Shown here: one piece after another, positions 1 to 64,000 of the stretch
How positions within the stretch are numbered: the first letter of the stretch is position 1
Layout of the letters: every line of letters begins with the position of its first letter
DNA from: an uncultured Actinomycetes bacterium
Lineage (GTDB): Bacteria > Actinomycetota > Actinomycetes > Acidothermales > Acidothermaceae
Direction: 5' to 3'
NCBI GenBank assembly: GCA_963799955.1
Contig: CAWCZJ010000009.1
Coordinates: forward strand, 37,325-101,324
DNA length: 64,000 nucleotides
Made by a program: the position numbers and the translations under genes
The notes under the pieces: model-generated
Told to the model about the DNA's origin: nothing
Database searches by the model: none
The model's input: only the letters and a program-made list of their open reading frames with translations

Positions 1-678
1 AGCATCGCCGCCGTTCTCATCGAGCCGATCCAGGGCGAGGGCGGTTTCATCGTCCCTGGCGCCGGCTTCATGAAGGCATTGTCGGAGTTCTGCACCGCCA
101 ACGGCATCGTCTTCATCGCCGACGAGATTCAGACCGGCTTCGCTCGCACTGGCGACATGTTCGCGTCGACGCACGAAGGCGTGGTGCCAGACCTCATCAC
201 CACAGCAAAGGGCATCGCTGGCGGCATGCCGCTCTCAGCGGTGACTGGCCGCGCCGAGATCATGGACGCTGCGCACGTCGGCGGCCTTGGCGGCACATAC
301 GGCGGCAACCCGGTGGCATGTGCCGCGGCGCTGGGCGCGATGCGCACGATCGACGAACTCGACCTCATGGGCCGGGCGCGCGACATCGAAGCCATCATGT
401 TGCCGCGACTTCGTGCGATGGCCGAGAAGTTCGACTGCATCGGCGATGTGCGCGGACGCGGAGCGATGATCGCCGTCGAGATCGTCAAGCCGGGCACCAC
501 CGAGCCTGACGCGGCGACGACGTCAGCAGTTGCCAAGGCGTGTCACGCGGCCGGAGTGGTCGTGCTCACCGCCGGCACCTACAGCAACGTGTTGCGCTTC
601 CTGCCGCCGCTCGTGATTCCCGAACACCTGCTGCACGAAGGCCTCGACGTCGTCGAGCAAGCATTCGCCGCGCTCTGA
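1..678 (+). CDS. gabT: Class-III PLP aminotransferase, 4-aminobutyrate aminotransferase type (5' end outside window)
   Basis: Frame 1 is open from base 1. The translation SIAAVLIEPIQGEGGFIVPG...TTAKGIAGGMPLSAVTG...GGTYGGNPVACAAAL matches the core and C-terminus of GabT-type enzymes. Stop at 676-678. Confidence 0.85.
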   Translation, partial: SIAAVLIEPIQGEGGFIVPGAGFMKALSEFCTANGIVFIADEIQTGFARTGDMFASTHEGVVPDLITTAKGIAGGMPLSAVTGRAEIMDAAHVGGLGGTYGGNPVACAAALGAMRTIDELDLMGRARDIEAIMLPRLRAMAEKFDCIGDVRGRGAMIAVEIVKPGTTEPDAATTSAVAKACHAAGVVVLTAGTYSNVLRFLPPLVIPEHLLHEGLDVVEQAFAAL

Positions 679-703
679 CCAAGCCAGTCTTGAAATCCTG
701 TGC

Positions 704-730
704 GTTTACTGTCCTCACGGGGCAGTAAAT
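704..730 (+). terminator. Weak stem-loop after gabT
   Basis: gtttactgtcc / ggcagtaaa form a ~9-bp stem with one bulge, 25 nt after the gabT stop. There is no clear U-tract. Confidence 0.3.
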
Positions 731-763
731 CCACACGATTTGGGCCGGGCAAGAGGAGGCAGG

Positions 764-1481
764 ATGCCTGAGGAATTCGAGGGTGATCTGTCGGACGCCG
801 TGTTCTGGGGCGCGGATCTTCGCGGCGCCCGTTTCCGCGACGTGAACCTCACCGACGTGAAGATCAGCCACGCACTGCTCGTCAACGTCGACATCGATGC
901 GATGGTCGACAAGCTCGTCGTCAACGGTGTCGACGTCACGGCTTACGTCAACGAACGCGACCCGTGGCATCCGCTGCGATCGATGCTGCGCGCATCGACG
1001 CCGGCGGACATGCGCGTGGCGTGGGCGGCGCTCGAAGACGAGTGGGCGAAGACCGTGTCACGCGCGCAAGCTCTGCCCGAGGCCAAACTGCACGAGTCGG
1101 TCGACGGCGAGTTCACGTTCGTCCAGACGCTGCGCCATCTCGTCTTCGCGATGGACAAGTGGTTCACGTCACCGGTGCTCGGCGAACCGCTCAACCCGAT
1201 CGGCTTGCCGAATACCGGCTCGCTCGGCTTTCCGTGGCCAGGGCTCGACTACGACTTGACGCCGTCGGTCTCGGAGGCTCTCGCCGCGCGTGCGGACCGC
1301 GCAACGCGCTTTCGCGACTACCTCGCATCGGTCGAGGCGAGTGACCTCACCCGGCCCGATCGACGTCCTGGAAAACGGCGTCAACCCGTTGCAGGACTGC
1401 ATCTGGACGGTCTTCGAGGAAGAGTTCTGGCACAACCGCTACGCGTTGCGCGACCTCGAGCAGTTAGAGGCGTCGGCGTAA
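764..1481 (+). CDS. DinB_2-like protein with an N-terminal pentapeptide-repeat-like segment; frame break near 1355
   Basis: ATG at 764 is preceded by agaggagg. The N-terminus is in the frame of ORF 740..1810 (ADLRGARFRDVNLTDVKIS...FVQTLRHLVFAMDKW). The plausible C-terminus IDVLENGVNPLQDCIWTVFEEEFWHNRYALRDLEQL lies in the frame of ORF 1290..1481. The switch falls at a cccggcccg run. Confidence 0.7.
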
Positions 1482-1575
1482 GACAACGGCGACGAGAGCG
1501 GCCTACGGGCCGGCGAGCTGAGTGTTGGCCTCGTGCAACTCGTCGGCACCCTCGAGAAGCATCGTCGCGCCAGCG

Positions 1576-1845
1576 TCACGCAAGTCGTCGATGCTCAGCC
1601 AGGAATGTGCGCAACTGCGGCTCGGCGGCCAGAATCGTGACGGTCACCGCTGCCGGGTGCGACAACGAGATCGTGCGCGGACCGTCGCCATCGACGTCAA
1701 GCTGCGGGGCTCGAGAGACAGTTGCGCCCGTGAGGCCTGCCGCGTGCGCGCGAAGAATGATCTCTTCTGGCATGACTCTGGTTCCGGTGCGGTCGGCCGC
1801 GCCGAGATAGATAGTCAGCCGTGCCACCGAATCGTCTAACGCCAT
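1576..1845 (-). CDS. DUF190 (PII-like, usually CrcB-associated) family protein
   Basis: An internal ATG at 1845 is preceded by GAGGAG. MALDDSVARLTIYLGAADR...IILRAHAAGLTGATVSRA matches the DUF190 pattern. The C-terminal frame is uncertain: an alternative frame reads IDDLRDAGATMLLEGADEL. Confidence 0.6.
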   Translation of the reverse strand: MALDDSVARLTIYLGAADRTGTRVMPEEIILRAHAAGLTGATVSRAPQLDVDGDGPRTISLSHPAAVTVTILAAEPQLRTFLAEHRRLA

Positions 1846-1979
1846 TGGCACTCCTCGGATCGCTGGCAAGTGGTGCGCCGCGGTCCATCGTGCCAACTGG
1901 ACTCCGAAAAGTGCGACTGCCGAGCCGATAAACATGTGGGCAGTTACGCAGAATGCCCCATATGGGCGAATAGATCCGG

Positions 1980-3857
1980 TCAGCCAGCGTCGCGCAGCGC
2001 TGCCACCGAGTCGGTGCCGACGCTCGTGATGTACGCCGGTTCGCGCGGCGACAGATCGACCTCGTCCGCCGGACACGGCCGATCGAACCAGTAACCCTGG
2101 CCCTTGTCGCAGCCGAGTTCGAACAACAGCGCGCCCTGGTACGGGTGCTCAATTCCTTCGGCGACCACATGCAGGCCGAGGGCGCGAGCCATCGCGATGA
2201 TGGCGGCCACCAGTGGTGCACGGGTCGCCTCGGCGGGCAACGTGCTGACGAAGGATCGGTCGATCTTGACGACGTCGACCGGCAGTCGGTCAAGCCGGCT
2301 GAGGCTGGAGTACCCGGTGCCGAAGTCGTCGATCGCTATCCCGATACCGAGTGCGTGCAACTCCTCAAGGGCCGCAATCACCGGCGCGGCGTTGCCCTCG
2401 AATGCAGTTTCTGTGAGCTCAAGGACCAGCTGCGACGCCGGCAACCCGGCGTCCTGCAAGATCGCTTTGACTTGCGACACATAGCCCGGATTGCGCAACT
2501 CCCGGCCGCACACGTTGATGCTGGCAGTGAGCGGACGGCCATGCGCCGCGGACCATTCCGCGATCTGGCGGGTGGCGGTGGCGAGCATCATGGCGCCGAT
2601 GTCCTCGATCGCACCGTTTGCCTCGGCGGCAGGAATGAAGGCGTCGGGCGCCACCAAACCCTGGCCTGGGCGGATCCAGCGCACGAGTGCCTCGAAGCCG
2701 GCGACGACGCCGGTACCCAGATCGATGATCGGCTGGTAGTAGGCCACCATTTCGCCGTCGGCAACGGCGCAACGCATCTGCGCCTCTTCGGAATTCCCAC
2801 TGCTGTCGTGGTACGTGAGCCTGTTGCGGCCGTTGCGCTTCGACTCGTACAGCGCGGTGTCGGTGCGCGCAGCAAGTAGCGACACCGTGTCGCCGGGCTG
2901 CCAGTCCGAGGCGCCCGCCGAGCACGTGTGCGCCTTCGGCATAGCCTCGCGCAAGCGAGCGATGACCATCGCGACTTCGCCCGGCAACGCATCAGTGATC
3001 AGCAGCGCGAACTCGTCGCTGCTGTTGCGGGCGAGGAAATCTGTATCGCGCAACAGGGGGCGCCACGCGGCCGCAATGGCCCGTAGCAGCCGGTCGCCGC
3101 CGCCCTGACCTTCGGTGCTGTTCACGGATCGGAAGTGGTCGACGTCGAGAAATGCGAGGGCGATGGAATGCATGCCCGGCGATGCGCCCGCTAATGCTTC
3201 ACTCAAGTGACGATCAAGCCCGCGACGGTTCGGCAAGCCGGTCAACGTGTCGATCTCGGCCGCATCGGCGGCCCTTACGAGGCGTCCGACGACAACGCCG
3301 ACGACGACGAGCGCACCCGGGAGCAACACCACCTGGCCGAAGTTTGCGTCGCCCATGACGGCCAGGATGAACAGGTCGCACCCCACAGCCGTCGCAAGGT
3401 GCAAGGCGGCCCACGGCCAGGCGAAGAAGAAGAAACTGTTGACGGTCACGAACATGAAGAGCGTCGAGTACGCCATCGACGTCCGACCGCCACCGGCCTC
3501 GAACATGCTGAGCGCGATGACCAAGTTGCCGTTCAGGATGAGCAGGTGGTAGCTCCACCGTGGCCAATGCTGACCGCGCGCGACCAGAGCTACACCGAGC
3601 CCGAGCGCCGCAATCGCAATCAGAATGAGAACAACGCGGTGGACGCCGGGGCGCTGGGGTAGTAGCAGACCAAGCAGCGACATCGACGCTGCACAGATGT
3701 AGAGCATCCCCGATGTCTTGGCCATCGCTCGCGGTGTCGCGATCGCTGGCGCGGACGCGAGTCGGATCGCTCTGATTGTCCTCGTCACGTTCGCGCCGAT
3801 CCGCGACCGCCAGGGCACGGCGGGACCGACGCTCGGGGCGTCGGCAGCTCTCGCCAT
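1980..3857 (-). CDS. Membrane-anchored GGDEF-EAL protein (degenerate GGDEF, intact EAL; predicted c-di-GMP phosphodiesterase)
   Basis: ORF 1980..3986. The N-terminus is hydrophobic with about 5-6 TM segments. The GGDEF region reads DTLTGLPNRRGL...RDTDFLARNSSDEFALL. EAL motifs are present: EALVRW, ELTE, DDFGTGYSS, KID, EGIE, QGY. The start is uncertain (3857 or 3725). Confidence 0.85.
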   Translation of the reverse strand: MARAADAPSVGPAVPWRSRIGANVTRTIRAIRLASAPAIATPRAMAKTSGMLYICAASMSLLGLLLPQRPGVHRVVLILIAIAALGLGVALVARGQHWPRWSYHLLILNGNLVIALSMFEAGGGRTSMAYSTLFMFVTVNSFFFFAWPWAALHLATAVGCDLFILAVMGDANFGQVVLLPGALVVVGVVVGRLVRAADAAEIDTLTGLPNRRGLDRHLSEALAGASPGMHSIALAFLDVDHFRSVNSTEGQGGGDRLLRAIAAAWRPLLRDTDFLARNSSDEFALLITDALPGEVAMVIARLREAMPKAHTCSAGASDWQPGDTVSLLAARTDTALYESKRNGRNRLTYHDSSGNSEEAQMRCAVADGEMVAYYQPIIDLGTGVVAGFEALVRWIRPGQGLVAPDAFIPAAEANGAIEDIGAMMLATATRQIAEWSAAHGRPLTASINVCGRELRNPGYVSQVKAILQDAGLPASQLVLELTETAFEGNAAPVIAALEELHALGIGIAIDDFGTGYSSLSRLDRLPVDVVKIDRSFVSTLPAEATRAPLVAAIIAMARALGLHVVAEGIEHPYQGALLFELGCDKGQGYWFDRPCPADEVDLSPREPAYITSVGTDSVAALRDAG

Positions 3858-4064
3858 GATCGCGCGCACGGTAGCCAATCGTGTCGGGAGTGTGTCGCTT
3901 CCGGTGAGCGGCGAACAGGCACCCGGGAAGCCGTGAGGCCCTATCGACACCCCCGAGCCCGCCATGAGCAGGAATCTTCGGCGCAACAGCCAACTGCCCT
4001 AGCGGTTACTCCAAACGAGTGACGGACGCTGCCTGTCGGTCGGGAGGAGCCTGCCTTTGGGGGT

Positions 4065-5564
4065 TTAGCCGTTCGTCGGGAACCCGAGGTTGAGGCCGCC
4101 GTGACTCGGATCGAGCCACCGCGAGGTGACGACCTTGCCCCTCGTGAAGAAGTGCACGCCCTCGAGGCCGTACGCGTGGGTGTCGCCGAACAGCGACGAC
4201 TTCCAGCCACCGAACGAGTAGTAGGCCATCGGGACCGGGATCGGCACGTTGATGCCGACCATGCCGACGGTCACCTCGTTTTGGAATCGGCGAGCTGCCC
4301 CACCGTCGTTGGTGAAGATCGCGGTGCCGTTGCCGTAAGGACTCGCGTTGACCAACGCGAGCGCGGCGTCGTAGCTGGGCGAACGCAGAACCGACAGCAC
4401 CGGACCGAAGATCTCGTCGGTGTAGCACGACATCGACGGCGTGACGTGATCGAGCAACGAGGGCCCGAGCCAGAACCCGTCGGGGTCGCCGTCGATCGGC
4501 GTGTCACGCCCGTCGACGACCAGGGTCGCACCCGCAGAGGCGCCCGCATCGAGGTACGACGCGACCTTGTCGCGGTGCGGTCGGGTAACCAGCGGCCCCA
4601 TGTCGCAACCACGGCGGCCATCGCCGATGCGCAATGTTGCCATCCGAGTGCGAATCCGCTCGACGAGCTCGTCGCCGATCGGGTCGACCGCCACCAGCGC
4701 GGAGATCGCCATGCAGCGCTCACCAGCCGACCCGAAGCCGGCGTTAACCGCGGCGTCGGCCGCGAGATCGAGATCTGCATCTGGCAACACGACCATGTGG
4801 TTCTTCGCGCCGCCTAGCGCCTGCACCCGCTTGCCGTTCTTTGTGCCGGTCTCGTAGACGTAGCGCGCGACCGGCGTGGAACCCACGAACGAGATCGAGC
4901 CGACGTCGGGGTGGTTCAGCAGCGCGTCGACCGCTTCCTTGTCGCCATGTACGACGTTCAAAACACCATCGGGCAGACCGGCCTCGGCGAACATCTCGGC
5001 AAGCAGGTTCGCCGCCGACGGATCCTTCTCACTCGGCTTCAGCACCACGGCGTTGCCGCACGCGATCGCGATGGGGACGAACCACAGCGGCACCATCGCG
5101 GGGAAGTTGAACGGTGAGATCACGCCAACGACGCCGACAGGCTGCCGGATCGAGTACACGTCGACATTCGTTGACGCGTTCTCGGAGAAGCCGCCCTTCA
5201 GCAACTGCGGGATGCCGCACGCGAACTCGACGACCTCGAGCCCCCGGGCGACTTCGCCGGCAGCATCGGACAGCACTTTGCCGTGCTCCGCGGTGATCGC
5301 GGCAGCGACCTCACCGCTGCGCTGACGCAGCAGCTCGCGCATCGCGAACATGACCGACGTGCGCTTCGACAGCGATGCCGACCGCCAATCGCGCCAGGCG
5401 TCTGTTGCGGCCGCGACGGCAAGATTGACGTCGTCGGACGACGCGAAGTCGACGTGCCCGGTGACCTGGCCAGTCGCCGGGTCGAAGACGTCACCGTGGC
5501 GGGCCGACTCGCCGGTGAAGGGCTTGCCGCCTATCCAATGGGTGATCCGACGGACCTCGCTCAT
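4065..5564 (-). CDS. mmsA: CoA-acylating methylmalonate/malonate-semialdehyde dehydrogenase
   Basis: 499-aa ORF. ITHWIGGKPF...FPAMVPLWF...KPSEKDP...GAKNHMVV...ERCMA... is the typical MmsA/ALDH6 pattern. Its start overlaps the upstream stop (ATGA at 5561-5564). Confidence 0.9.
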   Translation of the reverse strand: MSEVRRITHWIGGKPFTGESARHGDVFDPATGQVTGHVDFASSDDVNLAVAAATDAWRDWRSASLSKRTSVMFAMRELLRQRSGEVAAAITAEHGKVLSDAAGEVARGLEVVEFACGIPQLLKGGFSENASTNVDVYSIRQPVGVVGVISPFNFPAMVPLWFVPIAIACGNAVVLKPSEKDPSAANLLAEMFAEAGLPDGVLNVVHGDKEAVDALLNHPDVGSISFVGSTPVARYVYETGTKNGKRVQALGGAKNHMVVLPDADLDLAADAAVNAGFGSAGERCMAISALVAVDPIGDELVERIRTRMATLRIGDGRRGCDMGPLVTRPHRDKVASYLDAGASAGATLVVDGRDTPIDGDPDGFWLGPSLLDHVTPSMSCYTDEIFGPVLSVLRSPSYDAALALVNASPYGNGTAIFTNDGGAARRFQNEVTVGMVGINVPIPVPMAYYSFGGWKSSLFGDTHAYGLEGVHFFTRGKVVTSRWLDPSHGGLNLGFPTNG

Positions 5565-6901
5565 CGGACGATCACCGCGGCCGACGTGGTCGCGGCTTCG
5601 ATTGCGGCGAACGACTTCGCCAAGACGTCGAGGCCCTCGAGAGCTTCGGCTTCGGTGATGGTCAGTGCGGGGGCGATGCGCAACACGTTGCCGTGCAGGC
5701 CGCCCTTGCCGATCAGCAGCCCGCGCTGCCGGGTCTCTTCCATCATCCGCGTGGCAGCACCCGGGTCGGGCGTCTTCGAGCCGGGCGCGACGAGCTCGAC
5801 ACCGATCATGAGTCCCTTGCCACGTACGTCGCCGATGAACGGGTGCGTGTGCTGGAGGCCGCGAAGGCCCTCGAGCAAGACCGTGCCGACCTTCGCCGCG
5901 TTCGCTTGCAGATCGTGCGACAGCACGTAGTCAAGAGTCGCGTTGGCGGCTGCAGTGACGAGCGGATTGCCGCCGAAGGTCGAGATCGAGTTGGCGTTCA
6001 GGCAGTCCATGACCTCAGCACGTGCAACGACGCCGCCAATCGACGTCCCGTTTCCGAGGCCCTTTGCGAAGGTCATCGCGTCGGGCACCACGCCGTGCGC
6101 CTGGATCCCCCAGAAGTGTTCGCCGGTACGGCCCCAGCCGGTCTGCACCTCATCGGAGATGAACAAGATGCCGTAGGAGTCGAGGATTTCCTTGAACGCG
6201 GCGAACATGCCGTCGGGCGGAGTGGCGAATCCGCCGACACCTTGAATGGGCTCGGCGATCATGCACGCGACGTCGCCAGAGGTGGTCGTGATGATGACGT
6301 CACGCAGGTCGTCGGCGCACGCAGTGATGAAGTCGGCGTCGGACAGGTGCCCGAACGGGCTGCGGTAGCGGTAACCGCTCTGCACGTAGCTGACGTTGAG
6401 CGGCGAGAGGCTCGACGCGCTCCAGCCGCGGTTGCCGGTGATCGCGACGCTGGCAAACGAGCGCCCGTGGTAGCTGTTGCGCAGGGCCAGCACCTGGTTG
6501 CTGCGGCGGTACTGCGTGGCGAGCAGCAGGGCAGCCTCGTTCGCCTCGGTGCCCGAGGAGGTGAAGAAGACCTTCGCGTCGGGGATGCCCGACAGCCTGG
6601 CGATCTTCTCGGCCAGTTCGATCTGCGAGCGGATCAGATAGAGCGTCGAGGTGTGCAAGATGCCGGTGTCGGCCTGCGCCTTGATCGCGTCGCGCACCTC
6701 GGGGACGTTGTAGCCGAGCATGTTGGTGAGGATCCCGGCGAAGAAGTCGAGGTATTCGTGGCCCTGCCCGTCGGTGACTCGGCGGCCGACGCCCGACGCG
6801 ATCTCGATCGGGTCGTCGTAGTAGAGGGCCATCCACGACGGCATCACGTAGCGGTGGCGTGCGACCAGCTCGGCGTGCGCGGAATCGGTGGTGTTCGACA
6901 T
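5561..6901 (-). CDS. Class-III omega-aminotransferase (beta-alanine/diamine:pyruvate type)
   Basis: ORF 5561..6964 with an ATG at 6901. Motifs: YLDFFAGILTNMLGYN, SGTEANEAALLLA, LFISDEVQTGWGRTG, TFAKGLGNG (PLP lysine). Confidence 0.85.
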   Translation of the reverse strand: MSNTTDSAHAELVARHRYVMPSWMALYYDDPIEIASGVGRRVTDGQGHEYLDFFAGILTNMLGYNVPEVRDAIKAQADTGILHTSTLYLIRSQIELAEKIARLSGIPDAKVFFTSSGTEANEAALLLATQYRRSNQVLALRNSYHGRSFASVAITGNRGWSASSLSPLNVSYVQSGYRYRSPFGHLSDADFITACADDLRDVIITTTSGDVACMIAEPIQGVGGFATPPDGMFAAFKEILDSYGILFISDEVQTGWGRTGEHFWGIQAHGVVPDAMTFAKGLGNGTSIGGVVARAEVMDCLNANSISTFGGNPLVTAAANATLDYVLSHDLQANAAKVGTVLLEGLRGLQHTHPFIGDVRGKGLMIGVELVAPGSKTPDPGAATRMMEETRQRGLLIGKGGLHGNVLRIAPALTITEAEALEGLDVLAKSFAAIEAATTSAAVIVR

Positions 6902-6942
6902 CTGTATCGGTCCTTCGGTCGGCTGGTTCGACAGTACGTCTT

Positions 6943-8148
6943 CTATTGGTCGCGCATGCCCCATGGTGAACCGTAGGTAACGAGCAAGTCGAGGTAGGGC
7001 TGGGCGTCGAACGCCTCAGGCCCGAGGACGCCGGCACCCTTCCAGGCGCCCGTCGCGAGTAGTTCGAGGGCGACGACGGGATTGATCGCGGTCTGCCAGA
7101 CGACCGCCTGCGCCCCGTATTCACGCATCGACCACTCGTTGTCGACCACGTGGTAGAGGTAGGTCGCCCTCGGTTTGCCGTCCTTGCCGGTGCCGGTGAC
7201 GTAGGTACCAGCACAGGTCTTGCCCCGCATCCGGTCACCGAGCGTGGCCGGGTTCGGCAGGCAGGCAGCCACGACATCGCGCGGCGAGACCTCGACGTCG
7301 CCGACCTTGATCTTGTCGACCCGGTCGAGTCCGAGCTTGTGCAGCGTCTTGAGTACGCCGATGAACTCATCGCCCAGGCCGTACTTGAAGGTGACCCGCT
7401 CGGCCTCGACCCAGCGCGGGACGAGGAGCACTTCCTCGTGCTCGACGTTGACGCATTCGACTGGCCCGATTCCCTCGGGGAAGTCGAATACCTCGGGCTC
7501 ACTGAACGGCTCCGTCGTGTACCAACCGCGGTTCCGTTCCCAGACGACCGGCGGGTTGAGGCACTCCTCGATGGTTGTCCAGATCGAGAAGGTCGGGGCG
7601 AAGTCGTAGCCCTCGACCGTCAGGTTCGCGCCGTCGCGGATGCCGACCTCGTCGATATGTGAGAAGAGATGGTCGGCGGCGTAGCGGGCGAAGACGTCCG
7701 ACAGGCCAGGCTCGACGCCGATACCGACAAGCGCGAGCCGCCCCGCGTCGTCCCATTTGCTGGAAAGCTCGAACTGCTCGTCGCCGAGCTTGACGCCGGT
7801 CAGCGCGTAGGGCTGCTCGGCGTTTGGTCGCGACAGGGACATCGCCATGTCGAGGTAGTGCGCGCCGGCCGCGAGTGCAGCCCGAAACAGCGGCATCACG
7901 AAACGCGGGTCAGTTGCGTTGAGCAACACGTCGCACCCGTGCTCGCGCAACGCCGCCGCGACCGCCGCCTCGTCCGATGCATCGATGCGGATCGCAGAGA
8001 ACCGCGGGTCGCCGGTGCGCTCCGCGGCACGCCCCGCGCTTGCCTCGTTGTAGTCGGCGACCACCATCGCGTCGAAGAACGGGCGGCGCGCGGCGATTGC
8101 GGTGATCGCGCCACCGACACCGCCGGCACCTACGAGGAGGATCTTCAT
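6943..8148 (-). CDS. Saccharopine dehydrogenase-family NAD(P) oxidoreductase
   Basis: An internal ATG at 8148 starts MKILLVGAGGVGG (Rossmann fold). The 401-aa length and the C-terminal pattern VVWQTAINPVVALELL fit the Sacchrp_dh family. Confidence 0.85.
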   Translation of the reverse strand: MKILLVGAGGVGGAITAIAARRPFFDAMVVADYNEASAGRAAERTGDPRFSAIRIDASDEAAVAAALREHGCDVLLNATDPRFVMPLFRAALAAGAHYLDMAMSLSRPNAEQPYALTGVKLGDEQFELSSKWDDAGRLALVGIGVEPGLSDVFARYAADHLFSHIDEVGIRDGANLTVEGYDFAPTFSIWTTIEECLNPPVVWERNRGWYTTEPFSEPEVFDFPEGIGPVECVNVEHEEVLLVPRWVEAERVTFKYGLGDEFIGVLKTLHKLGLDRVDKIKVGDVEVSPRDVVAACLPNPATLGDRMRGKTCAGTYVTGTGKDGKPRATYLYHVVDNEWSMREYGAQAVVWQTAINPVVALELLATGAWKGAGVLGPEAFDAQPYLDLLVTYGSPWGMRDQ

Positions 8149-8159
8149 GCGATGTCCCT

Positions 8160-9197
8160 TCAGGAGTGTCGGGCAGGACCATCGTGTCGGCCGGCGAGCA
8201 AGGGCATCGCCGGGTCGAGCGGCACTGCTGTTTGTGCATCGCGGCGCCTCGCCGCAATACCTGACAAGGCCTCCAACACGACCCGATTCGCGAGCATCGC
8301 AGTGATCTCGGCGTGGTCGTAGGGCGGCGAAACCTCGACCACATCGACGCCCGCGACGGGCAGCTCGCGACAGATCCGGCGAACGGCATCGAGCAGTTCG
8401 CGCGCGGTCAAACCACCCGGTTCGGGCGTGCCGGTGCCGGGTGCGTGGCCTGGGTCGCACACGTCGATGTCGACTGACAGGAACACGGCGTCGCAGTCGT
8501 CGAGCGCGATGGCAAAGGCTTCATTCAGGACGGCGAGCAGCCCGCGCGAGACGATCTCGCTCATCTCGTATGAGCGCATCTGCTGTGACGCCATCCAGTC
8601 GAGAGTCTCCGGCTCTGGCCAGTAGCCCCGCAGACCAATCTGCAGAAACCGGTCCCCTCGCGCGGCGCCAGATTCGATGAGCCGGCGCATCGGTTGGCCG
8701 TGGCCGTACAGCGATCCAAAGGTGATGTCGCCGGTGTCAGCGTGCGCGTCGAAGTGCAAGACAGCGACACGACCGAATCCGTAGTGGCGAGCGACACCGG
8801 TGACGTCAGGCAGCGCGATCGAGTGGTCTCCGCCCAGCACAACCGGGATTGCGCCGGCCGCCGCCACCGTCGTAACCGCGCGCTCAAGACTTGCTAGCGA
8901 GCGCTCGATATCGCCGGGCGGCATCTCCACGTCCCCCGCATCGACAACCCGCAGGTCGCGCAGCGCGTCGACGCGCAAGGCGAGGTGCGGTCGGGATCCG
9001 TCGTGCGGCAGGTAGTCAGTCGAACGGATCGCCTGCGGGCCGAACCGCGTGCCGGGGCGATGCGACGTCCCACCGTCGAACGGCGCCCCGACGATGACGA
9101 CGTCAACTCCCGCAAACGATGCCGGGTCGGCGAGGTCGCAACGATCGACGCCCAAGAATGTGACGTCCGGGCCGAACATGGCCCCATACCGGGTCAC
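8160..9197 (-). CDS. speB: Ureohydrolase family enzyme (agmatinase / guanidino-acid hydrolase)
   Basis: 345-aa ORF with all Mn-binding signatures: GGDHS, HFDAHADT, SVDIDVCDP, VEVSPPYD. Substrate specificity cannot be read from these motifs. Confidence 0.85.
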   Translation of the reverse strand: MTRYGAMFGPDVTFLGVDRCDLADPASFAGVDVVIVGAPFDGGTSHRPGTRFGPQAIRSTDYLPHDGSRPHLALRVDALRDLRVVDAGDVEMPPGDIERSLASLERAVTTVAAAGAIPVVLGGDHSIALPDVTGVARHYGFGRVAVLHFDAHADTGDITFGSLYGHGQPMRRLIESGAARGDRFLQIGLRGYWPEPETLDWMASQQMRSYEMSEIVSRGLLAVLNEAFAIALDDCDAVFLSVDIDVCDPGHAPGTGTPEPGGLTARELLDAVRRICRELPVAGVDVVEVSPPYDHAEITAMLANRVVLEALSGIAARRRDAQTAVPLDPAMPLLAGRHDGPARHS

Positions 9198-9376
9198 TTC
9201 ACACCGGCAGCCGACCGGCAGGCAACGCTTGCATGGCGGGACGCTACCACCGAAACGGTGGCGCGATCAGAACGAGACCACGGAATCCCTTGTCATCCGA
9301 CGAAATCAGTGCGATAACCGGAGGGTTCAAAACCGCTGGTGCCAAAAATCCGCCCACATCGCTCCCAGAGGTGCTC

Positions 9377-10942
9377 ATGGTCGCCGAAGCTCCCACGCCC
9401 GTGTTCGACAGCGGCGAGGTGATCAACAAAGGCCTGAAGACGGGTGCGCTCGGGCTCGTCTCGAGCATCGTCATCGGTGTCGCGTCGACCGCGCCCGCAT
9501 ACAGCCTGGCCGCCACCCTCGGCTTCGTCGTCCTGCTTGCAGGCACGCAGTCGGTGATCGTCGTCGATCCTGGCGTTCGTGCCGATTTTCCTAGTCTCGC
9601 TGGGTTACAAGGAACTGAACCGACGCGAGCCCGACTGCGGCACCACATTCACCTGGGGGACCAAGGCCTTCGGGCCGAAGACCGGTTGGCTCGGTGGCTG
9701 GGGCATCATCGCCGCCGACGTGCTGGTTATGGCGAGCCTCGCGCAGGTTGCGGGTCAGTACGGGTTCGACCTGTTCGGCGCCCACGGCATCGGGGGCAAC
9801 GCGACGAGCGGCTGGGTGCTGCTCGTCGGCATCATGTGGATCGTCGTCATGACCTGGATCTGTTACATCGGCATTGAGATCTCGGCGAACTTCCAGAAGA
9901 TCCTGCTGAGCATCGAGGTCGTCATGCTCGCCGTGTTCTCGGTGACGGCGCTGGTGAAGGTCTACACGAACAAGGGCACCGACGGCTCCAGCCACGTGAG
10001 CCTGTCGTGGTTCAACCCGGCCCACATCGGCATCACCAACTTCTTGCAAGGCATCCTGCTCATGCTCTTCATCTACTGGGGCTGGGACAGCGCAGTGTCG
10101 GTGAACGAGGAGACCAAGGACCGAGAGCGGACGCCCGGGCGTGCCGCTGTGATCTCCACCGTGCTCCTGCTGCGTGATCTATGCCTTGGTATCGGTCTCG
10201 ACGGTTGCGTTCGCGGGCGTTGGCGACAAGGGCATCGGCCTTGCCAACCCCGACAACTCCAGCGACGTCATCACGATTCTGGGTGGCGCAGTGTTCGGGT
10301 CGCACGGTGTCGGGCTGGTGTTCTCCAAGCTACTGATGCTGATGGTGCTTTCGTCGGCCGCGGCGTCGACCCAGACGACGATTTTGCCGACCGCCCGTAC
10401 GACCCTCGCGATGGCGGCGTACAAGGCGATCCCGAGGGCGTTCTCCAAGATCCACCCCCGGTACCTCACGCCGACGCGTGTCGACGCTCGCAATGGGCGG
10501 TGTCTCGATCGCTGCTCTACTTGCTGTTCAACTTCGTGGCGGCGGGCAACATCATTCCCGACTCGGTGACGGCGATCGGCTGGTTCATCGCCTTCTACTA
10601 CGGCCTCACCGGTTTCGCGTGCACCTGGTACTACCGTCACGAACTTCGACACAGCTCACGTGACCTTTGGGTCAAGGGCATCATCCCGTCGCTCGGCGGC
10701 GTCATGCTTTTCGGCGTCCTTATCGTGGACATGCGACTCGACTGGAACCCGGTACGGGCTACACCAGTTGGAGCATGCAGTTCTCGCCGCACTGGGCATC
10801 GGTGGCATCTTCCTCATCGCCGTGCTGACAGTCAATCGTGGGCGTGGTTCTCTTGCTGATCTCGATTCCGATCTACCGGCCGTTCTTCCGTGGCGAGGTG
10901 ATGTCGCCGGCGCCCGAACTCGCCGAGCACCTGATCGACTGA
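9377..10942 (+). pseudogene. APC-superfamily amino acid/polyamine permease, reading frame broken at least 6 times
   Basis: The permease sequence must be followed through ORFs 9233..9877, 9579..10859, 10174..10569, 10478..10663 and 10660..10998, then a final frame ending IVGVVLLLISIPIYRPFFRGEVMSPAPELAEHLID* at 10942. Frame switches lie near 9563, 10170, 10475, 10510, 10760 and 10835. Confidence 0.75.
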
Positions 10943-10948
10943 CGAACG

Positions 10949-10987
10949 GGTGGTTCGGCGGGAGCGGGCGGCTCTCGCCGAACCACC
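10949..10987 (+). terminator. Stem-loop directly after the permease stop
   Basis: A perfect 12-bp stem, ggtggttcggcg / cgccgaaccacc, encloses a 15-nt loop. It starts 7 nt after the TGA at 10940-10942. Confidence 0.5.
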
Positions 10988-11082
10988 GGGGGTTCTGAGC
11001 TGGCGGCTGGTGGCGGACGCCGGGACCGCCGTCGCCGACGCCAGCCCCGTCGTCCCGCCGAGGTTAGCCGAGGCAGTGAGAT

Positions 11083-11133
11083 GGTCCTTAGGCAGGCGTA
11101 CACACCTACCTAAGGACCACTACGCCTGCCTAA
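11083..11133 (-). terminator. Overlapping alternative stem-loops downstream of the ALDH gene
   Basis: ggtccttagg (11083-11092) pairs with cctaaggacc (11109-11118). ttaggcaggcgta (11088-11100) pairs with tacgcctgcctaa (11121-11133). The two helices share 11088-11092, so they exclude each other. Confidence 0.4.
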
Positions 11134-11170
11134 CGTGGTCAACTTCGAGCGGTGACCAGTAGCGCGCGAG

Positions 11171-12631
11171 TTACGCGTCGAGGTTGGTCATCACGTGCTT
11201 GATGCGCGTGTAGTCCTCGAAGCCGTACATCGAGAGGTCCTTGCCGTAGCCGCTGTGCTTGAAGCCGCCGTGCGGCATCTCCGCGATGAGCGGGATGTGC
11301 GTGTTGATCCACACGCAGCCGAAGTCGAGACGCTTCGCCATCCGCATCGCCCGCCCGTGATCGCGGGTCCAGACCGATGACGAGAGGCCGTACTCGACGC
11401 TGTTGGCCCACCGGACCGCTTCGTCTTCGTCGCTGAATTTCTGGACCGTGATGACCGGCCCGAAAACCTCGTCGGTGCACGATCTCGTCGCCCTGCCGCA
11501 AATCGGCAACGACCGTCGGCTCGTAGAAATAGCCACGGTCACCGATGCGGTGCCCACCAGCTAGCAACTGCGCGTGGTCGGGCAACCGGTCGACGAATCC
11601 GCTGACCCGTGCGAGCTGGTTCGCGTTGTTGACCGGGCCGTACGCGGCATCAGTATTGGACGGCGGGCCGACGACTGTGCCGCGGGCTTGCTCTGTCAGT
11701 GCAGCGACGAAGTCGCCATAGATGCCGGGTGCCGCGAGCACCCGGGTGGCAGCGGTGCAGTCCTGGCCGGCGTTGAAGTAGCCCGCCATCGCAATGCCCT
11801 CGGCGGTCTTTTCGAGGTCCGCATCATCGAAGACGACGACCGGCGCCTTCCCGCCCAGCTCGAGGTGCACGCGCTTGAGATCGCGCGCGGCCGCGCCGGC
11901 GACTTCCATGCCCGCGCGCACGCTGCCGGTGATGGAGACCATGCTCGGCGTGCGGTGCTCAACCAGCAGCCGCCCCGTGTCGCGTTCGCCGCACACGACG
12001 TTCAGCACGCCCGGCGGAAGGAACTCCGCTGCGATTTCGGCCATCAGCAGCGCGGTCACCGGCGTCGTGTCCGACGGCTTCGAGCACGACCGCATTGCCC
12101 GCCGCGATCGCGGGCGCCCACTTCCAGACGGCCATCATCATCGGGTAGTTCCAGGGCGTTACCTGCGCGCACACGCCGATCGGTTCACGCCTGATGAATG
12201 AGGTGAAACCGGCCATGTACTCCCCCGCGGCCTTACCTTCGAGCACGCGCGCAGCGCCCGCGAAGAAGCGGATCTGGTCGACCATCGGCGGCAGCTCTTC
12301 TGAGGCCGTCAGGGCAAGCGGCTTGCCGGTGTTCTGCGACTCCGCGGCGACAATCTCGTCGGCCCGCGCCTCGATAGCGTCGGCGATGCGCAGCAGCGCA
12401 CGTTGCCTGACAGACGGGGTGGCATCGCGCCAGACCTCGAAGCCCCGCTCCGCCGCGCGCATCGCGCAGATCGACATCGGCCGTCTCCGACACCGGCGCG
12501 GTCGCGAATACCTCCCCGGTGCTCGGGTCGACGATGCCGCTGGTCACGCCCGCCTCAGTGTCGACGTACGCGCCATCGACGAAATTGCGCAGCACGGTGG
12601 TTCTAGGAAGCGCAGTGGGTCCGGCGGCCAT
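11171..12631 (-). pseudogene. NAD-dependent aldehyde dehydrogenase (aminobutyraldehyde dehydrogenase-like), 3 frame breaks
   Basis: ATG at 12631 is preceded by AAGGAG. The protein runs through ORFs 12233..12859 (MAAGPTALPRTTVLRNFVDGAY...), 11959..12477 (...VTPWNYPMMMAVWKWAPAIAAGNAVVLE), 11139..12095 (...ELGGKAP...) and 11171..11557 (...EVFGPV...PHGGFKHSGYGKD...). Switches lie near 12480, 12090 and 11500. Confidence 0.8.
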
Positions 12632-12798
12632 CTCTATCTCCTTACGGCGAGGGTGCCGACAGCGTAGCTGGGCGAGAGCGCTTGCGGGAGACGAGAACAT
12701 CAGTGATATCGAGGATCGACCATTGATTCCGTGGGTGCGCGGGCCACCGACTACGGAATCGCTTGCACCGCGTCGTGGGTCGGGGCCATGATTGCCAA

Positions 12799-13278
12799 AT
12801 GACCCCACGCGAACGACCGGTGGCATCTGCCGGCGTCCTCGATGAGGTCTCGAAAGCAATTATCGAACAACTGCAGCAAGACGGGCGACGGTCCTACGCG
12901 ACGATCGCCCAAGCCGTCGGGTTGTCCGAAGCGGCAGTGCGGCAACGCGTTCAAAGGTTACTCAAGAGCGGTGTTATCCAGATCGTGGCCGTGACGGATC
13001 CGCTCCAGTTGGGGTTCCCGCGGCAGGCAATGATCGGATTGCGCGTCGAGGGCGACATCGAGGCCGTGGCCGATGAGTTGGAGAAGTTTCCCGAGGTCGA
13101 CTACGTCGTGGTCACCGCGGGTTCGTTCGACCTGCTGGTCGAAACCGTCTGCGAGGACGACGACCACTTGCTCGAGCTTCTGAACGGTCGGATCCGGGCC
13201 ATCCCGGCCGTCCGCAGCACCGAGACGTTCGTCTATCTCAAGCTTCGTAAGCAGACATACACCTGGGGGACCAGATGA
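12799..13278 (+). CDS. lrp: Lrp/AsnC family transcriptional regulator
   Basis: LDEVSKAIIEQLQQDGRRSYATIAQAVGLSEAAVRQRVQRL is the HTH, followed by an AsnC-type ligand domain. The gene diverges from the ALDH gene and is intact. Confidence 0.85.
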   Translation: MTPRERPVASAGVLDEVSKAIIEQLQQDGRRSYATIAQAVGLSEAAVRQRVQRLLKSGVIQIVAVTDPLQLGFPRQAMIGLRVEGDIEAVADELEKFPEVDYVVVTAGSFDLLVETVCEDDDHLLELLNGRIRAIPAVRSTETFVYLKLRKQTYTWGTR

Positions 13279-14676
13279 CCACGCCACAAGACGTCCACAG
13301 CGCCGACATCGCCAACGCCGCGGCGTTGCAAGAGGCGGCCCGCCGCCACCTTTGGATGCACTTCACTCGCATGTCGTCCTACACAGACCACGACGTGCCG
13401 ATCATCGTCCGCGGCGAAGGCGCCTACGTGTACGACAGCAAAGGCCGTCGTTACCTCGACGGACTTGCCGGCCTCTTCGTCAGCATGGTCGGTCACGGCC
13501 GCGACGAGATCGCCGAGGCGGCCGCGCGGCAATCGAAGGAGCTCGCGTACTTCCCGTTGTGGAGTTACGCCCACCCACGCGCGATCGAATTGGCCGAGCG
13601 GCTGGCGAACCTCGCCCCCGGCGATCTGAACCGGGTCTTCTTCACCACCGGCGGCTCCGAGGCCGTCGAATCGGCATGGAAGCTGGCTCGCCAGTACTTC
13701 CGCGCAATCGGCCAGCCGAGCCGATACAAGGTCATCAGCCGAGACATCGCCTATCACGGCGCCACCATGGGCGCGCTGTCGATTACCGGCCTGCCCGCCA
13801 TCAAGAACGTGTTCGAACCGCTGGTCCCGGGATCCGTGCGCGTTCCGAACACCAACTTCTATCGCGCCCCTGAGCACGGCGATGATCTCGTGGCGTTCGG
13901 CCAATGGGCTGCTGACGAAATCGAACGCGCGATCCTGCGTGAAGGGCCCGAGTCGGTCGCCGCGGTCTACCTCGAGCCGGTGCAGAACTCAGGTGGCTGT
14001 TTCCCGCCGCCGCCTGGCTATTTCCAGCGCGTGCGGGAGATCTGCGACCGGCACGGCGTGCTGCTGGTCTCTGACGAAACCATCTGCGCATTCGGGCGGC
14101 TTGGCTACTACTTCGCCGCGGATCGCTACGGCTACCAGCCCGACATCATCACCGTCGCCAAGGGCATGACGTCGGGATACGCACCGATCGGCGCGATGAT
14201 CGCATCCGACCGCATCATGGAGCCTTTCCTCAAGGACACGTCGACCTTCTTGCACGGCATCACGTTCGGTGGCCATCCGGTCAGCTGCGCGGTCGCCCTC
14301 GCCAATCTCGACGTCTTCGAGAAGGAAGATCTGCTCGGTCACGTGCTATCGACCGAAGACAAGTTCCGCGCCACGCTGAACAAGCTCAACGACCTGCCCG
14401 ATCGTGGGCGAGGTCCGTGGCGACGGTTACTTCTACGGCATCGAACTCGTGAAGGACAAGGCGACGAGAGAGACCTTCGACGACGCGGAGTCGGAGCGAC
14501 TGCTTCGCGGTTTCCTGTCGGGCGCGCTCTTCGAGGCCGGCCTGATCTGTCGCGCCGACGATCGCGGTGACCCGGTGATCCAGCTCGCGCCGCCGCTGAT
14601 CATCGACCAGCCCGAGTTCGATTTCATCGAGCAGACTTTGCGATCGGTGCTGACGGAGGCCTGGTCGATCCTGTGA
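13275..14676 (+). CDS. Class-III omega-aminotransferase (putrescine/diamine:pyruvate type), one frame break near 14400
   Basis: ORF 13275..14570 (HLWMHFTRM..., GGSEAVESAWKLARQY, LLVSDETICAFGRLG, TVAKGMTSGY) loses sense after LNKLNDLP. It continues as IVGEVRGDGYFYGIELV...QLAPPLII... in ORF 14404..14676. Confidence 0.85.
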
Positions 14677-15330
14677 CAGCTCCGCGAAGCGACGGCTTTG
14701 AGCGGACCAAAGTGCGACGACTGCCCGAGAAGCAAGTGACCGAGCGTTCAGTTCTGAATGCGATTCTCGACGCCGCTCGCGTCGCGCACGTCGGCGTAGC
14801 CGACGCCGATGGTCAGACGTACGTGGTGCCCGTCGCGTTCGCTCGCGATGGCGACGACTTGCTGATCCACGGCTCGACGGGCAGCAGGCTCTTTCGCGCA
14901 CTTGCTGCAGGCGTCGCCAACATGTGTGACCGTCACGATTCTCGACGGCATGGTGCTCGCGCGCTCGGCATTCGAATCCTCCATGCACTACCGCAGCGCG
15001 ATGATGTTCGGCACCTGCGAAAGCGTGCCGGCCGACGACGTCGGGCGATGTCTCGAAGTGCTCACCGAACACCTGATGCCGGGCCGCTGGGCAGAGCTAC
15101 GTCCACCGACCGCAAAGGAACTGGCGGCGACAACGCTTGCTCCGCATGCCGCTGCGCGAATGGTCGGTCAAGGTGAGCGACGGTTGGCCCGACGACCCAG
15201 ACGAGGATTTGGGCGAGCCGGTGTGGGCCGGCGTGCTTCCGATCGAGTCATCGTTCGGCCCCCCGTACCGACACCGGATCTGCAAGAGCACTACGAGCCG
15301 CCGGCCTACCTCGCGCGCTGGACACCGTGA
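14673..15330 (+). pseudogene. Pyridoxamine 5'-phosphate oxidase-family (FMN-binding split-barrel) protein, about 3 frame breaks
   Basis: The sequence runs through ORF 14673..15176 (VLNAILDAARVAHVGVADADGQTYVVPVAFARDGDDLLIHGS), ORF 14902..15330 (TVTILDGMVLARSAFESSMHYRSAMMFG), ORF 15137.. (WSVKVSDGWPDDPDED) and back again. Confidence 0.6.
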
Positions 15331-15334
15331 GTTC

Positions 15335-16702
15335 GTGACCGCCACGTTGACTACCGGACACGAAGCTTCTGGCTCGACGACCTCGCTTCGTCGGGTGGCA
15401 CTCTCGCTCGGCGGCCGGCGTTGCCTGGCGCGCGTGACGTTGATGTCGCGATCGTCGGAGCCGGGTTCACCGGCTTGTGGACCGCCTACTACCTCCTCGA
15501 GCGCGACCCCACACTTCGGGTTGTTCTGTTGGAGAAGGAAATTGCCGGCTTCGGTGCATCGGGCCGCAACGGTGGTTGGTGCAGCGCACTGTTTCCCGCC
15601 TCGATGGAGAAGATCGCAGCGCAGTCGTCGCGCGCATGCCGCGATTGCACTTCGCCAGGCGATGCAGCCACAGCGTCGATGAGATCGGAGCAGTCGCCAA
15701 CGCGAACGGGATCGACTGCGGATACGCGAAGGGCGGCACGATCTCCCTGATTCGCAGCCGCGCCCAGATCGCGCGGGCCCGCGAGAAACTCGAGCACGCG
15801 CGCTCGTGGGGCGAAGACAGTGACGACATCTCGCTTGCTCGACGCTGCTGAGGCACGCACGCGGTTGAATGCGACTGACGTGATCGGTGCGTTGTTCACG
15901 CCGCACTGCGCCGCGATACATCCGGCGAAACTCGTGCGTGGGCTCGCAGAGTTGGTAGAACGACGCGGTGCCACGATCTACGAAGGCACGACGGTCACCG
16001 CGATCTCGCCGCATCGCGTCGATACCCGGAACGGCGTCGTGCGGGCCGATGTCGTCGTCCGTGCCACCGAGGGCTACACGCCAACGATCCGTGGATACCG
16101 TCGCGCGTTGGTGCCGGTCTATTCGTTGATGATGGCCACCGAGCCGCTGCCCGCATCCTTCTGGGACGACGTGGGGTTGCGCGAGCGTGAGACGTTCAAC
16201 GACCTGCGGCATCTCATCATCTACGGCCAGCGCACGGCCGACGATCGGCTTGCGTTCGGCGGGCGTGGCGCGCCGTACCACTTCGGCTCGCGCGTCGAAC
16301 CGTCTTACGATCGCGAGCCCGCAGTGTTCGACGCGCTGCGCCGCATCGTCGTCGAGTTGTTCCCCGCACTCGCCGACGTCGACCGTCACTCACACATGGG
16401 GCGGACCACTCGGCGTCCCGCGTGATTGGTTTGCGTCTGTTGGTCTTGACCGCGCGACCGGGCTCGGATGGGCCGGCGGCTACGTCGGCGATGGCGTCGC
16501 GACGTCGAACCTCGCGGGCCGTACCTTGGCCGATCTCATCACCGAACACGACACCGAACTGACAGCGTTGCCGTGGGTCAACCATCACAGCCGGCAGTGG
16601 GAGCCCGAACCGTTGCGGTGGGTCGGGGTCAACGCGGGCGTGCGGGTGATGAGCTCGGCCGACGGAGTCGAGAGTCGCACCGGCAAGCATCGTACGGGCT
16701 AA
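15335..16702 (+). pseudogene. FAD-dependent oxidoreductase (DAO family, gamma-glutamylputrescine oxidase-like), about 5 frame breaks
   Basis: The FAD motif [18 protein letters not shown]...GASGRNGGW is in ORF 15421..15750. The remainder is spread over ORFs 15137.., 15477.., 15820..16425 and 16187..16702 (...GWAGGYVGDGVATSNLAGRTLADLI...). Confidence 0.7.
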
Positions 16703-16748
16703 GGCGTTCAGTCGACTTCTCGGCGACTAACCCGACCAAGACCGTCGA

Positions 16749-17048
16749 CTACTGGTGCAAGAGCTCGACCGCGTCCGCGACACGAGCGCGAAAGGCATCG
16801 ACCTGGTCGATCTCGTAGCCGCCCTTGAGCGAGACCTGGCGGAAGTCTCGGTCGCGAATTTGAGCTGGCGTAAACGGCACTGCGGATACGGCGAGACTCG
16901 CGATAATGGCGTCGAGGAAATCGTCAACCTCACGCTCGTCGTAGCCGCGGTGAAACCGCGTCGGCCTGAACTGCACATTCTTGATTCGCGCTATCAATGC
17001 GCCGCGCTCAGTGGGCAGTGGCTCGAAGGTAGTCCATGACTCACGCAC
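16749..17048 (-). CDS. DivIVA-domain protein (two short DivIVA N-terminal-like repeats)
   Basis: [27 protein letters not shown] and [22 protein letters not shown] are the two repeats. A GTG at 17048 overlaps the rlmN stop (GTGCGTGA). The start is uncertain. Confidence 0.55.
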
Positions 17049-18287
17049 CCTCGGCAGACGACGACGCGGTCGGCTGGGTGTCGGTCGCCAGCTGGCCACA
17101 GGCACCTTCGATCTCGCGCCCCCGCGTGTCGCGAACCGTCACCGTCACGCCCTGATTCTCCAGCCCACGAACGAAAGCCTTCTCGTCCTTGCTCCGCGAC
17201 GCCGTCCATATCGAACCTGGCGTGGGATTGAGCGGAATCAGATTGACGTGCACGAGGTGGCCGAGCTTCTCCCGCAGCAGCTGACCGAGCATGTCGGCCC
17301 GCCACGCCTGATCGTTGATGTCGCGGATCAACGCGTACTCGATCGACACCCGCCGCTTCGTCGCGTCGACATAGCGCGCCGCCGCGTCGAGCACCTCGGC
17401 GACTTTCCAACGGGTGTTGATCGGCACCAACGTGTCGCGCAACTCATCGTCGGGCGCATGCAACGACACGGCGAGCGTCACGTTCAGGCCCTCGGCCGTC
17501 AGCTTGTCGATGGCCGGCACCAGACCGACGGTCGACACGGTGATTCCGCGCTGCGAAATGCCAAGGCCATCAGGCGCGGGGTCAGTCAGACGGCGGACGG
17601 CGCCGAGCACCGCGTTGTAGTTCGCCAGCGGCTCGCCCATGCCCATGAAGACCACGTTGGAAATGCGGCCTGCGCCACCCGGAATCTCCCCGCGTGCCAT
17701 CGCTCGCGCACCGGCGACGACCTGCTCGACGATCTCGCCCGTCGACAGGTTGCGAGTCGAGGCCGGCCTGGCCGGTCGCGCAGAACGGGCAGTTCATCCC
17801 GCAACCTGCCTGGCTCGAGACGCAGATGGTGACCCGGTCGCGCCCACGCGTCGTCGGCGCGGGGCGAGCCGGCGATTCAGACGGCAACAACTCGTCGTCC
17901 GACTCATCGCCTAGCTCAGCCAGCGGCCGGACCCGCAGGTCCGAAGTAGCGCATCAGCACCGACTCGACGAGCGTGCCGTCGAAGAGCCGCCAGACGGTC
18001 TTGCGGGTCGCGCCGTCGTCGCAGGTGATCTCGCGCACCGGCGTGAGAAGGGTGGGCATCAACGCGCCGACCAGCGCCTCACGCGACGCGGCCGGGACGT
18101 CGGTCATGGCCTCGGGGTCGTCGACCAGCCGGCTGAAGTAGTGGTTCGAGAGCTGCGAGGCGCGAAATGGCGGTTGGCCGAGTTCACCGACGGCGGCCCG
18201 ACGGTCGGCAGGTGACAGATCGGCCAGGTGACGCGGCGGCTTGGCGCGGCGCGGTGCGACGAAAAGCAGTTCTCCGGGGGCAGGCAT
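17041..18287 (-). CDS. rlmN: 23S rRNA/tRNA (adenine-C2)-methyltransferase RlmN (radical SAM), two frame breaks as assembled
   Basis: The N-terminus is in ORF 17916..18632 (ATG at 18287; [11 protein letters not shown]...). [22 protein letters not shown] is in ORF 17582..17890. The remainder ([13 protein letters not shown]...GMGEPLANY...IPLNP...) is in the frame of ORF 17041..17700. Breaks lie near 17925 and 17769. Confidence 0.85.
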
Positions 18288-18399
18288 GGTGCGTCCAGTC
18301 TCCCCTACCTCGAGGAACGGCGCCTCAAGGACCGGCGCCGGCGCTCCGACAAGGGAGGAGGAGCGGTGCCCGTCCGCCCACCCGACCACAGGAGTCTTG

Positions 18400-19454
18400 A
18401 TGGGTCTCGGCCACGACATCAGTCGCGAGTTCATCGCGGTGCCCGACGGCGCCAAGGGGCAGCTGCTTTTCAAGTGGCCCGACCACCAGATCCGCCGTTT
18501 CACAAGCGCAATCGTGGACGTCGATGAGCTGGCCATCTTCATTTCGCAAGGTCGCGTCATCGGACTCCTACAACCCGGTCGACACCAGATCGACGCGACC
18601 GAGCTGCCCTTCCTCGGCGATGTCGCCGACAAGCTGAGCGGCGGAAACGCCTACGATTCCGAGCTTTTCTTCGTCAGCACCCACGAATTCCCCGACCTCA
18701 CGTTCGGAGGTCCGGTCGACTCGGTGCGCGACCCGGAGACCCGACTCGTCGTGCAGCTGCGGGCCTACGGCGACTTCTCCCTTCAGGTCGTCGACCCGGC
18801 CGCGCTCATCACGAAACTGACCGGCAGCGTCGATCTCGCCGACCCCTCGGCCGTCGTCGCGTGGGCCTCCGACCAGGTGCTCAAGGCGGTCCGCACGGTC
18901 GTCGTCGGGCACGTCGTCAACGACGGGTGGCCGGTTCTCGGCCTGGCGGCCCGCACTCCCGACATCGAGGCCGGCACGGTTCTGGCTGCAAACCAGGCGC
19001 TTGCCACTTACGGCATCCGGGTGAACCGGCTCGGCAACGTCACCGTCAGCGTGTCCGACGAGGACGCCGAGCAGCTGCGCACGCTGGCTCGCGACACCGC
19101 CTACACCGCGTTGACCGGCTCGTTCGGCGCCTACGCCCAAGGCGAGGCACTGCTCGGGGCCGGCAAGGGGATGGCCAACGGCCAGGGTGGCGGCAACGAA
19201 GCTCTCGGCATCGCCTCGCTCGGACTCGGCGCCGGCGTTCTCGGCGCGTTTGCCGGCGCGCAGCAGCCGGCAGCCGCACCCGCGCCCGCCGCGGCTGCCG
19301 CCGTTGCACCCGCTGCCGCCCGCTGCACCTACTGCCACGGCGACCGCCGCGCCGCGCCATCGCGCCGGCGTTCTGCTCCCACTGCGGACATTCGCTCGCA
19401 GCGGGCGCTCTGTTCTGCTCGGCCTGCGGCACCGCCGTCCCCGCCTCGCAGTGA
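18400..19454 (+). CDS. SPFH/band-7 family protein of the COG4260 (YdjI-like) type with C-terminal zinc ribbon; frame break near 19350
   Basis: ATG at 18400 follows ggag. [17 protein letters not shown]...[10 protein letters not shown]...[12 protein letters not shown] is followed by a Gly/Ala/Pro linker. The C-terminus CTYCHG... is in one frame and [23 protein letters not shown] is in the frame of ORF 18861..19454. Confidence 0.75.
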
Positions 19455-19476
19455 TGTTGAGAGGCGTGAGCGTCGC

Positions 19477-20132
19477 GTGAGCCTGTTCAAGAAGCGCGAC
19501 GACGAGGCATCGCGATTGCAGTCGTTCGTGCTTGGATCCAGCCGCGACGGGCGCCCCAAGCGCCATCGGAGTCGCCGGTGACGTCGACATCGCGGCCATT
19601 CAGCGAGTCGACGCGACGTTTGATCCGAAGCTCTTCCTTGCGGGTGCGACTTCGCTGTTCACCGACGTCCGCGCCGCCCTGAGCGCGGGAACCATCGACC
19701 CGGTCGCCGGCCGGCTCGTCGCCCGAGCTCACCTCGATGTTCGGCAACCAGTTGCAATACGCATTGACCTCGGGACATCAGCTCACGATGAGCTCGATCG
19801 ACCAGGTGACGGCGACATTGCGCGGCGTCGAGGCCGACAGCACGGGCAGCATCGTCTGCCTGGTCAGATACGACGTGGTCGGCCGGATGGGTCTGGTGGC
19901 TCTGGGCGCCAGCGTGCCGCCGGCGAGCCAACTCGCGGCGATGCCCGAGCGTCCCTGGTTCGAGACCTGGCGGCTGACCCGACCGGCCGGCCTGACGAGT
20001 CCCCCGCTGCCCGCGACCTGCCCTTCGTGCGGCGCTCCAGCGACGGGTGAGACGCACTGCGCCTACTGCCATGCCCTGCTGGTCGACGCGACCGCGCAGT
20101 TCCAGGTCGAGCACATCGAGTGCATGGGCTAA
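19477..20132 (+). CDS. Tim44-like domain protein with C-terminal zinc ribbon; two frame breaks
   Basis: A GTG at 19477 starts VSLFKKRDDEASRLQSF. This continues as FDPKLFLAGATSLFTDVRAALSAG (ORF 19532..) and then SPELTSMFGNQLQYAL...CPSCGAPATGETHCAYCHALL (ORF 19737..20132). Breaks lie near 19535 and 19725. Confidence 0.55.
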
Positions 20133-20144
20133 ACGCTCGTTCCA

Positions 20145-20246
20145 GCTAGGATCGGGGCGTCGCGACTGGCGCATAGATGGTGGATCAACCACCGGGGAGC
20201 GATCGACGCGGACGCCGTGCGCCTGGGTGTCCACCGAGGAGACACC
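20145..20246 (+). promoter_or_regulatory. ZTP (pfl-motif) riboswitch with an RBS-sequestering helix, 5' leader of glyA
   Basis: GGGGCGUCGCGACUGGCG...GGUGGAUCAACCACCGGGGAGC...linker...GCGCCUGGGUG matches the conserved pfl/ZTP cores (GACUGGCG, ACCACCGGGGAGC, CGCCUGGG). Downstream, ggtgtc-caccgagga-gacacc can occlude the GAGGAG RBS just before the ATG at 20247. Confidence 0.8.
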
Positions 20247-21520
20247 ATGCCCGATCATCTTGCTGCGCTGATCGCGACCGACCCTGAGGTCGCCGCACTG
20301 GTGCGCGCCGAAGAGACACTCCAGTCCGAGAAGGTCCGGCTGATCGCCTCGGAGAACTACGTCTCACAGGCGGTACTCGAAGCGACCGGCTCCGTACTCA
20401 CCAACAAGTACTCCGAGGGCTACCCGGGCAAGCGCTACTACGAGGGCCAGCAGGTCATCGATCAGGTCGAGACGCTCGCGATCAATCGCGCCAAAGCCGT
20501 GTTCGGCGTCGACCACGCCAACGTGCAGCCGTATTCGGGCTCCCCTGCCAACCTCGCGGTCTACCTCGCTCTTGCCAACGCCGGCGACACCGTCATGGGC
20601 ATGGCACTGCCGATGGGCGGACACCTCACGCACGGCTGGTCGGTCTCCGCAACGGGCATCTGGTTTCATGCGGTGCAGTACGGCGTCGGTCGCGAGAGCG
20701 GACGCGTCGACATGGACGAGGTGCGCGAGATCGCGCTTCGCGAGCGGCCGAAAATCATCTTCTGCGGCGGTACTGCAATCCCGCGCACGATCGATTTCCC
20801 AGCGTTCGCTGAGATCGCTCGCGAAGTCGACGCGGTGCTGGTCGCCGACATCGCGCACATCGCCGGACTCATCGCCGGCGGTGCGCATCCGTCGCCCGTC
20901 GGGTCCGCGGGTGTCATCTCGACGACGACGCACAAGACGTTGCGCGGCCCTCGCGGCGCGATGTTGATGTGCGACGAGCAATATGCCAAGGCCATCGACA
21001 AGGCCGTTTTCCCTGGCCTGCAAGGCGGTCCGCACAACCACACGACAGCTGCGATCGCGGTTGCATTGCATGAGGCGCAGCAACCGTCGTTTCGTGACTA
21101 CGCCGCGGCGATCGTCACCAACGCGCAAGCACTCGCGGAAGAGCTGTCGTCGCGCGGCTACGACTTGGTGTCGGGCGGCACCGACAACCACCTCATCCTG
21201 ATCGATCTGACACCCCAAGGCGTTGCGGGCAAGCCGGTCGCCAAGGCCCTCGACCGTGCCGGTCTCGTCGTCAACTACAACACCGTGCCCTACGACCCCC
21301 GCAAGCCTTTCGACCCGTCAGGCATTCGGATCGGGACGCCGGCAGTGACCAGTCGCGGCATGGGTGTCAGCGAGATGCGCCAGATCGGGGCATGGTTCGA
21401 CGAGGTATCGAGGCGGTGGCGAAGAACGACGAGGACACCGTGAACGCCACGACCGATCGCGTCGAGGCCGAGGTGCGCGAGTTGACCGCCGACTTCCCCG
21501 CGCCCGGCCTCCCGGTCTAG
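20247..21520 (+). CDS. glyA: Serine hydroxymethyltransferase; frame break near 21405
   Basis: LIASENYVSQAVLEA...YSEGYPGKRYYEG...STTTHKTLRGPRG. After IGAWFDEV the sense continues in another frame as IEAVAKNDEDTVNATTDRVEAEVRELTADFPAPGLPV*, with the stop at 21518-21520. Confidence 0.9.
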
Positions 21521-21652
21521 CGGCTGGGTCCGTTCCGTTGTCCAGCGCTGGTCCGCAAGAACGCGCGCTGGACTTCAACGCTTCGCCGGACAAGCACAAC
21601 CAGTTGCGCTCGGTGGGCGTCTCATAGGCGACCGCGAATCTTGAGGAGACCT

Positions 21653-23050
21653 GTGCCCACGTCATCCCGTAGTTTCTTGCGAGCCGCAGCGCTCGTCGCG
21701 CTCGGCCGTGTTGGCGGCAGCGTGCAACTCGAGCTCCAAGCACGCGAGCACATCGACATCGGCACCCGCTGTCTCACCGTCCGCTACAAGCACACCAATA
21801 GCAGGGACGTCGAGCAGTGCCGCGCCAGCGTCGACTCCCCCTGCGTCACCAGCAATCTCTAGTGCTCCGCCCGCTCCTGCATCGAGTGCGGCAGCCAGCA
21901 CGGCGCCGGCAGCGCCGGCACGTGTCGTGGTCGAGCTCGCCCGCTCACACCGAACCGGCACCGGCGACGTCGGCACGATCGACACGGATCAACTGTCGGT
22001 CGTCGGGCCGCCGAACGGCGCAGCCATCGCGGCTGCACTGCAAGCTCCCGTCACGGCCGCGCTCAGCTACTACACGAACAACGTGGCGTCACAAGAGCCA
22101 TGTAAAGGGCCCGGCGTGCGGGAGCGGCGATTTCCAGGCTGACTTCACGACGAGTCGCGCTGACTCCGTCGTGGTGTCGGGGACTTGGACGATCTCGACG
22201 TTCTTCCCCGGTGCGGCCCATCCGACGACGCAACTTACTGCGGTGATCGTCGACACAACGTCGGGCGCGGCCATCGCGCCATCTCAATTGTTCGTCGGCT
22301 CGTCCCTCAAGACGCTCGCAGCTGCAACGGCAACCGCGACGACGGCGAAACTCAATGCGATCGGCTGCACTGACGAGTTCAGCGATGGCGTCGCACCAAC
22401 GGCCGACAACTATGTCGGCACCGCCGTCGGGCGATCGGGGTTGCTGATCGGCCTGTCACAAGGACAGGTCGCAGCGGAGGCATGCGGCACGATCGATCTC
22501 GCAATTCCGTGGACGGCTGTGCAATCGCACCTCAGCAGCATCGGCGCTCGGCTGGCCGCGACGCCGCTGCCCGTGAGTGTGGCCGTCCGTCACCAGTGCC
22601 TCGCCGACTGCGTCCGCCAGCGCACCGCGTTGTGCAACGACAGCGCTGGACGTTGCGCTCGGGGACATCAAGCAGACCGTCAACACGCAGTACCAAGTTC
22701 CGATCGTCTTCACGAACGTGTCGACGCAACCGTGCTCGTTGCTCGGCTTTCCCGGCACCGAGTTCGGCGCTGCCGGCGCGCTGCCGGTGCGATCTGGTCC
22801 GCACACCCGCGAAGCCGGTTCGGGTCAGCCTCGTTCCCGGAGGCCAAGCACACGCCGTCCTCACGTTTCTGACTGGTCCTGATCCGACGCTGTGACGCAG
22901 GCGGCCCTTGGATCCCGTCGACACTTACCGTCACGCCGCCCGACGACACGACCTCGGTGCAGATCCCATGGCCGGGCAGCAGCGTCGACGATTGCCAGAC
23001 CGGCGCGACCCACCCCGGCAGCTATCATCGGCCCGGTCGTCGCCGGCTAG
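21653..23050 (+). pseudogene. Lipoprotein with DUF3298/RsiV-like and DUF4232-like regions, about 6 frame breaks
   Basis: A GTG at 21653 follows gaggag. The lipobox LAAAC appears once ORFs 21641.. and 21708.. are joined. DFQADFTT...VVVSGTWTISTFFPGAAHPTT is in ORF 21817... CATTALDVALGDIK...VFTNVSTQPCSLLGFPG is in ORF 22577... The tail is spread over two further frames, and the end is uncertain (23050 or 23073). Confidence 0.6.
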
Positions 23051-23274
23051 CGCTGTGCGCGAATCCGGCCTAAGCCGGGCGCGCGATCGGCACACTGTCT
23101 TAGGTGAAGATTGTCCTGCGCGTGCGCTGGCCATTCAGGCATCGTGCATGATCGGTTGCGCTGCACGCGTTCGCGGTAGCTTGCTGTTTACTTCCCGGAA
23201 GCCCGGCGCATGGCCAGTTCTTGGCCTACGTAGCGGTCTGTGGCGCGCGCTAGCTCGCCGGTGCTACTCGTCGG

Positions 23275-23667
23275 ATGAAGGTCACGATTAACGACGAAGG
23301 CCTGACGCTCTCAGGCGGGCTACACCGGCGGCTTGTTCTGCCATGGTCGGAGATCGTCGGCGTCGAGACGACGTCACCTCGGGCCCTTCAGCACTTGACA
23401 GCTTCTGTTGCGCAAGCCAGTTCGCGCGGCATTCGTCAGCAGCTCGATGGACTCCGCCTGAAGTCACGTGGCGACCGACAAGCAGCAAGCGGCTTTCATC
23501 GGGCTATACGACAGGAATTGGCGCGAACGGTCCGATCGGTAGCAGGCGATGACGACGCACGGCGTTCTCGCTCGAGATCAGATCACGACATCGCGCCAGA
23601 TCGCAGCCGTGAACTCGTTCGCCGCTCCGACGCTACTGTCAGGTCGGCCAGGGCACGAAGACCGTGA
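23275..23667 (+). CDS. Hypothetical small protein (possible PH-like N-terminus)
   Basis: Only the first ~35 codons (MKVTINDEGLTLSGGLHRRLVLPWSEIVGVET) look protein-like. The remainder is Arg-rich and overlaps the 3' end of cdsA. Confidence 0.25.
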   Translation: MKVTINDEGLTLSGGLHRRLVLPWSEIVGVETTSPRALQHLTASVAQASSRGIRQQLDGLRLKSRGDRQAASGFHRAIRQELARTVRSVAGDDDARRSRSRSDHDIAPDRSRELVRRSDATVRSARARRP

Positions 23668-24493
23668 GCAGTGCCCACGCCACGGGCGCCGCCAACAGCA
23701 CGGAGTCGAAGCGGTCCATGACGCCGCCGTGACCCGGCAGCAGGTTGCCCATGTCCTTGATGCCGAGATCGCGCTTGATGAGCGACTCACTGAGATCGCC
23801 GATGGTCGCGGTCACGACGATGGCGAGACCGAACACGACGCCTTGCCACCAGGTCGCATGCAGCGTCAGCGGAAACAGCAGCCCGCCGCAGAGCGCACAC
23901 GCCACTGCCGAGCCGCCGAACCCTTCCCACGACTTCTTCGGGCTCACGCTGGGCGCCATCGGGTGCTTGCCGAGAAACACTCCGACCGCGTAGCCGCCGG
24001 TGTCACTGCAGACGACTGTTGCGACGAAGGCGGCGACGCGGCGCGGACCATCGCCCGGCACGACCATCAGCACCACGAATCCGCCGAGCAGAGCCACGTA
24101 GCTCGCGACGAACACGCTGGCCGCGATACCAGCGAGCTTGTCGATGCCATCGGTCACCGCCCCCAAGGCGACCGCAGCGACAACGAGCAAAAGGCTGGCG
24201 ACCACAAGCTTCTCGGTGCCACCGTTGTAGGTCGCCACCAACACGGCCGCCGCACCGACCGCGAGCGGGATCGCTGGCACTGCCACTGCTCGACCGCGCA
24301 ACGCCCTGCTCAGCTCGAAGACGGCGGCCACGATGATCACGACGGTGAAGACGACGAATATCCACTTCACGATGAACAGCGACGCCGCCGCGACGCCGCC
24401 GAGCAACACACCCATCGTGATCGCCGCGCGCAGATTACGGCCAGCCTTCGGGCCCGGCACAGCGGGCGGATCGTCGACCAGCGCGGGGTTCAC
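23639..24493 (-). CDS. cdsA: Phosphatidate cytidylyltransferase
   Basis: 284-aa polytopic ORF. The C-terminal signature SESLIKRDLGIKDMGNLLPGHGGVMDRFDS is present. Confidence 0.9.
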   Translation of the reverse strand: MNPALVDDPPAVPGPKAGRNLRAAITMGVLLGGVAAASLFIVKWIFVVFTVVIIVAAVFELSRALRGRAVAVPAIPLAVGAAAVLVATYNGGTEKLVVASLLLVVAAVALGAVTDGIDKLAGIAASVFVASYVALLGGFVVLMVVPGDGPRRVAAFVATVVCSDTGGYAVGVFLGKHPMAPSVSPKKSWEGFGGSAVACALCGGLLFPLTLHATWWQGVVFGLAIVVTATIGDLSESLIKRDLGIKDMGNLLPGHGGVMDRFDSVLLAAPVAWALLTVFVPWPT

Positions 24494-24494
24494 A

Positions 24495-25052
24495 TCAGAC
24501 CTCGAGTAGTTCGACTTCCTTGTGCCGAAGCACTTCGTCGATCGCTGCGACGTAGCGATGCGTCAGGTCGTCGAGTTCCTTCTCGGCGCGATGGACGTCG
24601 TCCTCTCCGGCCTCGCCGCCCTTCTCAAGCTTGTCGAGCGCTTCCTTCGCGTGGCGGCGAATGTTGCGGATCGAGACCCTCGCGTCCTCGGCCTCGGTGC
24701 GCGCAAGCTTGATGTAGTCGCGTCGACGTTCCTCGGTCAGCTGCGGGACGCTGACGCGGATCACGTTGCCGTCATCCGTCGGATTGACGCCGAGGTCGGA
24801 GTCGCGGATCGCTTTCTCGATCGCGCGCAGTGCGCTCTTGTCATACGGGCTGATGACAATCATGCGAGCGTCGGCGACGGTGAAGCCGGCGAGCTGGTTC
24901 AGCGGCGTGATCGTCCCGTAGTACTCGACGACGACACGCGCGAACATGCCCGGATGCGCGCGGCCGGTCCGGATCGCCGCGAAGCTGTCCTTCGCGACGC
25001 TTACGGCCTTGTCCATCTTCTCTTCGGCTTCGAAGAGGGTGTCGTCGATCAC
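24495..25052 (-). CDS. frr: Ribosome recycling factor
   Basis: A GTG at 25052 is preceded by [25 protein letters not shown]...[10 protein letters not shown]...ISPYDK...[11 protein letters not shown]. Confidence 0.95.
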
Positions 25053-25104
25053 GGGAGCTCCTTGCTCAAAGACACGTCTGTTCAAAGACAATGCCGGACG
25101 CCGA

Positions 25105-25887
25105 TCAGCGGGCGCCGGCACTCACCATCGTCCCGATCTTCTCACCGTGCACGGCCCTGCGGATGTTGCCGTCCTCAAGCAGGTTGAACACCAGGATCGG
25201 CATCGCGTTGTCGCGACACAGGCTGATGGCCGTCGCGTCAGCGAACTTCAGGTCGCGCGCCAAGACCTCGTCGTAGTCCAACGTGTCGAACCTGACGGCG
25301 TCCGGGTTGGTCTTCGGGTCGCTGTCGTAGACGCCGTCGACGCTCTTCGCCATCAGCACCACCTGGGCGCCAATCTCCAGCGCACGTTGCGCCGCCGTCG
25401 TGTCGGTCGAGAAGAACGGCGCACCAAGGCCCGCGCCGAAGATGACGACGCGACCCTTCTGCAGGTGCCGGATCGCTCGGCGCGGGATGTAGGGCTCGGC
25501 GACCTGCCCCATCGTGATGGCGGTCTGCACGCGGGTCTCGACGTGCTGCTTCTCCAGGAAGTCTTGCAGGGCCAGGCAGTTCATGACCGTGCCGAGCATG
25601 CCCATGTAGTCGGAGCGAGCGCGGTCCATGCCGCGCACCGACAGTTCGGCGCCACGGAAGAAGTTGCCGCCGCCGATGACGACGGCAACCTGGACGCCTT
25701 CGGCGACCACAACGCCGATCTGCTGCGCGATCGACAGGACGACGTCGGGATCGACGCCGAGCGAGCCGTCGCCAGCGAACGCCTCACCGGACAACTTGAG
25801 CACGACCCGTTGGTAACCCTGATACGGCTGGGTGCCGTCGCCGCGCGCCACCACTCCGCCGAACTCGACCTCGTCAGGATTGGTCAA
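25105..25887 (-). CDS. pyrH: UMP kinase
   Basis: [10 protein letters not shown]...[11 protein letters not shown]...[13 protein letters not shown]...[24 protein letters not shown]. The ORF start is a TTG, so the exact start is uncertain. Confidence 0.9.
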
Positions 25888-25993
25888 CTCAGAGCCCCTC
25901 GTCTGCAGTTAGCCGGCATCGATGGAGGATTTCGCCACCATCGATCGCCCGCGTGGGTCGACGTCCGTCCTGCGTATTGCTGGGCAGTCTGCC

Positions 25994-26827
25994 TCAGGAT
26001 TGCCCGACGCGAAACCTCACGAACCGGACCGCCTGAACGCCCGCCTCGTCGAGAACCTGCTTGACCGACTTCTTGCTGTCCTTGGCAAACGCCTGCTCGA
26101 TCAGCACGGCGTCCTTGTAGAAGCCGCTCACCCGACCCTCGACGATCTTGGGCAGCGCAGCCTCGGGCTTGCCCTCTTCGCGAGCGGTCGCCTCGGCGAT
26201 GCGACGCTCGTTCTCGACGACGTCCGCCGGGATGTCGTCGCGGTGCAGGTAGGACGGCGAGAAGGCCGCGATGTGCTGAGCGACGTCCTTGCCGACCTCG
26301 GGGTGCTCGCTGTCGAGCTCAATCAGGACGCCGAGTTGTGGCGGCAGGTCGGGGCTCGTCTTGTGCAGGTAGCTCACGACGTGACCGCCGCCAGTGAACT
26401 TCGCCACCCGGCCGAGCTCGATCTTCTCGCCCAGCGCTGCGCTGTTCTCGTCGATCAGCTCGCTGACCTTGCGGCCGTCGACCACGACGTCGAGCAGGCT
26501 CGCCGGGTCGGTGGCGTCGGAGTCGACGAACGCCTTCACCAGGGCGGCGCCGAGCTGCTGGAACCGGTCACCCTTCGCGACGAAGTCCGTCTCGCACTTG
26601 AGCTCGATGATCACGCCCGAGTTGCCGCTCGCCTGCGCCGCGATGAGTCCGTTCTGGGTCGTGCGCTCGGCCCGCTTGCCGACGTCCTTCGCACCCTTGA
26701 TGCGCAGCAGCTCGACGGCCTTGTCGAAGTCGCCGTCGGTCTCGTCGAGAGCCTTCTTGCAGTCCATCATGCCGGCGGCGGTGAGCTCACGAAGCCGCTT
26801 GACGTCGGCCGTGGTGTAGTTCGCCAT
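25994..26827 (-). CDS. tsf: Translation elongation factor Ts
   Basis: [27 protein letters not shown]...; 277 aa and intact. Confidence 0.95.
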
Positions 26828-26877
26828 GATCGCTTTAACGTCCTTCAGGTCGGTGTATCGCTAGTGGTGGTTCGGTC

Positions 26878-27792
26878 TCAGGCGTCGGCCGCAGGTCGGC
26901 AGCCGTCGTCGGCGGCAGGCGGCTTCAGTCGCAGCCTCGGCCGGCCGCGGGAGCCTCTGACCTCGGCTGCCGCCTCTGCAGCAGCGTCAGCGGCTGCCGT
27001 ATTCCGGACGAGCAGCTCGCGCTCCCAGTCGGCAAGCGGTTCGCCGCCACCGAGTTCGCTGCCAGCGTCGACGTCCGGCTTCGCGTCGCCCACCCGAGCA
27101 GCGACCCGAGCCATCAAGCCCTCGGCGACCGCGTCGGCCACCACCCTGGTCAGCAATGCGACCGAGCGGATCGCGTCGTCGTTACCGGGGATCTTGTAGT
27201 CGACCTCGTCGGGGTCACAGTTGGTGTCGAGGATCGCCACGACCGGGATGCCCAGCTTGCGGGCCTCGCCGACGGCGATGTGCTCCTTCTTGGTGTCGAC
27301 GATCCAGACCGCGCTCGGAACACGCGACATCTCGCGGATGCCGCCGAGAGTCTTGAGCAGCTTGTCCTTCTCGCGCTGCAGGACGAGCGCCTCTTTCTTG
27401 GTGCGCTGCCCGTAGCTCGCGCCGCCCTGCTCGAGGATCTCGAGTTCCTTGAGCCGCTGCAGACGCTTGAAGACGGTCTGGAAGTTGGTCAGCATGCCGC
27501 CGAGCCAGCGCTGGTTGACGTAGGGCATGCCCACGCGGGTGGCCTGCTCGGCCACGGCCTCTTGCGCCTGCTTCTTGGTGCCGACGAACAACACCGAACC
27601 GCCGTGCGCCACGGTGTCCTTGACGAACTCGTAGGCGCGGTCGATGTAGGTCAGCGACTGCTGCAGGTCGATGATGTAGATGCCATTGCGCTCGGTGAAG
27701 ATGAATCGCTTCATCTTCGGGTTCCAGCGCCGGGTCTGATGCCCGAAATGGACGCCGCTCGCAAGCAGCTCTTTCATGGTGACGACGGCCAT
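26878..27792 (-). CDS. rpsB: 30S ribosomal protein S2
   Basis: An internal ATG at 27792 starts [27 protein letters not shown]... The frame of the last ~30 codons of the Ala-rich tail is uncertain. Confidence 0.95.
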
Positions 27793-28140
27793 GGCCGCGC
27801 ACTCCTTCTGGCACCCCACATCGCGCGTTCGCCGATGTCGCCGGGCGCCGATCCTCGGTTCTTCGCGGACGCCGGTCGGCGGCCACGCCTGACGCCCTGG
27901 TCGCCGTGACACCTCGACCTATGGCCGAAGGCACCGAGTGGCGGCCGGCCCTGCACACCTGTGAAGGCGTCGGGCCGGTGGTTAGGACGTGCGATGTAAG
28001 TCAGGCGAGCCCGACCTCGGTGATCAGTCTACGCGAGCGTCGCGGAGCGTGACCAATCACCGCTGTCCACAGGCTGCGCCGGCATGCACCGGCTGTCGCG
28101 GCGAGCTCCGGTGGGCCCGCCCGTCGAGCAGGCTCGGGGC

Positions 28141-28657
28141 ATGAGACTGCGGATCGTTTCCCTGATGATCGCCCTGGGTGGCTCGCTTGCCGGCGTCGGT
28201 TCTGGCGTGACGGCAGCCACCCAAACGGCCGGAGCCGACGCTCAGCTGCACCCGCCGCTGCCTGCACCGCTGGCCGTCACGCGCTCGTTCGCGCCGCCAC
28301 CTCATCCTTGGGCTGCTGGCAATCGCGGTGTCGACCTGGCTGCCCATGCCGGTGAGAGGGTGTCGGCCGCGACGGCCGGTCTCGTCGTCTACGCCGGGTT
28401 GCTCGCGGGTCGCGGCGTGATCTCGATCCGCGACGGCAGCCTGCGCACCACCTACGAGCCGGTCGACCCCGTCGTCCACCCCGGCGACGCCGTGGTCGCC
28501 GGGCAACTCATCGGGTACGTGTCCGCTGCGGCCGACTCGTGCGGGTCACCCGGGACTTGCCTGCACTGGGGCGCGCTGCGAATCCGACGAGTACATCGAT
28601 CCGATGGGGTTGCTCCGCGCGCCGCGCGTGCGGCTGCTGCCGATCTGGAGCGGCTAG
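28141..28657 (+). CDS. M23-family metallopeptidase (secreted); frame break near 28575
   Basis: ATG at 28141 with signal peptide [22 protein letters not shown]. Motifs: HRGVDL-like NRGVDLAA and GTCLHWGAL. The expected end [24 protein letters not shown] lies in another frame. The rest of ORF 28084..29463 is antisense to whiG. Confidence 0.75.
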
Positions 28658-29502
28658 GCGGATTGCTCGGCGAGCTTGGCGCGCAGCTGGAGAACAGCCT
28701 TCGTGTGCATCTGACAGATGCGACTCTCGGTGACGCCGAGCACCTGGCCGATCTCGGCGAGCGTGAGCCCCTCGTAGTAGTACAGCGTGACGACGATCTT
28801 CTCGCGCTCGGGCAACGTGTTGATCGCGCGCGAGAGCAGGTACTTGGTCTCCTCGGTCTCGAAGACCTCGACCGGGTCTTCGGCCCGGGTGTCTTCGAGG
28901 GTGTCGACGAGGGAGAGCTTGTCGCCGCGCTCGCCGCCCACGTTCAGCAACTCGTCGAGCGCGATCACGTTGACGAACGAGACCTGGCTGAAGATCGTGT
29001 GCAGCTCGTCGAGGCTGATGCCGAGCTCGCCGGCGACCTCAGACTCGGTCGGGGTGCGGTGCAGCTTCGCCTCGAGTGCCGCGTAGGCCTTCTCGACCTC
29101 GCGCGCCTTGTAGCGAACCGACCGCGGGATCCAGTCGATCGCGCGCAACTCGTCGATGATCGCGCCCTTGATGCGGCTGATCGCGTAGGTCTCGAACTTG
29201 ATCGCCCGCTCGAGGTCGAACTTCTCGATCGCGTCGATAAGCCCGAAGATGCCGTAGGAGACGAGGTCGGCCTGCTCGATGTTGGGCGGCAACCCAACGC
29301 CAACCCGGCCGGCGACGTACTTGACCAGCGGCGAGTAGTGCAAGATCAGGCGCTCACGAAGCCGGCTCTCTCCGCTCGCTTTGAACTCCACCCACAATTC
29401 GCGCAGCGCCGCCTCGGCGTTCTGCTTGGCAACGGCGGGGTCTTCCTCGGGTGGGGCGGCTAGCACGCCCGAGCGCTCAGGCTCTGGGGTGCGCGCGGTC
29501 AT
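28654..29502 (-). CDS. whiG: RNA polymerase sigma factor, WhiG/FliA (sigma-28) family
   Basis: [16 protein letters not shown] (region 2), [33 protein letters not shown] and [25 protein letters not shown] (region 4). The start may instead be GTG 29466, which would avoid overlap with xerC. Confidence 0.85.
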
Positions 29503-30474
29503 AAGTAGCCCTCAGTCGCTCGACGGAAACGTGTGTATAAACCTGTGTTGTTGCGAGCGTAGCGTGACCAAGTATCTCCTGAACGGTTCTTAGGTCAGCG
29601 CCACCCTCAAGAAGATGGGTTGCCGCACTGTGTCGAAGACCGTGCGGCCCGATGTCTGGGGCGTCCGGAACCAGCGCGATCCGAGCATGCACCATGCGAC
29701 GAACGGCGCGCTGGTCGAGGCGACGGCCACGGGCGCCAAGGAACAGAGCCGGCCCACTGTCGGCGGTCGCCAGCGACGGTCGGCCGGCTCGGTGCCACCG
29801 TTCAACAGCCTTCACCGCCGGGACGCCGAGGGGGACGGTCCGCTGCTTGTTGCCCTTGCCGAGCACCCGGACGACGTGGCGGGCCTGATCGATGTCGTCG
29901 ATATCGAGTCCCACCAGCTCACCCACCCGGATACCCGTGGCGTAGAGAAGTTCGAGGACCGCATCGTCACGCAATTGCTCGGGGTTAACCTCGCCGGGCG
30001 ACGTGCATCAAGCGCGGGCTCGAGCAAGGCGACGGCTTGGGCTTGAGAAAGGACACCGGGCAGCAGCCGCTGAGCCTTCGGTGTGGCCAAGATCAAGCCG
30101 GGATCAGGCGTCAGCCAGCCGCGTCGAGCGCAGAACGCGGTGAAAACTCGGGCGGACGCCGCGTGCCTGGCGATGGTCGTTCTCGCCTTGCCGGTGGTGG
30201 TCAGCTTGGCCAGCCAGCTGCGCAAGACACCGATGTCGAGATCGCCGACGCGCGATCTGCCCATCCGGTCCGCATGGTCTAGCAAACTCCCAATGTCGCC
30301 GGTGTATGCCCGGATCGTGTGTTCGGAGAGTCCGCGCTCCAGCCGGAGGTGCTGCACGAAGGCAGCAAGAACAACCGGGGCGTCAGGCGCGTCGGACGGT
30401 TGGAGCACCTCGAGCGTCGATTCGACCTGGACGGTAAGCGTGGCAGATTCGTCGACCCCCAGCTGCGCACCCAT
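29477..30474 (-). CDS. xerC: Tyrosine recombinase XerC; frame break near 30000
   Basis: The N-terminal SAM-like domain ([22 protein letters not shown]) is in ORF 29812..30474. The catalytic domain ([14 protein letters not shown]...[39 protein letters not shown]) is in ORF 29477..29974. Confidence 0.85.
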
Positions 30475-30567
30475 CCCTGCACCGTCGCCGGGTCACGCCG
30501 CAGGGTCAAGCACCGACCACCGGACGCGCCGAAGGTAGTCGCTCAGCCACCGCGCCGAAGATGTTGG

Positions 30568-31689
30568 TCAGCCGTCGCGCCGCAGGCGCCACCCGGCATC
30601 GACGCGTTCGACGAAACCGCGGGCGGCCAAGCCGCCGAGGCATCGCAGGACTTGCTGTGGGGCGATACCCGCTGTCACCGCGATGCTCGCCGGGCCGACC
30701 GCCCGGCGGACCGGCACCGACTCGAGCACCCGCCTCGACACGTCATCGAGGTCGTCGCGCGGGTCGAGCGGCATCATCAGCTGCGGAGCGAGGTCCGAGC
30801 CCATCAATCCCACCAGGTCGATGACGTCGGCGACGCTCGTGACGCACATGACGTCGGGCTCGCGCAGCAACTGGTTGGTGCCCGTCGACATCGTCGAGGT
30901 GATCGGCCCGGGCACCGCCATGATGTGCCGGTCGAGTTCGCGAGCTCTGTTCGCGGTACTCAGGGCGCCGCTGCGAATCGCCGCTTCGACGACGACTGTC
31001 CCCAGCGTCAATGCAGCGATCACGCGGTTGCGCACCAGGAACCGATAACGCATCGGTGCGCACCCCGGTGGCCACTCGCTAACGACCAGTCCGGTCTGCG
31101 AGATGCGGTCGATCAGCGCGGCGTGCCCGCGCGGATAGGCCACGTCCACGCCGCACGCGAGTACCGCCACAGTCGATCCGTTGCCTGCAAGCGCGCCTCG
31201 GTGTGCGGCGCCGTCGATACCGAAGGCACCGCCGGAGACCACCGTCCAGTTCCGCTCAGCGAGGCCGATGCCGAACTCGCTCGCCACGTAATCGCCGTAC
31301 GCGGTCGACGCCCGGGCTCCGACGACGGCGACTGACCGCTCGCACGCAACCCGAAGATCGAGCGGCCCACGGACCCACAAGCCGAGCGGCACGCTGGCGT
31401 CGCGACGACCCAGTCGCACCAGGTCATTGACCTGATCGGGCCACTCCTCGTCGCCGGGGATGACAAAGCGCGCGCCAACACGTTCGCCCGCGGCCAGATC
31501 TCGGTCGGGACGTGCGACGTCGAGACGAGCCCGCAGATTGACCAGGCCTTGGTGGGCCAAGGTGCCAGCCCGCAGCCTTCGGACGGTCTCGATTGCGCCG
31601 AGGTCGTCGATGGCCCTCGCCAACGCGACATCACCGGGCTCACCGATACGACCGAGGAGCAGCCGAGCGACCCGATCATCGTCACTCAT
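30568..31689 (-). CDS. dprA: DNA-processing protein DprA
   Basis: VAVVGARASTAYGDYVA...VVSGGAFGIDGAAHRGAL...VLACGVDVAYPRGH...SGALSTA; 373 aa and intact. Confidence 0.9.
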   Translation of the reverse strand: MSDDDRVARLLLGRIGEPGDVALARAIDDLGAIETVRRLRAGTLAHQGLVNLRARLDVARPDRDLAAGERVGARFVIPGDEEWPDQVNDLVRLGRRDASVPLGLWVRGPLDLRVACERSVAVVGARASTAYGDYVASEFGIGLAERNWTVVSGGAFGIDGAAHRGALAGNGSTVAVLACGVDVAYPRGHAALIDRISQTGLVVSEWPPGCAPMRYRFLVRNRVIAALTLGTVVVEAAIRSGALSTANRARELDRHIMAVPGPITSTMSTGTNQLLREPDVMCVTSVADVIDLVGLMGSDLAPQLMMPLDPRDDLDDVSRRVLESVPVRRAVGPASIAVTAGIAPQQVLRCLGGLAARGFVERVDAGWRLRRDG

Positions 31690-33242
31690 GCGGCCACCCC
31701 CGTGCGCAGGTAGAGGGCCTCATCGATGTCGTCGGCCGTCGGGCGTGAGCGGTCGGCGAGGTCAGCGAGCGTCCATGCGACGCGCAGTACGCGATCCAGG
31801 CCTCGCGCGGACAGCCGGCCGGCATCGAGTGCGCGCTCAGCTGCGGCCAGCGCGGTACGGGCGGGCGCCCACCTGTCTCGCAATTCGCGACCCGGTATGT
31901 CGCTGTTCGTTCGCCACGGGCTACCGGCAAGGCGTTCGGTCGCCCTCGACCTCGCGACGAGCACCCGAGCCGCGACAGTCGAGCTCTGCTCGACATATGC
32001 ACGGTCGGCCATCAACTCGGTGCGGCTGACCGGATCCATCCGCACCTGAAGGTCGACGCGGTCAAGCAGCGGGCCCGACAGCCGGTTGAGGTATCGCCGT
32101 CGAATCAGAGATGAGCAGGTGCATGAGCCCGTCGTTGCGCTCGACGTTGCGCAACCGCACGGGTTAGCGGCGAGCACGAGCAGGAAGCGCGCTGGGTAGC
32201 GAGCGATACCTCCAGATCGGGCGATCGTCACATGTCCCGATTCGAGCGGCTGTCGCAAAGCGTCGAGCACGCCAGACGCGAATTCGGGAGCCTCATCCAG
32301 AAACAAGACGCCGTGATGAGCCAACGACGCAACGCCAGGACGTGCCATCCCGCTACCGCCGCCGACGAGCGCGGCGACCGACGTCGTGTGGTGGGGATCG
32401 CGAAACGGCGGTCGCGTCACCAACGGGCAGTCGCCGGGCAGCACGCCCGCGATCGAGTGCACTGCAGTGACCTCGAGGGCAGCAGCCCGGTCGAGTTCTG
32501 GCAACAACCCTGGCAAGCGGGCCGCGAGCATCGTCTTGCCAGTGCCCGGGTCGCCGAGCAACAGCGCGTGATGGCCACCGGCAGCTGCGACCTCGACCGC
32601 TCGCCGTCCCGATGGCTGACCGAGAACGTCGGAGAGATCCAACTCGACGTCGAAGTGCTCGCCAGCAGGCGATTTCGGGTCAACAAACCCGTCGTCGACG
32701 ACCAACTGAAGCGGCTCCCGCGGTGGCTCGCCGCTGCGCAGGGCAGCAAGGAGTTCGCGCAGCGACACCACCGGCCAGACATCGAGACCGGGCACCAGCG
32801 CGGCCTCGGCCGCATTTGCCGACGGCACCACGACACGGTTGAATCCAGCAGCCGCAGCGGCCATCGCCGCCGGCAACACCCCGCGGATCGGGCGAACACG
32901 ACCGTCAAGGCCGAGTTCGCCGAAGAACACGACGCGCTCAAGCGCCCGCGCGGGCAACCCGCCGCCCGCTGACAAGATCGCTACGGCCATAGAAATGTCG
33001 AACCCGCTGCCGTGTTTGGGCAAGGTGGCCGGCGACAACCCGAGCGTGATGCGGCGTTGCGGCCACGGCTCGCCCGAGTTCAGAATCGCGGCGCGTACAC
33101 GGTCGCGAGACTCCGACAGCGCGGCGTCGGGCAAGCCGATGATCGTCAAGCCCGGCAGCCCAGGTGCAAGATCGGCCTCGACCTCGACGACCGTGCCTTG
33201 CACGCCAGCAAGTGCGACAGACCAGGCCCGCGCCAACGTCAT
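31686..33242 (-). CDS. comM: YifB/ComM family Mg-chelatase-like AAA+ ATPase
   Basis: An ATG at 33242 starts MTLARAWSVALAGVQGTVVEVEADL. Walker A is GDPGTGKT; also GVLFLDEAPEF and the C-terminal ChlI-like domain. Confidence 0.9.
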   Translation of the reverse strand: MTLARAWSVALAGVQGTVVEVEADLAPGLPGLTIIGLPDAALSESRDRVRAAILNSGEPWPQRRITLGLSPATLPKHGSGFDISMAVAILSAGGGLPARALERVVFFGELGLDGRVRPIRGVLPAAMAAAAAGFNRVVVPSANAAEAALVPGLDVWPVVSLRELLAALRSGEPPREPLQLVVDDGFVDPKSPAGEHFDVELDLSDVLGQPSGRRAVEVAAAGGHHALLLGDPGTGKTMLAARLPGLLPELDRAAALEVTAVHSIAGVLPGDCPLVTRPPFRDPHHTTSVAALVGGGSGMARPGVASLAHHGVLFLDEAPEFASGVLDALRQPLESGHVTIARSGGIARYPARFLLVLAANPCGCATSSATTGSCTCSSLIRRRYLNRLSGPLLDRVDLQVRMDPVSRTELMADRAYVEQSSTVAARVLVARSRATERLAGSPWRTNSDIPGRELRDRWAPARTALAAAERALDAGRLSARGLDRVLRVAWTLADLADRSRPTADDIDEALYLRTGVAA

Positions 33243-33270
33243 GAGAACGCCGGCATTAGAACGCTGGCCA

Positions 33271-33714
33271 TTAGAAGGCACCCCGAAGATGCTCAACCGA
33301 CATCGCACCGGACAGTGGCCGCAACACCGACACGACGTCGAAGCGCACCTCGGTGTAGCGGGCAAACTCGGCGTTGCTTGGCGCCGTCGCAAGTGCGCTC
33401 GACAAATCCGCGCTCACGTCCGACGAGGTCGTTCCCGCGCGCTGGTCCGTGAGCCACCGCAAAGCGAGTCGGCGAATGCGAGCGGCCTTGGCGGGCGTGA
33501 CGGCGTCGAGCGGCGTGCCGAAACCGACGCCGCGTCTTGTCTTGACCTCGCACATCACGAGCACGTCGCCGTCGAGCGCGATGATGTCGACCTCGCCGTC
33601 ACGACACCGCCAGTTGCGGGCCACGATCGTCAGGCCTGCGGCAACAAGATGCGCGGCAGCAACCTCCTCGCCGTAACGACCAAGCCCACCGCGATCACTT
33701 GCACGTGCCTTCAT
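33271..33714 (-). CDS. yraN: YraN (UPF0102) family endonuclease-like protein
   Basis: GRYGEEVAAAHLVAAGLTIVARNWRCRDGEVDIIALDGDVLVMCEVKTR...RFDVVSV. The start is uncertain (33714 or 33780). Confidence 0.8.
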   Translation of the reverse strand: MKARASDRGGLGRYGEEVAAAHLVAAGLTIVARNWRCRDGEVDIIALDGDVLVMCEVKTRRGVGFGTPLDAVTPAKAARIRRLALRWLTDQRAGTTSSDVSADLSSALATAPSNAEFARYTEVRFDVVSVLRPLSGAMSVEHLRGAF

Positions 33715-33859
33715 CCGCGCGAAGTCCGAACTGCGCACCACGCCCACCACCTCCGGTGCAAACTCTGGTGGCGAACGCATGCCGAGCGAGCCCATGCAAC
33801 GACCGCTGTGGACGGCCGAGCGGTTGTGGACGACGCGCAAAAGCGCGTTCGAGCCGGTC

Positions 33860-34168
33860 CTAAGACTCGGGAACCTGCAGGTCGCTCTTCGCGAGCTCTT
33901 CGACGTTGACGTCCTTGAACGTGACGACTTTGACGTTCTTCACGAACCGCGCCGGCCGGTACATGTCCCAGACCCAGGCGTCGGACATGCTCACCTCAAA
34001 GAACACTTCACCGCCCGCATTGCGCACGTCGAGCACGTACTCATTCGTCAGGTAGAACCGGCGCTCAGTCTCGATGACGTACTTGAACAGCCCGACGACG
34101 TCGCGGTACTCCCGATAGAGCTGAAGCTCCATGTCGGTCTCGTAGTTCTCGAGGTCTTCCGCGCTCAT
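33860..34168 (-). CDS. DUF2469 family protein
   Basis: MSAEDLENYETDMELQLYREYRDVVGLFKYVIETERRFYLTN... is a highly conserved actinobacterial family that usually lies next to rnhB. Confidence 0.85.
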   Translation of the reverse strand: MSAEDLENYETDMELQLYREYRDVVGLFKYVIETERRFYLTNEYVLDVRNAGGEVFFEVSMSDAWVWDMYRPARFVKNVKVVTFKDVNVEELAKSDLQVPES

Positions 34169-34875
34169 CGAAGCTCCGCAATCGCGGTCGCGTCTGACAG
34201 ATCCAGTTCCACGTCATCATTGTCGCCCAGATCGACCAAGCGCGGCGCCCCGCGGCTCCAATCGGCGTCGACCCGTCTGACGTTGATGAATGACCGCCGG
34301 TGCTCCGCGCACGGTCCGTGCTCGGAGAGCGCGTCTTGATGCTCGGGGGTGATGTAGCCCTTGTGGTCGGCGAAGCCGTAGGCCGGAAAGACATCGTGCA
34401 TCGCGACCATGAGCCGGTCTCGTGTCACTTTGGCGATGACCGACGCCGCCGCGATGCAGGCGGCGACCCGGTCGCCCTTCCAGACGCCCAGGCCGCGGGC
34501 TCCGAAGCCGGCCACCGCGAAACCGTCTGTCAGAACATAAGCCGGGCGGACGCCGAGGGCGGCCACCGCGCGCCGCATCCCCTCGATGTTGGCCTTGTGC
34601 AACCCGATCCGATCGACGTCAGGCGCGGGGATCACCACGGCCGTCCAGGCGAGCGCTCTCGCCACGACCTGCGCGTATACGCGTTCACGCGCGGCTGGAG
34701 TAAGCAGCTTGGAGTCGGCAAGACCTGGCACCTGGCCGCGGCGCTCGTTGGAGAGGATCACCGCCCCGACGACGAGCGGGCCGGCACATGCCCCACGACC
34801 CGCCTCGTCAGCGCCCGCCACCGGCACGAGGCCAGCTTTGGCGAGGCTGCGCTCGAAGGCGTAGAGGTTCCCCAT
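34165..34875 (-). CDS. rnhB: Ribonuclease HII
   Basis: VAGADEAGRGACAGPLVVGAV...DSKLLT...ASVIAKVTRD. Confidence 0.9.
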   Translation of the reverse strand: MGNLYAFERSLAKAGLVPVAGADEAGRGACAGPLVVGAVILSNERRGQVPGLADSKLLTPAARERVYAQVVARALAWTAVVIPAPDVDRIGLHKANIEGMRRAVAALGVRPAYVLTDGFAVAGFGARGLGVWKGDRVAACIAAASVIAKVTRDRLMVAMHDVFPAYGFADHKGYITPEHQDALSEHGPCAEHRRSFINVRRVDADWSRGAPRLVDLGDNDDVELDLSDATAIAELR

Positions 34876-34885
34876 CGCAGGAACC

Positions 34886-36073
34886 TTACGTCGTGTCAGA
34901 GGCCGAATCGCTATCTGGGCCTAGTTGCGACCGTTGCTGCGGCAGCTCGCGTCTGCGCTGTCGACGTCGACGTCGGAGCCGGACCACACCGAGCGGCAGG
35001 ACTGCCGCCAGACCGATCGCGGATGGCAGGGCCGATGTCGTCGTGTTCGAGACCGCAGCAGCATTCGTACTCTTCAGCGCGCCGTACGACGCCGGGATCT
35101 CCAGACGATGGAGTCGCGAGAACGGCCACACGATCACGAACGCCCGCCCGATGACCTTGTTGATCGGGATGGTCCCGCCTCCGGGCAAGCCCGTGTGCGA
35201 ACGTGAGTCGGCCGAGTCATTGCGATGGTCGCCCTCGACCCACAGCCGGCCCGGCGGCACCACGATGTCGAAAGGCAAGGTGCGGTTGTCACTACCGGGA
35301 TACAGGTAGTGCTCCGGCAGCGCTACCCCGTTGACGGTGATCTGGCCCTGGGTGTTGCAGCACACGACGTGATCGCCCGGAACTCCAATGACCCGCTTGA
35401 TGAAGTCTTGTTCGCCTGACGGCGCGAACCCGAGGTAGCTGCCGACCTTGCTGAACTCACGCAAGACCGGGTTGCTGGGTTGGGCGACGCTGCCTTCAGG
35501 CGTCCACGAGTCGACGCCGCTGAAGACGACGACCTGGCCTCGCTGGACGTGCCCCACCTTGTAAGACAGCCGGTTGACGATGACCCGGTCGCCCTTGAGC
35601 AGCGTGTTCTCCATCGACCCCGAGGGGATGAAGAACGCCTGGAACAAGAAACTGTGGACGCCGACGGCGATGGCCGCGGCGATCACCAGGAGGACGACGG
35701 CCTCGACCCAAAACGGTCGAGTCGGTTTCGCGCCCTTGGCCGGCTTGACGCTCTCAGCGGCGGGCGTCTCCGTGGCCTCGGGATCGGCAGCGCCGGTCAG
35801 TCCAACTGCGCCAGCAGGTACGGCTCCACCAAGAGTGTCATCCACACCGGAAATGTCGGCCGCTGAAACGTTGCCCTTAACTGATTTGGGCTGCTTCGGA
35901 GCCTTCGGCGGCTTCGGTGTCTTGCCGGACTTCGGCTTGCGGTGCGCACCCGGTGGTCGTGGTTCACGCCGCTCGACCGTCAGGTCGACGTCGGACCCCG
36001 GCCACATCGATACCGGTGAAGCAATCGGGTGCGCAGGGGCGGTGAGATCGATACCGACCGGCTCGTCGACCAC
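34886..36073 (-). CDS. lepB: Signal peptidase I with a long Lys/Pro-rich N-terminal tail and a C-terminal TM anchor
   Basis: Catalytic boxes IPSGSMENTL, GDRVIVNR, IKRVIGVPGD and GDHRNDSADSR. The N-terminus carries KPKSGKTPKPPKAPKQPKS. The C-terminus carries LPSAIGLAAVLPLGVVRLRRRRRQRRR. The start is uncertain. Confidence 0.85.
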   Translation of the reverse strand: MVDEPVGIDLTAPAHPIASPVSMWPGSDVDLTVERREPRPPGAHRKPKSGKTPKPPKAPKQPKSVKGNVSAADISGVDDTLGGAVPAGAVGLTGAADPEATETPAAESVKPAKGAKPTRPFWVEAVVLLVIAAAIAVGVHSFLFQAFFIPSGSMENTLLKGDRVIVNRLSYKVGHVQRGQVVVFSGVDSWTPEGSVAQPSNPVLREFSKVGSYLGFAPSGEQDFIKRVIGVPGDHVVCCNTQGQITVNGVALPEHYLYPGSDNRTLPFDIVVPPGRLWVEGDHRNDSADSRSHTGLPGGGTIPINKVIGRAFVIVWPFSRLHRLEIPASYGALKSTNAAAVSNTTTSALPSAIGLAAVLPLGVVRLRRRRRQRRRELPQQRSQLGPDSDSASDTT

Positions 36074-36117
36074 GGGATCAGGCGGGGAGGTTGTGCGATC
36101 GCCGGCGTCGCGTGACG

Positions 36118-36477
36118 TCAGCGCGCCGGGGTGGTGTCGCGCTTCTCGCGGATCTTGGCCTTCTTGCCCCGAAGCTCGCGCAGGTAGTACAGCTTCGCCC
36201 GACGGACGTCGCCGCGAGTGACGACCTCGATCTTGTCGAGCACCGGCGTGTGGACCGGGAAGGTGCGCTCGACCCCGACACCGAAGCTGACCTTGCGGAC
36301 AGTGAACGTCTCGCGCACACCGTTGCCCTGACGGCGGATCACGACGCCCTGAAAGACCTGGACACGCGACCGGGTGCCCTCAACGACTCGAACGTGCACC
36401 TTCAAGGTGTCGCCGGGCCGGAAATCGGGGACGTCCGAGCGCAACGAGGCGGCGTCGAGTGAGTCCAAGGTGTGCAT
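36118..36477 (-). CDS. rplS: 50S ribosomal protein L19
   Basis: [33 protein letters not shown]...; 119 aa. Confidence 0.95.
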
Positions 36478-36556
36478 GGCGGTGTCGTCCTGCCTGATGG
36501 GGGCCGGTCAGTGGTGTGCGTGCCCGGCCAGGAAGAGCCAGCTTTGGGCAACCGCC

Positions 36557-37327
36557 CTAGTCTGCCACAGGTCCTCGATGCGACCGAATCGTCTCCTCGA
36601 TCACCGCCGTGTCCCGGTCGGAGACTAGGTCTGGGTCGAGCGCTGCGAGCAGGTCGGGTCGCCGCTCCGCCGTCCGCTGTAACGCCTGATCACGTCGCCA
36701 GCGGGCGATTTCAGCGTGGTTGCCCGACGTGAGGACGGCCGGCACGTCGTGGCCGCGCCAGCTAGGCGGCTTCGTGTAGGCCGGACCTTCGAGCAGGCCG
36801 GCCACGTGCGACTCGTCGACCAACGACTCAGCATTGCCCACGACACCCGGCAACAACCGAACAACTGCTTCCATGACGACGAGGGCGGCCGCCTCTCCCC
36901 CGCCCAGGACGTAGTCGCCGATCGAAAGCTCGTCGACCCTCATCCGTTGCCGCGCCTCTTCGACCACCCGGTAGTCGATGCCCTCGTAGCGACCACACGC
37001 GAACGCCAGCCAAGGCTCTTGGGCATACGCCTCCGCGCGAGCCTGTGTGAACGGCACCCCCGCCGGCGTCGGCACGATCAACAACGGCAACCCATCGGCG
37101 TCCGCCGTAATTGCATCTAGGCACGCACCCCAGGGTTCGGGGCGCATGACCATGCCCGGGCCGCCGCCATAAGGCGTGTCGTCGACGCTTCGATGGACGT
37201 CCTCGGTAAAGGCTCGAAGATCATGCAATCGGACGTCGAGCAAGCCGCGTTCGCGTGCCTTGCCTACCAGCGACAGGGTGAGGGGCGACAGGTAATCGGG
37301 GAAGATCGTGACGATGTCGACGCGCAT
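36557..37327 (-). CDS. trmD: tRNA (guanine37-N1)-methyltransferase
   Basis: [13 protein letters not shown]...YGGGPGMVM...[10 protein letters not shown]...[11 protein letters not shown]. Confidence 0.95.
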
Positions 37328-37331
37328 CGCG

Positions 37332-37859
37332 TCAGTCCGCGTCGATGGCGTCGGGATCGAGCAGGCCAGGGATCGGCTCGACGACGAGCGTGCCCGTGTC
37401 GAGGTCGACGGTCGGGACGAGTTCGGCGACGAACGGAACGAGAACCTCGACCCCGTCGATGCGGGTGATCGCGAGAACGTCTTGGGCCGGCAGGTGCAGA
37501 ACCTCGGTGACCGTCCCCACCTCGACGCCCGCCGGCGTCAGTGCCCGCAAGCCAACGAGATGGTGGTCGTAGTACTCGTCGGGCTCCGTCGCTCGGTCGG
37601 CTTCGTCGACGTCGATGACGAGCACGGTGCCACGTAGTGCTTCGGCGGCCGTGCGGTCATCAGTGCCGGCGAACCGCACGAGGAGGCGCCCCGAATGCCA
37701 ACGCGAACCGACGATCGTGAGCGGACCGCGCTCTGGCGGATCGGTGGCGACGACGTTGCCGACCGCAAAGCGACCGTCGGGGTCGTCCGTGCGCACCTCG
37801 ACGCCGACCTGGCCTTGGATCCCGTGCGCCCTGCCGATGCGTCCGATGACGAGTTGCAC
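37332..37859 (-). CDS. rimM: 16S rRNA processing protein RimM
   Basis: [24 protein letters not shown]... followed by a C-terminal PRC barrel. Confidence 0.9.
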
Positions 37860-37920
37860 GGTGCTCCCAGTCAGCGATGTGCTCCCAGCCCGCGATCTCA
37901 GCCGGAGTTCACGGTGAGGC

Positions 37921-38181
37921 TCAGCGGCCGCCGTCGACGTCGACCAGGTCGACGCGGACCGACGTGCCGCCGAGCGCGGACATCACGGTGCGCAGCGCTC
38001 TCGCGGTACGGCCCATGCGGCCGATGACCTTGCCGAGATCCTCGGGGTGAACACGTACCTCAAGCACCTTGCCGCGGCGTTGTTCGCGGGCGCGCACCTC
38101 GACGTCGTCGGGGTGTTGCACGATCCCCTTGACCAGGTGTTCGAGCGCCTCTTCGAGAACCTCGGTGTCAGCGGTCGGCAC
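37921..38181 (-). CDS. KH-domain RNA-binding protein (YlqC family)
   Basis: LEHLVKGIVQHPDDVEV...VHPEDLGKVIGRMGRTARALRTV; lies between rpsP and rimM, the conserved position. Confidence 0.85.
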   Translation of the reverse strand: MPTADTEVLEEALEHLVKGIVQHPDDVEVRAREQRRGKVLEVRVHPEDLGKVIGRMGRTARALRTVMSALGGTSVRVDLVDVDGGR

Positions 38182-38183
38182 GA

Positions 38184-38801
38184 TCAGCTCTCGTCTGCAG
38201 CTGGGGCTTCAGTGTCAGCAGCCTCGGTCGCCTCGGGTGCAGAGGCGTCGGCGACTTCCTCGGCAAGCGATGCAGCGGCGCGCGGGGACTCCTCGCCGCC
38301 ACTCTGAACCGCCGTGATGGCCTCGATGCCGCCATCTGCTTCCTCGGCCTCGACCGCGACCGCGGCGGCGTCCGACGACTCGGGCGAACTCGGGTCGGGC
38401 GTCTTCTTGGCCGGTGCCTTGCGCGACTTCGGCGTGGTGGCGTCGGGCGCCTCTGCGGCACCGGCGCCTTCCTTGGCGGCGACTTCGAAGGCGATTCGCT
38501 TGTCGGCCTTGGGCTTGGCGACCAGCATCGGCGGCGGCGCGGGCAGTCCCTTGAACTTCTGCCAATCGCCACTCACCTTGAGGATCGCGGTCACTGCCTC
38601 GGTCGGCTGCGCGCCGACGCCGAGCCAGTACGCAGCGCGGTCGGCCTTCACCTCGATGAAGGACGGGTCCTCCTTCGGGTGGTACTTGCCGATCTCCTCG
38701 ATCGACTGGCCGTCACGCTTGGTGCGCGAGTCGGCGACGACGATCCGGTAGTAAGGCGCGCGCATCTTGCCCAGGCGCATGAGCTTGATCTTGACTGCCA
38801 C
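38184..38801 (-). CDS. rpsP: 30S ribosomal protein S16 with a ~100-aa Ala/Glu/Pro-rich C-terminal extension
   Basis: A GTG at 38801 starts [31 protein letters not shown]... The extension begins after [11 protein letters not shown]. Confidence 0.9.
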
Positions 38802-39030
38802 GGGACTCGGGTACTCCAGCTCTGCTGTGACTGAGGTGAGCCGTCGATCGACGTGGTGGGGACCCGGTCGCGACGCCTCGGGACACGATCGGCGAAGGGT
38901 AGAGGGCCCGCGCCGTTCGGTGTTCGACCCGCCATTCTGCCAGACCGACCGCCATGGACGCACATCGGCGAGCTTCCGCGAGAGGCCCACCAGCCCGCCG
39001 TCCCCCGCCCTCTCGGCCTCACCGTCCCGT

Positions 39031-39097
39031 CTTCACACCTGGTGTGGTCGCGAATCAGCCAGATTCGGCGCGTTTTACGACCACACCAGGTGTGAAG
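39031..39097. repeat. Perfect 20-bp inverted repeat with a nested inner hairpin, in the rpsP / ECF-sigma divergent intergenic region
   Basis: cttcacacctggtgtggtcg (39031-39050) and cgaccacaccaggtgtgaag (39078-39097) are exact reverse complements. Each arm contains the near-palindrome CACACC-N-GGTGTG. The 27-nt spacer holds cgaatc-agcca-gattcg followed by gcgcgtttta. Confidence 0.9.
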
Positions 39098-39195
39098 TTG
39101 CCCGTGGTCCGAAGCGCAGCCGGGGTGGTGGGCAACCGGCGCACGCGAGACCGTGTCCTTAGGTACATGACCGCTGCGGCGATGGGAGCGAGCCG

Positions 39196-39735
39196 GTGAA
39201 TCGCGCCGACGAGGACGACTTCAGGTCGTTCGTCGCCGCGCGGTCGCCGTCCTTGCTGTGGTTCGCCCACCTCTTGACGGGCGATCGCCACGCGGCCGAA
39301 GACATCGTCCAGACCGCGCTGGCCAAGACGGCGGCCGGCTGGTCGCGAGTGCGGCGCAAGGAGAATCCGGAGGGGTATGTCCGCCGGGCGATCGTGAACA
39401 CGCACATCAATGCGATGCGGCGCCGGCCGTGGCGAGAACAACCGCGCGAGCACCTTCCCGAGGACATCGACTCGCGCCGCCGTGAGCACGAACTCGACGA
39501 CCGCGACGCGATGTGGCACGCGCTCGCCGGGTTGCCGCCACGGCAGCGCGCGGTGTTGGTGCTGCGCTACTACGAGGACCTATCCGAATCCGACATCGCC
39601 GACGTGCTCGGCTGCAGTCGAGGCACCGTGAAGAGCCAGGCCGCCAAGGGGCTCCTACACCTAGGCGGATCGTTGCGAAGGAGGACGCGTCAACATGACG
39701 GACGTCGAGCAGTTGCTGCGGGAGACGTTGGCTGA
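39196..39735 (+). CDS. ECF (SigE-family) RNA polymerase sigma factor
   Basis: A GTG at 39196. Region 2 is DIVQTALAKTAAGWSRV...YVRRAIVNTHINAMRR. Region 4 is QRAVLVLRYYEDLSESDIADVLGCSRGTVKSQAAKGL. An alternative C-terminus ...HLRRIVAKEDAST*, reached by a 1-nt shift near 39662, would give an ATGA overlap with the next gene. Confidence 0.85.
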   Translation: MNRADEDDFRSFVAARSPSLLWFAHLLTGDRHAAEDIVQTALAKTAAGWSRVRRKENPEGYVRRAIVNTHINAMRRRPWREQPREHLPEDIDSRRREHELDDRDAMWHALAGLPPRQRAVLVLRYYEDLSESDIADVLGCSRGTVKSQAAKGLLHLGGSLRRRTRQHDGRRAVAAGDVG

Positions 39736-40891
39736 TCCACGTCGCCGGCTTGGCCCTGTCCCCGAGATGTACGACACCGTGCGCGAGCGCGCGCATCAAC
39801 GACGGCGGCGCATGGTCCAGGTCGCGAGCGCATTCACCGCCGTTGTCGTCATCGCCAGCGTTGCCACGTCGATCGGTGTCAACTCAGGACATCGCCGCAG
39901 CAACCAGGTCGCGGCGCCGTCGATCACGCCGTCGCCGCAAACGGGGCAGGCGACGTCGGTCGATCTCGGCAAGGGCAGCACGAGCGCCATGGCGGTTACG
40001 TCATCGGGCGTCTTCGTGGCGCGCCAGCAACCCAATGAACTCCTGCAGGTGTCAGCGACGAATCTTTCGATCACCAAGCGGGTTGCCACACCGGATGCAG
40101 TCGACGACATTGCCGTCGATGCGGCGGCGGGGCGGATATGGACGTGGTCAACCGGCCAAGCGTTCGTCGACGACGCAGGGAAGTCGACCGGCACCGATTC
40201 GACGACCATCCATGTCTACGCCACTTCAAGCTTCGCGATCGACGGTGCCGTCACGGTTCCGACCTACTCCTTCGACGCGGCCGCATTGGACGGACAGCTG
40301 TGGCTAGCGACCAACGACGGCCTCTATGTCGTGACGATTGCGGCCAACGGGCCGGTGGCTTCAAAGGTCATAGGTGGAATCGTGTTTTCGGTTGCTGTCG
40401 ACGCCGTGCGTCACCGAATCCTGTACGGCGAGGCGATCAGCACGCCTGGGGCCGCAAACTCGCTGGGAGACATGGTGATCCACGAGATCGACGCAAAATC
40501 CCACGCCGTGATCGGAGCCAGCTCCCCGCTGCCGATCGGCAAGGAGTCGATCGCAGTGGTCGGCGATCAGATCTGGGTCGGCGGCTACGGGTCAGGTTCC
40601 ACTCCGCGCCTGTTCCACCTCGACGGCTCATCCTTGCAACCTCTAGCAACGCAGCTGTCGGGTGCAGACGACTCACTCGGACCCGGTGCGATCGTCTGGC
40701 CCGGCGCCTCCGTGGTGTGGGTACGGTCCGGCGGCAGCGAAGGGCTGGCTTGCATCGACCCGCAGTCCGGCGCCCTGCTGGAACAGTGGCCAGCGGTGCA
40801 AGGCCCGGTGGCTTCCGTTCGGGGCTACGCGTTCGCGGCTAGCGACGGCTCGCTCGATCAGCTGAGTCTGTCGGGCGACTGCACCGGCTAG
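39695..40891 (+). CDS. Single-pass membrane protein with an extracytoplasmic beta-propeller-like domain (putative ECF partner)
   Basis: 398 aa. The N-terminal cytoplasmic part is followed by RRRRMVQVASAFTAVVVIASVATSIGV (TM). After that come repeated strand-rich units (RIWTWS, QLWLATNDGLYVV, QIWVGGYG, VVWVRSGG). No HxxxCxxC anti-sigma motif is present. Confidence 0.7.
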   Translation: MTDVEQLLRETLADPRRRLGPVPEMYDTVRERAHQRRRRMVQVASAFTAVVVIASVATSIGVNSGHRRSNQVAAPSITPSPQTGQATSVDLGKGSTSAMAVTSSGVFVARQQPNELLQVSATNLSITKRVATPDAVDDIAVDAAAGRIWTWSTGQAFVDDAGKSTGTDSTTIHVYATSSFAIDGAVTVPTYSFDAAALDGQLWLATNDGLYVVTIAANGPVASKVIGGIVFSVAVDAVRHRILYGEAISTPGAANSLGDMVIHEIDAKSHAVIGASSPLPIGKESIAVVGDQIWVGGYGSGSTPRLFHLDGSSLQPLATQLSGADDSLGPGAIVWPGASVVWVRSGGSEGLACIDPQSGALLEQWPAVQGPVASVRGYAFAASDGSLDQLSLSGDCTG

Positions 40892-40900
40892 ACCAACCCG

Positions 40901-40953
40901 TCGCAGCCCCGGGTGTACCTCGCAGTGCCAGTTCACAACACCCAGGGCTGCGA
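40901..40953. terminator. Bidirectional stem-loop between convergent genes
   Basis: tcgcagccccgggtgt (40901-40916) pairs with acacccagggctgcga (40938-40953), matching 15 of 16 positions. It lies between the stops at 40891 and 40958. Confidence 0.5.
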
Positions 40954-40957
40954 GGCA

Positions 40958-43900
40958 CTACGGCAAGACGGGGACGACGAGGGCGACGGCCGCAGCGACC
41001 CGATCGGCGGCAGCGAGTAGATGCACGGCGCCGATCTGCTCTAACAGCGGCCGCGCGCTCGACAGTGCCTCGGCCGCACCGCGCAGGTCGCCGTCGTCCG
41101 CAAGCCGCGTCGCTAGTTCGACCCGCACCTGGGCGGCCGGATATGCCGCGCCCATCGACGTGAAGATTTCGGCCGCGGCCCGCAGCCCAGCAATGGGGTC
41201 AGGCGACAGGTGCGCGCGCGCTCTTACGAGGTGGCCCTGCAGCAGCCGGAACCGCTGGCCACGCGGGACGGTTTCCAGCCTTTCGACCAGCTCGGTCAGG
41301 CGGGCACGTGCCCCGACCTCGAGCAGCAGGTCCAGCGCCAGGCCGAACGCCAGCGGCATGTCTTCGCTGGTCAGACCAAGGTCAGCCATGCGCTCCACGC
41401 TGTCAGCGGCCAGCGTCGCGGCGGCGCCGCGATTGCCAGCGAAATACGACTCGACGGCATCGCGCATGAGCACCCAGCCGTGCACAACCGGGTCGATCGA
41501 GTCGCGCGCCGGGCCGACCGCGGGAAGCAGCACCGTCGCGTCGTCGCGGCCATACGCAAGCAAGGCGAAGCCAGCCGCGAGGTAGGCCTCCCAGTCGATC
41601 CGGTCGCTGCGCTCGTCAGCGGGATGTCGCTGGCGGATTCCCTCAACCTCGGCCCAGCGGCCAGCCTCGAGGAAGCAGACGGCGAGGTGACCGTCCGCCA
41701 CGATGAGTGAGCCGATCAAGCCAAGTTCTTCGCTGCGCTGTTGGGCTGCGCTCGCCATCCGGGTTGCGGCGGCAAGATCGTCGGGTGCCAGCAGCGCGAC
41801 CTGATTCAGCATCCGCACAACAGCACGTGGGGTGCGGTCGTCACTGCGCGCGGTCGAGCCAGCGTGAACGACCATCGAGAAGCGCCGATAGCCTGCGCCG
41901 CTCGCCCATGCCGCAATCCCATCGAGGAACACATCGAAGTGGGATTCATCGCCGTAGCGCTCGATGTCTGGCAGTGCTTGCATCACGACTCGCTCGCCGA
42001 GCGCGAAGTCACCGGTGCTCTGGGCAGCTACCGAAATCGTCCGTGCCGCGAGGGCGAGCAACCCGACCCGGTCGGGCCGTCCCAGCGAGGCCGCGAAAAC
42101 CTCCTGGGCGAGTGGCACGGACGGCTGTGTATCGCCGCGCACACCGAACATCCGGGAGCGGTTCATGGTCAGGCGCAGCATCGCCTCCTCATCGCCTCGG
42201 CGCTCGGCCGCAAGCTGGCCTGCGGACAACCATCGATCGGTCTCGTCGAGTCGCGCCGCGGCGTCGAGCGCGATGGATGACGCTGCGATCGTGAGCCGGA
42301 TGACAGCTTCGTCCGGCAAGTCGAGTGCTAAAAGTTGGCCGTAGTGGGCGAGGGCGTCGGTCGGCGCACCAACACCAGCCGCATGAACAGCGGCTTGTTC
42401 TAGCAGCAGTGCAGCCCGGTTGCGCAAGGCCTCGACGTCAGGTGCGTCAGGCATCGCCGAGATGGCGTCGAGAATGTGCGCGGCAAGGACGCCCGCGATC
42501 GTGTCGGCGTCGGGCAGCGCGGCCAGGTGCTCAGCGACCGCGAGGTGCCTGGCATGCTTGTCGCGCCGCGACAGCGTGTCATAGGCGCTCGTGCGAAGCA
42601 GCGCTTGTACAAACCGGTATTGCCCGCGTTCGGGTGACCGCGGATCGTTGTCGACGATCAGAATTTCCTTGCGACGCAGGCTTTCCAGCGCCGCGTCGAG
42701 ATCGATATCGGACGGCGCGAGGGCACCGATCCCCGCTCGGGTGAAGCTCAAGCCGAGCACGCTGGCGTCTTGAATTACTCGGCGCTCGGCCGCAGGCAGC
42801 GCATCGAGACGGGCGGCGAGTAACGCCTGCAAGCTGGCTGGCGGCCCGAGAGCCGACAGGTCGAGCGCTCCGACGGCTTCAGGGTCAACGACGTATCGGC
42901 CGCCCTGGGCGACGACGACGTCACGGTCGATGAGCGCGCGGATAGTCTCGACGGCATACAGCGGTACGCCCTCCGCGCGGGCCACGAGTTCGGTCCGTAG
43001 GTCGCGGGGCAGGTCGGCCACCAACCCGTCGAGAAGCCGCACCATCACGTCGTCCGGCAATGGCTCGAGAAAGAGGGTGCTCGACCGCCGGCCGGCACCA
43101 ATGCCTGCACGGCGGCTCGTGACCTCGGGGCGGGCCAAGGCAAGCACCATGATGGCGGCCCGGCTGACATCGAGCAGGTAGTCAAGGAAGTCCAGAAAGC
43201 CGTCGTCGGCCCATTGCAAGTCTTCGACAATCATGGTGACCGACTCGTCGCCAGCACACAGCGACTCGAAGAATGCGCGCCAGCAAGCGAAAAGGTCGGC
43301 CTGGTCGAACACGGCGTCCGACAGTCCGAGCAAGCTGGCAAGGCGTGGGCGCAATACCTCGCGCTCGCCCTCCTCACTGACGTGGCGCGCGAGACGTTCG
43401 TCGAGCGCCGCCGTGACGGTCGCATCGTCGTCCGTCTCAGTTACACGCAAGAGCGAGCGCACCATCTCCGCGACAACGCGGCCCGCGACACCTTGGCCGT
43501 AGGAGAGGCAGCGACCGCGAAGCCAGTGCGTGCGCTGAGTGATGGAGTCGGCGTACTTCTCGAATTCCCATGCCAGTCGGGATTTTCCGATGCCGGGCTC
43601 GCCGGCAACGAGCACCAACCTGGCCCGTCGCTCCTCTGCCGTCGCGTGGAAAAGCTCCTTCACCAGGCGCAGTTCGCGGTCGCGCCCGACGAACGGCGCT
43701 TCGAGCCCGTCGACCCGTTGCGCACCGCCCGCGGCCGCGGTCGTGCGTACGGCGTGGAACAGTTCGACGGGGAACGACTTCCCCTTCAGTTCATGGGTTC
43801 CGGTCGACACATACGCCAGTGACGCAGTCGTGAGCGACCGCGTCGTGTCGTCAACCCAGACCTCACCGGGAGCCGCCGCGGCCTGAATCCGAGCGGCCGT

Positions 43901-44527
43901 GTTGACGGCGTCACCCGCGACGACTCCCTGTCCGTCGGAAGCGATCGCGCCCAGGGTGACGGCGACCTGCCCGGTGCTCACACCGACCCGCATCTGCAAC
44001 GCCTCGAGGCCGAACTCCTCGCCGAGTACACGCGCGGTGGCCACCAGGTCGAGCCCGGCTCGCACCGCTCGCTCGGCGTCATCCTCGCGAGCGGCAGGCA
44101 CTCCCCAGACAGCAAAGACGGCGTCGCCGATGAACTTCTCTACCGTGCCGTTGTAACGCTCGATGATCGCCCGGGCGCGCTCGAAATACGTCGAGAGCAG
44201 GTCGCGCACAGCCTCGGGGTCGCGCGCCTCGGCGATCGGTGTGAAGCCGACCATGTCGGCGAACAGCAGCGACGCCGTCCGTCTCTCGGACACCGGATCC
44301 GACGGCAAGCGGTCGCTATGGCCCGCTTGCGCGGGCACCGAGGCTCCGCTCTGACGCCCAGGGACCGGCGTCCCACATTCACTGCAGAACCGACCACCGC
44401 CGAGCGGCGCACCGCACACGCCGCACGCCTGCGACATCGGGTGGCCGCATTCGCTGCAGAATTTCGCGCCGACCCGATTCGCCGCCCCACAGCTGCTGCA
44501 GTCGGTCTCCGACCCGGCGCCAGGCAC
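40958..44527 (-). CDS. Double zinc ribbon / class III adenylate-guanylate cyclase / STAND P-loop NTPase / TPR multidomain protein
   Basis: A GTG at 44527 lies 5 nt after GAAGGAGG. Domains: CSSCG..FCSECG..CGVCG..FCSECG; cyclase motifs LLFADMVGFT, VEKFIGDAVFAVWG, GDAVNTAARIQ; FVGRDRELRL...LVAGEPGIGKSRL; then ~600 aa of helical repeats. The reading frame is uninterrupted. Confidence 0.85.
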   Translation of the reverse strand: MPGAGSETDCSSCGAANRVGAKFCSECGHPMSQACGVCGAPLGGGRFCSECGTPVPGRQSGASVPAQAGHSDRLPSDPVSERRTASLLFADMVGFTPIAEARDPEAVRDLLSTYFERARAIIERYNGTVEKFIGDAVFAVWGVPAAREDDAERAVRAGLDLVATARVLGEEFGLEALQMRVGVSTGQVAVTLGAIASDGQGVVAGDAVNTAARIQAAAAPGEVWVDDTTRSLTTASLAYVSTGTHELKGKSFPVELFHAVRTTAAAGGAQRVDGLEAPFVGRDRELRLVKELFHATAEERRARLVLVAGEPGIGKSRLAWEFEKYADSITQRTHWLRGRCLSYGQGVAGRVVAEMVRSLLRVTETDDDATVTAALDERLARHVSEEGEREVLRPRLASLLGLSDAVFDQADLFACWRAFFESLCAGDESVTMIVEDLQWADDGFLDFLDYLLDVSRAAIMVLALARPEVTSRRAGIGAGRRSSTLFLEPLPDDVMVRLLDGLVADLPRDLRTELVARAEGVPLYAVETIRALIDRDVVVAQGGRYVVDPEAVGALDLSALGPPASLQALLAARLDALPAAERRVIQDASVLGLSFTRAGIGALAPSDIDLDAALESLRRKEILIVDNDPRSPERGQYRFVQALLRTSAYDTLSRRDKHARHLAVAEHLAALPDADTIAGVLAAHILDAISAMPDAPDVEALRNRAALLLEQAAVHAAGVGAPTDALAHYGQLLALDLPDEAVIRLTIAASSIALDAAARLDETDRWLSAGQLAAERRGDEEAMLRLTMNRSRMFGVRGDTQPSVPLAQEVFAASLGRPDRVGLLALAARTISVAAQSTGDFALGERVVMQALPDIERYGDESHFDVFLDGIAAWASGAGYRRFSMVVHAGSTARSDDRTPRAVVRMLNQVALLAPDDLAAATRMASAAQQRSEELGLIGSLIVADGHLAVCFLEAGRWAEVEGIRQRHPADERSDRIDWEAYLAAGFALLAYGRDDATVLLPAVGPARDSIDPVVHGWVLMRDAVESYFAGNRGAAATLAADSVERMADLGLTSEDMPLAFGLALDLLLEVGARARLTELVERLETVPRGQRFRLLQGHLVRARAHLSPDPIAGLRAAAEIFTSMGAAYPAAQVRVELATRLADDGDLRGAAEALSSARPLLEQIGAVHLLAAADRVAAAVALVVPVLP

Positions 44528-44722
44528 GACTGCCTCCTTCGTACTACGCCGCGACTCGGGGTACCGGCCGCAGCCAGTCCGTGATCGGGACACGCAAAGG
44601 GTACGCCCGCGCGGGGCGGAAACGGCATCGAGGCTGACTCACCAATTGAGGCGCCGATATGCAACGCTTCCCCGACGCAACTGCACGCATAGTCGTGACC
44701 GCAGGACGGCGAGGAGAGCGGC

Positions 44723-46393
44723 GTGGCGGGCTCCAAAAGTAGTGGTCGCTACCGCGACGCATTGCGGCAGCGCGACTTTCGACTCATGGTCATCGCCTAC
44801 GTCGTCGATGCGCTCGGCGGCTGGGCGTACTCCGTCGTCCTCGCGGTCTACGTCTGGGATCGCACGCACTCGACTCAATGGCTGGCCGCGATGGCGTCGG
44901 CAGGTTGGCTGACCAGCTTGCTCGTCGGCGGCTACGCAGGTGTGCTCGCCGACCGCTACGAACGCACTCGGGTGATGATCGTCTCAGCCCTCGCGAACGC
45001 CGCGATCATGTGCGTGATCGCCGTCGTCGTCGGTACCAATTCGCCGCTGCTGCTGCTCCTGTTCCTGCGGGTCATCTCTGCCGCCGCCGGATCGCCCTAC
45101 CGGCCCGCCTCAGGAGCGCTCACCCCCGAGATTGTGGGCGAGCGAGATCTTGCCGCCGCCAACGGGCTTTTCTCGACACTGGAGAGCTTGACCGTCGTGC
45201 TCGGCCCCGCAGCCGGTGGTCTGCTGCTGCTCACCGGAGAACCGGTCACCGGCGTCATCGTGAACGCCGCGAGCTTCGTCGTAGCAGCCGGCATCGTCGC
45301 GCGGCTGCACGTTCGAGCGACTGGCGACGCCGCACCCGGCGAGAACGCCTTCAAGCAGTGGCTGGTCGGCATCAGGGCTCTAGGTCGAGAGCGCGTCGCC
45401 TTGGTGCTCGTCTTGTTCTGCGGGCTCGACTCTGCCGTCTACGGCGCGAGCACCGTCATCTACGTGCCGCTCTCAGAACACCTCGGAACCGGCGCCAACG
45501 GGTACAGCTACCTCCTTGCCGGGGCCGCTCTCGGTGGCGTGCTTGCCGCCGGTCTGGCGAACAAACTCGGCAGCTCCAGCCGCCTTGCGCCGGTCATCTT
45601 TGGCAGCATCCTGTTGCAGGCATTGCCTTTCGCTGTGACCGCGACCGTGCACGCGCCTGTGCTGGCATTCATCCTGCAGGTGATCTCGGGTGCCGGGATG
45701 ATCGTCGTCGACGTGCTGGCGTACACGGCACTGCAACGCGACCTGCCACGCGAAGTCCTCGGCCGGGTGCTCGGCGTATTCGATGCGATCGTCCTCGGGT
45801 TCATCGTCGCGGCCAGCTTCGTGGGCGCCGCCTTGCTCACGTCGCACGGCCTGCACACCACGCTGCTGGTGATCGGATTCGCCTTCCCCCTGCTGGCGTT
45901 GATCGGCCTGCCTGCGGTGTTGAAAGCCGATCGCGAGTCTGCGGCGGCGGTCGCACGGCTAGCCCCAACGGTACGGTTGCTCGGTGCCCTCGATCTCTTC
46001 ACCGGCGCAAGCAACTCCGTGCTCGAGAGATTGGCAAAGGCAGCAGTGGAACAAGAAACCCCGGCTGGCACGGTCATCATCCGCGAAGGCGACGAGGCCG
46101 ATGCGCTGTGGATCCTCGTCACCGGCAAGCTCGGCATCGAGGCAACCAATCCCGACGGCAATACGGTGGAGTTGCCCGACGTCGACGCGCCCTCGTATGT
46201 CGGCGAACTTGGTCTGCTCCACAACCGGCCGCGCAGTGCCACTGTCACGACCAAAGAGGCGTGCACGTTGCTGCGCATCGAAGGCAAGGAATTCCTCAAC
46301 GCTCTCGAGGCGGCACCACCGAGCGTGTCGTTGAAGACGCTTGCCGGCGTCCGTCTTGCCCGCACTCCGGGCCAAAGCGAGGTGCAGGAATAG
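44723..46393 (+). CDS. MFS transporter fused to a C-terminal cyclic-nucleotide-binding domain
   Basis: A GTG at 44723 lies 7 nt after gaggag. The first ~410 aa are polytopic and MFS_3-like (DALGGWAYSVVLAVYV..., GVLADRYERTRVM). The C-terminal CNB domain has VIIREGDEADALWILVTGKL and the phosphate-binding cassette YVGELGLLHNRPRSATVTT. Confidence 0.85.
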   Translation: MAGSKSSGRYRDALRQRDFRLMVIAYVVDALGGWAYSVVLAVYVWDRTHSTQWLAAMASAGWLTSLLVGGYAGVLADRYERTRVMIVSALANAAIMCVIAVVVGTNSPLLLLLFLRVISAAAGSPYRPASGALTPEIVGERDLAAANGLFSTLESLTVVLGPAAGGLLLLTGEPVTGVIVNAASFVVAAGIVARLHVRATGDAAPGENAFKQWLVGIRALGRERVALVLVLFCGLDSAVYGASTVIYVPLSEHLGTGANGYSYLLAGAALGGVLAAGLANKLGSSSRLAPVIFGSILLQALPFAVTATVHAPVLAFILQVISGAGMIVVDVLAYTALQRDLPREVLGRVLGVFDAIVLGFIVAASFVGAALLTSHGLHTTLLVIGFAFPLLALIGLPAVLKADRESAAAVARLAPTVRLLGALDLFTGASNSVLERLAKAAVEQETPAGTVIIREGDEADALWILVTGKLGIEATNPDGNTVELPDVDAPSYVGELGLLHNRPRSATVTTKEACTLLRIEGKEFLNALEAAPPSVSLKTLAGVRLARTPGQSEVQE

Positions 46394-46394
46394 C

Positions 46395-47273
46395 GTGCGC
46401 GCTTTCCTGTGCGGGGTGCGCGGCTCGACGCCGGCACCTGGCCCCGACTTCGTCCGGTACGGCGGCCACACATCGTCCGTCGCCCTCGCACACGACGGTG
46501 AGCGGCCGAGCTTCGTGATCGACGCAGGCACCGGATTGCGGCGGGTGACGAACCTCCTCAACGGCGCACCCTTTCGAGGCACCATCGTGTTGAGCCATTT
46601 GCACTGGGATCACGTGCACGGCTTGCCGTTCTTCCAGGGCGGTGCGAGAGGGACATCGCGTCAACGTCTTGCTGCCGGCGATCGACGGCGACGCGGTCGG
46701 CACCCTCGCCCGCGGACTCTCGCCGCCGCACTTCCCGATCGGACCGACGCAGATTACGGGACCGGTTGGACCTTCGACCCTTTGATCGAAGGTCCGCACG
46801 AACTCGAGGGCTTCGAAGTCCTTGTCCGGGAGATCCCGCACAAGGGCGGCCGGACGTTCGGGTTCCGCGTGTCCGACGAAGCCGGATCGATCGCCTACCT
46901 CGGCGACCATTTCCCTCTGGGCGAAGGGGCCGGGCCAGAAGGGCTCGGCGCCTACCATGAGGCGGCGCTCGCCCTTGCGCGTGACGTCGACGTGCTCCTG
47001 CACGACGCGCAGTTCCTGGCCGCACAGTTTCCGGGCGTGACCTACCTCGGACACTCGGCAATCGAGTACGCCATCGGGCTTGCAGTGCGTGCGGGCGCCA
47101 AGTCGCTGATGCTCTTCCACCACGCACCTGATCGCACCGATGACGAACTCGACGCCATCGTGGCGATGTTTGCGAACGCGCCCGTGCGAGTGATCGCCGC
47201 CACGCAGGAAACCGTCGCAGCCCTGGGTGTCCCTGGCAGCCCCATCATGACGACACTCAGCGCTGCGAGGTAG
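46395..47273 (+). CDS. MBL-fold metallo-hydrolase; two nearby compensating frame breaks
   Basis: A GTG at 46395 lies 2 nt after the MFS stop. The HxHxDH motif is VLSHLHWDHVHGLPFF. Between about 46650 and 46765 the sensible sequence (VNVLLPAIDGDAVGTLARGLSPPHFPIGPTQI) lies in a different frame from the flanks. Confidence 0.7.
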   Translation: MRAFLCGVRGSTPAPGPDFVRYGGHTSSVALAHDGERPSFVIDAGTGLRRVTNLLNGAPFRGTIVLSHLHWDHVHGLPFFQGGARGTSRQRLAAGDRRRRGRHPRPRTLAAALPDRTDADYGTGWTFDPLIEGPHELEGFEVLVREIPHKGGRTFGFRVSDEAGSIAYLGDHFPLGEGAGPEGLGAYHEAALALARDVDVLLHDAQFLAAQFPGVTYLGHSAIEYAIGLAVRAGAKSLMLFHHAPDRTDDELDAIVAMFANAPVRVIAATQETVAALGVPGSPIMTTLSAAR

Positions 47274-47293
47274 ACATCAACGACCGCCAGATC

Positions 47294-48349
47294 TCAACGA
47301 ATGACAGTGCCGCGGACGACGATGCGCCGGGGATTTCGTAGCACGTTCAGGTCTGCACGCGGATCGTCGTCGTAGACGACGAAGTCGGCGGGCGCACCTT
47401 CCGTGAGGCTCGGGAGACCCAGCCACTCGCGCGCTTTCCACGACCCCGCGCCAAGTACGTCGGCGTTCGACAAGCCAGCCCTCTGCAACGCCAGCATCTC
47501 CTCGACGACGAGTCCGTGCGGCAGGTTTCCGCCGGCATCGGTGCCGACGTAAATCGGTACGCCCGCTTCATGCGCCGCTGCGATTCGAGTGTCGGCGCTG
47601 CGTTGCAATCTGCGCATTCTCGCTGCGTACAAAGGATATTTCGTCGCTTGACTGGCGAACTTCTCGAAGTTCGCGACGTTGACCAGCGTCGGAACAACCG
47701 CGATACCGCGGCGCGCAACTTCTGCGACAGTTTGCTCATCAAGACCGGTGCCATGTTCGATCGAGTCGACGCCCGCCGCGATCAGGTCTGGCAGTGCTTC
47801 CTCGCCGAAAACGTGAACCGCTACTCGCGCACCTGCCTCGTGCGCGCGTCGGACAGCTTCTGCGAGAACGTCACCCGGCCAGCATGGCGCGAGGTCGCCC
47901 AGATCGCGGTCGATCCAGTCACCAACCAGCTTCACCCACGGTGTGCTGTGGCCACCTGGCCGGCGCGCCTGCTCCGCCGCTGCGTCCGGCAACTGCGCTG
48001 GCTCGAGTTCGATGCCGTAGCCCCGGATGTACCGGCGGGTGCGCGCGAGATGCCGGCCGGCGTGCACGATGCGGGGTAGATCGGGTTCGTCGTCGAGCTC
48101 AAGGTAGGTGTGCGGTACGCCGGTATCGCGCAACAGCAACGCACCGACATCGCGATCGGCGATCGCGTGAGCGCGCGCCTCCTCGAGCGGCACGCCGCCT
48201 TCGGCCGCCAAGCCAACATGGCAATGCGCGTCAACCAGACCCGGCAACACAAAGCCGCGGTCGGCGAAGGTACTGCTCTCGGCCGGCTGCTCGAACGTGA
48301 TGCGCCCGTCGACGACGAAGAACTCGCCGGCCTCGGCGTCGGGTAGCAC
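47294..48349 (-). CDS. Amidohydrolase-family metal-dependent hydrolase
   Basis: LPGLVDAHCHVG (HxH), VHVFGEEA, IEHGTGL and GTDAGG. It occupies the conserved position next to ffh in actinobacteria. Confidence 0.85.
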   Translation of the reverse strand: MLPDAEAGEFFVVDGRITFEQPAESSTFADRGFVLPGLVDAHCHVGLAAEGGVPLEEARAHAIADRDVGALLLRDTGVPHTYLELDDEPDLPRIVHAGRHLARTRRYIRGYGIELEPAQLPDAAAEQARRPGGHSTPWVKLVGDWIDRDLGDLAPCWPGDVLAEAVRRAHEAGARVAVHVFGEEALPDLIAAGVDSIEHGTGLDEQTVAEVARRGIAVVPTLVNVANFEKFASQATKYPLYAARMRRLQRSADTRIAAAHEAGVPIYVGTDAGGNLPHGLVVEEMLALQRAGLSNADVLGAGSWKAREWLGLPSLTEGAPADFVVYDDDPRADLNVLRNPRRIVVRGTVIR

Positions 48350-48408
48350 CGTCGCTCGAACGCGCAGCGCCGGTGTCGTGTCGCGCAGCGGCGCCGATGG
48401 GGTCGCGC

Positions 48409-49984
48409 TCAGCGCGGCCTCGGACCAGCCGGACCCTGATTGCCTGGATTGCCGCCGGTCGGCGGGAAGCGGAACTTGGAGAGATCCGGCATCTTCATGC
48501 CCGGTGGCAACTGGGCCGGCAAACCGAGGCCACCGTCAGCGCCGGGCAACGAGCGGGTGAGCCCGGGCGGCAACGCTGCAGGTGGTGCGCCTCCTGGGCG
48601 TCCGCCCGGCCGGCCACCCTTGCCCTTCTTGCCCTTCTTCACAGCCTTCGTCGCGCGCCGCGCGCCCATGCCTGGGAGGCCGCCCATGCCGGCCATCTGC
48701 TTCATCATCTTGCGGGCTTCGAAGAAGCGGTCGACGAGGCTGTTGACCTCAGCCACAGTGACGCCGGAACCCTTGGCGATGCGCACTCGTCGCGACCCGT
48801 TGATGATCTTCGGGTCCTCGCGCTCGATCGGCGTCATCGAGCGGATGATGGCGGCGATGCGGTCGACGTCCTTGTCATCGACCTGCGCGATCTGCTCCTT
48901 CATCTGCCCCATGCCCGGCAACATGCCGAGCAGGTTGCCGATAGGCCCCATCTTGCGCAGCATCATCATCTGCTCGAGGAAGTCCTCGAGGGTCAGCTCA
49001 CCTTCGGTGAGCTTGCGGGCGGTCTCTTCGGCCTCACCGGCGTCATACGCACTTTGGGTCTGCTCGATCAGCGTCAGGATGTCGCCCATACCGAGAATGC
49101 GCGAAGCCATGCGCTCGGGATGGAACGTGTCGAAGTCTTCGAGCTTCTCCCCCGTGCTGGCGAACATGATTTGACGGCCAGTCAGTGACGCCACCGACAA
49201 GGCAGCACCACCGCGGGCGTCACCATCGAGCTTCGTGAGCACGACGCCGTCGAAACCGACGCCGTCGAGGAATGCCTGCGCGGTGTTGACGGCGTCCTGG
49301 CCGAGCATGGCGTCGACAACGAACAGGATCTCGTTCGGGTCGACGGCATCGCGGATGTCGATCGCCTGCTGCATCATCTCGGCGTCGACGCCGAGGCGGC
49401 CCGCCGTGTCGACGATGACGATGTCGTGACCCATGCGCTTGGCGTGCTCGATGGCGGCCTTCGACACCGCGACCGGATCGCCAACGCCACTACCCGGCTC
49501 GGGGGCGAAGACCGGGACGCCAGCCTGCTTGCCGATCACCTGAAGCTGCTAGCACGGCGTTGGGCCGCTGCAAGTCGGCGGCTACCAAGAGTGGTGCATG
49601 CCCCTGCCCCGACAGCCACTTGGCGAGCTTGCCGGCCAGCGTCGTCTTACCCGCACCCTGCAGGCCGGCCAGCATGATCACGGTCGGGGGGTTCTTCGCG
49701 TAGCGGAGACGCCTGGTCTGGCCGCCGAGGATCTGGACCAGTTCCTCGTTGACGATCGAGATGACCTGCTGCGCCGGGTTCAGCGCTTGGGAGACCGCCG
49801 CCCCGCGCGAACGCTCCTTGACCGCGTCGACGAAGTCCCTGACCACCGACAGGGCGACGTCAGCCTCAAGAAGCGCGATGCGGATCTCGCGGGTGGTCGC
49901 GTCGATGTCGGCATCCGACAACCGACCCTTGCCGCGCAGGTTCTTGAAGACCGACTCGAGCCGGTCAGAGAGGGTGTCGAACAC
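48409..49984 (-). CDS. ffh: Signal recognition particle protein Ffh; frame break near 49545
   Basis: A GTG at 49984 starts VFDTLSDRLESVFKNLRG...LAGLQGAGKTT...VAADLQRPNAV (ORF 49490..50083). This continues as QLQVIGKQAGVPVF...DTAGR...TKLDGDARGG...M-domain (ORF 48409..49539). At the junction gtg-ctag-cagcttcag has one nucleotide too many. Confidence 0.9.
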
Positions 49985-50009
49985 GCGCGCCAGCCTACCG
50001 AGCCTTAAG

Positions 50010-52270
50010 TCAACTCCGCGGCGCGCTGCCCCGCAGTGCCTCTTCGACAGCGCGGCGAACCGCTTCTGCCCGGTCTGGTGCAAGCGGGCGACCGCCCCGG
50101 TCGGTCACGTAGAACGCGTCGACCACCTCAGCACCGAGCGTCTCGACCCGAGCGGATTGCACGTCGAGCCCCTCGGCGGCCAGCACGCGAGTCACCGTGA
50201 AAAGCAGGCCCGGCCGGTCGTGAGCCCGCACCTCCAGGACCGTCGCCTTGTCGGACGCGCCGCCCGGCAACAGCACAGTGGCCGGTGGCAACACGATCGA
50301 CTTTCGGGTCGCCGCGCTGGCTTCGCGGCGGGCCAGCTTCTGGGCCACGTCGAGACCGCCCTCGATGGCCCGGCGCATGTCGTCTTGGATCCGCGCCGGC
50401 TCGACTTCGGAGAAGTAGGTCGGTTCAACATCGAAGACAGTGACCGCTGTCGGACCGACCGATGTCGCGACTGCTGCCCGGACGCCGAGTCTGTGCAAGG
50501 CCAGTACCCCCGCCGACCTCCAGAGCAGGCCCGGCTGATCAGGCGCGATCACCGTGATGCGGCTGTGGTCAGGAGTGCCCTCAGAGATGACCGCGAGCTG
50601 GCCAGCCTCCGCGAGCTTCACGATCGCGGGCGGCAGTTCCGCGACCGGCGGCGGAACCGCCTCGCCGGCGAGCATGGCCGCCGTCCGGCTGACGAGATCG
50701 GCAACAAGGCGAGCGCGCCAGTCGTCCCACATCGGGGTGCCCGTAGCGCGCGCATCGGCTTCGGTCAACGCGTGCAGCAACTCGAGAACGAGTGGCGAGC
50801 CCACTGCTTGCGCGACGGCCGAGACCGTGGCCGGATCGTCGAGGTCGCGTCTAGTCGCAGTTTGCGACAGCAAGCAAGTGATGGCGCACCAGCGTCGTCA
50901 ACACCACACTGTCGCGCTCGTTCATGCCGAGCCTGGCCGCGATCCCCGGCATGAGCGCAGCACCAGCGATCGAATGGTCGCCGTCGCTTCCCTTGCCGAT
51001 GTCGTGGAACAAGGAGCCCAGCAACAACAGGTCGGGTCGCGCAACACGACGTGTTAGGGCGGCGGCTTCGATTGCGGTTTCGACGAGGTGGCGATCGACC
51101 GTGTAGCGATGCAACGGATTGTGCTGCCTGCGGTAGCGGACGCTCTCCCACTCAGGGATCAATCGCGCCATGAGCCCGGCCTGGTCGAGCGCCTCGAACA
51201 CGACCAACGCCGGCCTGCCAGCACCAAGTAACGCGACAAATGCATCGCGCGCCGACGACGGCCAGGGGTTGGGCATCGGCGGGCACTTGTTGGCGAGCAA
51301 GTCGATCGTCGGCGGCGACAGCGGCAACCCAACTTGAGCAGCGGCAGCAGCAGCGCGCACGACAAGAGTCGGGTCGGGAGTCGGATCGACTCCGCGCGCG
51401 AGCACCACCTCGCCGTCCTGCTCGACGACACCTTCTGCGACCGGCTTGCGTTCCGCCTTCGGACGTCGACGCAAGCTGCCTTCGACCGAACGCCACGTCA
51501 CGTCACTCGCGTAAGAAACCGTGCGCGCAGCTTCGCTGATCGCACGCAACAACTCGTCGGCGTCGGCCATGCCAAGACGAGCCGCGATCGCCTCTTGCTC
51601 CTGTGCGACCATGCGAGTCGTCGGTCGGCCCGCGACTTCCTGCAACGTGTCGCGGACGTCGATCAGCCGGCGATATGCGGCCCGCACCGGCGGTCCGGGG
51701 CCGGCGGCAACCCACGCCGCAGCGATTGCTTCGAGTGCGTGCACGTCGCGGAGTCCGCCGCGCGCTTCCTTCAGGTCGGGCTCGAGCAGGAACGCCACTT
51801 CGCCAAGCCGTTCGGCCCGCTCGCGCACCATGTCGTGCAGCTCCGGCAACCGCTTCGATGCGCGCGAGCGCCACTGGCCGAACGCGTGCTCGCGCAAGCG
51901 AGCAGTGAGATCGGGCACCCCGGCGATGTGCCGGGCGTGCAGCATCCCGAGGGCGGCCTTCATGTCGGAGTTCGCGACAGACACCGCGTCGGCGACCGTG
52001 CGTACCGAGTGGTCGAGCTGCCACCCGGCGTCCCAGATCGGATACCAGACCTGGTCGGCGATCTGCACGACATCAGACCTACCGTCGTGCAGCATCATCA
52101 CGTCGAGGTCGCTGCCCGGGCCGAGTTCGCTGCGCCCGTAACCGCCGACCGCGACAAGTGCTACGCCATCGGCGTCACCGAGCAGTTCGCGCAGCCAGGC
52201 ATCGGCCTTGCGCGGTTCGCTCGGCCCTCAACGCACTGAGATCACGGGCCGAGTCAGCCGGCGACTCCAC
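50010..52270 (-). CDS. glnD: [Protein-PII] uridylyltransferase/uridylyl-removing enzyme GlnD; two frame breaks
   Basis: A GTG at 52270 starts VESPADSARDLSALRAERTAQ, followed by a break near 52205. Then ADAWLRELLGDADGVALVAVGGYGRSELGPGSDLDVMMLHDG...HD domain (LFHDIGKG), a break near 50872, and ...two ACT domains (ORF 50010..50873). Confidence 0.85.
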
Positions 52271-52286
52271 GCTCTCGTCGCTCTTT

Positions 52287-52327
52287 GATGCAGAGGCGAC
52301 GCGTTGCGTACGCGTCGCCTCTGCATC
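52287..52327 (-). terminator. Perfect 17-bp stem-loop between glnB and glnD (attenuator or I-shaped terminator candidate)
   Basis: gatgcagaggcgacgcg - ttgcgta - cgcgtcgcctctgcatc. It lies 20 nt after the glnB stop and 17 nt before the proposed glnD GTG. No U-tract follows. Confidence 0.5.
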
Positions 52328-52347
52328 GTCAAGCGATGGCACTGAAC

Positions 52348-53993
<1,646 letters not shown>

Positions 53994-54089
53994 TTCACTC
54001 CACTCATCGGTAGCGCGCCACGGACGACCTCGTTGTCGCTCAGTCGGCAGTAAGTTCGCGGACCGCGATTTCCGGAATGGCACCAGGGT

Positions 54090-54137
54090 GTTTCACAGGC
54101 GATGAAGTTCGCCGCGAGCGCATTACGGGCGTGTAAC
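54090..54137 (-). promoter_or_regulatory. Candidate GlnR-type operator upstream of amtB
   Basis: Read on the minus strand: GTTACacgcccGTAATgcgctcgcggcGAACTtcatcgcctgtGAAAC. It resembles the gTnAc-n6-GaAAc repeats of actinobacterial GlnR boxes, but only loosely. Confidence 0.25.
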
Positions 54138-54181
54138 AGGAGCGGCAGCGGGCCGCGTCGGTCGCGTCGGGCCGTCGTGGG

Positions 54182-55347
54182 CTAGGAGCCCAGCAGTGCG
54201 TCGACGAACGCCTCTGGCTCGAATGGCGCGAGATCGTCCGCGCCTTCACCTAGACCGACAAGCTTGACCGGGACGCCGAGTTCGCGCTGTACAGAGATGA
54301 CGATGCCGCCCTTGGCGGTGCCGTCGAGCTTCGTCAGGACAACGCCGGTGATGTCGACCACCTCGGCAAAAACCCGTGCCTGCACGAGCCCGTTCTGCCC
54401 GGTGGTCGCATCAAGCACCAGCAGCACCTCGTCAACCGGAGTCTGCTTCTCGATGACCCGCTTGACCTTGCCGAGCTCGTCCATCAGGCCGGCCTTGGTG
54501 TGCAGGCGACCGGCCGTGTCGACGAGCACGGTGTCGACGCCGAGATCGATGCCGGTCTTCACTGCATCGAATGCGACCGAGGCAGGGTCGCCGCCCTCGG
54601 GGCCACGAACCGTCTGCGCACCGACTCGGCGTCCCCACGTCTCAAGCTGGTCGGCCGCCGCCGCTCGGAATGTGTCGGCAGCACCGAGCACCACGGTTCG
54701 GCCTTCAGCGACGAGCAATCGCGCAATCTTGCCGCACGTCGTGGTCTTGCCGGTGCCGTTGACGCCGACGACGAGCACGATCGCCGGACCTTCGCCGGGT
54801 GGCCGCTGTGTGGCCAGGTGCGGTCGAGGTCGGGGTCGACGAGTTCGAGGAGACCTTCGCGCAGGAATGCCCTGGCATCGGCTGCCGACCTCGTGCCGAG
54901 CACCTTTGCCTTGGTCTTGAGGGAGTCGACGAGCTCGTTGCTGGCGCTTACGCCGACATCGGCGGTGAGCAGCAAATCCTCGACCTCCTGCCATGTCTCG
55001 TCGTCGAGCGTGTCGCGCGAGAGAAGCGCCAGCAGCCCTCGACCGAGGGTGGATTCCGACCGCGCAAGCCGTGCGCGCAGCCTGACGAGCCGACCGGCCG
55101 CAGGTTCGGGAGTTTCGGTGAGGTCGGGCCCGACGAGTGTTTCGGCGGCGTCGACCGTCGCCTGGGGCGCTGGCGGGATCGGAGCAGTCGGAGCGGCTCG
55201 TCCCTGGGGCCTGACCTGGGTCGGGCGGCTCGTCAGCTCGGTTCTCGGCGGCCGAACCGACCGCCGACGGGTGCTGCGCACGAAGAAAGCGCCGCCCGCC
55301 CCCACGAGGACGACGATCGGGATCAGGATCTCCAGCAGCGTCTGCAC
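54182..55347 (-). CDS. ftsY: Signal recognition particle receptor FtsY; frame break near 54820
   Basis: The N-terminal TM and A-domain (MQTLLEILIPIVVLVGAGGAFF...LLTADVGVSASNELV...LLELVDPDLDR) are in ORF 54559..55347. The NG domain (VVGVNGTGKTTTCGKIA...DTAGRLH...TKLDGTAKGG) is in ORF 54182..55540. Confidence 0.9.
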
Positions 55348-55459
55348 GGCGCCAAGTCTCGCATTGGCTCGCGCTCGCCAAGGCTGCGGCGGTCTCCAGC
55401 CCGACGTTCACCCTGTGGATAACCCCGGCAGGCGTCCGTAGCGGCCGTACCCTCCGCCG

Positions 55460-56115
55460 GTGGGATATCGCCGGGGGACCCTTCTGTTCGTGCTGCTTGG
55501 CGCCGCGTCGTTGGCCGGCTGCTCGGCCGACGTGAGCCATCCGAGCGCCCTCGGAAGCGCGGTTTCGACTCCCCGGGCGGTCCGCGTCAGCGCTCCGGCC
55601 ACGCCATCTCCAAGCCCGGCGACATCCTCCGCTACCTCGGTCTCAAGCCGAATCCCAACAATCAGCGGGACGCCGACCAGTGCCGCTCCCAGCGACGCCT
55701 CGCCGCCGACGTCGGCCGACGTCATCGCGATGCACGTCCGCGCCACATCACAGGCATTCGTTGACGATTTCAACATCGCGCTCCGACGGGCGACACAACG
55801 AAGATCGACGCGTTGACGTCAACCACCTGCGGATGCCGAAAGCTCATCAACAGCATCAACCAGCACACCGCAAAAGGGGAACGCTACGACGGCGCGAAGT
55901 TCACCCTCAAGTCGATCGACGTCAACTTCCTCGCTGCGGGTGCCAGCGGCGAAATCAAGTACACCGTTTCCGCAGGTCGCATTGTCGACGCCACTGGCAA
56001 GCAGGTCACCACAACGCCTCCGACGCCAGACGGCGACAACGACTTGTTCATCATCAACGCCGATGGTCGCTGGATTGTGCAGCAGAGCACTCTGTTGGGT
56101 GCGACCGACCAATGA
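55460..56115 (+). CDS. Lipoprotein, DUF6318-like; frame break near 55785
   Basis: A GTG at 55460 starts VGYRRGTLLFVLLGAASLAGC (lipobox), followed by a Ser/Pro/Thr linker. AFVDDFNIALR/TGDTTKIDALTSTTCGCRKLINSI...DGRWIVQQ joins ORFs 55460.. and 55813... Confidence 0.6.
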
Positions 56116-56972
56116 TGCGGCAAGTCCTGGCGTTCGCTGTCGCGGTCGTCGCATCCACCGCCGCACTTGCAACCACGAATGCGAGTGCAGCGCCCTTGGA
56201 CGTCGCCGGTATCGGCCATCTGACAGTCGTGTCAGAGCCAATCGGCGGCGGGAGCGGCGTTGGCGGTGATGGCGGCACCGGCACCGTCAACGGCAGCGGC
56301 GGCCAAGGTGGCGGTGCCGGAAACGGCGGCACTCAAGGCGGGGGCGCTAACAACTGCATCGGCTGCACCTATCGATGGGTCGCCTTTTGCGATCCTGCAC
56401 TCGCGAACGCAGGCTGTGGCGCGAATGCGTGCCCGGCGGGGTTCTTGCTGGAAACGCTGATGATCACCGACCCGCGACTGCCTGCACCAATCGCCGGTGG
56501 CACGCAGTGTCGATCTCCGAGCGGCGCAACCCCTGCCCAGGTCCGACTAGCGGCGTATGACGAGTTCTCCCAACTTCTGACAACGGCACATCCGAGTCAG
56601 CAACCCGCAGGCAGCGGGGTCGTGAACCTGCCCACCTTGTTCTCGACGAACACACCCGTCGTCCAAGTGTTCAACGAGACGTTGCTCGGCGTGCAGGTCA
56701 CACTCAACGTCAACGCTTCATGGACTTGGGACTTCGGCGATGGCACGACGCTGACCAGCACCGATCCCGGCGGCGTGTATCCGATCGCATCCTTGAGCCA
56801 TGTCTACCTCGTTTCGGGTAGTTACACGGTTGCCCTGACGACGAACTGGACGGGCACGTTCTCGATGGCAGGCGGACCGGCCGCTGTCATCCCGGGCGGT
56901 CCGATTCCGAGAGCCAGCCTGCCGTTCCCGCTACAGATTCACGAGGCACACAGCGTTCTCGTCACGGGCTGA
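56112..56972 (+). CDS. Secreted protein: signal peptide, Gly-rich linker, Cys-rich segment, PKD-like C-terminal domain
   Basis: An ATG at 56112 overlaps the upstream stop (ATGA). Sequence elements: MMRQVLAFAVAVVASTAALATTNASA; GGGSGVGGDGGTGTVNGSGGQGGGAGNGGTQGGG; CIGCTYRWVAFCDPALANAGCGANAC; WDFGDGT...SHVYLVSGSYTV. Confidence 0.65.
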   Translation: MMRQVLAFAVAVVASTAALATTNASAAPLDVAGIGHLTVVSEPIGGGSGVGGDGGTGTVNGSGGQGGGAGNGGTQGGGANNCIGCTYRWVAFCDPALANAGCGANACPAGFLLETLMITDPRLPAPIAGGTQCRSPSGATPAQVRLAAYDEFSQLLTTAHPSQQPAGSGVVNLPTLFSTNTPVVQVFNETLLGVQVTLNVNASWTWDFGDGTTLTSTDPGGVYPIASLSHVYLVSGSYTVALTTNWTGTFSMAGGPAAVIPGGPIPRASLPFPLQIHEAHSVLVTG

Positions 56973-57013
56973 GGACACCGTCTAGCCACCCGCGATCGAT
57001 TTGGCTTGCGCCG

Positions 57014-57691
57014 ATGAACGAGGATCAGGTCATGGAACTCGAGGACCTGCGACTGGCGGTCTACCGCTCCTTTGCCGCGACTGGTCACGCACCGACTCCG
57101 GCCAAGCTCGCCGAGGAGCTGAGTACGAACACTGGTGAGGTCAAGTCGGGGCTCGAGATGCTCGCGCACAACCGCCATGTCGTGCTCAACAATGACGACG
57201 ACATCGTGATGGCGCACCCGTTCTCCGCCGTCCCTCTTGGATTCGCGGTGATGGGGTCAACAACGTTGTGGTGGGGTGGCTGCGCATGGGACTCCTTCGC
57301 GCTGCCTCAGCTCGTGCACGAACTCGAGCCCATGCTGGTCGCTACCAGGTGCCCGGCGTGCAACACCCCACACGCATGGAACGTCGGCGTGGAGCAACCG
57401 CCACAGGGCGACGAAGTCGCGCACTTTCTGGTGCCAGCCGCACACATGTGGGATGACGTCGTGCACACATGCGGGAACCAACGCATCTTCTGCTCAACGA
57501 CCTGCATCGACCAGTGGCTCGATCGGACGGGACAGACCCGCGGCTACGTGATGGATCTCGCGACGTTGTGGAGACTTGCGGAGCACTGGTACGACGGCCG
57601 ACTCGACCACGGCTACGTTCGGCGCGAGCCGGTTGCAGCTGCGGATTACTTTCGAAGTGTCGGACTCACCGGCTCATTTTGGGGGTTGTAG
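57014..57691 (+). CDS. Organomercurial lyase (MerB)-like family protein
   Basis: 225 aa. An N-terminal winged-helix-like part (LRLAVYRSFAATGHAPTPAKLAEEL) is followed by WWGGCAWDSFALP (C-x-x-D as in the MerB active site), RCPACNTPHAW and HTCGNQRIFCSTTC. Confidence 0.7.
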   Translation: MNEDQVMELEDLRLAVYRSFAATGHAPTPAKLAEELSTNTGEVKSGLEMLAHNRHVVLNNDDDIVMAHPFSAVPLGFAVMGSTTLWWGGCAWDSFALPQLVHELEPMLVATRCPACNTPHAWNVGVEQPPQGDEVAHFLVPAAHMWDDVVHTCGNQRIFCSTTCIDQWLDRTGQTRGYVMDLATLWRLAEHWYDGRLDHGYVRREPVAAADYFRSVGLTGSFWGL

Positions 57692-57693
57692 GC

Positions 57694-58305
57694 ATGAGCA
57701 CCGCGTTCCTACTCACGTCACTCATCATCGTCGCCACACCAGGCACCGGCGTGTTGTACACGATCGCCGCCGGCTTAGCCCGCGGCAGACGCGCAAGCGT
57801 CGTCGCCGCCTTCGGCTGCACGCTGGGGATAGTGCCGCACTTGGCGGCTGCCATTACCGGAACCGCCGCATTGCTGCACGCCAGCGGAGTGGCTTTCGAA
57901 ACAGTCAAGATCCTCGGCGTGGCCTACTTGTTCTACATGGCTTGGTCGACATGGAGAGACAAGGGCGTCCTCACGATCAGCACGCAAGACGAACCGAAAT
58001 CAGCGATACGCGTGGTCCGCTCCGCCGTACTCGTCAACCTGCTCAACCCCAAGCTGACGATCTTCTTCTTCGCCTTCCTGCCACAGTTCGTGCCTAGCAA
58101 TAGCGCGCATACGGTGCCCACGATGCTGATGCTCAGTGCAGTGTTTATGGCGATGACCTTCATCGTGTTTGCGGTGTACGGCATCTTCGCCGCGGGTGCG
58201 CGCGAGCACTTGATCGCGCGGCCACACATCGTCAAGCGCATTCGACGAGTCTTTGCGGTCTCGTTCGTAGCCCTCGGTGCAAAGCTCGCAACAGAATCCC
58301 GCTAA
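57694..58305 (+). CDS. LysE/RhtB family amino-acid exporter
   Basis: MSTAFLLTSLIIVATPGTGVLYTIAAGL...LLNPKLTIFFFAFLPQFV... The start lies 2 nt after the MerB-like stop. Confidence 0.85.
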   Translation: MSTAFLLTSLIIVATPGTGVLYTIAAGLARGRRASVVAAFGCTLGIVPHLAAAITGTAALLHASGVAFETVKILGVAYLFYMAWSTWRDKGVLTISTQDEPKSAIRVVRSAVLVNLLNPKLTIFFFAFLPQFVPSNSAHTVPTMLMLSAVFMAMTFIVFAVYGIFAAGAREHLIARPHIVKRIRRVFAVSFVALGAKLATESR

Positions 58306-58406
58306 TGCCTCTGCAGTAAGCAGCCGGGGTTTTGCGACGAGGCCCGCGACCGCATTTGCCACTGGGGTAGCGCGTTTCGACTCCTTTGCACCGCATTCAG
58401 CTGCGT

Positions 58407-59429
58407 CTAGCTGCTGGCATCTCCCTTGAGTGCGAACGACAACGCTTCGCCGGTCGACATCGAAGCGCCGCTGTCGCGTGCGGCGATCACCTGTTCGGTT
58501 GTCAGGCCCAGTTCTATCCTTGCCACAGTTTCGTCGTACTGCTCACGTTCGTCAGGCGGCCACTGACCACCTGCGTGCTCGATCATGCTCGAGGCGATGC
58601 CGATAATCGTTGCCGAGCGCACCAGTTCGTGTTTCGCCGCTGCGACGGCGGCGAGGCCGTTGAGTGACCAGGCCAGGTAAAGCTCGCGGCCGCGCGCGAA
58701 ATCGGAACCGACGGCCTGACGTGAAAGCTCCTCGGCTCGATCGAGATTGCCAAGCTGGCGCTCGACCATGCTCAGATTTGAAGTCTCGGACCACACCTGT
58801 GCTGCGTCTCCGGCGGCGTAGGCCGCTGCAAGTTGCCCAGAAACAACCTCCCGCGCGCCGAGGAGGTCGCCCGACATCTGCAGGGCCGGACCGAGTACGT
58901 GCAGTGCGTTCGAACGGCCTCGGTCGTCGTCGGACAACCCTTCGGTCACGTCAAGAGCCTCACGCAACAGCCTGACCGCTTCGTCAACATCGGTGGTCAG
59001 CGCCACGCGGGCGAGGCCCGCCAACGCAAGTGCCTGTAGTGACACGTTCCCAAGCCCGATAGCGACGTCACGAGACTCGGTGAAGCGCACGGTGGCGAGG
59101 TCATAGTTGCCTGCCCAGAAGACCAGATAGCCGTGCGCATAAAGGGCGCGCGCTCTGGTTTCGTCGGCGTCGCGCGGCAACGCGAGTAGTCGGGTGTACC
59201 ACTCATCCCCATGGTCGAGTCGGTTCGTCGCCATCCAGAACGACACGAGCGAGGAGGCAAGGCGCAACGCGCCGCCGAGGTCACCGCGATCCAGATACCA
59301 ACCCAGCGCCTCCACCATGAGCGGATACCGCTCCTCGACCGGAACTTCGGCGTCCGGCTCATCGCGACGCGACGCCGCCTGACTCGCTTCCGCAATCTGC
59401 ACCAGCGCTTCGGCGGTCGACGCATCCAT
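58407..59429 (-). CDS. TPR-like helical repeat protein, function unknown
   Basis: 340-aa intact ORF with repeated A/L/G-rich helix pairs (ALYAHGYLVFWAGNYDLA, ALALAGLARVAL, LGNLDRAEELSRQAV). Confidence 0.6.
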   Translation of the reverse strand: MDASTAEALVQIAEASQAASRRDEPDAEVPVEERYPLMVEALGWYLDRGDLGGALRLASSLVSFWMATNRLDHGDEWYTRLLALPRDADETRARALYAHGYLVFWAGNYDLATVRFTESRDVAIGLGNVSLQALALAGLARVALTTDVDEAVRLLREALDVTEGLSDDDRGRSNALHVLGPALQMSGDLLGAREVVSGQLAAAYAAGDAAQVWSETSNLSMVERQLGNLDRAEELSRQAVGSDFARGRELYLAWSLNGLAAVAAAKHELVRSATIIGIASSMIEHAGGQWPPDEREQYDETVARIELGLTTEQVIAARDSGASMSTGEALSFALKGDASS

Positions 59430-59496
59430 GCCATCAGCATAGGAGAACGCCGCCAGCTACAGCGATGACGTAACGCGACCCGACGAGTGAAAGATG

Positions 59497-59899
59497 TCAG
59501 GTCGGGAGCAGTGCGACGGCTTCGATGGAGATCAGTAGACCGCGCGGCAACTTGACGTTCGCGGGTGCTGACCGGGCAGGCGGCGGGTCAGGCATGTGCC
59601 GGGCGTACACCTCGTTCAGCTTGGCGAAGTCGTCTACGTCGGCGTAGAAGATGGTGGTCTTCACCAGGTCAGCCATCGAGGCGCCGGCCGCACCGAGAAT
59701 GGCTGCAATGTTGCGAAGCGCTTGTTCTGTTTGCGCTTCGATGCCCTCCGCCGCTTGTCCAGTCTGCGGATCGATGCCGACAGTCCCTGAGCAGAACACA
59801 AACCCGCCCGCGACGATCGCCTGACTGTAGGGACCAATTGCGGCAGGAGCGGCGTCGGTCGCGACCGCCTGCCGAGTCGAAATTATCGTGAGAATCCAT
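59497..59899 (-). CDS. ridA: RidA/YjgF family reactive-intermediate deaminase; probable frame break near 59885
   Basis: APAAIGPYSQAIVAGGFVFCSGTVGIDPQTG...FYADVDDFAKLNEVY...PARSAPANVKLPRGLLISIEAVA. The only ATG (59899, MDSH..) is out of frame by one with the rest. Confidence 0.75.
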
Positions 59900-59981
59900 A
59901 AGCCCGAAGGCTAGAGCACTCCTGCACCAATGCCGAGGCAACCGGCCAGCCGGCACAAATGGGGTCGGCTTCCGATAGTTG

Positions 59982-60016
59982 TTGACTTACAATGGTTGTA
60001 GTCGCACAATGATCGT
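59982..60016 (+). promoter_or_regulatory. Candidate sigma-70-type promoter and MarR operator giving a leaderless marR transcript
   Basis: TTGACT (59982-59987), a 17-nt spacer, then CACAAT (60005-60010), with the ATG at 60017. The spacer contains the palindrome TACAAtggTTGTA (59988-60000). Confidence 0.35.
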
Positions 60017-60472
60017 ATGAAGACAAACGCGGATGACGTTTGGGATGCCCTGGTCTCCCTCGTGATGGACAGCAGGACCGACTGGCGCCGCGAGGCATGC
60101 CGCGTGACCGGACTTCCGTTCAATCAGATCCGCGCCCTGAAGCGCATCGGCGCCGGGCCGCTGACACTTGCTGCGCTTGCCGACTCGATGACCGTCGACG
60201 CTCCCGCCGCGACTGTCGCCGTCAACAGCCTCGAAAAGGCTGGACTCGTCGCGCGGACACCGCATCCGACGAACACGCGAGCCAAGCTCGTCGACCTCAC
60301 ACCGGCTGGACGTCGGACGCTCGACGCCGCGATGTCCGTCGCCGACAAACCACCACGCGCCCTCAATGCGCTGTCAGCCGCCGACCTTCGCACTCTCGCG
60401 GGAGTCGTGGAGCAGCTGACAGAACCGACGCACAACGCACCGGTTCGGAGAAAGTCGGGTCCTCATGCTTGA
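60017..60472 (+). CDS. MarR family transcriptional regulator
   Basis: GLPFNQIRALKRIGAGPLTLAALADSMTVDAPAATVAVNSLEKAGLVARTPHPTNTRAKLVDLTPAGR is the winged HTH. Confidence 0.85.
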   Translation: MKTNADDVWDALVSLVMDSRTDWRREACRVTGLPFNQIRALKRIGAGPLTLAALADSMTVDAPAATVAVNSLEKAGLVARTPHPTNTRAKLVDLTPAGRRTLDAAMSVADKPPRALNALSAADLRTLAGVVEQLTEPTHNAPVRRKSGPHA

Positions 60473-61931
60473 TCGACGTCGTCGATTCTCAGTGCTGGCG
60501 ATCTGCTGCCTGAGCCTGTTCATCGTCGGGATCGACGTGACGATCGTGAACGTCGCATTGCCATCGATCCAAAAGGACTTGGGCACTCCGTTCGACGGCC
60601 TGCAGTGGACCATAGACGCTTACACCCTGGCCATCGCAAGCCTGCTGATGCTCTCGGCATCTATCGGCGACCGGATCGGTCGCAAGCGAGTCTTCATGAC
60701 CGGACTCGTCATCTTCACCGCTGGCTCGTTGCTGTGCAGCGTTGCTCCTGACACGAAGACGCTCATCATCTTCCGCGTCGTGCAGGCCGTCGGCGGCTCG
60801 ATGCTGAACCCGGTGGCGATGTCCATCATCATCAACACGTTCACCGACCCGAAGGAACGCGCGAAGGCGATCGGAGTCTGGGGCGGCGTCGTCGGACTCA
60901 GCCTCGCACTCGGACCGGTCGTCGGAGGCGCCCTGGTCGACTCCATCGGCTGGCGATCGATCTTCTGGTTGAACGTTCCGGTCGGCGTCGCGGCGTTCGT
61001 CCTGACAGCGCCGTTCGTGCCTGAGTCGAAAGCAGCACGCGCGCGACGGCTCGATCCCGTTGGCCAGGTGCTCGTGATGATCAGCCTTGCTGGCCTGACA
61101 TTCGGAATCATCGAAGGCCCAAGACTCGGCTGGACGGCGGCAGGCATTCTCGCGTCGTTCGCAACGGTCGTCATCGCCGTCCCCTGCCTTGTGCTCTACG
61201 AGCGGCACCGCGACGAGCCCCTGCTCGATGTCCGGTTCTTCCACAGCGTGCCGTTCAGCGGGGCGATTGTGACGGCGGTCTGCGGCTTCGCGGCGTTGGG
61301 TGGGTTCCTGTTCCTCAACACGCTCTACCTGCAGTCAGTCCGCCACCTCTCCCCACTGCACGCCGGTTTGCTCACCCTCCCGATGGCCGCAATGACGGCG
61401 ATCTTCTCGCCCATCTCTGGCCGAGTCGTCGCCGCCCGCGGTCCTCGGCTACCGCTTCTCTTGGCAGGCATCGGCATTGCCGTCTGTGGCGTGATGCTGT
61501 CGCAGGTGACTGACCACACCGCGATCTGGTTCCTCATCGTCGCCTACATGGTGTTCGGCTTCGGTTTCGGCATCCTCAACGCGCCAATCACCAACTCGGC
61601 CGCGTCCGGCATGCCACGGTCGCAGGCCGGTGTCGCCGCGGCGATCGCGTCAACGAGCCGGCAGACCGGCGCGGCGCTCGGCGTCGCCGTCCTCGGTGCT
61701 GTTGTCACGTCGCGAATCAGGGGCTCATTCGCCGACGGCTTCTCGTCAGCGAGCCACCTAGGCTGGGACATCATGACCGGCTGCGGCGTTGCAGTCTTTG
61801 CCCTCGGCATTGTCACGACGAGCGCTTGGGCAAAGGGAACTGCAACAGAGGCAGCGAAACTGATCGAGGCCGATCAAAAACTCGACCGCGCAACCACCGA
61901 CTACGCGGGTGTTGGCTCGCGTAGTCGCTGA
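60465..61931 (+). CDS. MFS transporter, DHA2 (EmrB/QacA, 14-TM) drug-efflux type
   Basis: LAICCLSLFIVGIDVTIVNVALPSIQKDLG...GDRIGRKRVFMTGL...; 488 aa. Its start overlaps the marR stop. Confidence 0.85.
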   Translation: MLDRRRRFSVLAICCLSLFIVGIDVTIVNVALPSIQKDLGTPFDGLQWTIDAYTLAIASLLMLSASIGDRIGRKRVFMTGLVIFTAGSLLCSVAPDTKTLIIFRVVQAVGGSMLNPVAMSIIINTFTDPKERAKAIGVWGGVVGLSLALGPVVGGALVDSIGWRSIFWLNVPVGVAAFVLTAPFVPESKAARARRLDPVGQVLVMISLAGLTFGIIEGPRLGWTAAGILASFATVVIAVPCLVLYERHRDEPLLDVRFFHSVPFSGAIVTAVCGFAALGGFLFLNTLYLQSVRHLSPLHAGLLTLPMAAMTAIFSPISGRVVAARGPRLPLLLAGIGIAVCGVMLSQVTDHTAIWFLIVAYMVFGFGFGILNAPITNSAASGMPRSQAGVAAAIASTSRQTGAALGVAVLGAVVTSRIRGSFADGFSSASHLGWDIMTGCGVAVFALGIVTTSAWAKGTATEAAKLIEADQKLDRATTDYAGVGSRSR

Positions 61932-64000
61932 CTGATGACGGTCGTGACGCCGTCACCTCGCATGGAGACGCCGTACAACGCGTCGGCCACCTCCATCGTC
62001 GGCTTCTGGTGCGTGATGATGATCAGCTGGCTCGATTCGCGAAGTTCTTCGAAGATGCTCAGCATCCGACGCAGGTTCGTGTCATCGAGTGCGGCCTCGA
62101 CCTCGTCCATGACGTAGAACGGGCTCGGCCGCGCCTTGAAGATCGCGACCAGCAAAGCCAGGGCCGTCAGCGATCGCTCGCCACCCGAGAGCAGCGACAA
62201 GCGCTTGACCTTCTTGCCTGGCGGCCGCGCCTCGACGTCGATGCCGGTGTTGAGCATGTCGTCGGGGTCGGTCAGGATCAGCCGGCCTTCGCCGCCCGGG
62301 AACAGCCGGGAGAAGATGCCCTCGAACTCGCGCTCGGTGTCCGCGTACGCGGCCGCGAAAACCTGCTGCACCCGCTCGTCGACCTCGCGGATGATCTCCA
62401 TCAGATCCTTGCGGGTGCGCTTCAAGTCTTCGAGCTGCTCGCTAAGGAACCGGTGCCGTTCTTCGAGTGCGGAGAACTCCTCGAGTGCCAACGGGTTGAC
62501 CCGTCCCAACAACGCCAGCGCACGTTCGGCCGTGCGCGCCCGCTTCTCCTGCTCGGCGCGCACAAACGGCACCGGCGATGGCAGCGGCGCATCGGCAGGC
62601 GCATCTGGCTCGGGGAAGACCGGCACCAGCGAGTCAGGTCCATAATCCGAACTCAACGCCGCACTCTCCACGCCGAACTCGTCCATCGCGCGTTGCTCAA
62701 GTTGTTCTATGCGCAAGCGCTGCTCAGCGCGAGCAAGTTCATCGCGGTGCACAACATCGGTCAGCTGCTCGATCTCGGCCATGAGCTCGCGCTCGCGCGT
62801 GCGCAGCGCCGCCAGTTCACCGTCGCGCTCGGTGCGCATGGCCTCGGCGCCTGAGCGTTCAGTCGTTGCAGCAGCCAACGACAACTCGAGACGATCTAAC
62901 ACGGCAGCCGCGCCGATAGCCACGGCTTCGGCGATCACAGCTTCGCGCTCGCGCCGGATCCGCCGGGCAACGGCGCGTTCGCGCGCCTCACGCTCAGCGG
63001 CAGCAGCGGCGTCCAGCTCATCGGCGCGGGCGCCGATCGCGCGCACTCGTTCCTCAGCGGTACCGACAGTCAGCCGGGCTTCGGTCTCGGCGTCGCGGGC
63101 GGCCGCAGCGACGACGGCGAGCCGGTCGCGATCGGAGGTTGACGGCTCGTCATCAGGCGACGCTTCTGCTGCGATAAGCCGGCCCTCAAGCTCGGTCAAC
63201 AGGGCACGATCGCGATCCCCTGCCTCACGTGCCTGCGCGATCGACCCGGCCATGCGATCGGCTTCGGCAAGAGCTGCCCGAGCAGCCGATCCCAAGTGCC
63301 CGAGCTGTTCGGCGACGGCCGCCATCGCGGCATCCGACTCATGCAGTTGTGCAAGCGCCGCCGCGGCCCGCGCTGATGCGTCGGCGAGTTCGGCCTCGAC
63401 GCCGGTGATGGTGAAGCGCAGCCGCTCAGCGCGATGCGTGGCGTCGACCAGCCCGCGACGCGCTTCGTCGAGTGCCGCTTGAACTTCAAGCAGGCTCGGC
63501 GTGCTCGCCGAACCGCCGTAGGCCCAATCACGACCGAGCACATCGCCGTCGCGAGTAACAACGCGGACGTCGGGAAGCGTGCGCACGAACGTCAGCGCGG
63601 AACCGAGATCGTCAAGAACTGCAACGCGATAGGTGAGAGCTGCGAGTGCTAGTCGCAGCTCTTCCGGTGCATGCACAAGGTCGCGGACCCATCGCGCACC
63701 GGGCGGCAGCTGGGGCAACTCTGCGCCGATCGCCTCGGGTCGCGGACCCGAACCAATGACCATGCCTGCACGGCCAGCATCGTCAGACTTCAACAGTCCG
63801 AGCGCAGCGACCGCGTCATCAAGTGAGGACACCGCAACGGCGTCGGCCGCCGTGCCCAGCGCGGCGGCAACAGCGTGCTCGTAACCGCGCTCGACGTCGA
63901 CGACTGCGGCCACCGACCCGAGCAGCCCGGAGATTCGCTCCGACGCGGCGAGCAATGCACCGGTGCCGTCCTTGCGAGCCAGGCCGAGTTCCAACGCTTC
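61901..64000 (-). CDS. smc: Chromosome segregation protein SMC, C-terminal ~700 aa (5' end outside window)
   Basis: The frame is open to the window edge. A hinge region and long Ala/Glu/Arg coiled coil are followed by LSLLSGGERSLTALALLVAIFKARPSPFYVMDEVEAALDD (signature plus Walker B). Confidence 0.9.
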   Translation of the reverse strand, partial: EALELGLARKDGTGALLAASERISGLLGSVAAVVDVERGYEHAVAAALGTAADAVAVSSLDDAVAALGLLKSDDAGRAGMVIGSGPRPEAIGAELPQLPPGARWVRDLVHAPEELRLALAALTYRVAVLDDLGSALTFVRTLPDVRVVTRDGDVLGRDWAYGGSASTPSLLEVQAALDEARRGLVDATHRAERLRFTITGVEAELADASARAAAALAQLHESDAAMAAVAEQLGHLGSAARAALAEADRMAGSIAQAREAGDRDRALLTELEGRLIAAEASPDDEPSTSDRDRLAVVAAAARDAETEARLTVGTAEERVRAIGARADELDAAAAAEREARERAVARRIRREREAVIAEAVAIGAAAVLDRLELSLAAATTERSGAEAMRTERDGELAALRTRERELMAEIEQLTDVVHRDELARAEQRLRIEQLEQRAMDEFGVESAALSSDYGPDSLVPVFPEPDAPADAPLPSPVPFVRAEQEKRARTAERALALLGRVNPLALEEFSALEERHRFLSEQLEDLKRTRKDLMEIIREVDERVQQVFAAAYADTEREFEGIFSRLFPGGEGRLILTDPDDMLNTGIDVEARPPGKKVKRLSLLSGGERSLTALALLVAIFKARPSPFYVMDEVEAALDDTNLRRMLSIFEELRESSQLIIITHQKPTMEVADALYGVSMRGDGVTTVISQRLREPTPA

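Follow-up and report, generated by a model that had tools for sequence, protein, structure and literature searches.

A conserved actinobacterial gene cassette of a STAND-type cyclase, a CNB-domain MFS permease and an MBL-fold hydrolase, a candidate cyclic-nucleotide signalling unit

The window analyzed here is a stretch of 64,000 nucleotides from an uncultured soil bacterium of the Actinomycetes. Within it, positions 40958-47273 carry three genes: a cyclase fused to a STAND-type NTPase (cyclase-STAND) on the reverse strand and, divergent from it on the forward strand, an MFS permease with a cyclic-nucleotide-binding domain (MFS-CNB) and an MBL-fold hydrolase (Table 1). All three ORFs were found where the original prediction had placed them, and each of the motifs it quoted was present in the translations. 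The longest cyclase-STAND ORF ran from 40958 to 44593 (minus strand, 1211 aa), while the predicted length of 1189 aa and the predicted spacer of 195 bp both matched a GTG start at 44527. The MBL gene had been placed two nt downstream of the MFS-CNB gene; the real gap is 1 nt, from the stop codon (46391-46393) to the GTG at 46395. A 7-mer, TACGCCC, was invariant in all seven aligned sequences of the divergent intergenic region, and no match to a sigma-70-like promoter was found there (44528..44722).

Table 1. Features of the three-gene locus (window coordinates; aa numbering of the respective protein)
Feature	Coordinates	Strand	Basis or remark
Cyclase-STAND gene	40958..44527	-	~1189 aa from GTG 44527; ORF list, translation, Pfam
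Double zinc ribbon, N-terminal, 8 Cys	44372..44509 (aa 29-74)	-	Pfam DZR aa 32-74, E 2e-7
Class III nucleotidyl cyclase catalytic domain	43775..44281 (aa 105-273)	-	Pfam Guanylate_cyc, E 4e-23
AAA_16 (STAND-type) NTPase domain	43160..43696 (aa 300-478)	-	Pfam, E 4e-20
Putative sensor region, C-terminal, ~730 aa	40961..43159	-	Fast-evolving; without Pfam match in this protein
Intergenic region, cyclase / MFS-CNB	44528..44722	.	195 bp, divergent; kept among close relatives
MFS-CNB gene, 556 aa	44723..46393	+	Pfam MFS_1/MFS_3 and cNMP_binding
12-TM MFS permease domain, DHA3/EntS-like exporter type	44762..45934 (aa 14-404)	+	Pfam MFS_3
Cyclic-nucleotide-binding domain, C-terminal, cytoplasmic	46055..46309 (aa 445-529)	+	Pfam, E 3e-20
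MBL-fold hydrolase gene, 292 aa once repaired	46395..47273	+	Pfam Lactamase_B_2; motif SHLHWDH
Out-of-frame MBL segment	46646..46757	+	DNA alignment with L002, L003, L005, L006

The cyclase domain scored 82.5 bits against PF00211 (cutoff 21.9), which identifies it as a class III nucleotidyl cyclase, and its closest PDB matches were Cya2 (2W01), CyaB (3R5G) and CyaC (1WC1). Residues D113, D157, R202, N231, R235 and K270/K272 aligned with the catalytic positions of these three enzymes and, together with K153, were kept in 53 to 56 of 56 homologous cyclases. The class III catalytic set was complete (two metal Asp and the transition-state Asn/Arg pair, both as predicted, and the phosphate-binding Arg/Lys), and Lys153 is, again as predicted, of the adenine type; the guanylyl cyclase Cya2 carries Glu there. 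The second substrate-specificity position is non-canonical, with V224 here and Met in 43 of the 56 homologues. To judge from these residues, the enzyme probably makes cAMP, although its nucleotide product is not certain because the second specificity residue is Val/Met and not Asp, Thr or Ser. Upstream of the catalytic domain, the eight Cys of the zinc ribbon were kept in 50 to 53 of the 56 homologues. The domain that follows it scored 73.5 bits against AAA_16 (cutoff 32.6), as a STAND NTPase would, and its Walker A (GEPGIGKS) and Walker B (VEDLQWAD) motifs were both kept in 55 to 56 of the 56. Guanylate_cyc, AAA_16 and TPR were the Pfam families expected for this gene; the first two matched, while neither TPR nor any other Pfam family was detected at E < 0.01 in the C-terminal 730 aa, although homologues at other loci do match TPR_MalT/TPR_12. 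Identity to the orthologue in L002 fell from 87 to 100% in aa 100-700 to 54 to 68% in aa 700-1100.

Rv0386, Rv1358 and Rv2488c of M. tuberculosis combine a class III adenylyl cyclase with a STAND/AAA ATPase module. Cyclase-STAND shares with these proteins, and with the TOMM system kinase/cyclase fusions (TIGR03903), the order of class III cyclase, AAA_16/NB-ARC-like NTPase and helical C-terminal region, but differs from both in its N-terminal double zinc ribbon. It also lacks the kinase domain of TIGR03903. Membership in that NCBIfam family was ruled out: the alignment was partial (aa 121-711, E 2e-56) and its 191.5 bits fell below the cutoff of 705.75. Pfam detected no LuxR-type HTH at the C-terminus, and the substrate pair is Lys plus Val/Met, compared to Gln-Asn in Rv0386.

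Both Pfam families expected for the MFS-CNB protein, MFS_3 (E 2e-27, 96 bits) and cNMP_binding, were matched, together with MFS_1 (E 1e-30, 107 bits), and the two-domain architecture was common to more than 1100 homologues. Assignment of the N-terminal part to the MFS was further supported by about 12 hydrophobic segments, by 12 helices in the AF2 model (pLDDT 82) and by motif A (GVLADRYERTR), of which G73, D77 and R81 were invariant in a 25-sequence family alignment. Among NCBIfam models, this domain scored 131 bits for the TIGR00900 H+ antiporter and 91 bits for EntS, both below cutoff, and the specific equivalogs EntS, Tap, Mef and Tet(V) were all rejected as far below cutoff. The best Foldseek matches were NorA, SotB and MdfA. 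In the model, the TM12 helix (377-423) continues into the predicted CNB domain, which scored 72.4 bits against PF00027 (cutoff 27.5) and carries the phosphate-binding cassette GELGLLHNRPRSATV. This cassette aligned with GELALLYNAPRAATV of PKA-R/PKG, and G494, E495, R504 and A506 were invariant in the 25 sequences. The sequence thus bears out the intact phosphate-binding cassette of the original prediction; it has the canonical form and does not vary within the family.

The mycobacterial proteins of the Rv3728 / Rv3239c type are presumably MFS-CNB fusions as well, likewise with an MFS permease followed by a cytoplasmic CNB domain. They are, however, about 1050 aa long in M. tuberculosis and carry a further C-terminal esterase-like domain, whereas the protein in the window is a compact one of 556 aa and two domains. 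No Mycobacterium locus was present among the 78 best MFS-CNB relatives, and we found no description in the literature of a conserved operon that joins proteins of the Rv3728 / Rv3239c type to a STAND cyclase and an MBL protein. These mycobacterial proteins have been listed only as putative MFS efflux pumps whose function is not known (PMC6300501). No solved structure combining MFS and CNB was found among the Foldseek matches. By sequence or by fold, the CNB half matched, among others, SLC9C1 (8PCZ), MlotiK1 and a prokaryotic CNG channel. SLC9C1 (the sperm Na+/H+ exchanger), MlotiK1 and SthK are likewise membrane transport proteins with a C-terminal CNB domain attached via a helical linker, but here the transport domain is an MFS exporter, and gene linkage ties the effector to a cyclase of its own and to a putative PDE.

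For the MBL protein, Lactamase_B_2 was matched as expected (E 1e-13, 55 bits), whereas PF02112, the model of typical class II cAMP phosphodiesterases, gave no match at E <= 0.1 in any of 30 family members, and that identity was therefore rejected. The motif [T/S]HxHxDH has been defined for atypical class II PDEs (PMC9293780), and SHLHWDH on the Lactamase_B_2 fold fits this signature. With Rv1339, C. glutamicum CpdA and B. subtilis YhfI (PMC9293780), the protein thus shares fold, motif and association with cAMP genes; its fold matched YhfI (6KNS) with a TM score of 0.66 (query-normalised) or 0.79 (target-normalised). It is nevertheless no orthologue of Rv1339/CpdA, since it scored 41 bits against the cyclic-nucleotide PDE model NF041851 (cutoff 400), with 30 of 30 family members sub-threshold. 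Nor did it qualify as the ribonuclease Z equivalog TIGR02651 (45 bits, cutoff 293), to which only about 70 C-terminal residues aligned, so that the protein is equally weakly placed between the two models. The best Foldseek matches of its AF2 model (pLDDT 85) were RNase Z (1Y44), YhfI, BA1088 (1ZKP), the PhnP family and the anti-Pycsar protein Apyc1, to which it is similar in fold. Sequence comparison thus sets it apart from Rv1339/CpdA as a distinct subfamily, with invariant motifs of its own (GVRGSTP, SPPHFP and IPHKGG), and one genome (L087) encodes both a member of this subfamily and a separate Apyc1/Rv1339-like MBL protein adjoining murI.

In the window, the MBL gene is broken by two compensating indels relative to four related MAGs, a 2-bp deletion at ~46646-46650 (GCGAGAGAG to GCGAGAG) and a 2-bp insertion at ~46753-46757, and blastn comparisons consistently returned the same two. 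Between the two, about 36 codons are read out of frame, the family-invariant SPPHFP motif among them, yet the ORF remains open; the alternative frame of this segment reads EGHRVNVLLPAIDGDAVGTLARGLSPPHFPIGPTQ, matching the orthologues. Since two other genes of the window, ffh and glnD, are frameshifted as well, an error of assembly is the most likely cause; a real frameshift would mean a very recent inactivation. The repaired protein was 93% identical to the intact orthologue P0121.

Conservation of the neighbourhood had been set beforehand as a test of the prediction, and the outcome was positive; the ground named for rejection, absence of the trio from every other genome, clearly does not apply. 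Among 76 scorable MFS-CNB loci, drawn from actinobacterial genomes at one per species, a DZR-cyclase-AAA_16 homologue directly adjoined the MFS-CNB gene in about 45 (43 via ORF calling, plus L006 and L030 via tblastn) and lay within 8 kb in at least 51. Three arrangements of the adjacent cyclase occurred: divergent from MFS-CNB, co-directional and upstream of it, or downstream of it. Of the 19 co-directional cases, 17 had ORFs that abutted or overlapped (-4 to +3 nt), and one locus (L016) showed an apparent cyclase-MFS-CNB fusion ORF. No cyclase was found within 8 kb of MFS-CNB in the Microbacterium loci, and the Naasia loci had no more than a short gene with a cyclase domain, at a distance of several genes. 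The MBL gene was present in 17 to 18 of the 76 loci, always adjoining a cyclase or an MFS-CNB gene. In the reverse test, five of six members of the MBL subfamily on long contigs adjoined MFS-CNB, and cyclase-STAND was at most two genes away in four of the six. One locus of this test (L080) has the same order of cyclase, MFS-CNB and MBL at a different chromosomal site. Many related loci held extra conserved genes (GAF, S8 peptidase, Crp-like regulator and an acidic DDxxGH repeat peptide). That cyclase-STAND genes might be dense enough in these genomes to produce such adjacency by chance is unlikely, given that the ORFs abut. Gene linkage is conserved and resistant to rearrangement.

The cassette is flanked by two housekeeping genes, rpsP and ffh, and does not stand out in GC content. 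It had been described as a lineage-specific insertion, which is misleading: the same rpsP-ffh site is occupied by the cassette in relatives with just 71% identity in MFS-CNB, and in other actinobacterial lineages the cassette is found at other genomic sites. Rather than having been inserted in this genome alone, the module is old and has undergone differential loss. Some close relatives retained MFS-CNB at this locus after losing the cyclase (L007, L008) or the MBL gene (L009), so these partners are dispensable or replaceable. Values of dN/dS against orthologues were 0.04-0.17 across all three genes (cyclase-STAND 0.12-0.17, MFS-CNB 0.04-0.16, repaired MBL frame 0.08-0.16), indicating purifying selection. 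The original prediction was thus right about selection, whereas its argument from the lack of frame breaks over 5.4 kb is weak given the indel rate of the window.

These observations suggest a three-step model. By analogy with STAND and class III cyclase biology, a ligand would be sensed by the fast-evolving C-terminal region of cyclase-STAND, and nucleotide-dependent oligomerisation of AAA_16 would then bring the N-terminal cyclase domains together as active dimers that make cAMP. As the domain architecture and the conserved operon linkage suggest, cAMP would bind the cytoplasmic CNB domain, which in the model is joined to TM12 by one continuous helix, and could thereby alter the activity of a DHA3/EntS-like proton-coupled exporter. 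Finally, the co-transcribed MBL protein, placed by fold in the RNase Z / YhfI / Apyc1 phosphodiesterase branch, may hydrolyse the cyclic nucleotide and reset the switch. Going by association and fold, it probably degrades the signal.

The last step has a competitor in which cyclase and MFS-CNB are coupled, but the MBL protein is an RNase Z/PhnP-like enzyme that acts on another phosphodiester (RNA, a phosphonate or a cyclic-phosphate metabolite) or on the substrate of the transporter. Its best sequence matches were indeed to RNase Z, among models as well as PDB entries, over the ~70 C-terminal residues only, source annotations of its homologues read 'ribonuclease BN' or 'phosphoribosyl 1,2-cyclic phosphodiesterase', and one of the six sampled homologues (L087) had no cNMP-related neighbours. 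However, RNase Z and PhnP scores were all far under the curated cutoffs, and the genes that recur beside it encode cyclases and CNB proteins, some of the latter not transporters: in L082, the MBL gene is flanked by two MFS-CNB genes and a glutaminase-STAS-CNB gene. In four further loci the gene is co-operonic with a second cyclase (at most 27 nt apart in L044, L051 and L053, and 21 nt in L029). We regard this alternative as unlikely. It is also conceivable, if quite improbable, that the cyclic nucleotide itself is the cargo of the permease, the CNB domain serving as a sensor at the substrate level, and that the MBL protein degrades whatever is left unexported, in a kind of homeostat. To our knowledge, no MFS exporter of cAMP has been characterised, nor has an exporter behind extracellular mycobacterial cAMP been identified. 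Many related loci, moreover, offer other possible cargo or targets in their GAF, S8 peptidase, Crp-like and DDxxGH repeat genes. On the other hand, NCBIfam (DHA3/EntS-like) and fold (NorA/MdfA-like) both place the MFS half among exporters, and the sole features common to all recurrent neighbours are cNMP synthesis, binding or putative degradation. Very high extracellular accumulation of cAMP in mycobacterial cultures (PMC11107214) would fit such export too. Such an arrangement is a special case of the three-step model with the substrate specified.

A Pycsar-like anti-phage defence, where a STAND sensor would switch on the cyclase, a CNB membrane protein would be the effector and an Apyc1-like MBL protein the safety switch, we consider highly improbable. 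Its logic is similar to that of Pycsar (PycC plus a CNB-TM effector) in that a cyclase adjoins a CNB membrane protein, a STAND NTPase with a sensor domain that evolves fast is what one typically finds in immune sensors, and Apyc1 was among the fold matches of the MBL protein. In PADLOC, PycC models matched the cyclase domain with 60 bits, and models of Pycsar effectors the CNB domain with 40 bits, but these matches reflect generic domain homology, and the MBL protein had none. In contrast to Pycsar, the cyclase bears a purine-type Lys, and the effector, rather than a small pore-forming TM module, is a complete MFS transporter of 12 TM helices, which has an intact motif A and is under strong purifying selection. 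Furthermore, the housekeeping context and the synteny in relatives speak of vertical conservation, and the additional genes at related loci are Crp-type regulators and metabolic genes, not defence genes.

We found no published biochemistry for any member of the cassette families. Of the signal-to-transport module that was predicted as new, the linkage held and the cassette has apparently escaped description, whereas transporters regulated by a CNB domain have a precedent in SLC9C1. Weighing the evidence together, we lean towards reading the three genes as the minimal form of a cassette for cyclic-nucleotide signalling, most likely by cAMP, that is real, conserved in actinobacteria and apparently undescribed. 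Since they recur as neighbours in many related bacteria, the cyclase, the MFS-CNB permease and the MBL-fold hydrolase very likely act jointly as a signal-controlled transport unit.

All three open reading frames of the cassette, encoding a cyclase-STAND protein, an MFS permease with a C-terminal cyclic-nucleotide-binding domain (MFS-CNB) and an MBL-fold hydrolase, were found in the window, as was every motif quoted for them in the original prediction. Conservation of the neighbourhood, a check that had been set beforehand, was borne out for both partners of the permease. A profile scan for MFS-CNB proteins across one genome per GTDB species gave 78 loci (L numbers denote related loci from other genomes), which were then searched with the window proteins and their ORFs clustered. 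A DZR-cyclase-AAA_16 homologue was the immediate neighbour of the MFS-CNB gene in about 45 of the 76 scorable loci, and in at least 51 the distance was no more than 8 kb; the neighbouring homologues were typically 45 to 56% identical to the window cyclase over residues 32 to 750. This adjacency survives rearrangement. The two genes are divergent in the window and in L029, L036, L044, L051, L053, L054, L055, and L080; the cyclase follows immediately downstream in L027, L028, L034, L039, L048, L052, L057, L066, and L068; and of the 19 loci where it lies upstream and co-directional, 17 have ORFs that abut or overlap (-4 to +3 nt). L016 carries an apparent single ORF of 1777 aa joining cyclase-STAND to MFS-CNB, which is either a Rosetta-stone fusion or the result of a stop codon lost in a long-read MAG.

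The MBL subfamily was present in 17 to 18 loci, every time beside a cyclase or MFS-CNB gene, with spacings of 21 nt from the cyclase in L029 and of at most 27 nt downstream of a second cyclase in L044, L051, and L053. Linkage was reciprocal: when the search started from six MBL-subfamily members (63 to 70% identical) on long contigs, MFS-CNB adjoined the MBL gene in five and a cyclase-STAND gene lay within two genes in four. L080 repeats the window's gene order at an unrelated chromosomal site, and in L082 the MBL gene sits between two MFS-CNB genes, beside a glutaminase-STAS-CNB gene. The order in L083, L085, and L086 is MBL, MFS-CNB, a conserved gene of 430 to 450 aa and a convergent cyclase-STAND; the additional gene, found in this one lineage and without a Pfam match, may be a fourth component. 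All three cassette genes are under purifying selection (dN/dS 0.04 to 0.17). At the rpsP-ffh site of the Acidothermaceae-like group, L007 and L008 are without the cyclase and L009 keeps only an MBL remnant, and because of this differential loss we regard MFS-CNB as the core, with partners that can be lost or supplied from elsewhere. Microbacterium loci have MFS-CNB without a cyclase within 8 kb, and in Naasia loci the sole cyclase-related gene is a short one encoding a cyclase domain, several genes from MFS-CNB.

Coordinates of the cassette, its protein domains and associated features (coordinates of L-numbered loci are their own)
Feature	Locus or protein	Position	Strand	Remark
GGDEF-EAL protein gene	window	1980-3986	-	c-di-GMP turnover; far end of window
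ECF sigma factor gene	window	39196-39735	+	immediately upstream of cyclase (window coordinates)
398-aa gene	window	39695-40891	+	overlaps ECF sigma gene; immediately upstream of cyclase (window coordinates)
Cyclase-STAND gene	window	40958-44527	-	
Region encoding cyclase aa 700-1100	window	40961-42500	-	
Double zinc ribbon (DZR)	cyclase-STAND	aa 32-74		Pfam E 2e-7
Guanylate_cyc	cyclase-STAND	aa 105-273		Pfam E 4e-23
AAA_16	cyclase-STAND	aa 300-478		Pfam E 4e-20
Divergent intergenic region	window	44528-44722		
MFS-CNB gene	window	44723-46393	+	
MFS_1 / MFS_3	MFS-CNB	aa 14-404		Pfam E 1e-30 / 2e-27
cNMP_binding	MFS-CNB	aa 445-529		Pfam E 3e-20
MBL gene	window	46395-47273	+	GTG start
Lactamase_B_2	MBL			Pfam E 1e-13
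2-bp deletion in MBL gene	window	about 46646-46650		inside GAGAGAG run
2-bp insertion in MBL gene	window	about 46753-46757		
ffh (essential gene)	window	48409-50083	-	split by 1-nt insertion at 49551
glnD	window	50010-52101	-	split by 1-nt insertion at 50874
Further 1-nt insertion	window	~52208		near glnD start
GAF, S8 peptidase and Crp/Fnr-type set	L025	9708-11952		accompanies cyclase and MFS-CNB genes
GAF, S8 peptidase and Crp/Fnr-type set	L021	1528-3759		accompanies cyclase and MFS-CNB genes
Acidic repeat ORF	L025	~12040-12480	+	
Acidic repeat ORF	L021	3836-4132	+	
430-450-aa gene	L083	10694-12040		between MFS-CNB and convergent cyclase-STAND
430-450-aa gene	L085	9696-11027		between MFS-CNB and convergent cyclase-STAND
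430-450-aa gene	L086	9699-10997		between MFS-CNB and convergent cyclase-STAND
Joined cyclase-STAND/MFS-CNB ORF	L016	4332-9665	+	
Second MBL gene	L087	1-448	-	annotated Anti-Pycsar_Apyc1/Lactamase_B_2

The solved structures closest to the cyclase are Cya2 (2W01), CyaB (3R5G), and CyaC (1WC1). The window protein has the metal aspartates (D113 and D157), the transition-state pair (Asn231/Arg235) and, for phosphate binding, Arg202 and Lys270/272, and these residues are kept in 53 to 56 of the 56 homologous cyclases gathered from the related loci. The Walker A and B motifs and the full set of eight cysteines in the double zinc ribbon are conserved as well. Lys153 aligns with the Glu of the guanylyl cyclase Cya2 and with the Lys of its engineered adenylyl version and, standing at the specificity position, points to ATP as the substrate. 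The metal aspartates, Asn/Arg pair and adenine-type lysine originally read from the sequence thus stand, but the partner specificity position, a Thr in CyaB and CyaC, is Val224 in the window cyclase and Met in 43 of the 56 homologues, so the product indicated by the purine-specificity residues is probable rather than certain. The Pfam scan detected neither TPR nor any other domain in the C-terminal 730 aa of the window protein, a difference from the original account; a TPR assignment for it derives solely from homologues. Compared with the orthologue in L002, the catalytic and NTPase parts are 87 to 100% identical, while residues 700 to 1100 are only 54 to 68% identical to L002 and L005 and 87 to 94% identical to L003. 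Such a profile is what a STAND protein whose sensor evolves fast would be expected to show, and it suggests either that the sensor domain is diversifying or that close strains exchange alleles.

MFS-CNB has about 12 hydrophobic segments. In an alignment of 25 members (58 to 96% identity), the Gly, Asp, and Arg of its motif A (GVLADRYERTR) are invariant, as are Gly494, Glu495, Arg504, and Ala506 of the phosphate-binding cassette (GELGLLHNRPRSATV). The permease is nearest to DHA3 H+ antiporter/EntS exporters in NCBIfam, with scores under every curated cutoff. In the AlphaFold model (pLDDT 82), which has 12 TM helices, the TM12 helix (residues 377 to 423) continues straight into the CNB domain. 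Foldseek matched one half to the drug/H+ antiporters NorA, SotB, and MdfA and the other to PKA-R/CNG-type domains, and none of its matches was a solved structure with both MFS and CNB. An exact-sequence look-up of the window protein gave no match.

The MBL gene starts 1 nt past the stop codon of MFS-CNB. A point absent from the original prediction is that this gene is not intact: DNA alignment with four orthologous loci showed it to be disrupted by a 2-bp deletion and, about 105 nt downstream, a 2-bp insertion. Between the two indels the annotated frame is nonsense (GTSRQRLAAGDRRRRGRHPRP...), and the +1 frame reads EGHRVNVLLPAIDGDAVGTLARGLSPPHFPIGPTQ, identical to the orthologues and including the family-invariant residues S110, P112, H113, F114, and P115. 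The repaired protein of 292 aa is 93% identical to a database protein representing 88 member sequences, and its frame has a dN/dS of 0.08 against the orthologues. Frame-disrupting indels also occur in window genes expected to be intact: the insertions that split ffh and glnD are consistent against three related MAGs, which indicates indel errors of assembly and bears on how the MBL frameshift is read. Because these two genes are also broken, and given the dN/dS of the repaired frame, the MBL frameshift is most likely an assembly artefact. A very recent genuine inactivation is conceivable, since it would be unusual for two errors to compensate each other exactly at a distance of 105 nt. Against the same three MAGs, another insertion was seen near the glnD start. 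Elsewhere in the window, overlapping same-strand ORFs at 4065-9266 were considered as one frameshifted gene; Pfam ruled this out, identifying four distinct and intact genes, for an aldehyde dehydrogenase, an aminotransferase, a saccharopine dehydrogenase and a member of the arginase family.

Fold comparison of the MBL model (pLDDT 85) did not separate RNase Z, YhfI, and PhnP-family proteins from Apyc1, all of which, along with BA1088 and AMP/GMP-bound Brucella MBLs, matched with TM scores of 0.55 to 0.66. Sequence and profile searches against the PDB gave partial RNase Z matches only and did not reach YhfI. All 30 family members scanned matched RNase Z models, over the C-terminal third only, and all 30 also matched the NCBIfam "cyclic nucleotide-degrading phosphodiesterase" model with similar scores, both being about tenfold under the cutoffs. 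The class II cAMP phosphodiesterase (PDE) family PF02112, suggested by the original prediction, was not matched; neither it nor PF23023 appeared at E <= 0.1 in the Pfam scan of these 30 members, and a precomputed PF23023 match was present on four homologues among the matches listed. The metal motif SHLHWDH fits [T/S]HxHxDH, a proposed signature of the atypical class II PDEs Rv1339, CpdA, and YhfI (PMC9293780). The genome of L087 encodes a member of this subfamily and also a separate Apyc1/Rv1339-like MBL, which indicates that the two types are coexisting paralogues, and since both are carried there the window MBL belongs to a distinct paralogous subfamily and is not an Rv1339 orthologue. The second MBL gene of L087 adjoins murI, the position that Rv1339 occupies in M. 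tuberculosis. That the window MBL acts on a cyclic nucleotide is argued chiefly from its neighbours, which share cyclic-nucleotide synthesis or binding, and a role for it other than as a PDE seems unlikely to us.

G+C content is 63 to 69% across the whole window, with no compositional break at the cassette. The nearest genomes are uncultured soil Acidothermaceae MAGs (L002 to L006), whose MFS-CNB proteins are 93 to 97% identical to that of the window. Both flanks are conserved housekeeping blocks, one made up of lepB, rplS, trmD, rimM, and rpsP and the other of an amidohydrolase gene, ffh, glnD, glnB, amtB, and ftsY. The ECF sigma factor gene and the 398-aa gene beside it, a possible anti-sigma factor gene that gave no meaningful match in the Pfam scan, are syntenic in all Acidothermaceae-like relatives and do not belong to the module in other lineages. 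The GGDEF-EAL gene is a second nucleotide-signalling gene of the window and appears unrelated to the cassette. An alignment of the divergent intergenic region contained no CRP-like TGTGA-N6-TCACA palindrome; the 7-mer TACGCCC was invariant in seven loci, with otherwise poorly conserved flanking sequence. A scan for promoters and terminators at the locus showed no excess over shuffles.

In 32 to 35 related loci, three further genes extend the cassette. Their products are a GAF protein, an S8 subtilisin-like peptidase and a Crp/Fnr-type CNB-HTH regulator (about 248, 260 and 228 aa, respectively); two to three tandem cyclase paralogues and a stand-alone CNB protein of 135 aa are often present too. 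A small, very acidic ORF lies beside the cyclase/MFS-CNB module in 32 of 79 related loci; its 2 to 8 repeats of [DE][DE][VTA][QE]GH, set apart by spacers rich in Arg and Lys, give it the appearance of a multi-core precursor or of a peptide that binds metal. None of these four (GAF protein, S8 peptidase, Crp-type regulator, acidic repeat ORF) was found in the window. The additional genes may hint at a further output pathway controlled by the module.

From the observed anatomy, residues, selection and linkage, we infer that the cassette is, somewhat more probably than otherwise, a cAMP-type writer, effector, and eraser. Ligand binding at the STAND module would cause oligomerisation and thereby dimerisation of the class III cyclase domains; the cyclic nucleotide would bind the cytoplasmic CNB domain and, via the TM12-CNB helix, modulate an exporter-type MFS; and the MBL would hydrolyse it. 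A Pycsar-like defence system is very improbable and was rejected as the main model: PADLOC does report PycC/CNB matches, but these are to generic domains only, and the housekeeping genes around the locus, its vertical conservation, the cyclase's purine-type Lys and the intactness of the transporter speak against such a system. Within the writer, effector and eraser model, a special case that we hold to be quite unlikely is that cAMP itself is the exported substrate. MFS-CNB would then be a cyclic-nucleotide-gated pump for cAMP efflux in actinobacteria, which its own substrate opens via the CNB domain; with the STAND cyclase and the MBL PDE it would form a self-contained module to make, export, and degrade cAMP.

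Cyclases and cNMP-binding proteins are numerous in Actinobacteria, M. tuberculosis among them, and the majority of the effectors remain orphans. Both class III cyclases linked to STAND modules and cAMP PDEs of the MBL type belong to known kinds. A eukaryotic precedent for a secondary transporter regulated by a CNB domain is SLC9C1, which was a fold match of the CNB half. MFS-CNB fusions are known from annotation; published work regards them only as putative drug-efflux pumps, and those of M. tuberculosis (Rv3728/Rv3239c) figure there as putative efflux pumps (PMC6300501). In the literature on Rv3728/Rv3239c, on actinobacterial MFS, CNB, and cyclase proteins, and on cAMP export, we found no description of the cassette, of a conserved operon-level coupling of cyclase, MFS-CNB, and MBL, of a cyclase dedicated to an MFS-CNB transporter, or of the MBL subfamily as a recurrent third partner. 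Here, in many actinobacterial lineages, MFS-CNB shows operon-level linkage with a dedicated cyclase under STAND regulation and with a distinct MBL subfamily, and this linkage yields a concrete, testable writer/effector/eraser unit. It points to a candidate for the first bacterial secondary transporter under direct cyclic-nucleotide regulation and to a new family of candidate phosphodiesterases for cyclic nucleotides. An actinobacterial cAMP efflux pump has long been sought, and MFS-CNB is a candidate for this export route. If it is indeed a cAMP-gated cAMP exporter, the same principle would account for the MFS-CNB proteins of mycobacteria, which are so far uncharacterised.
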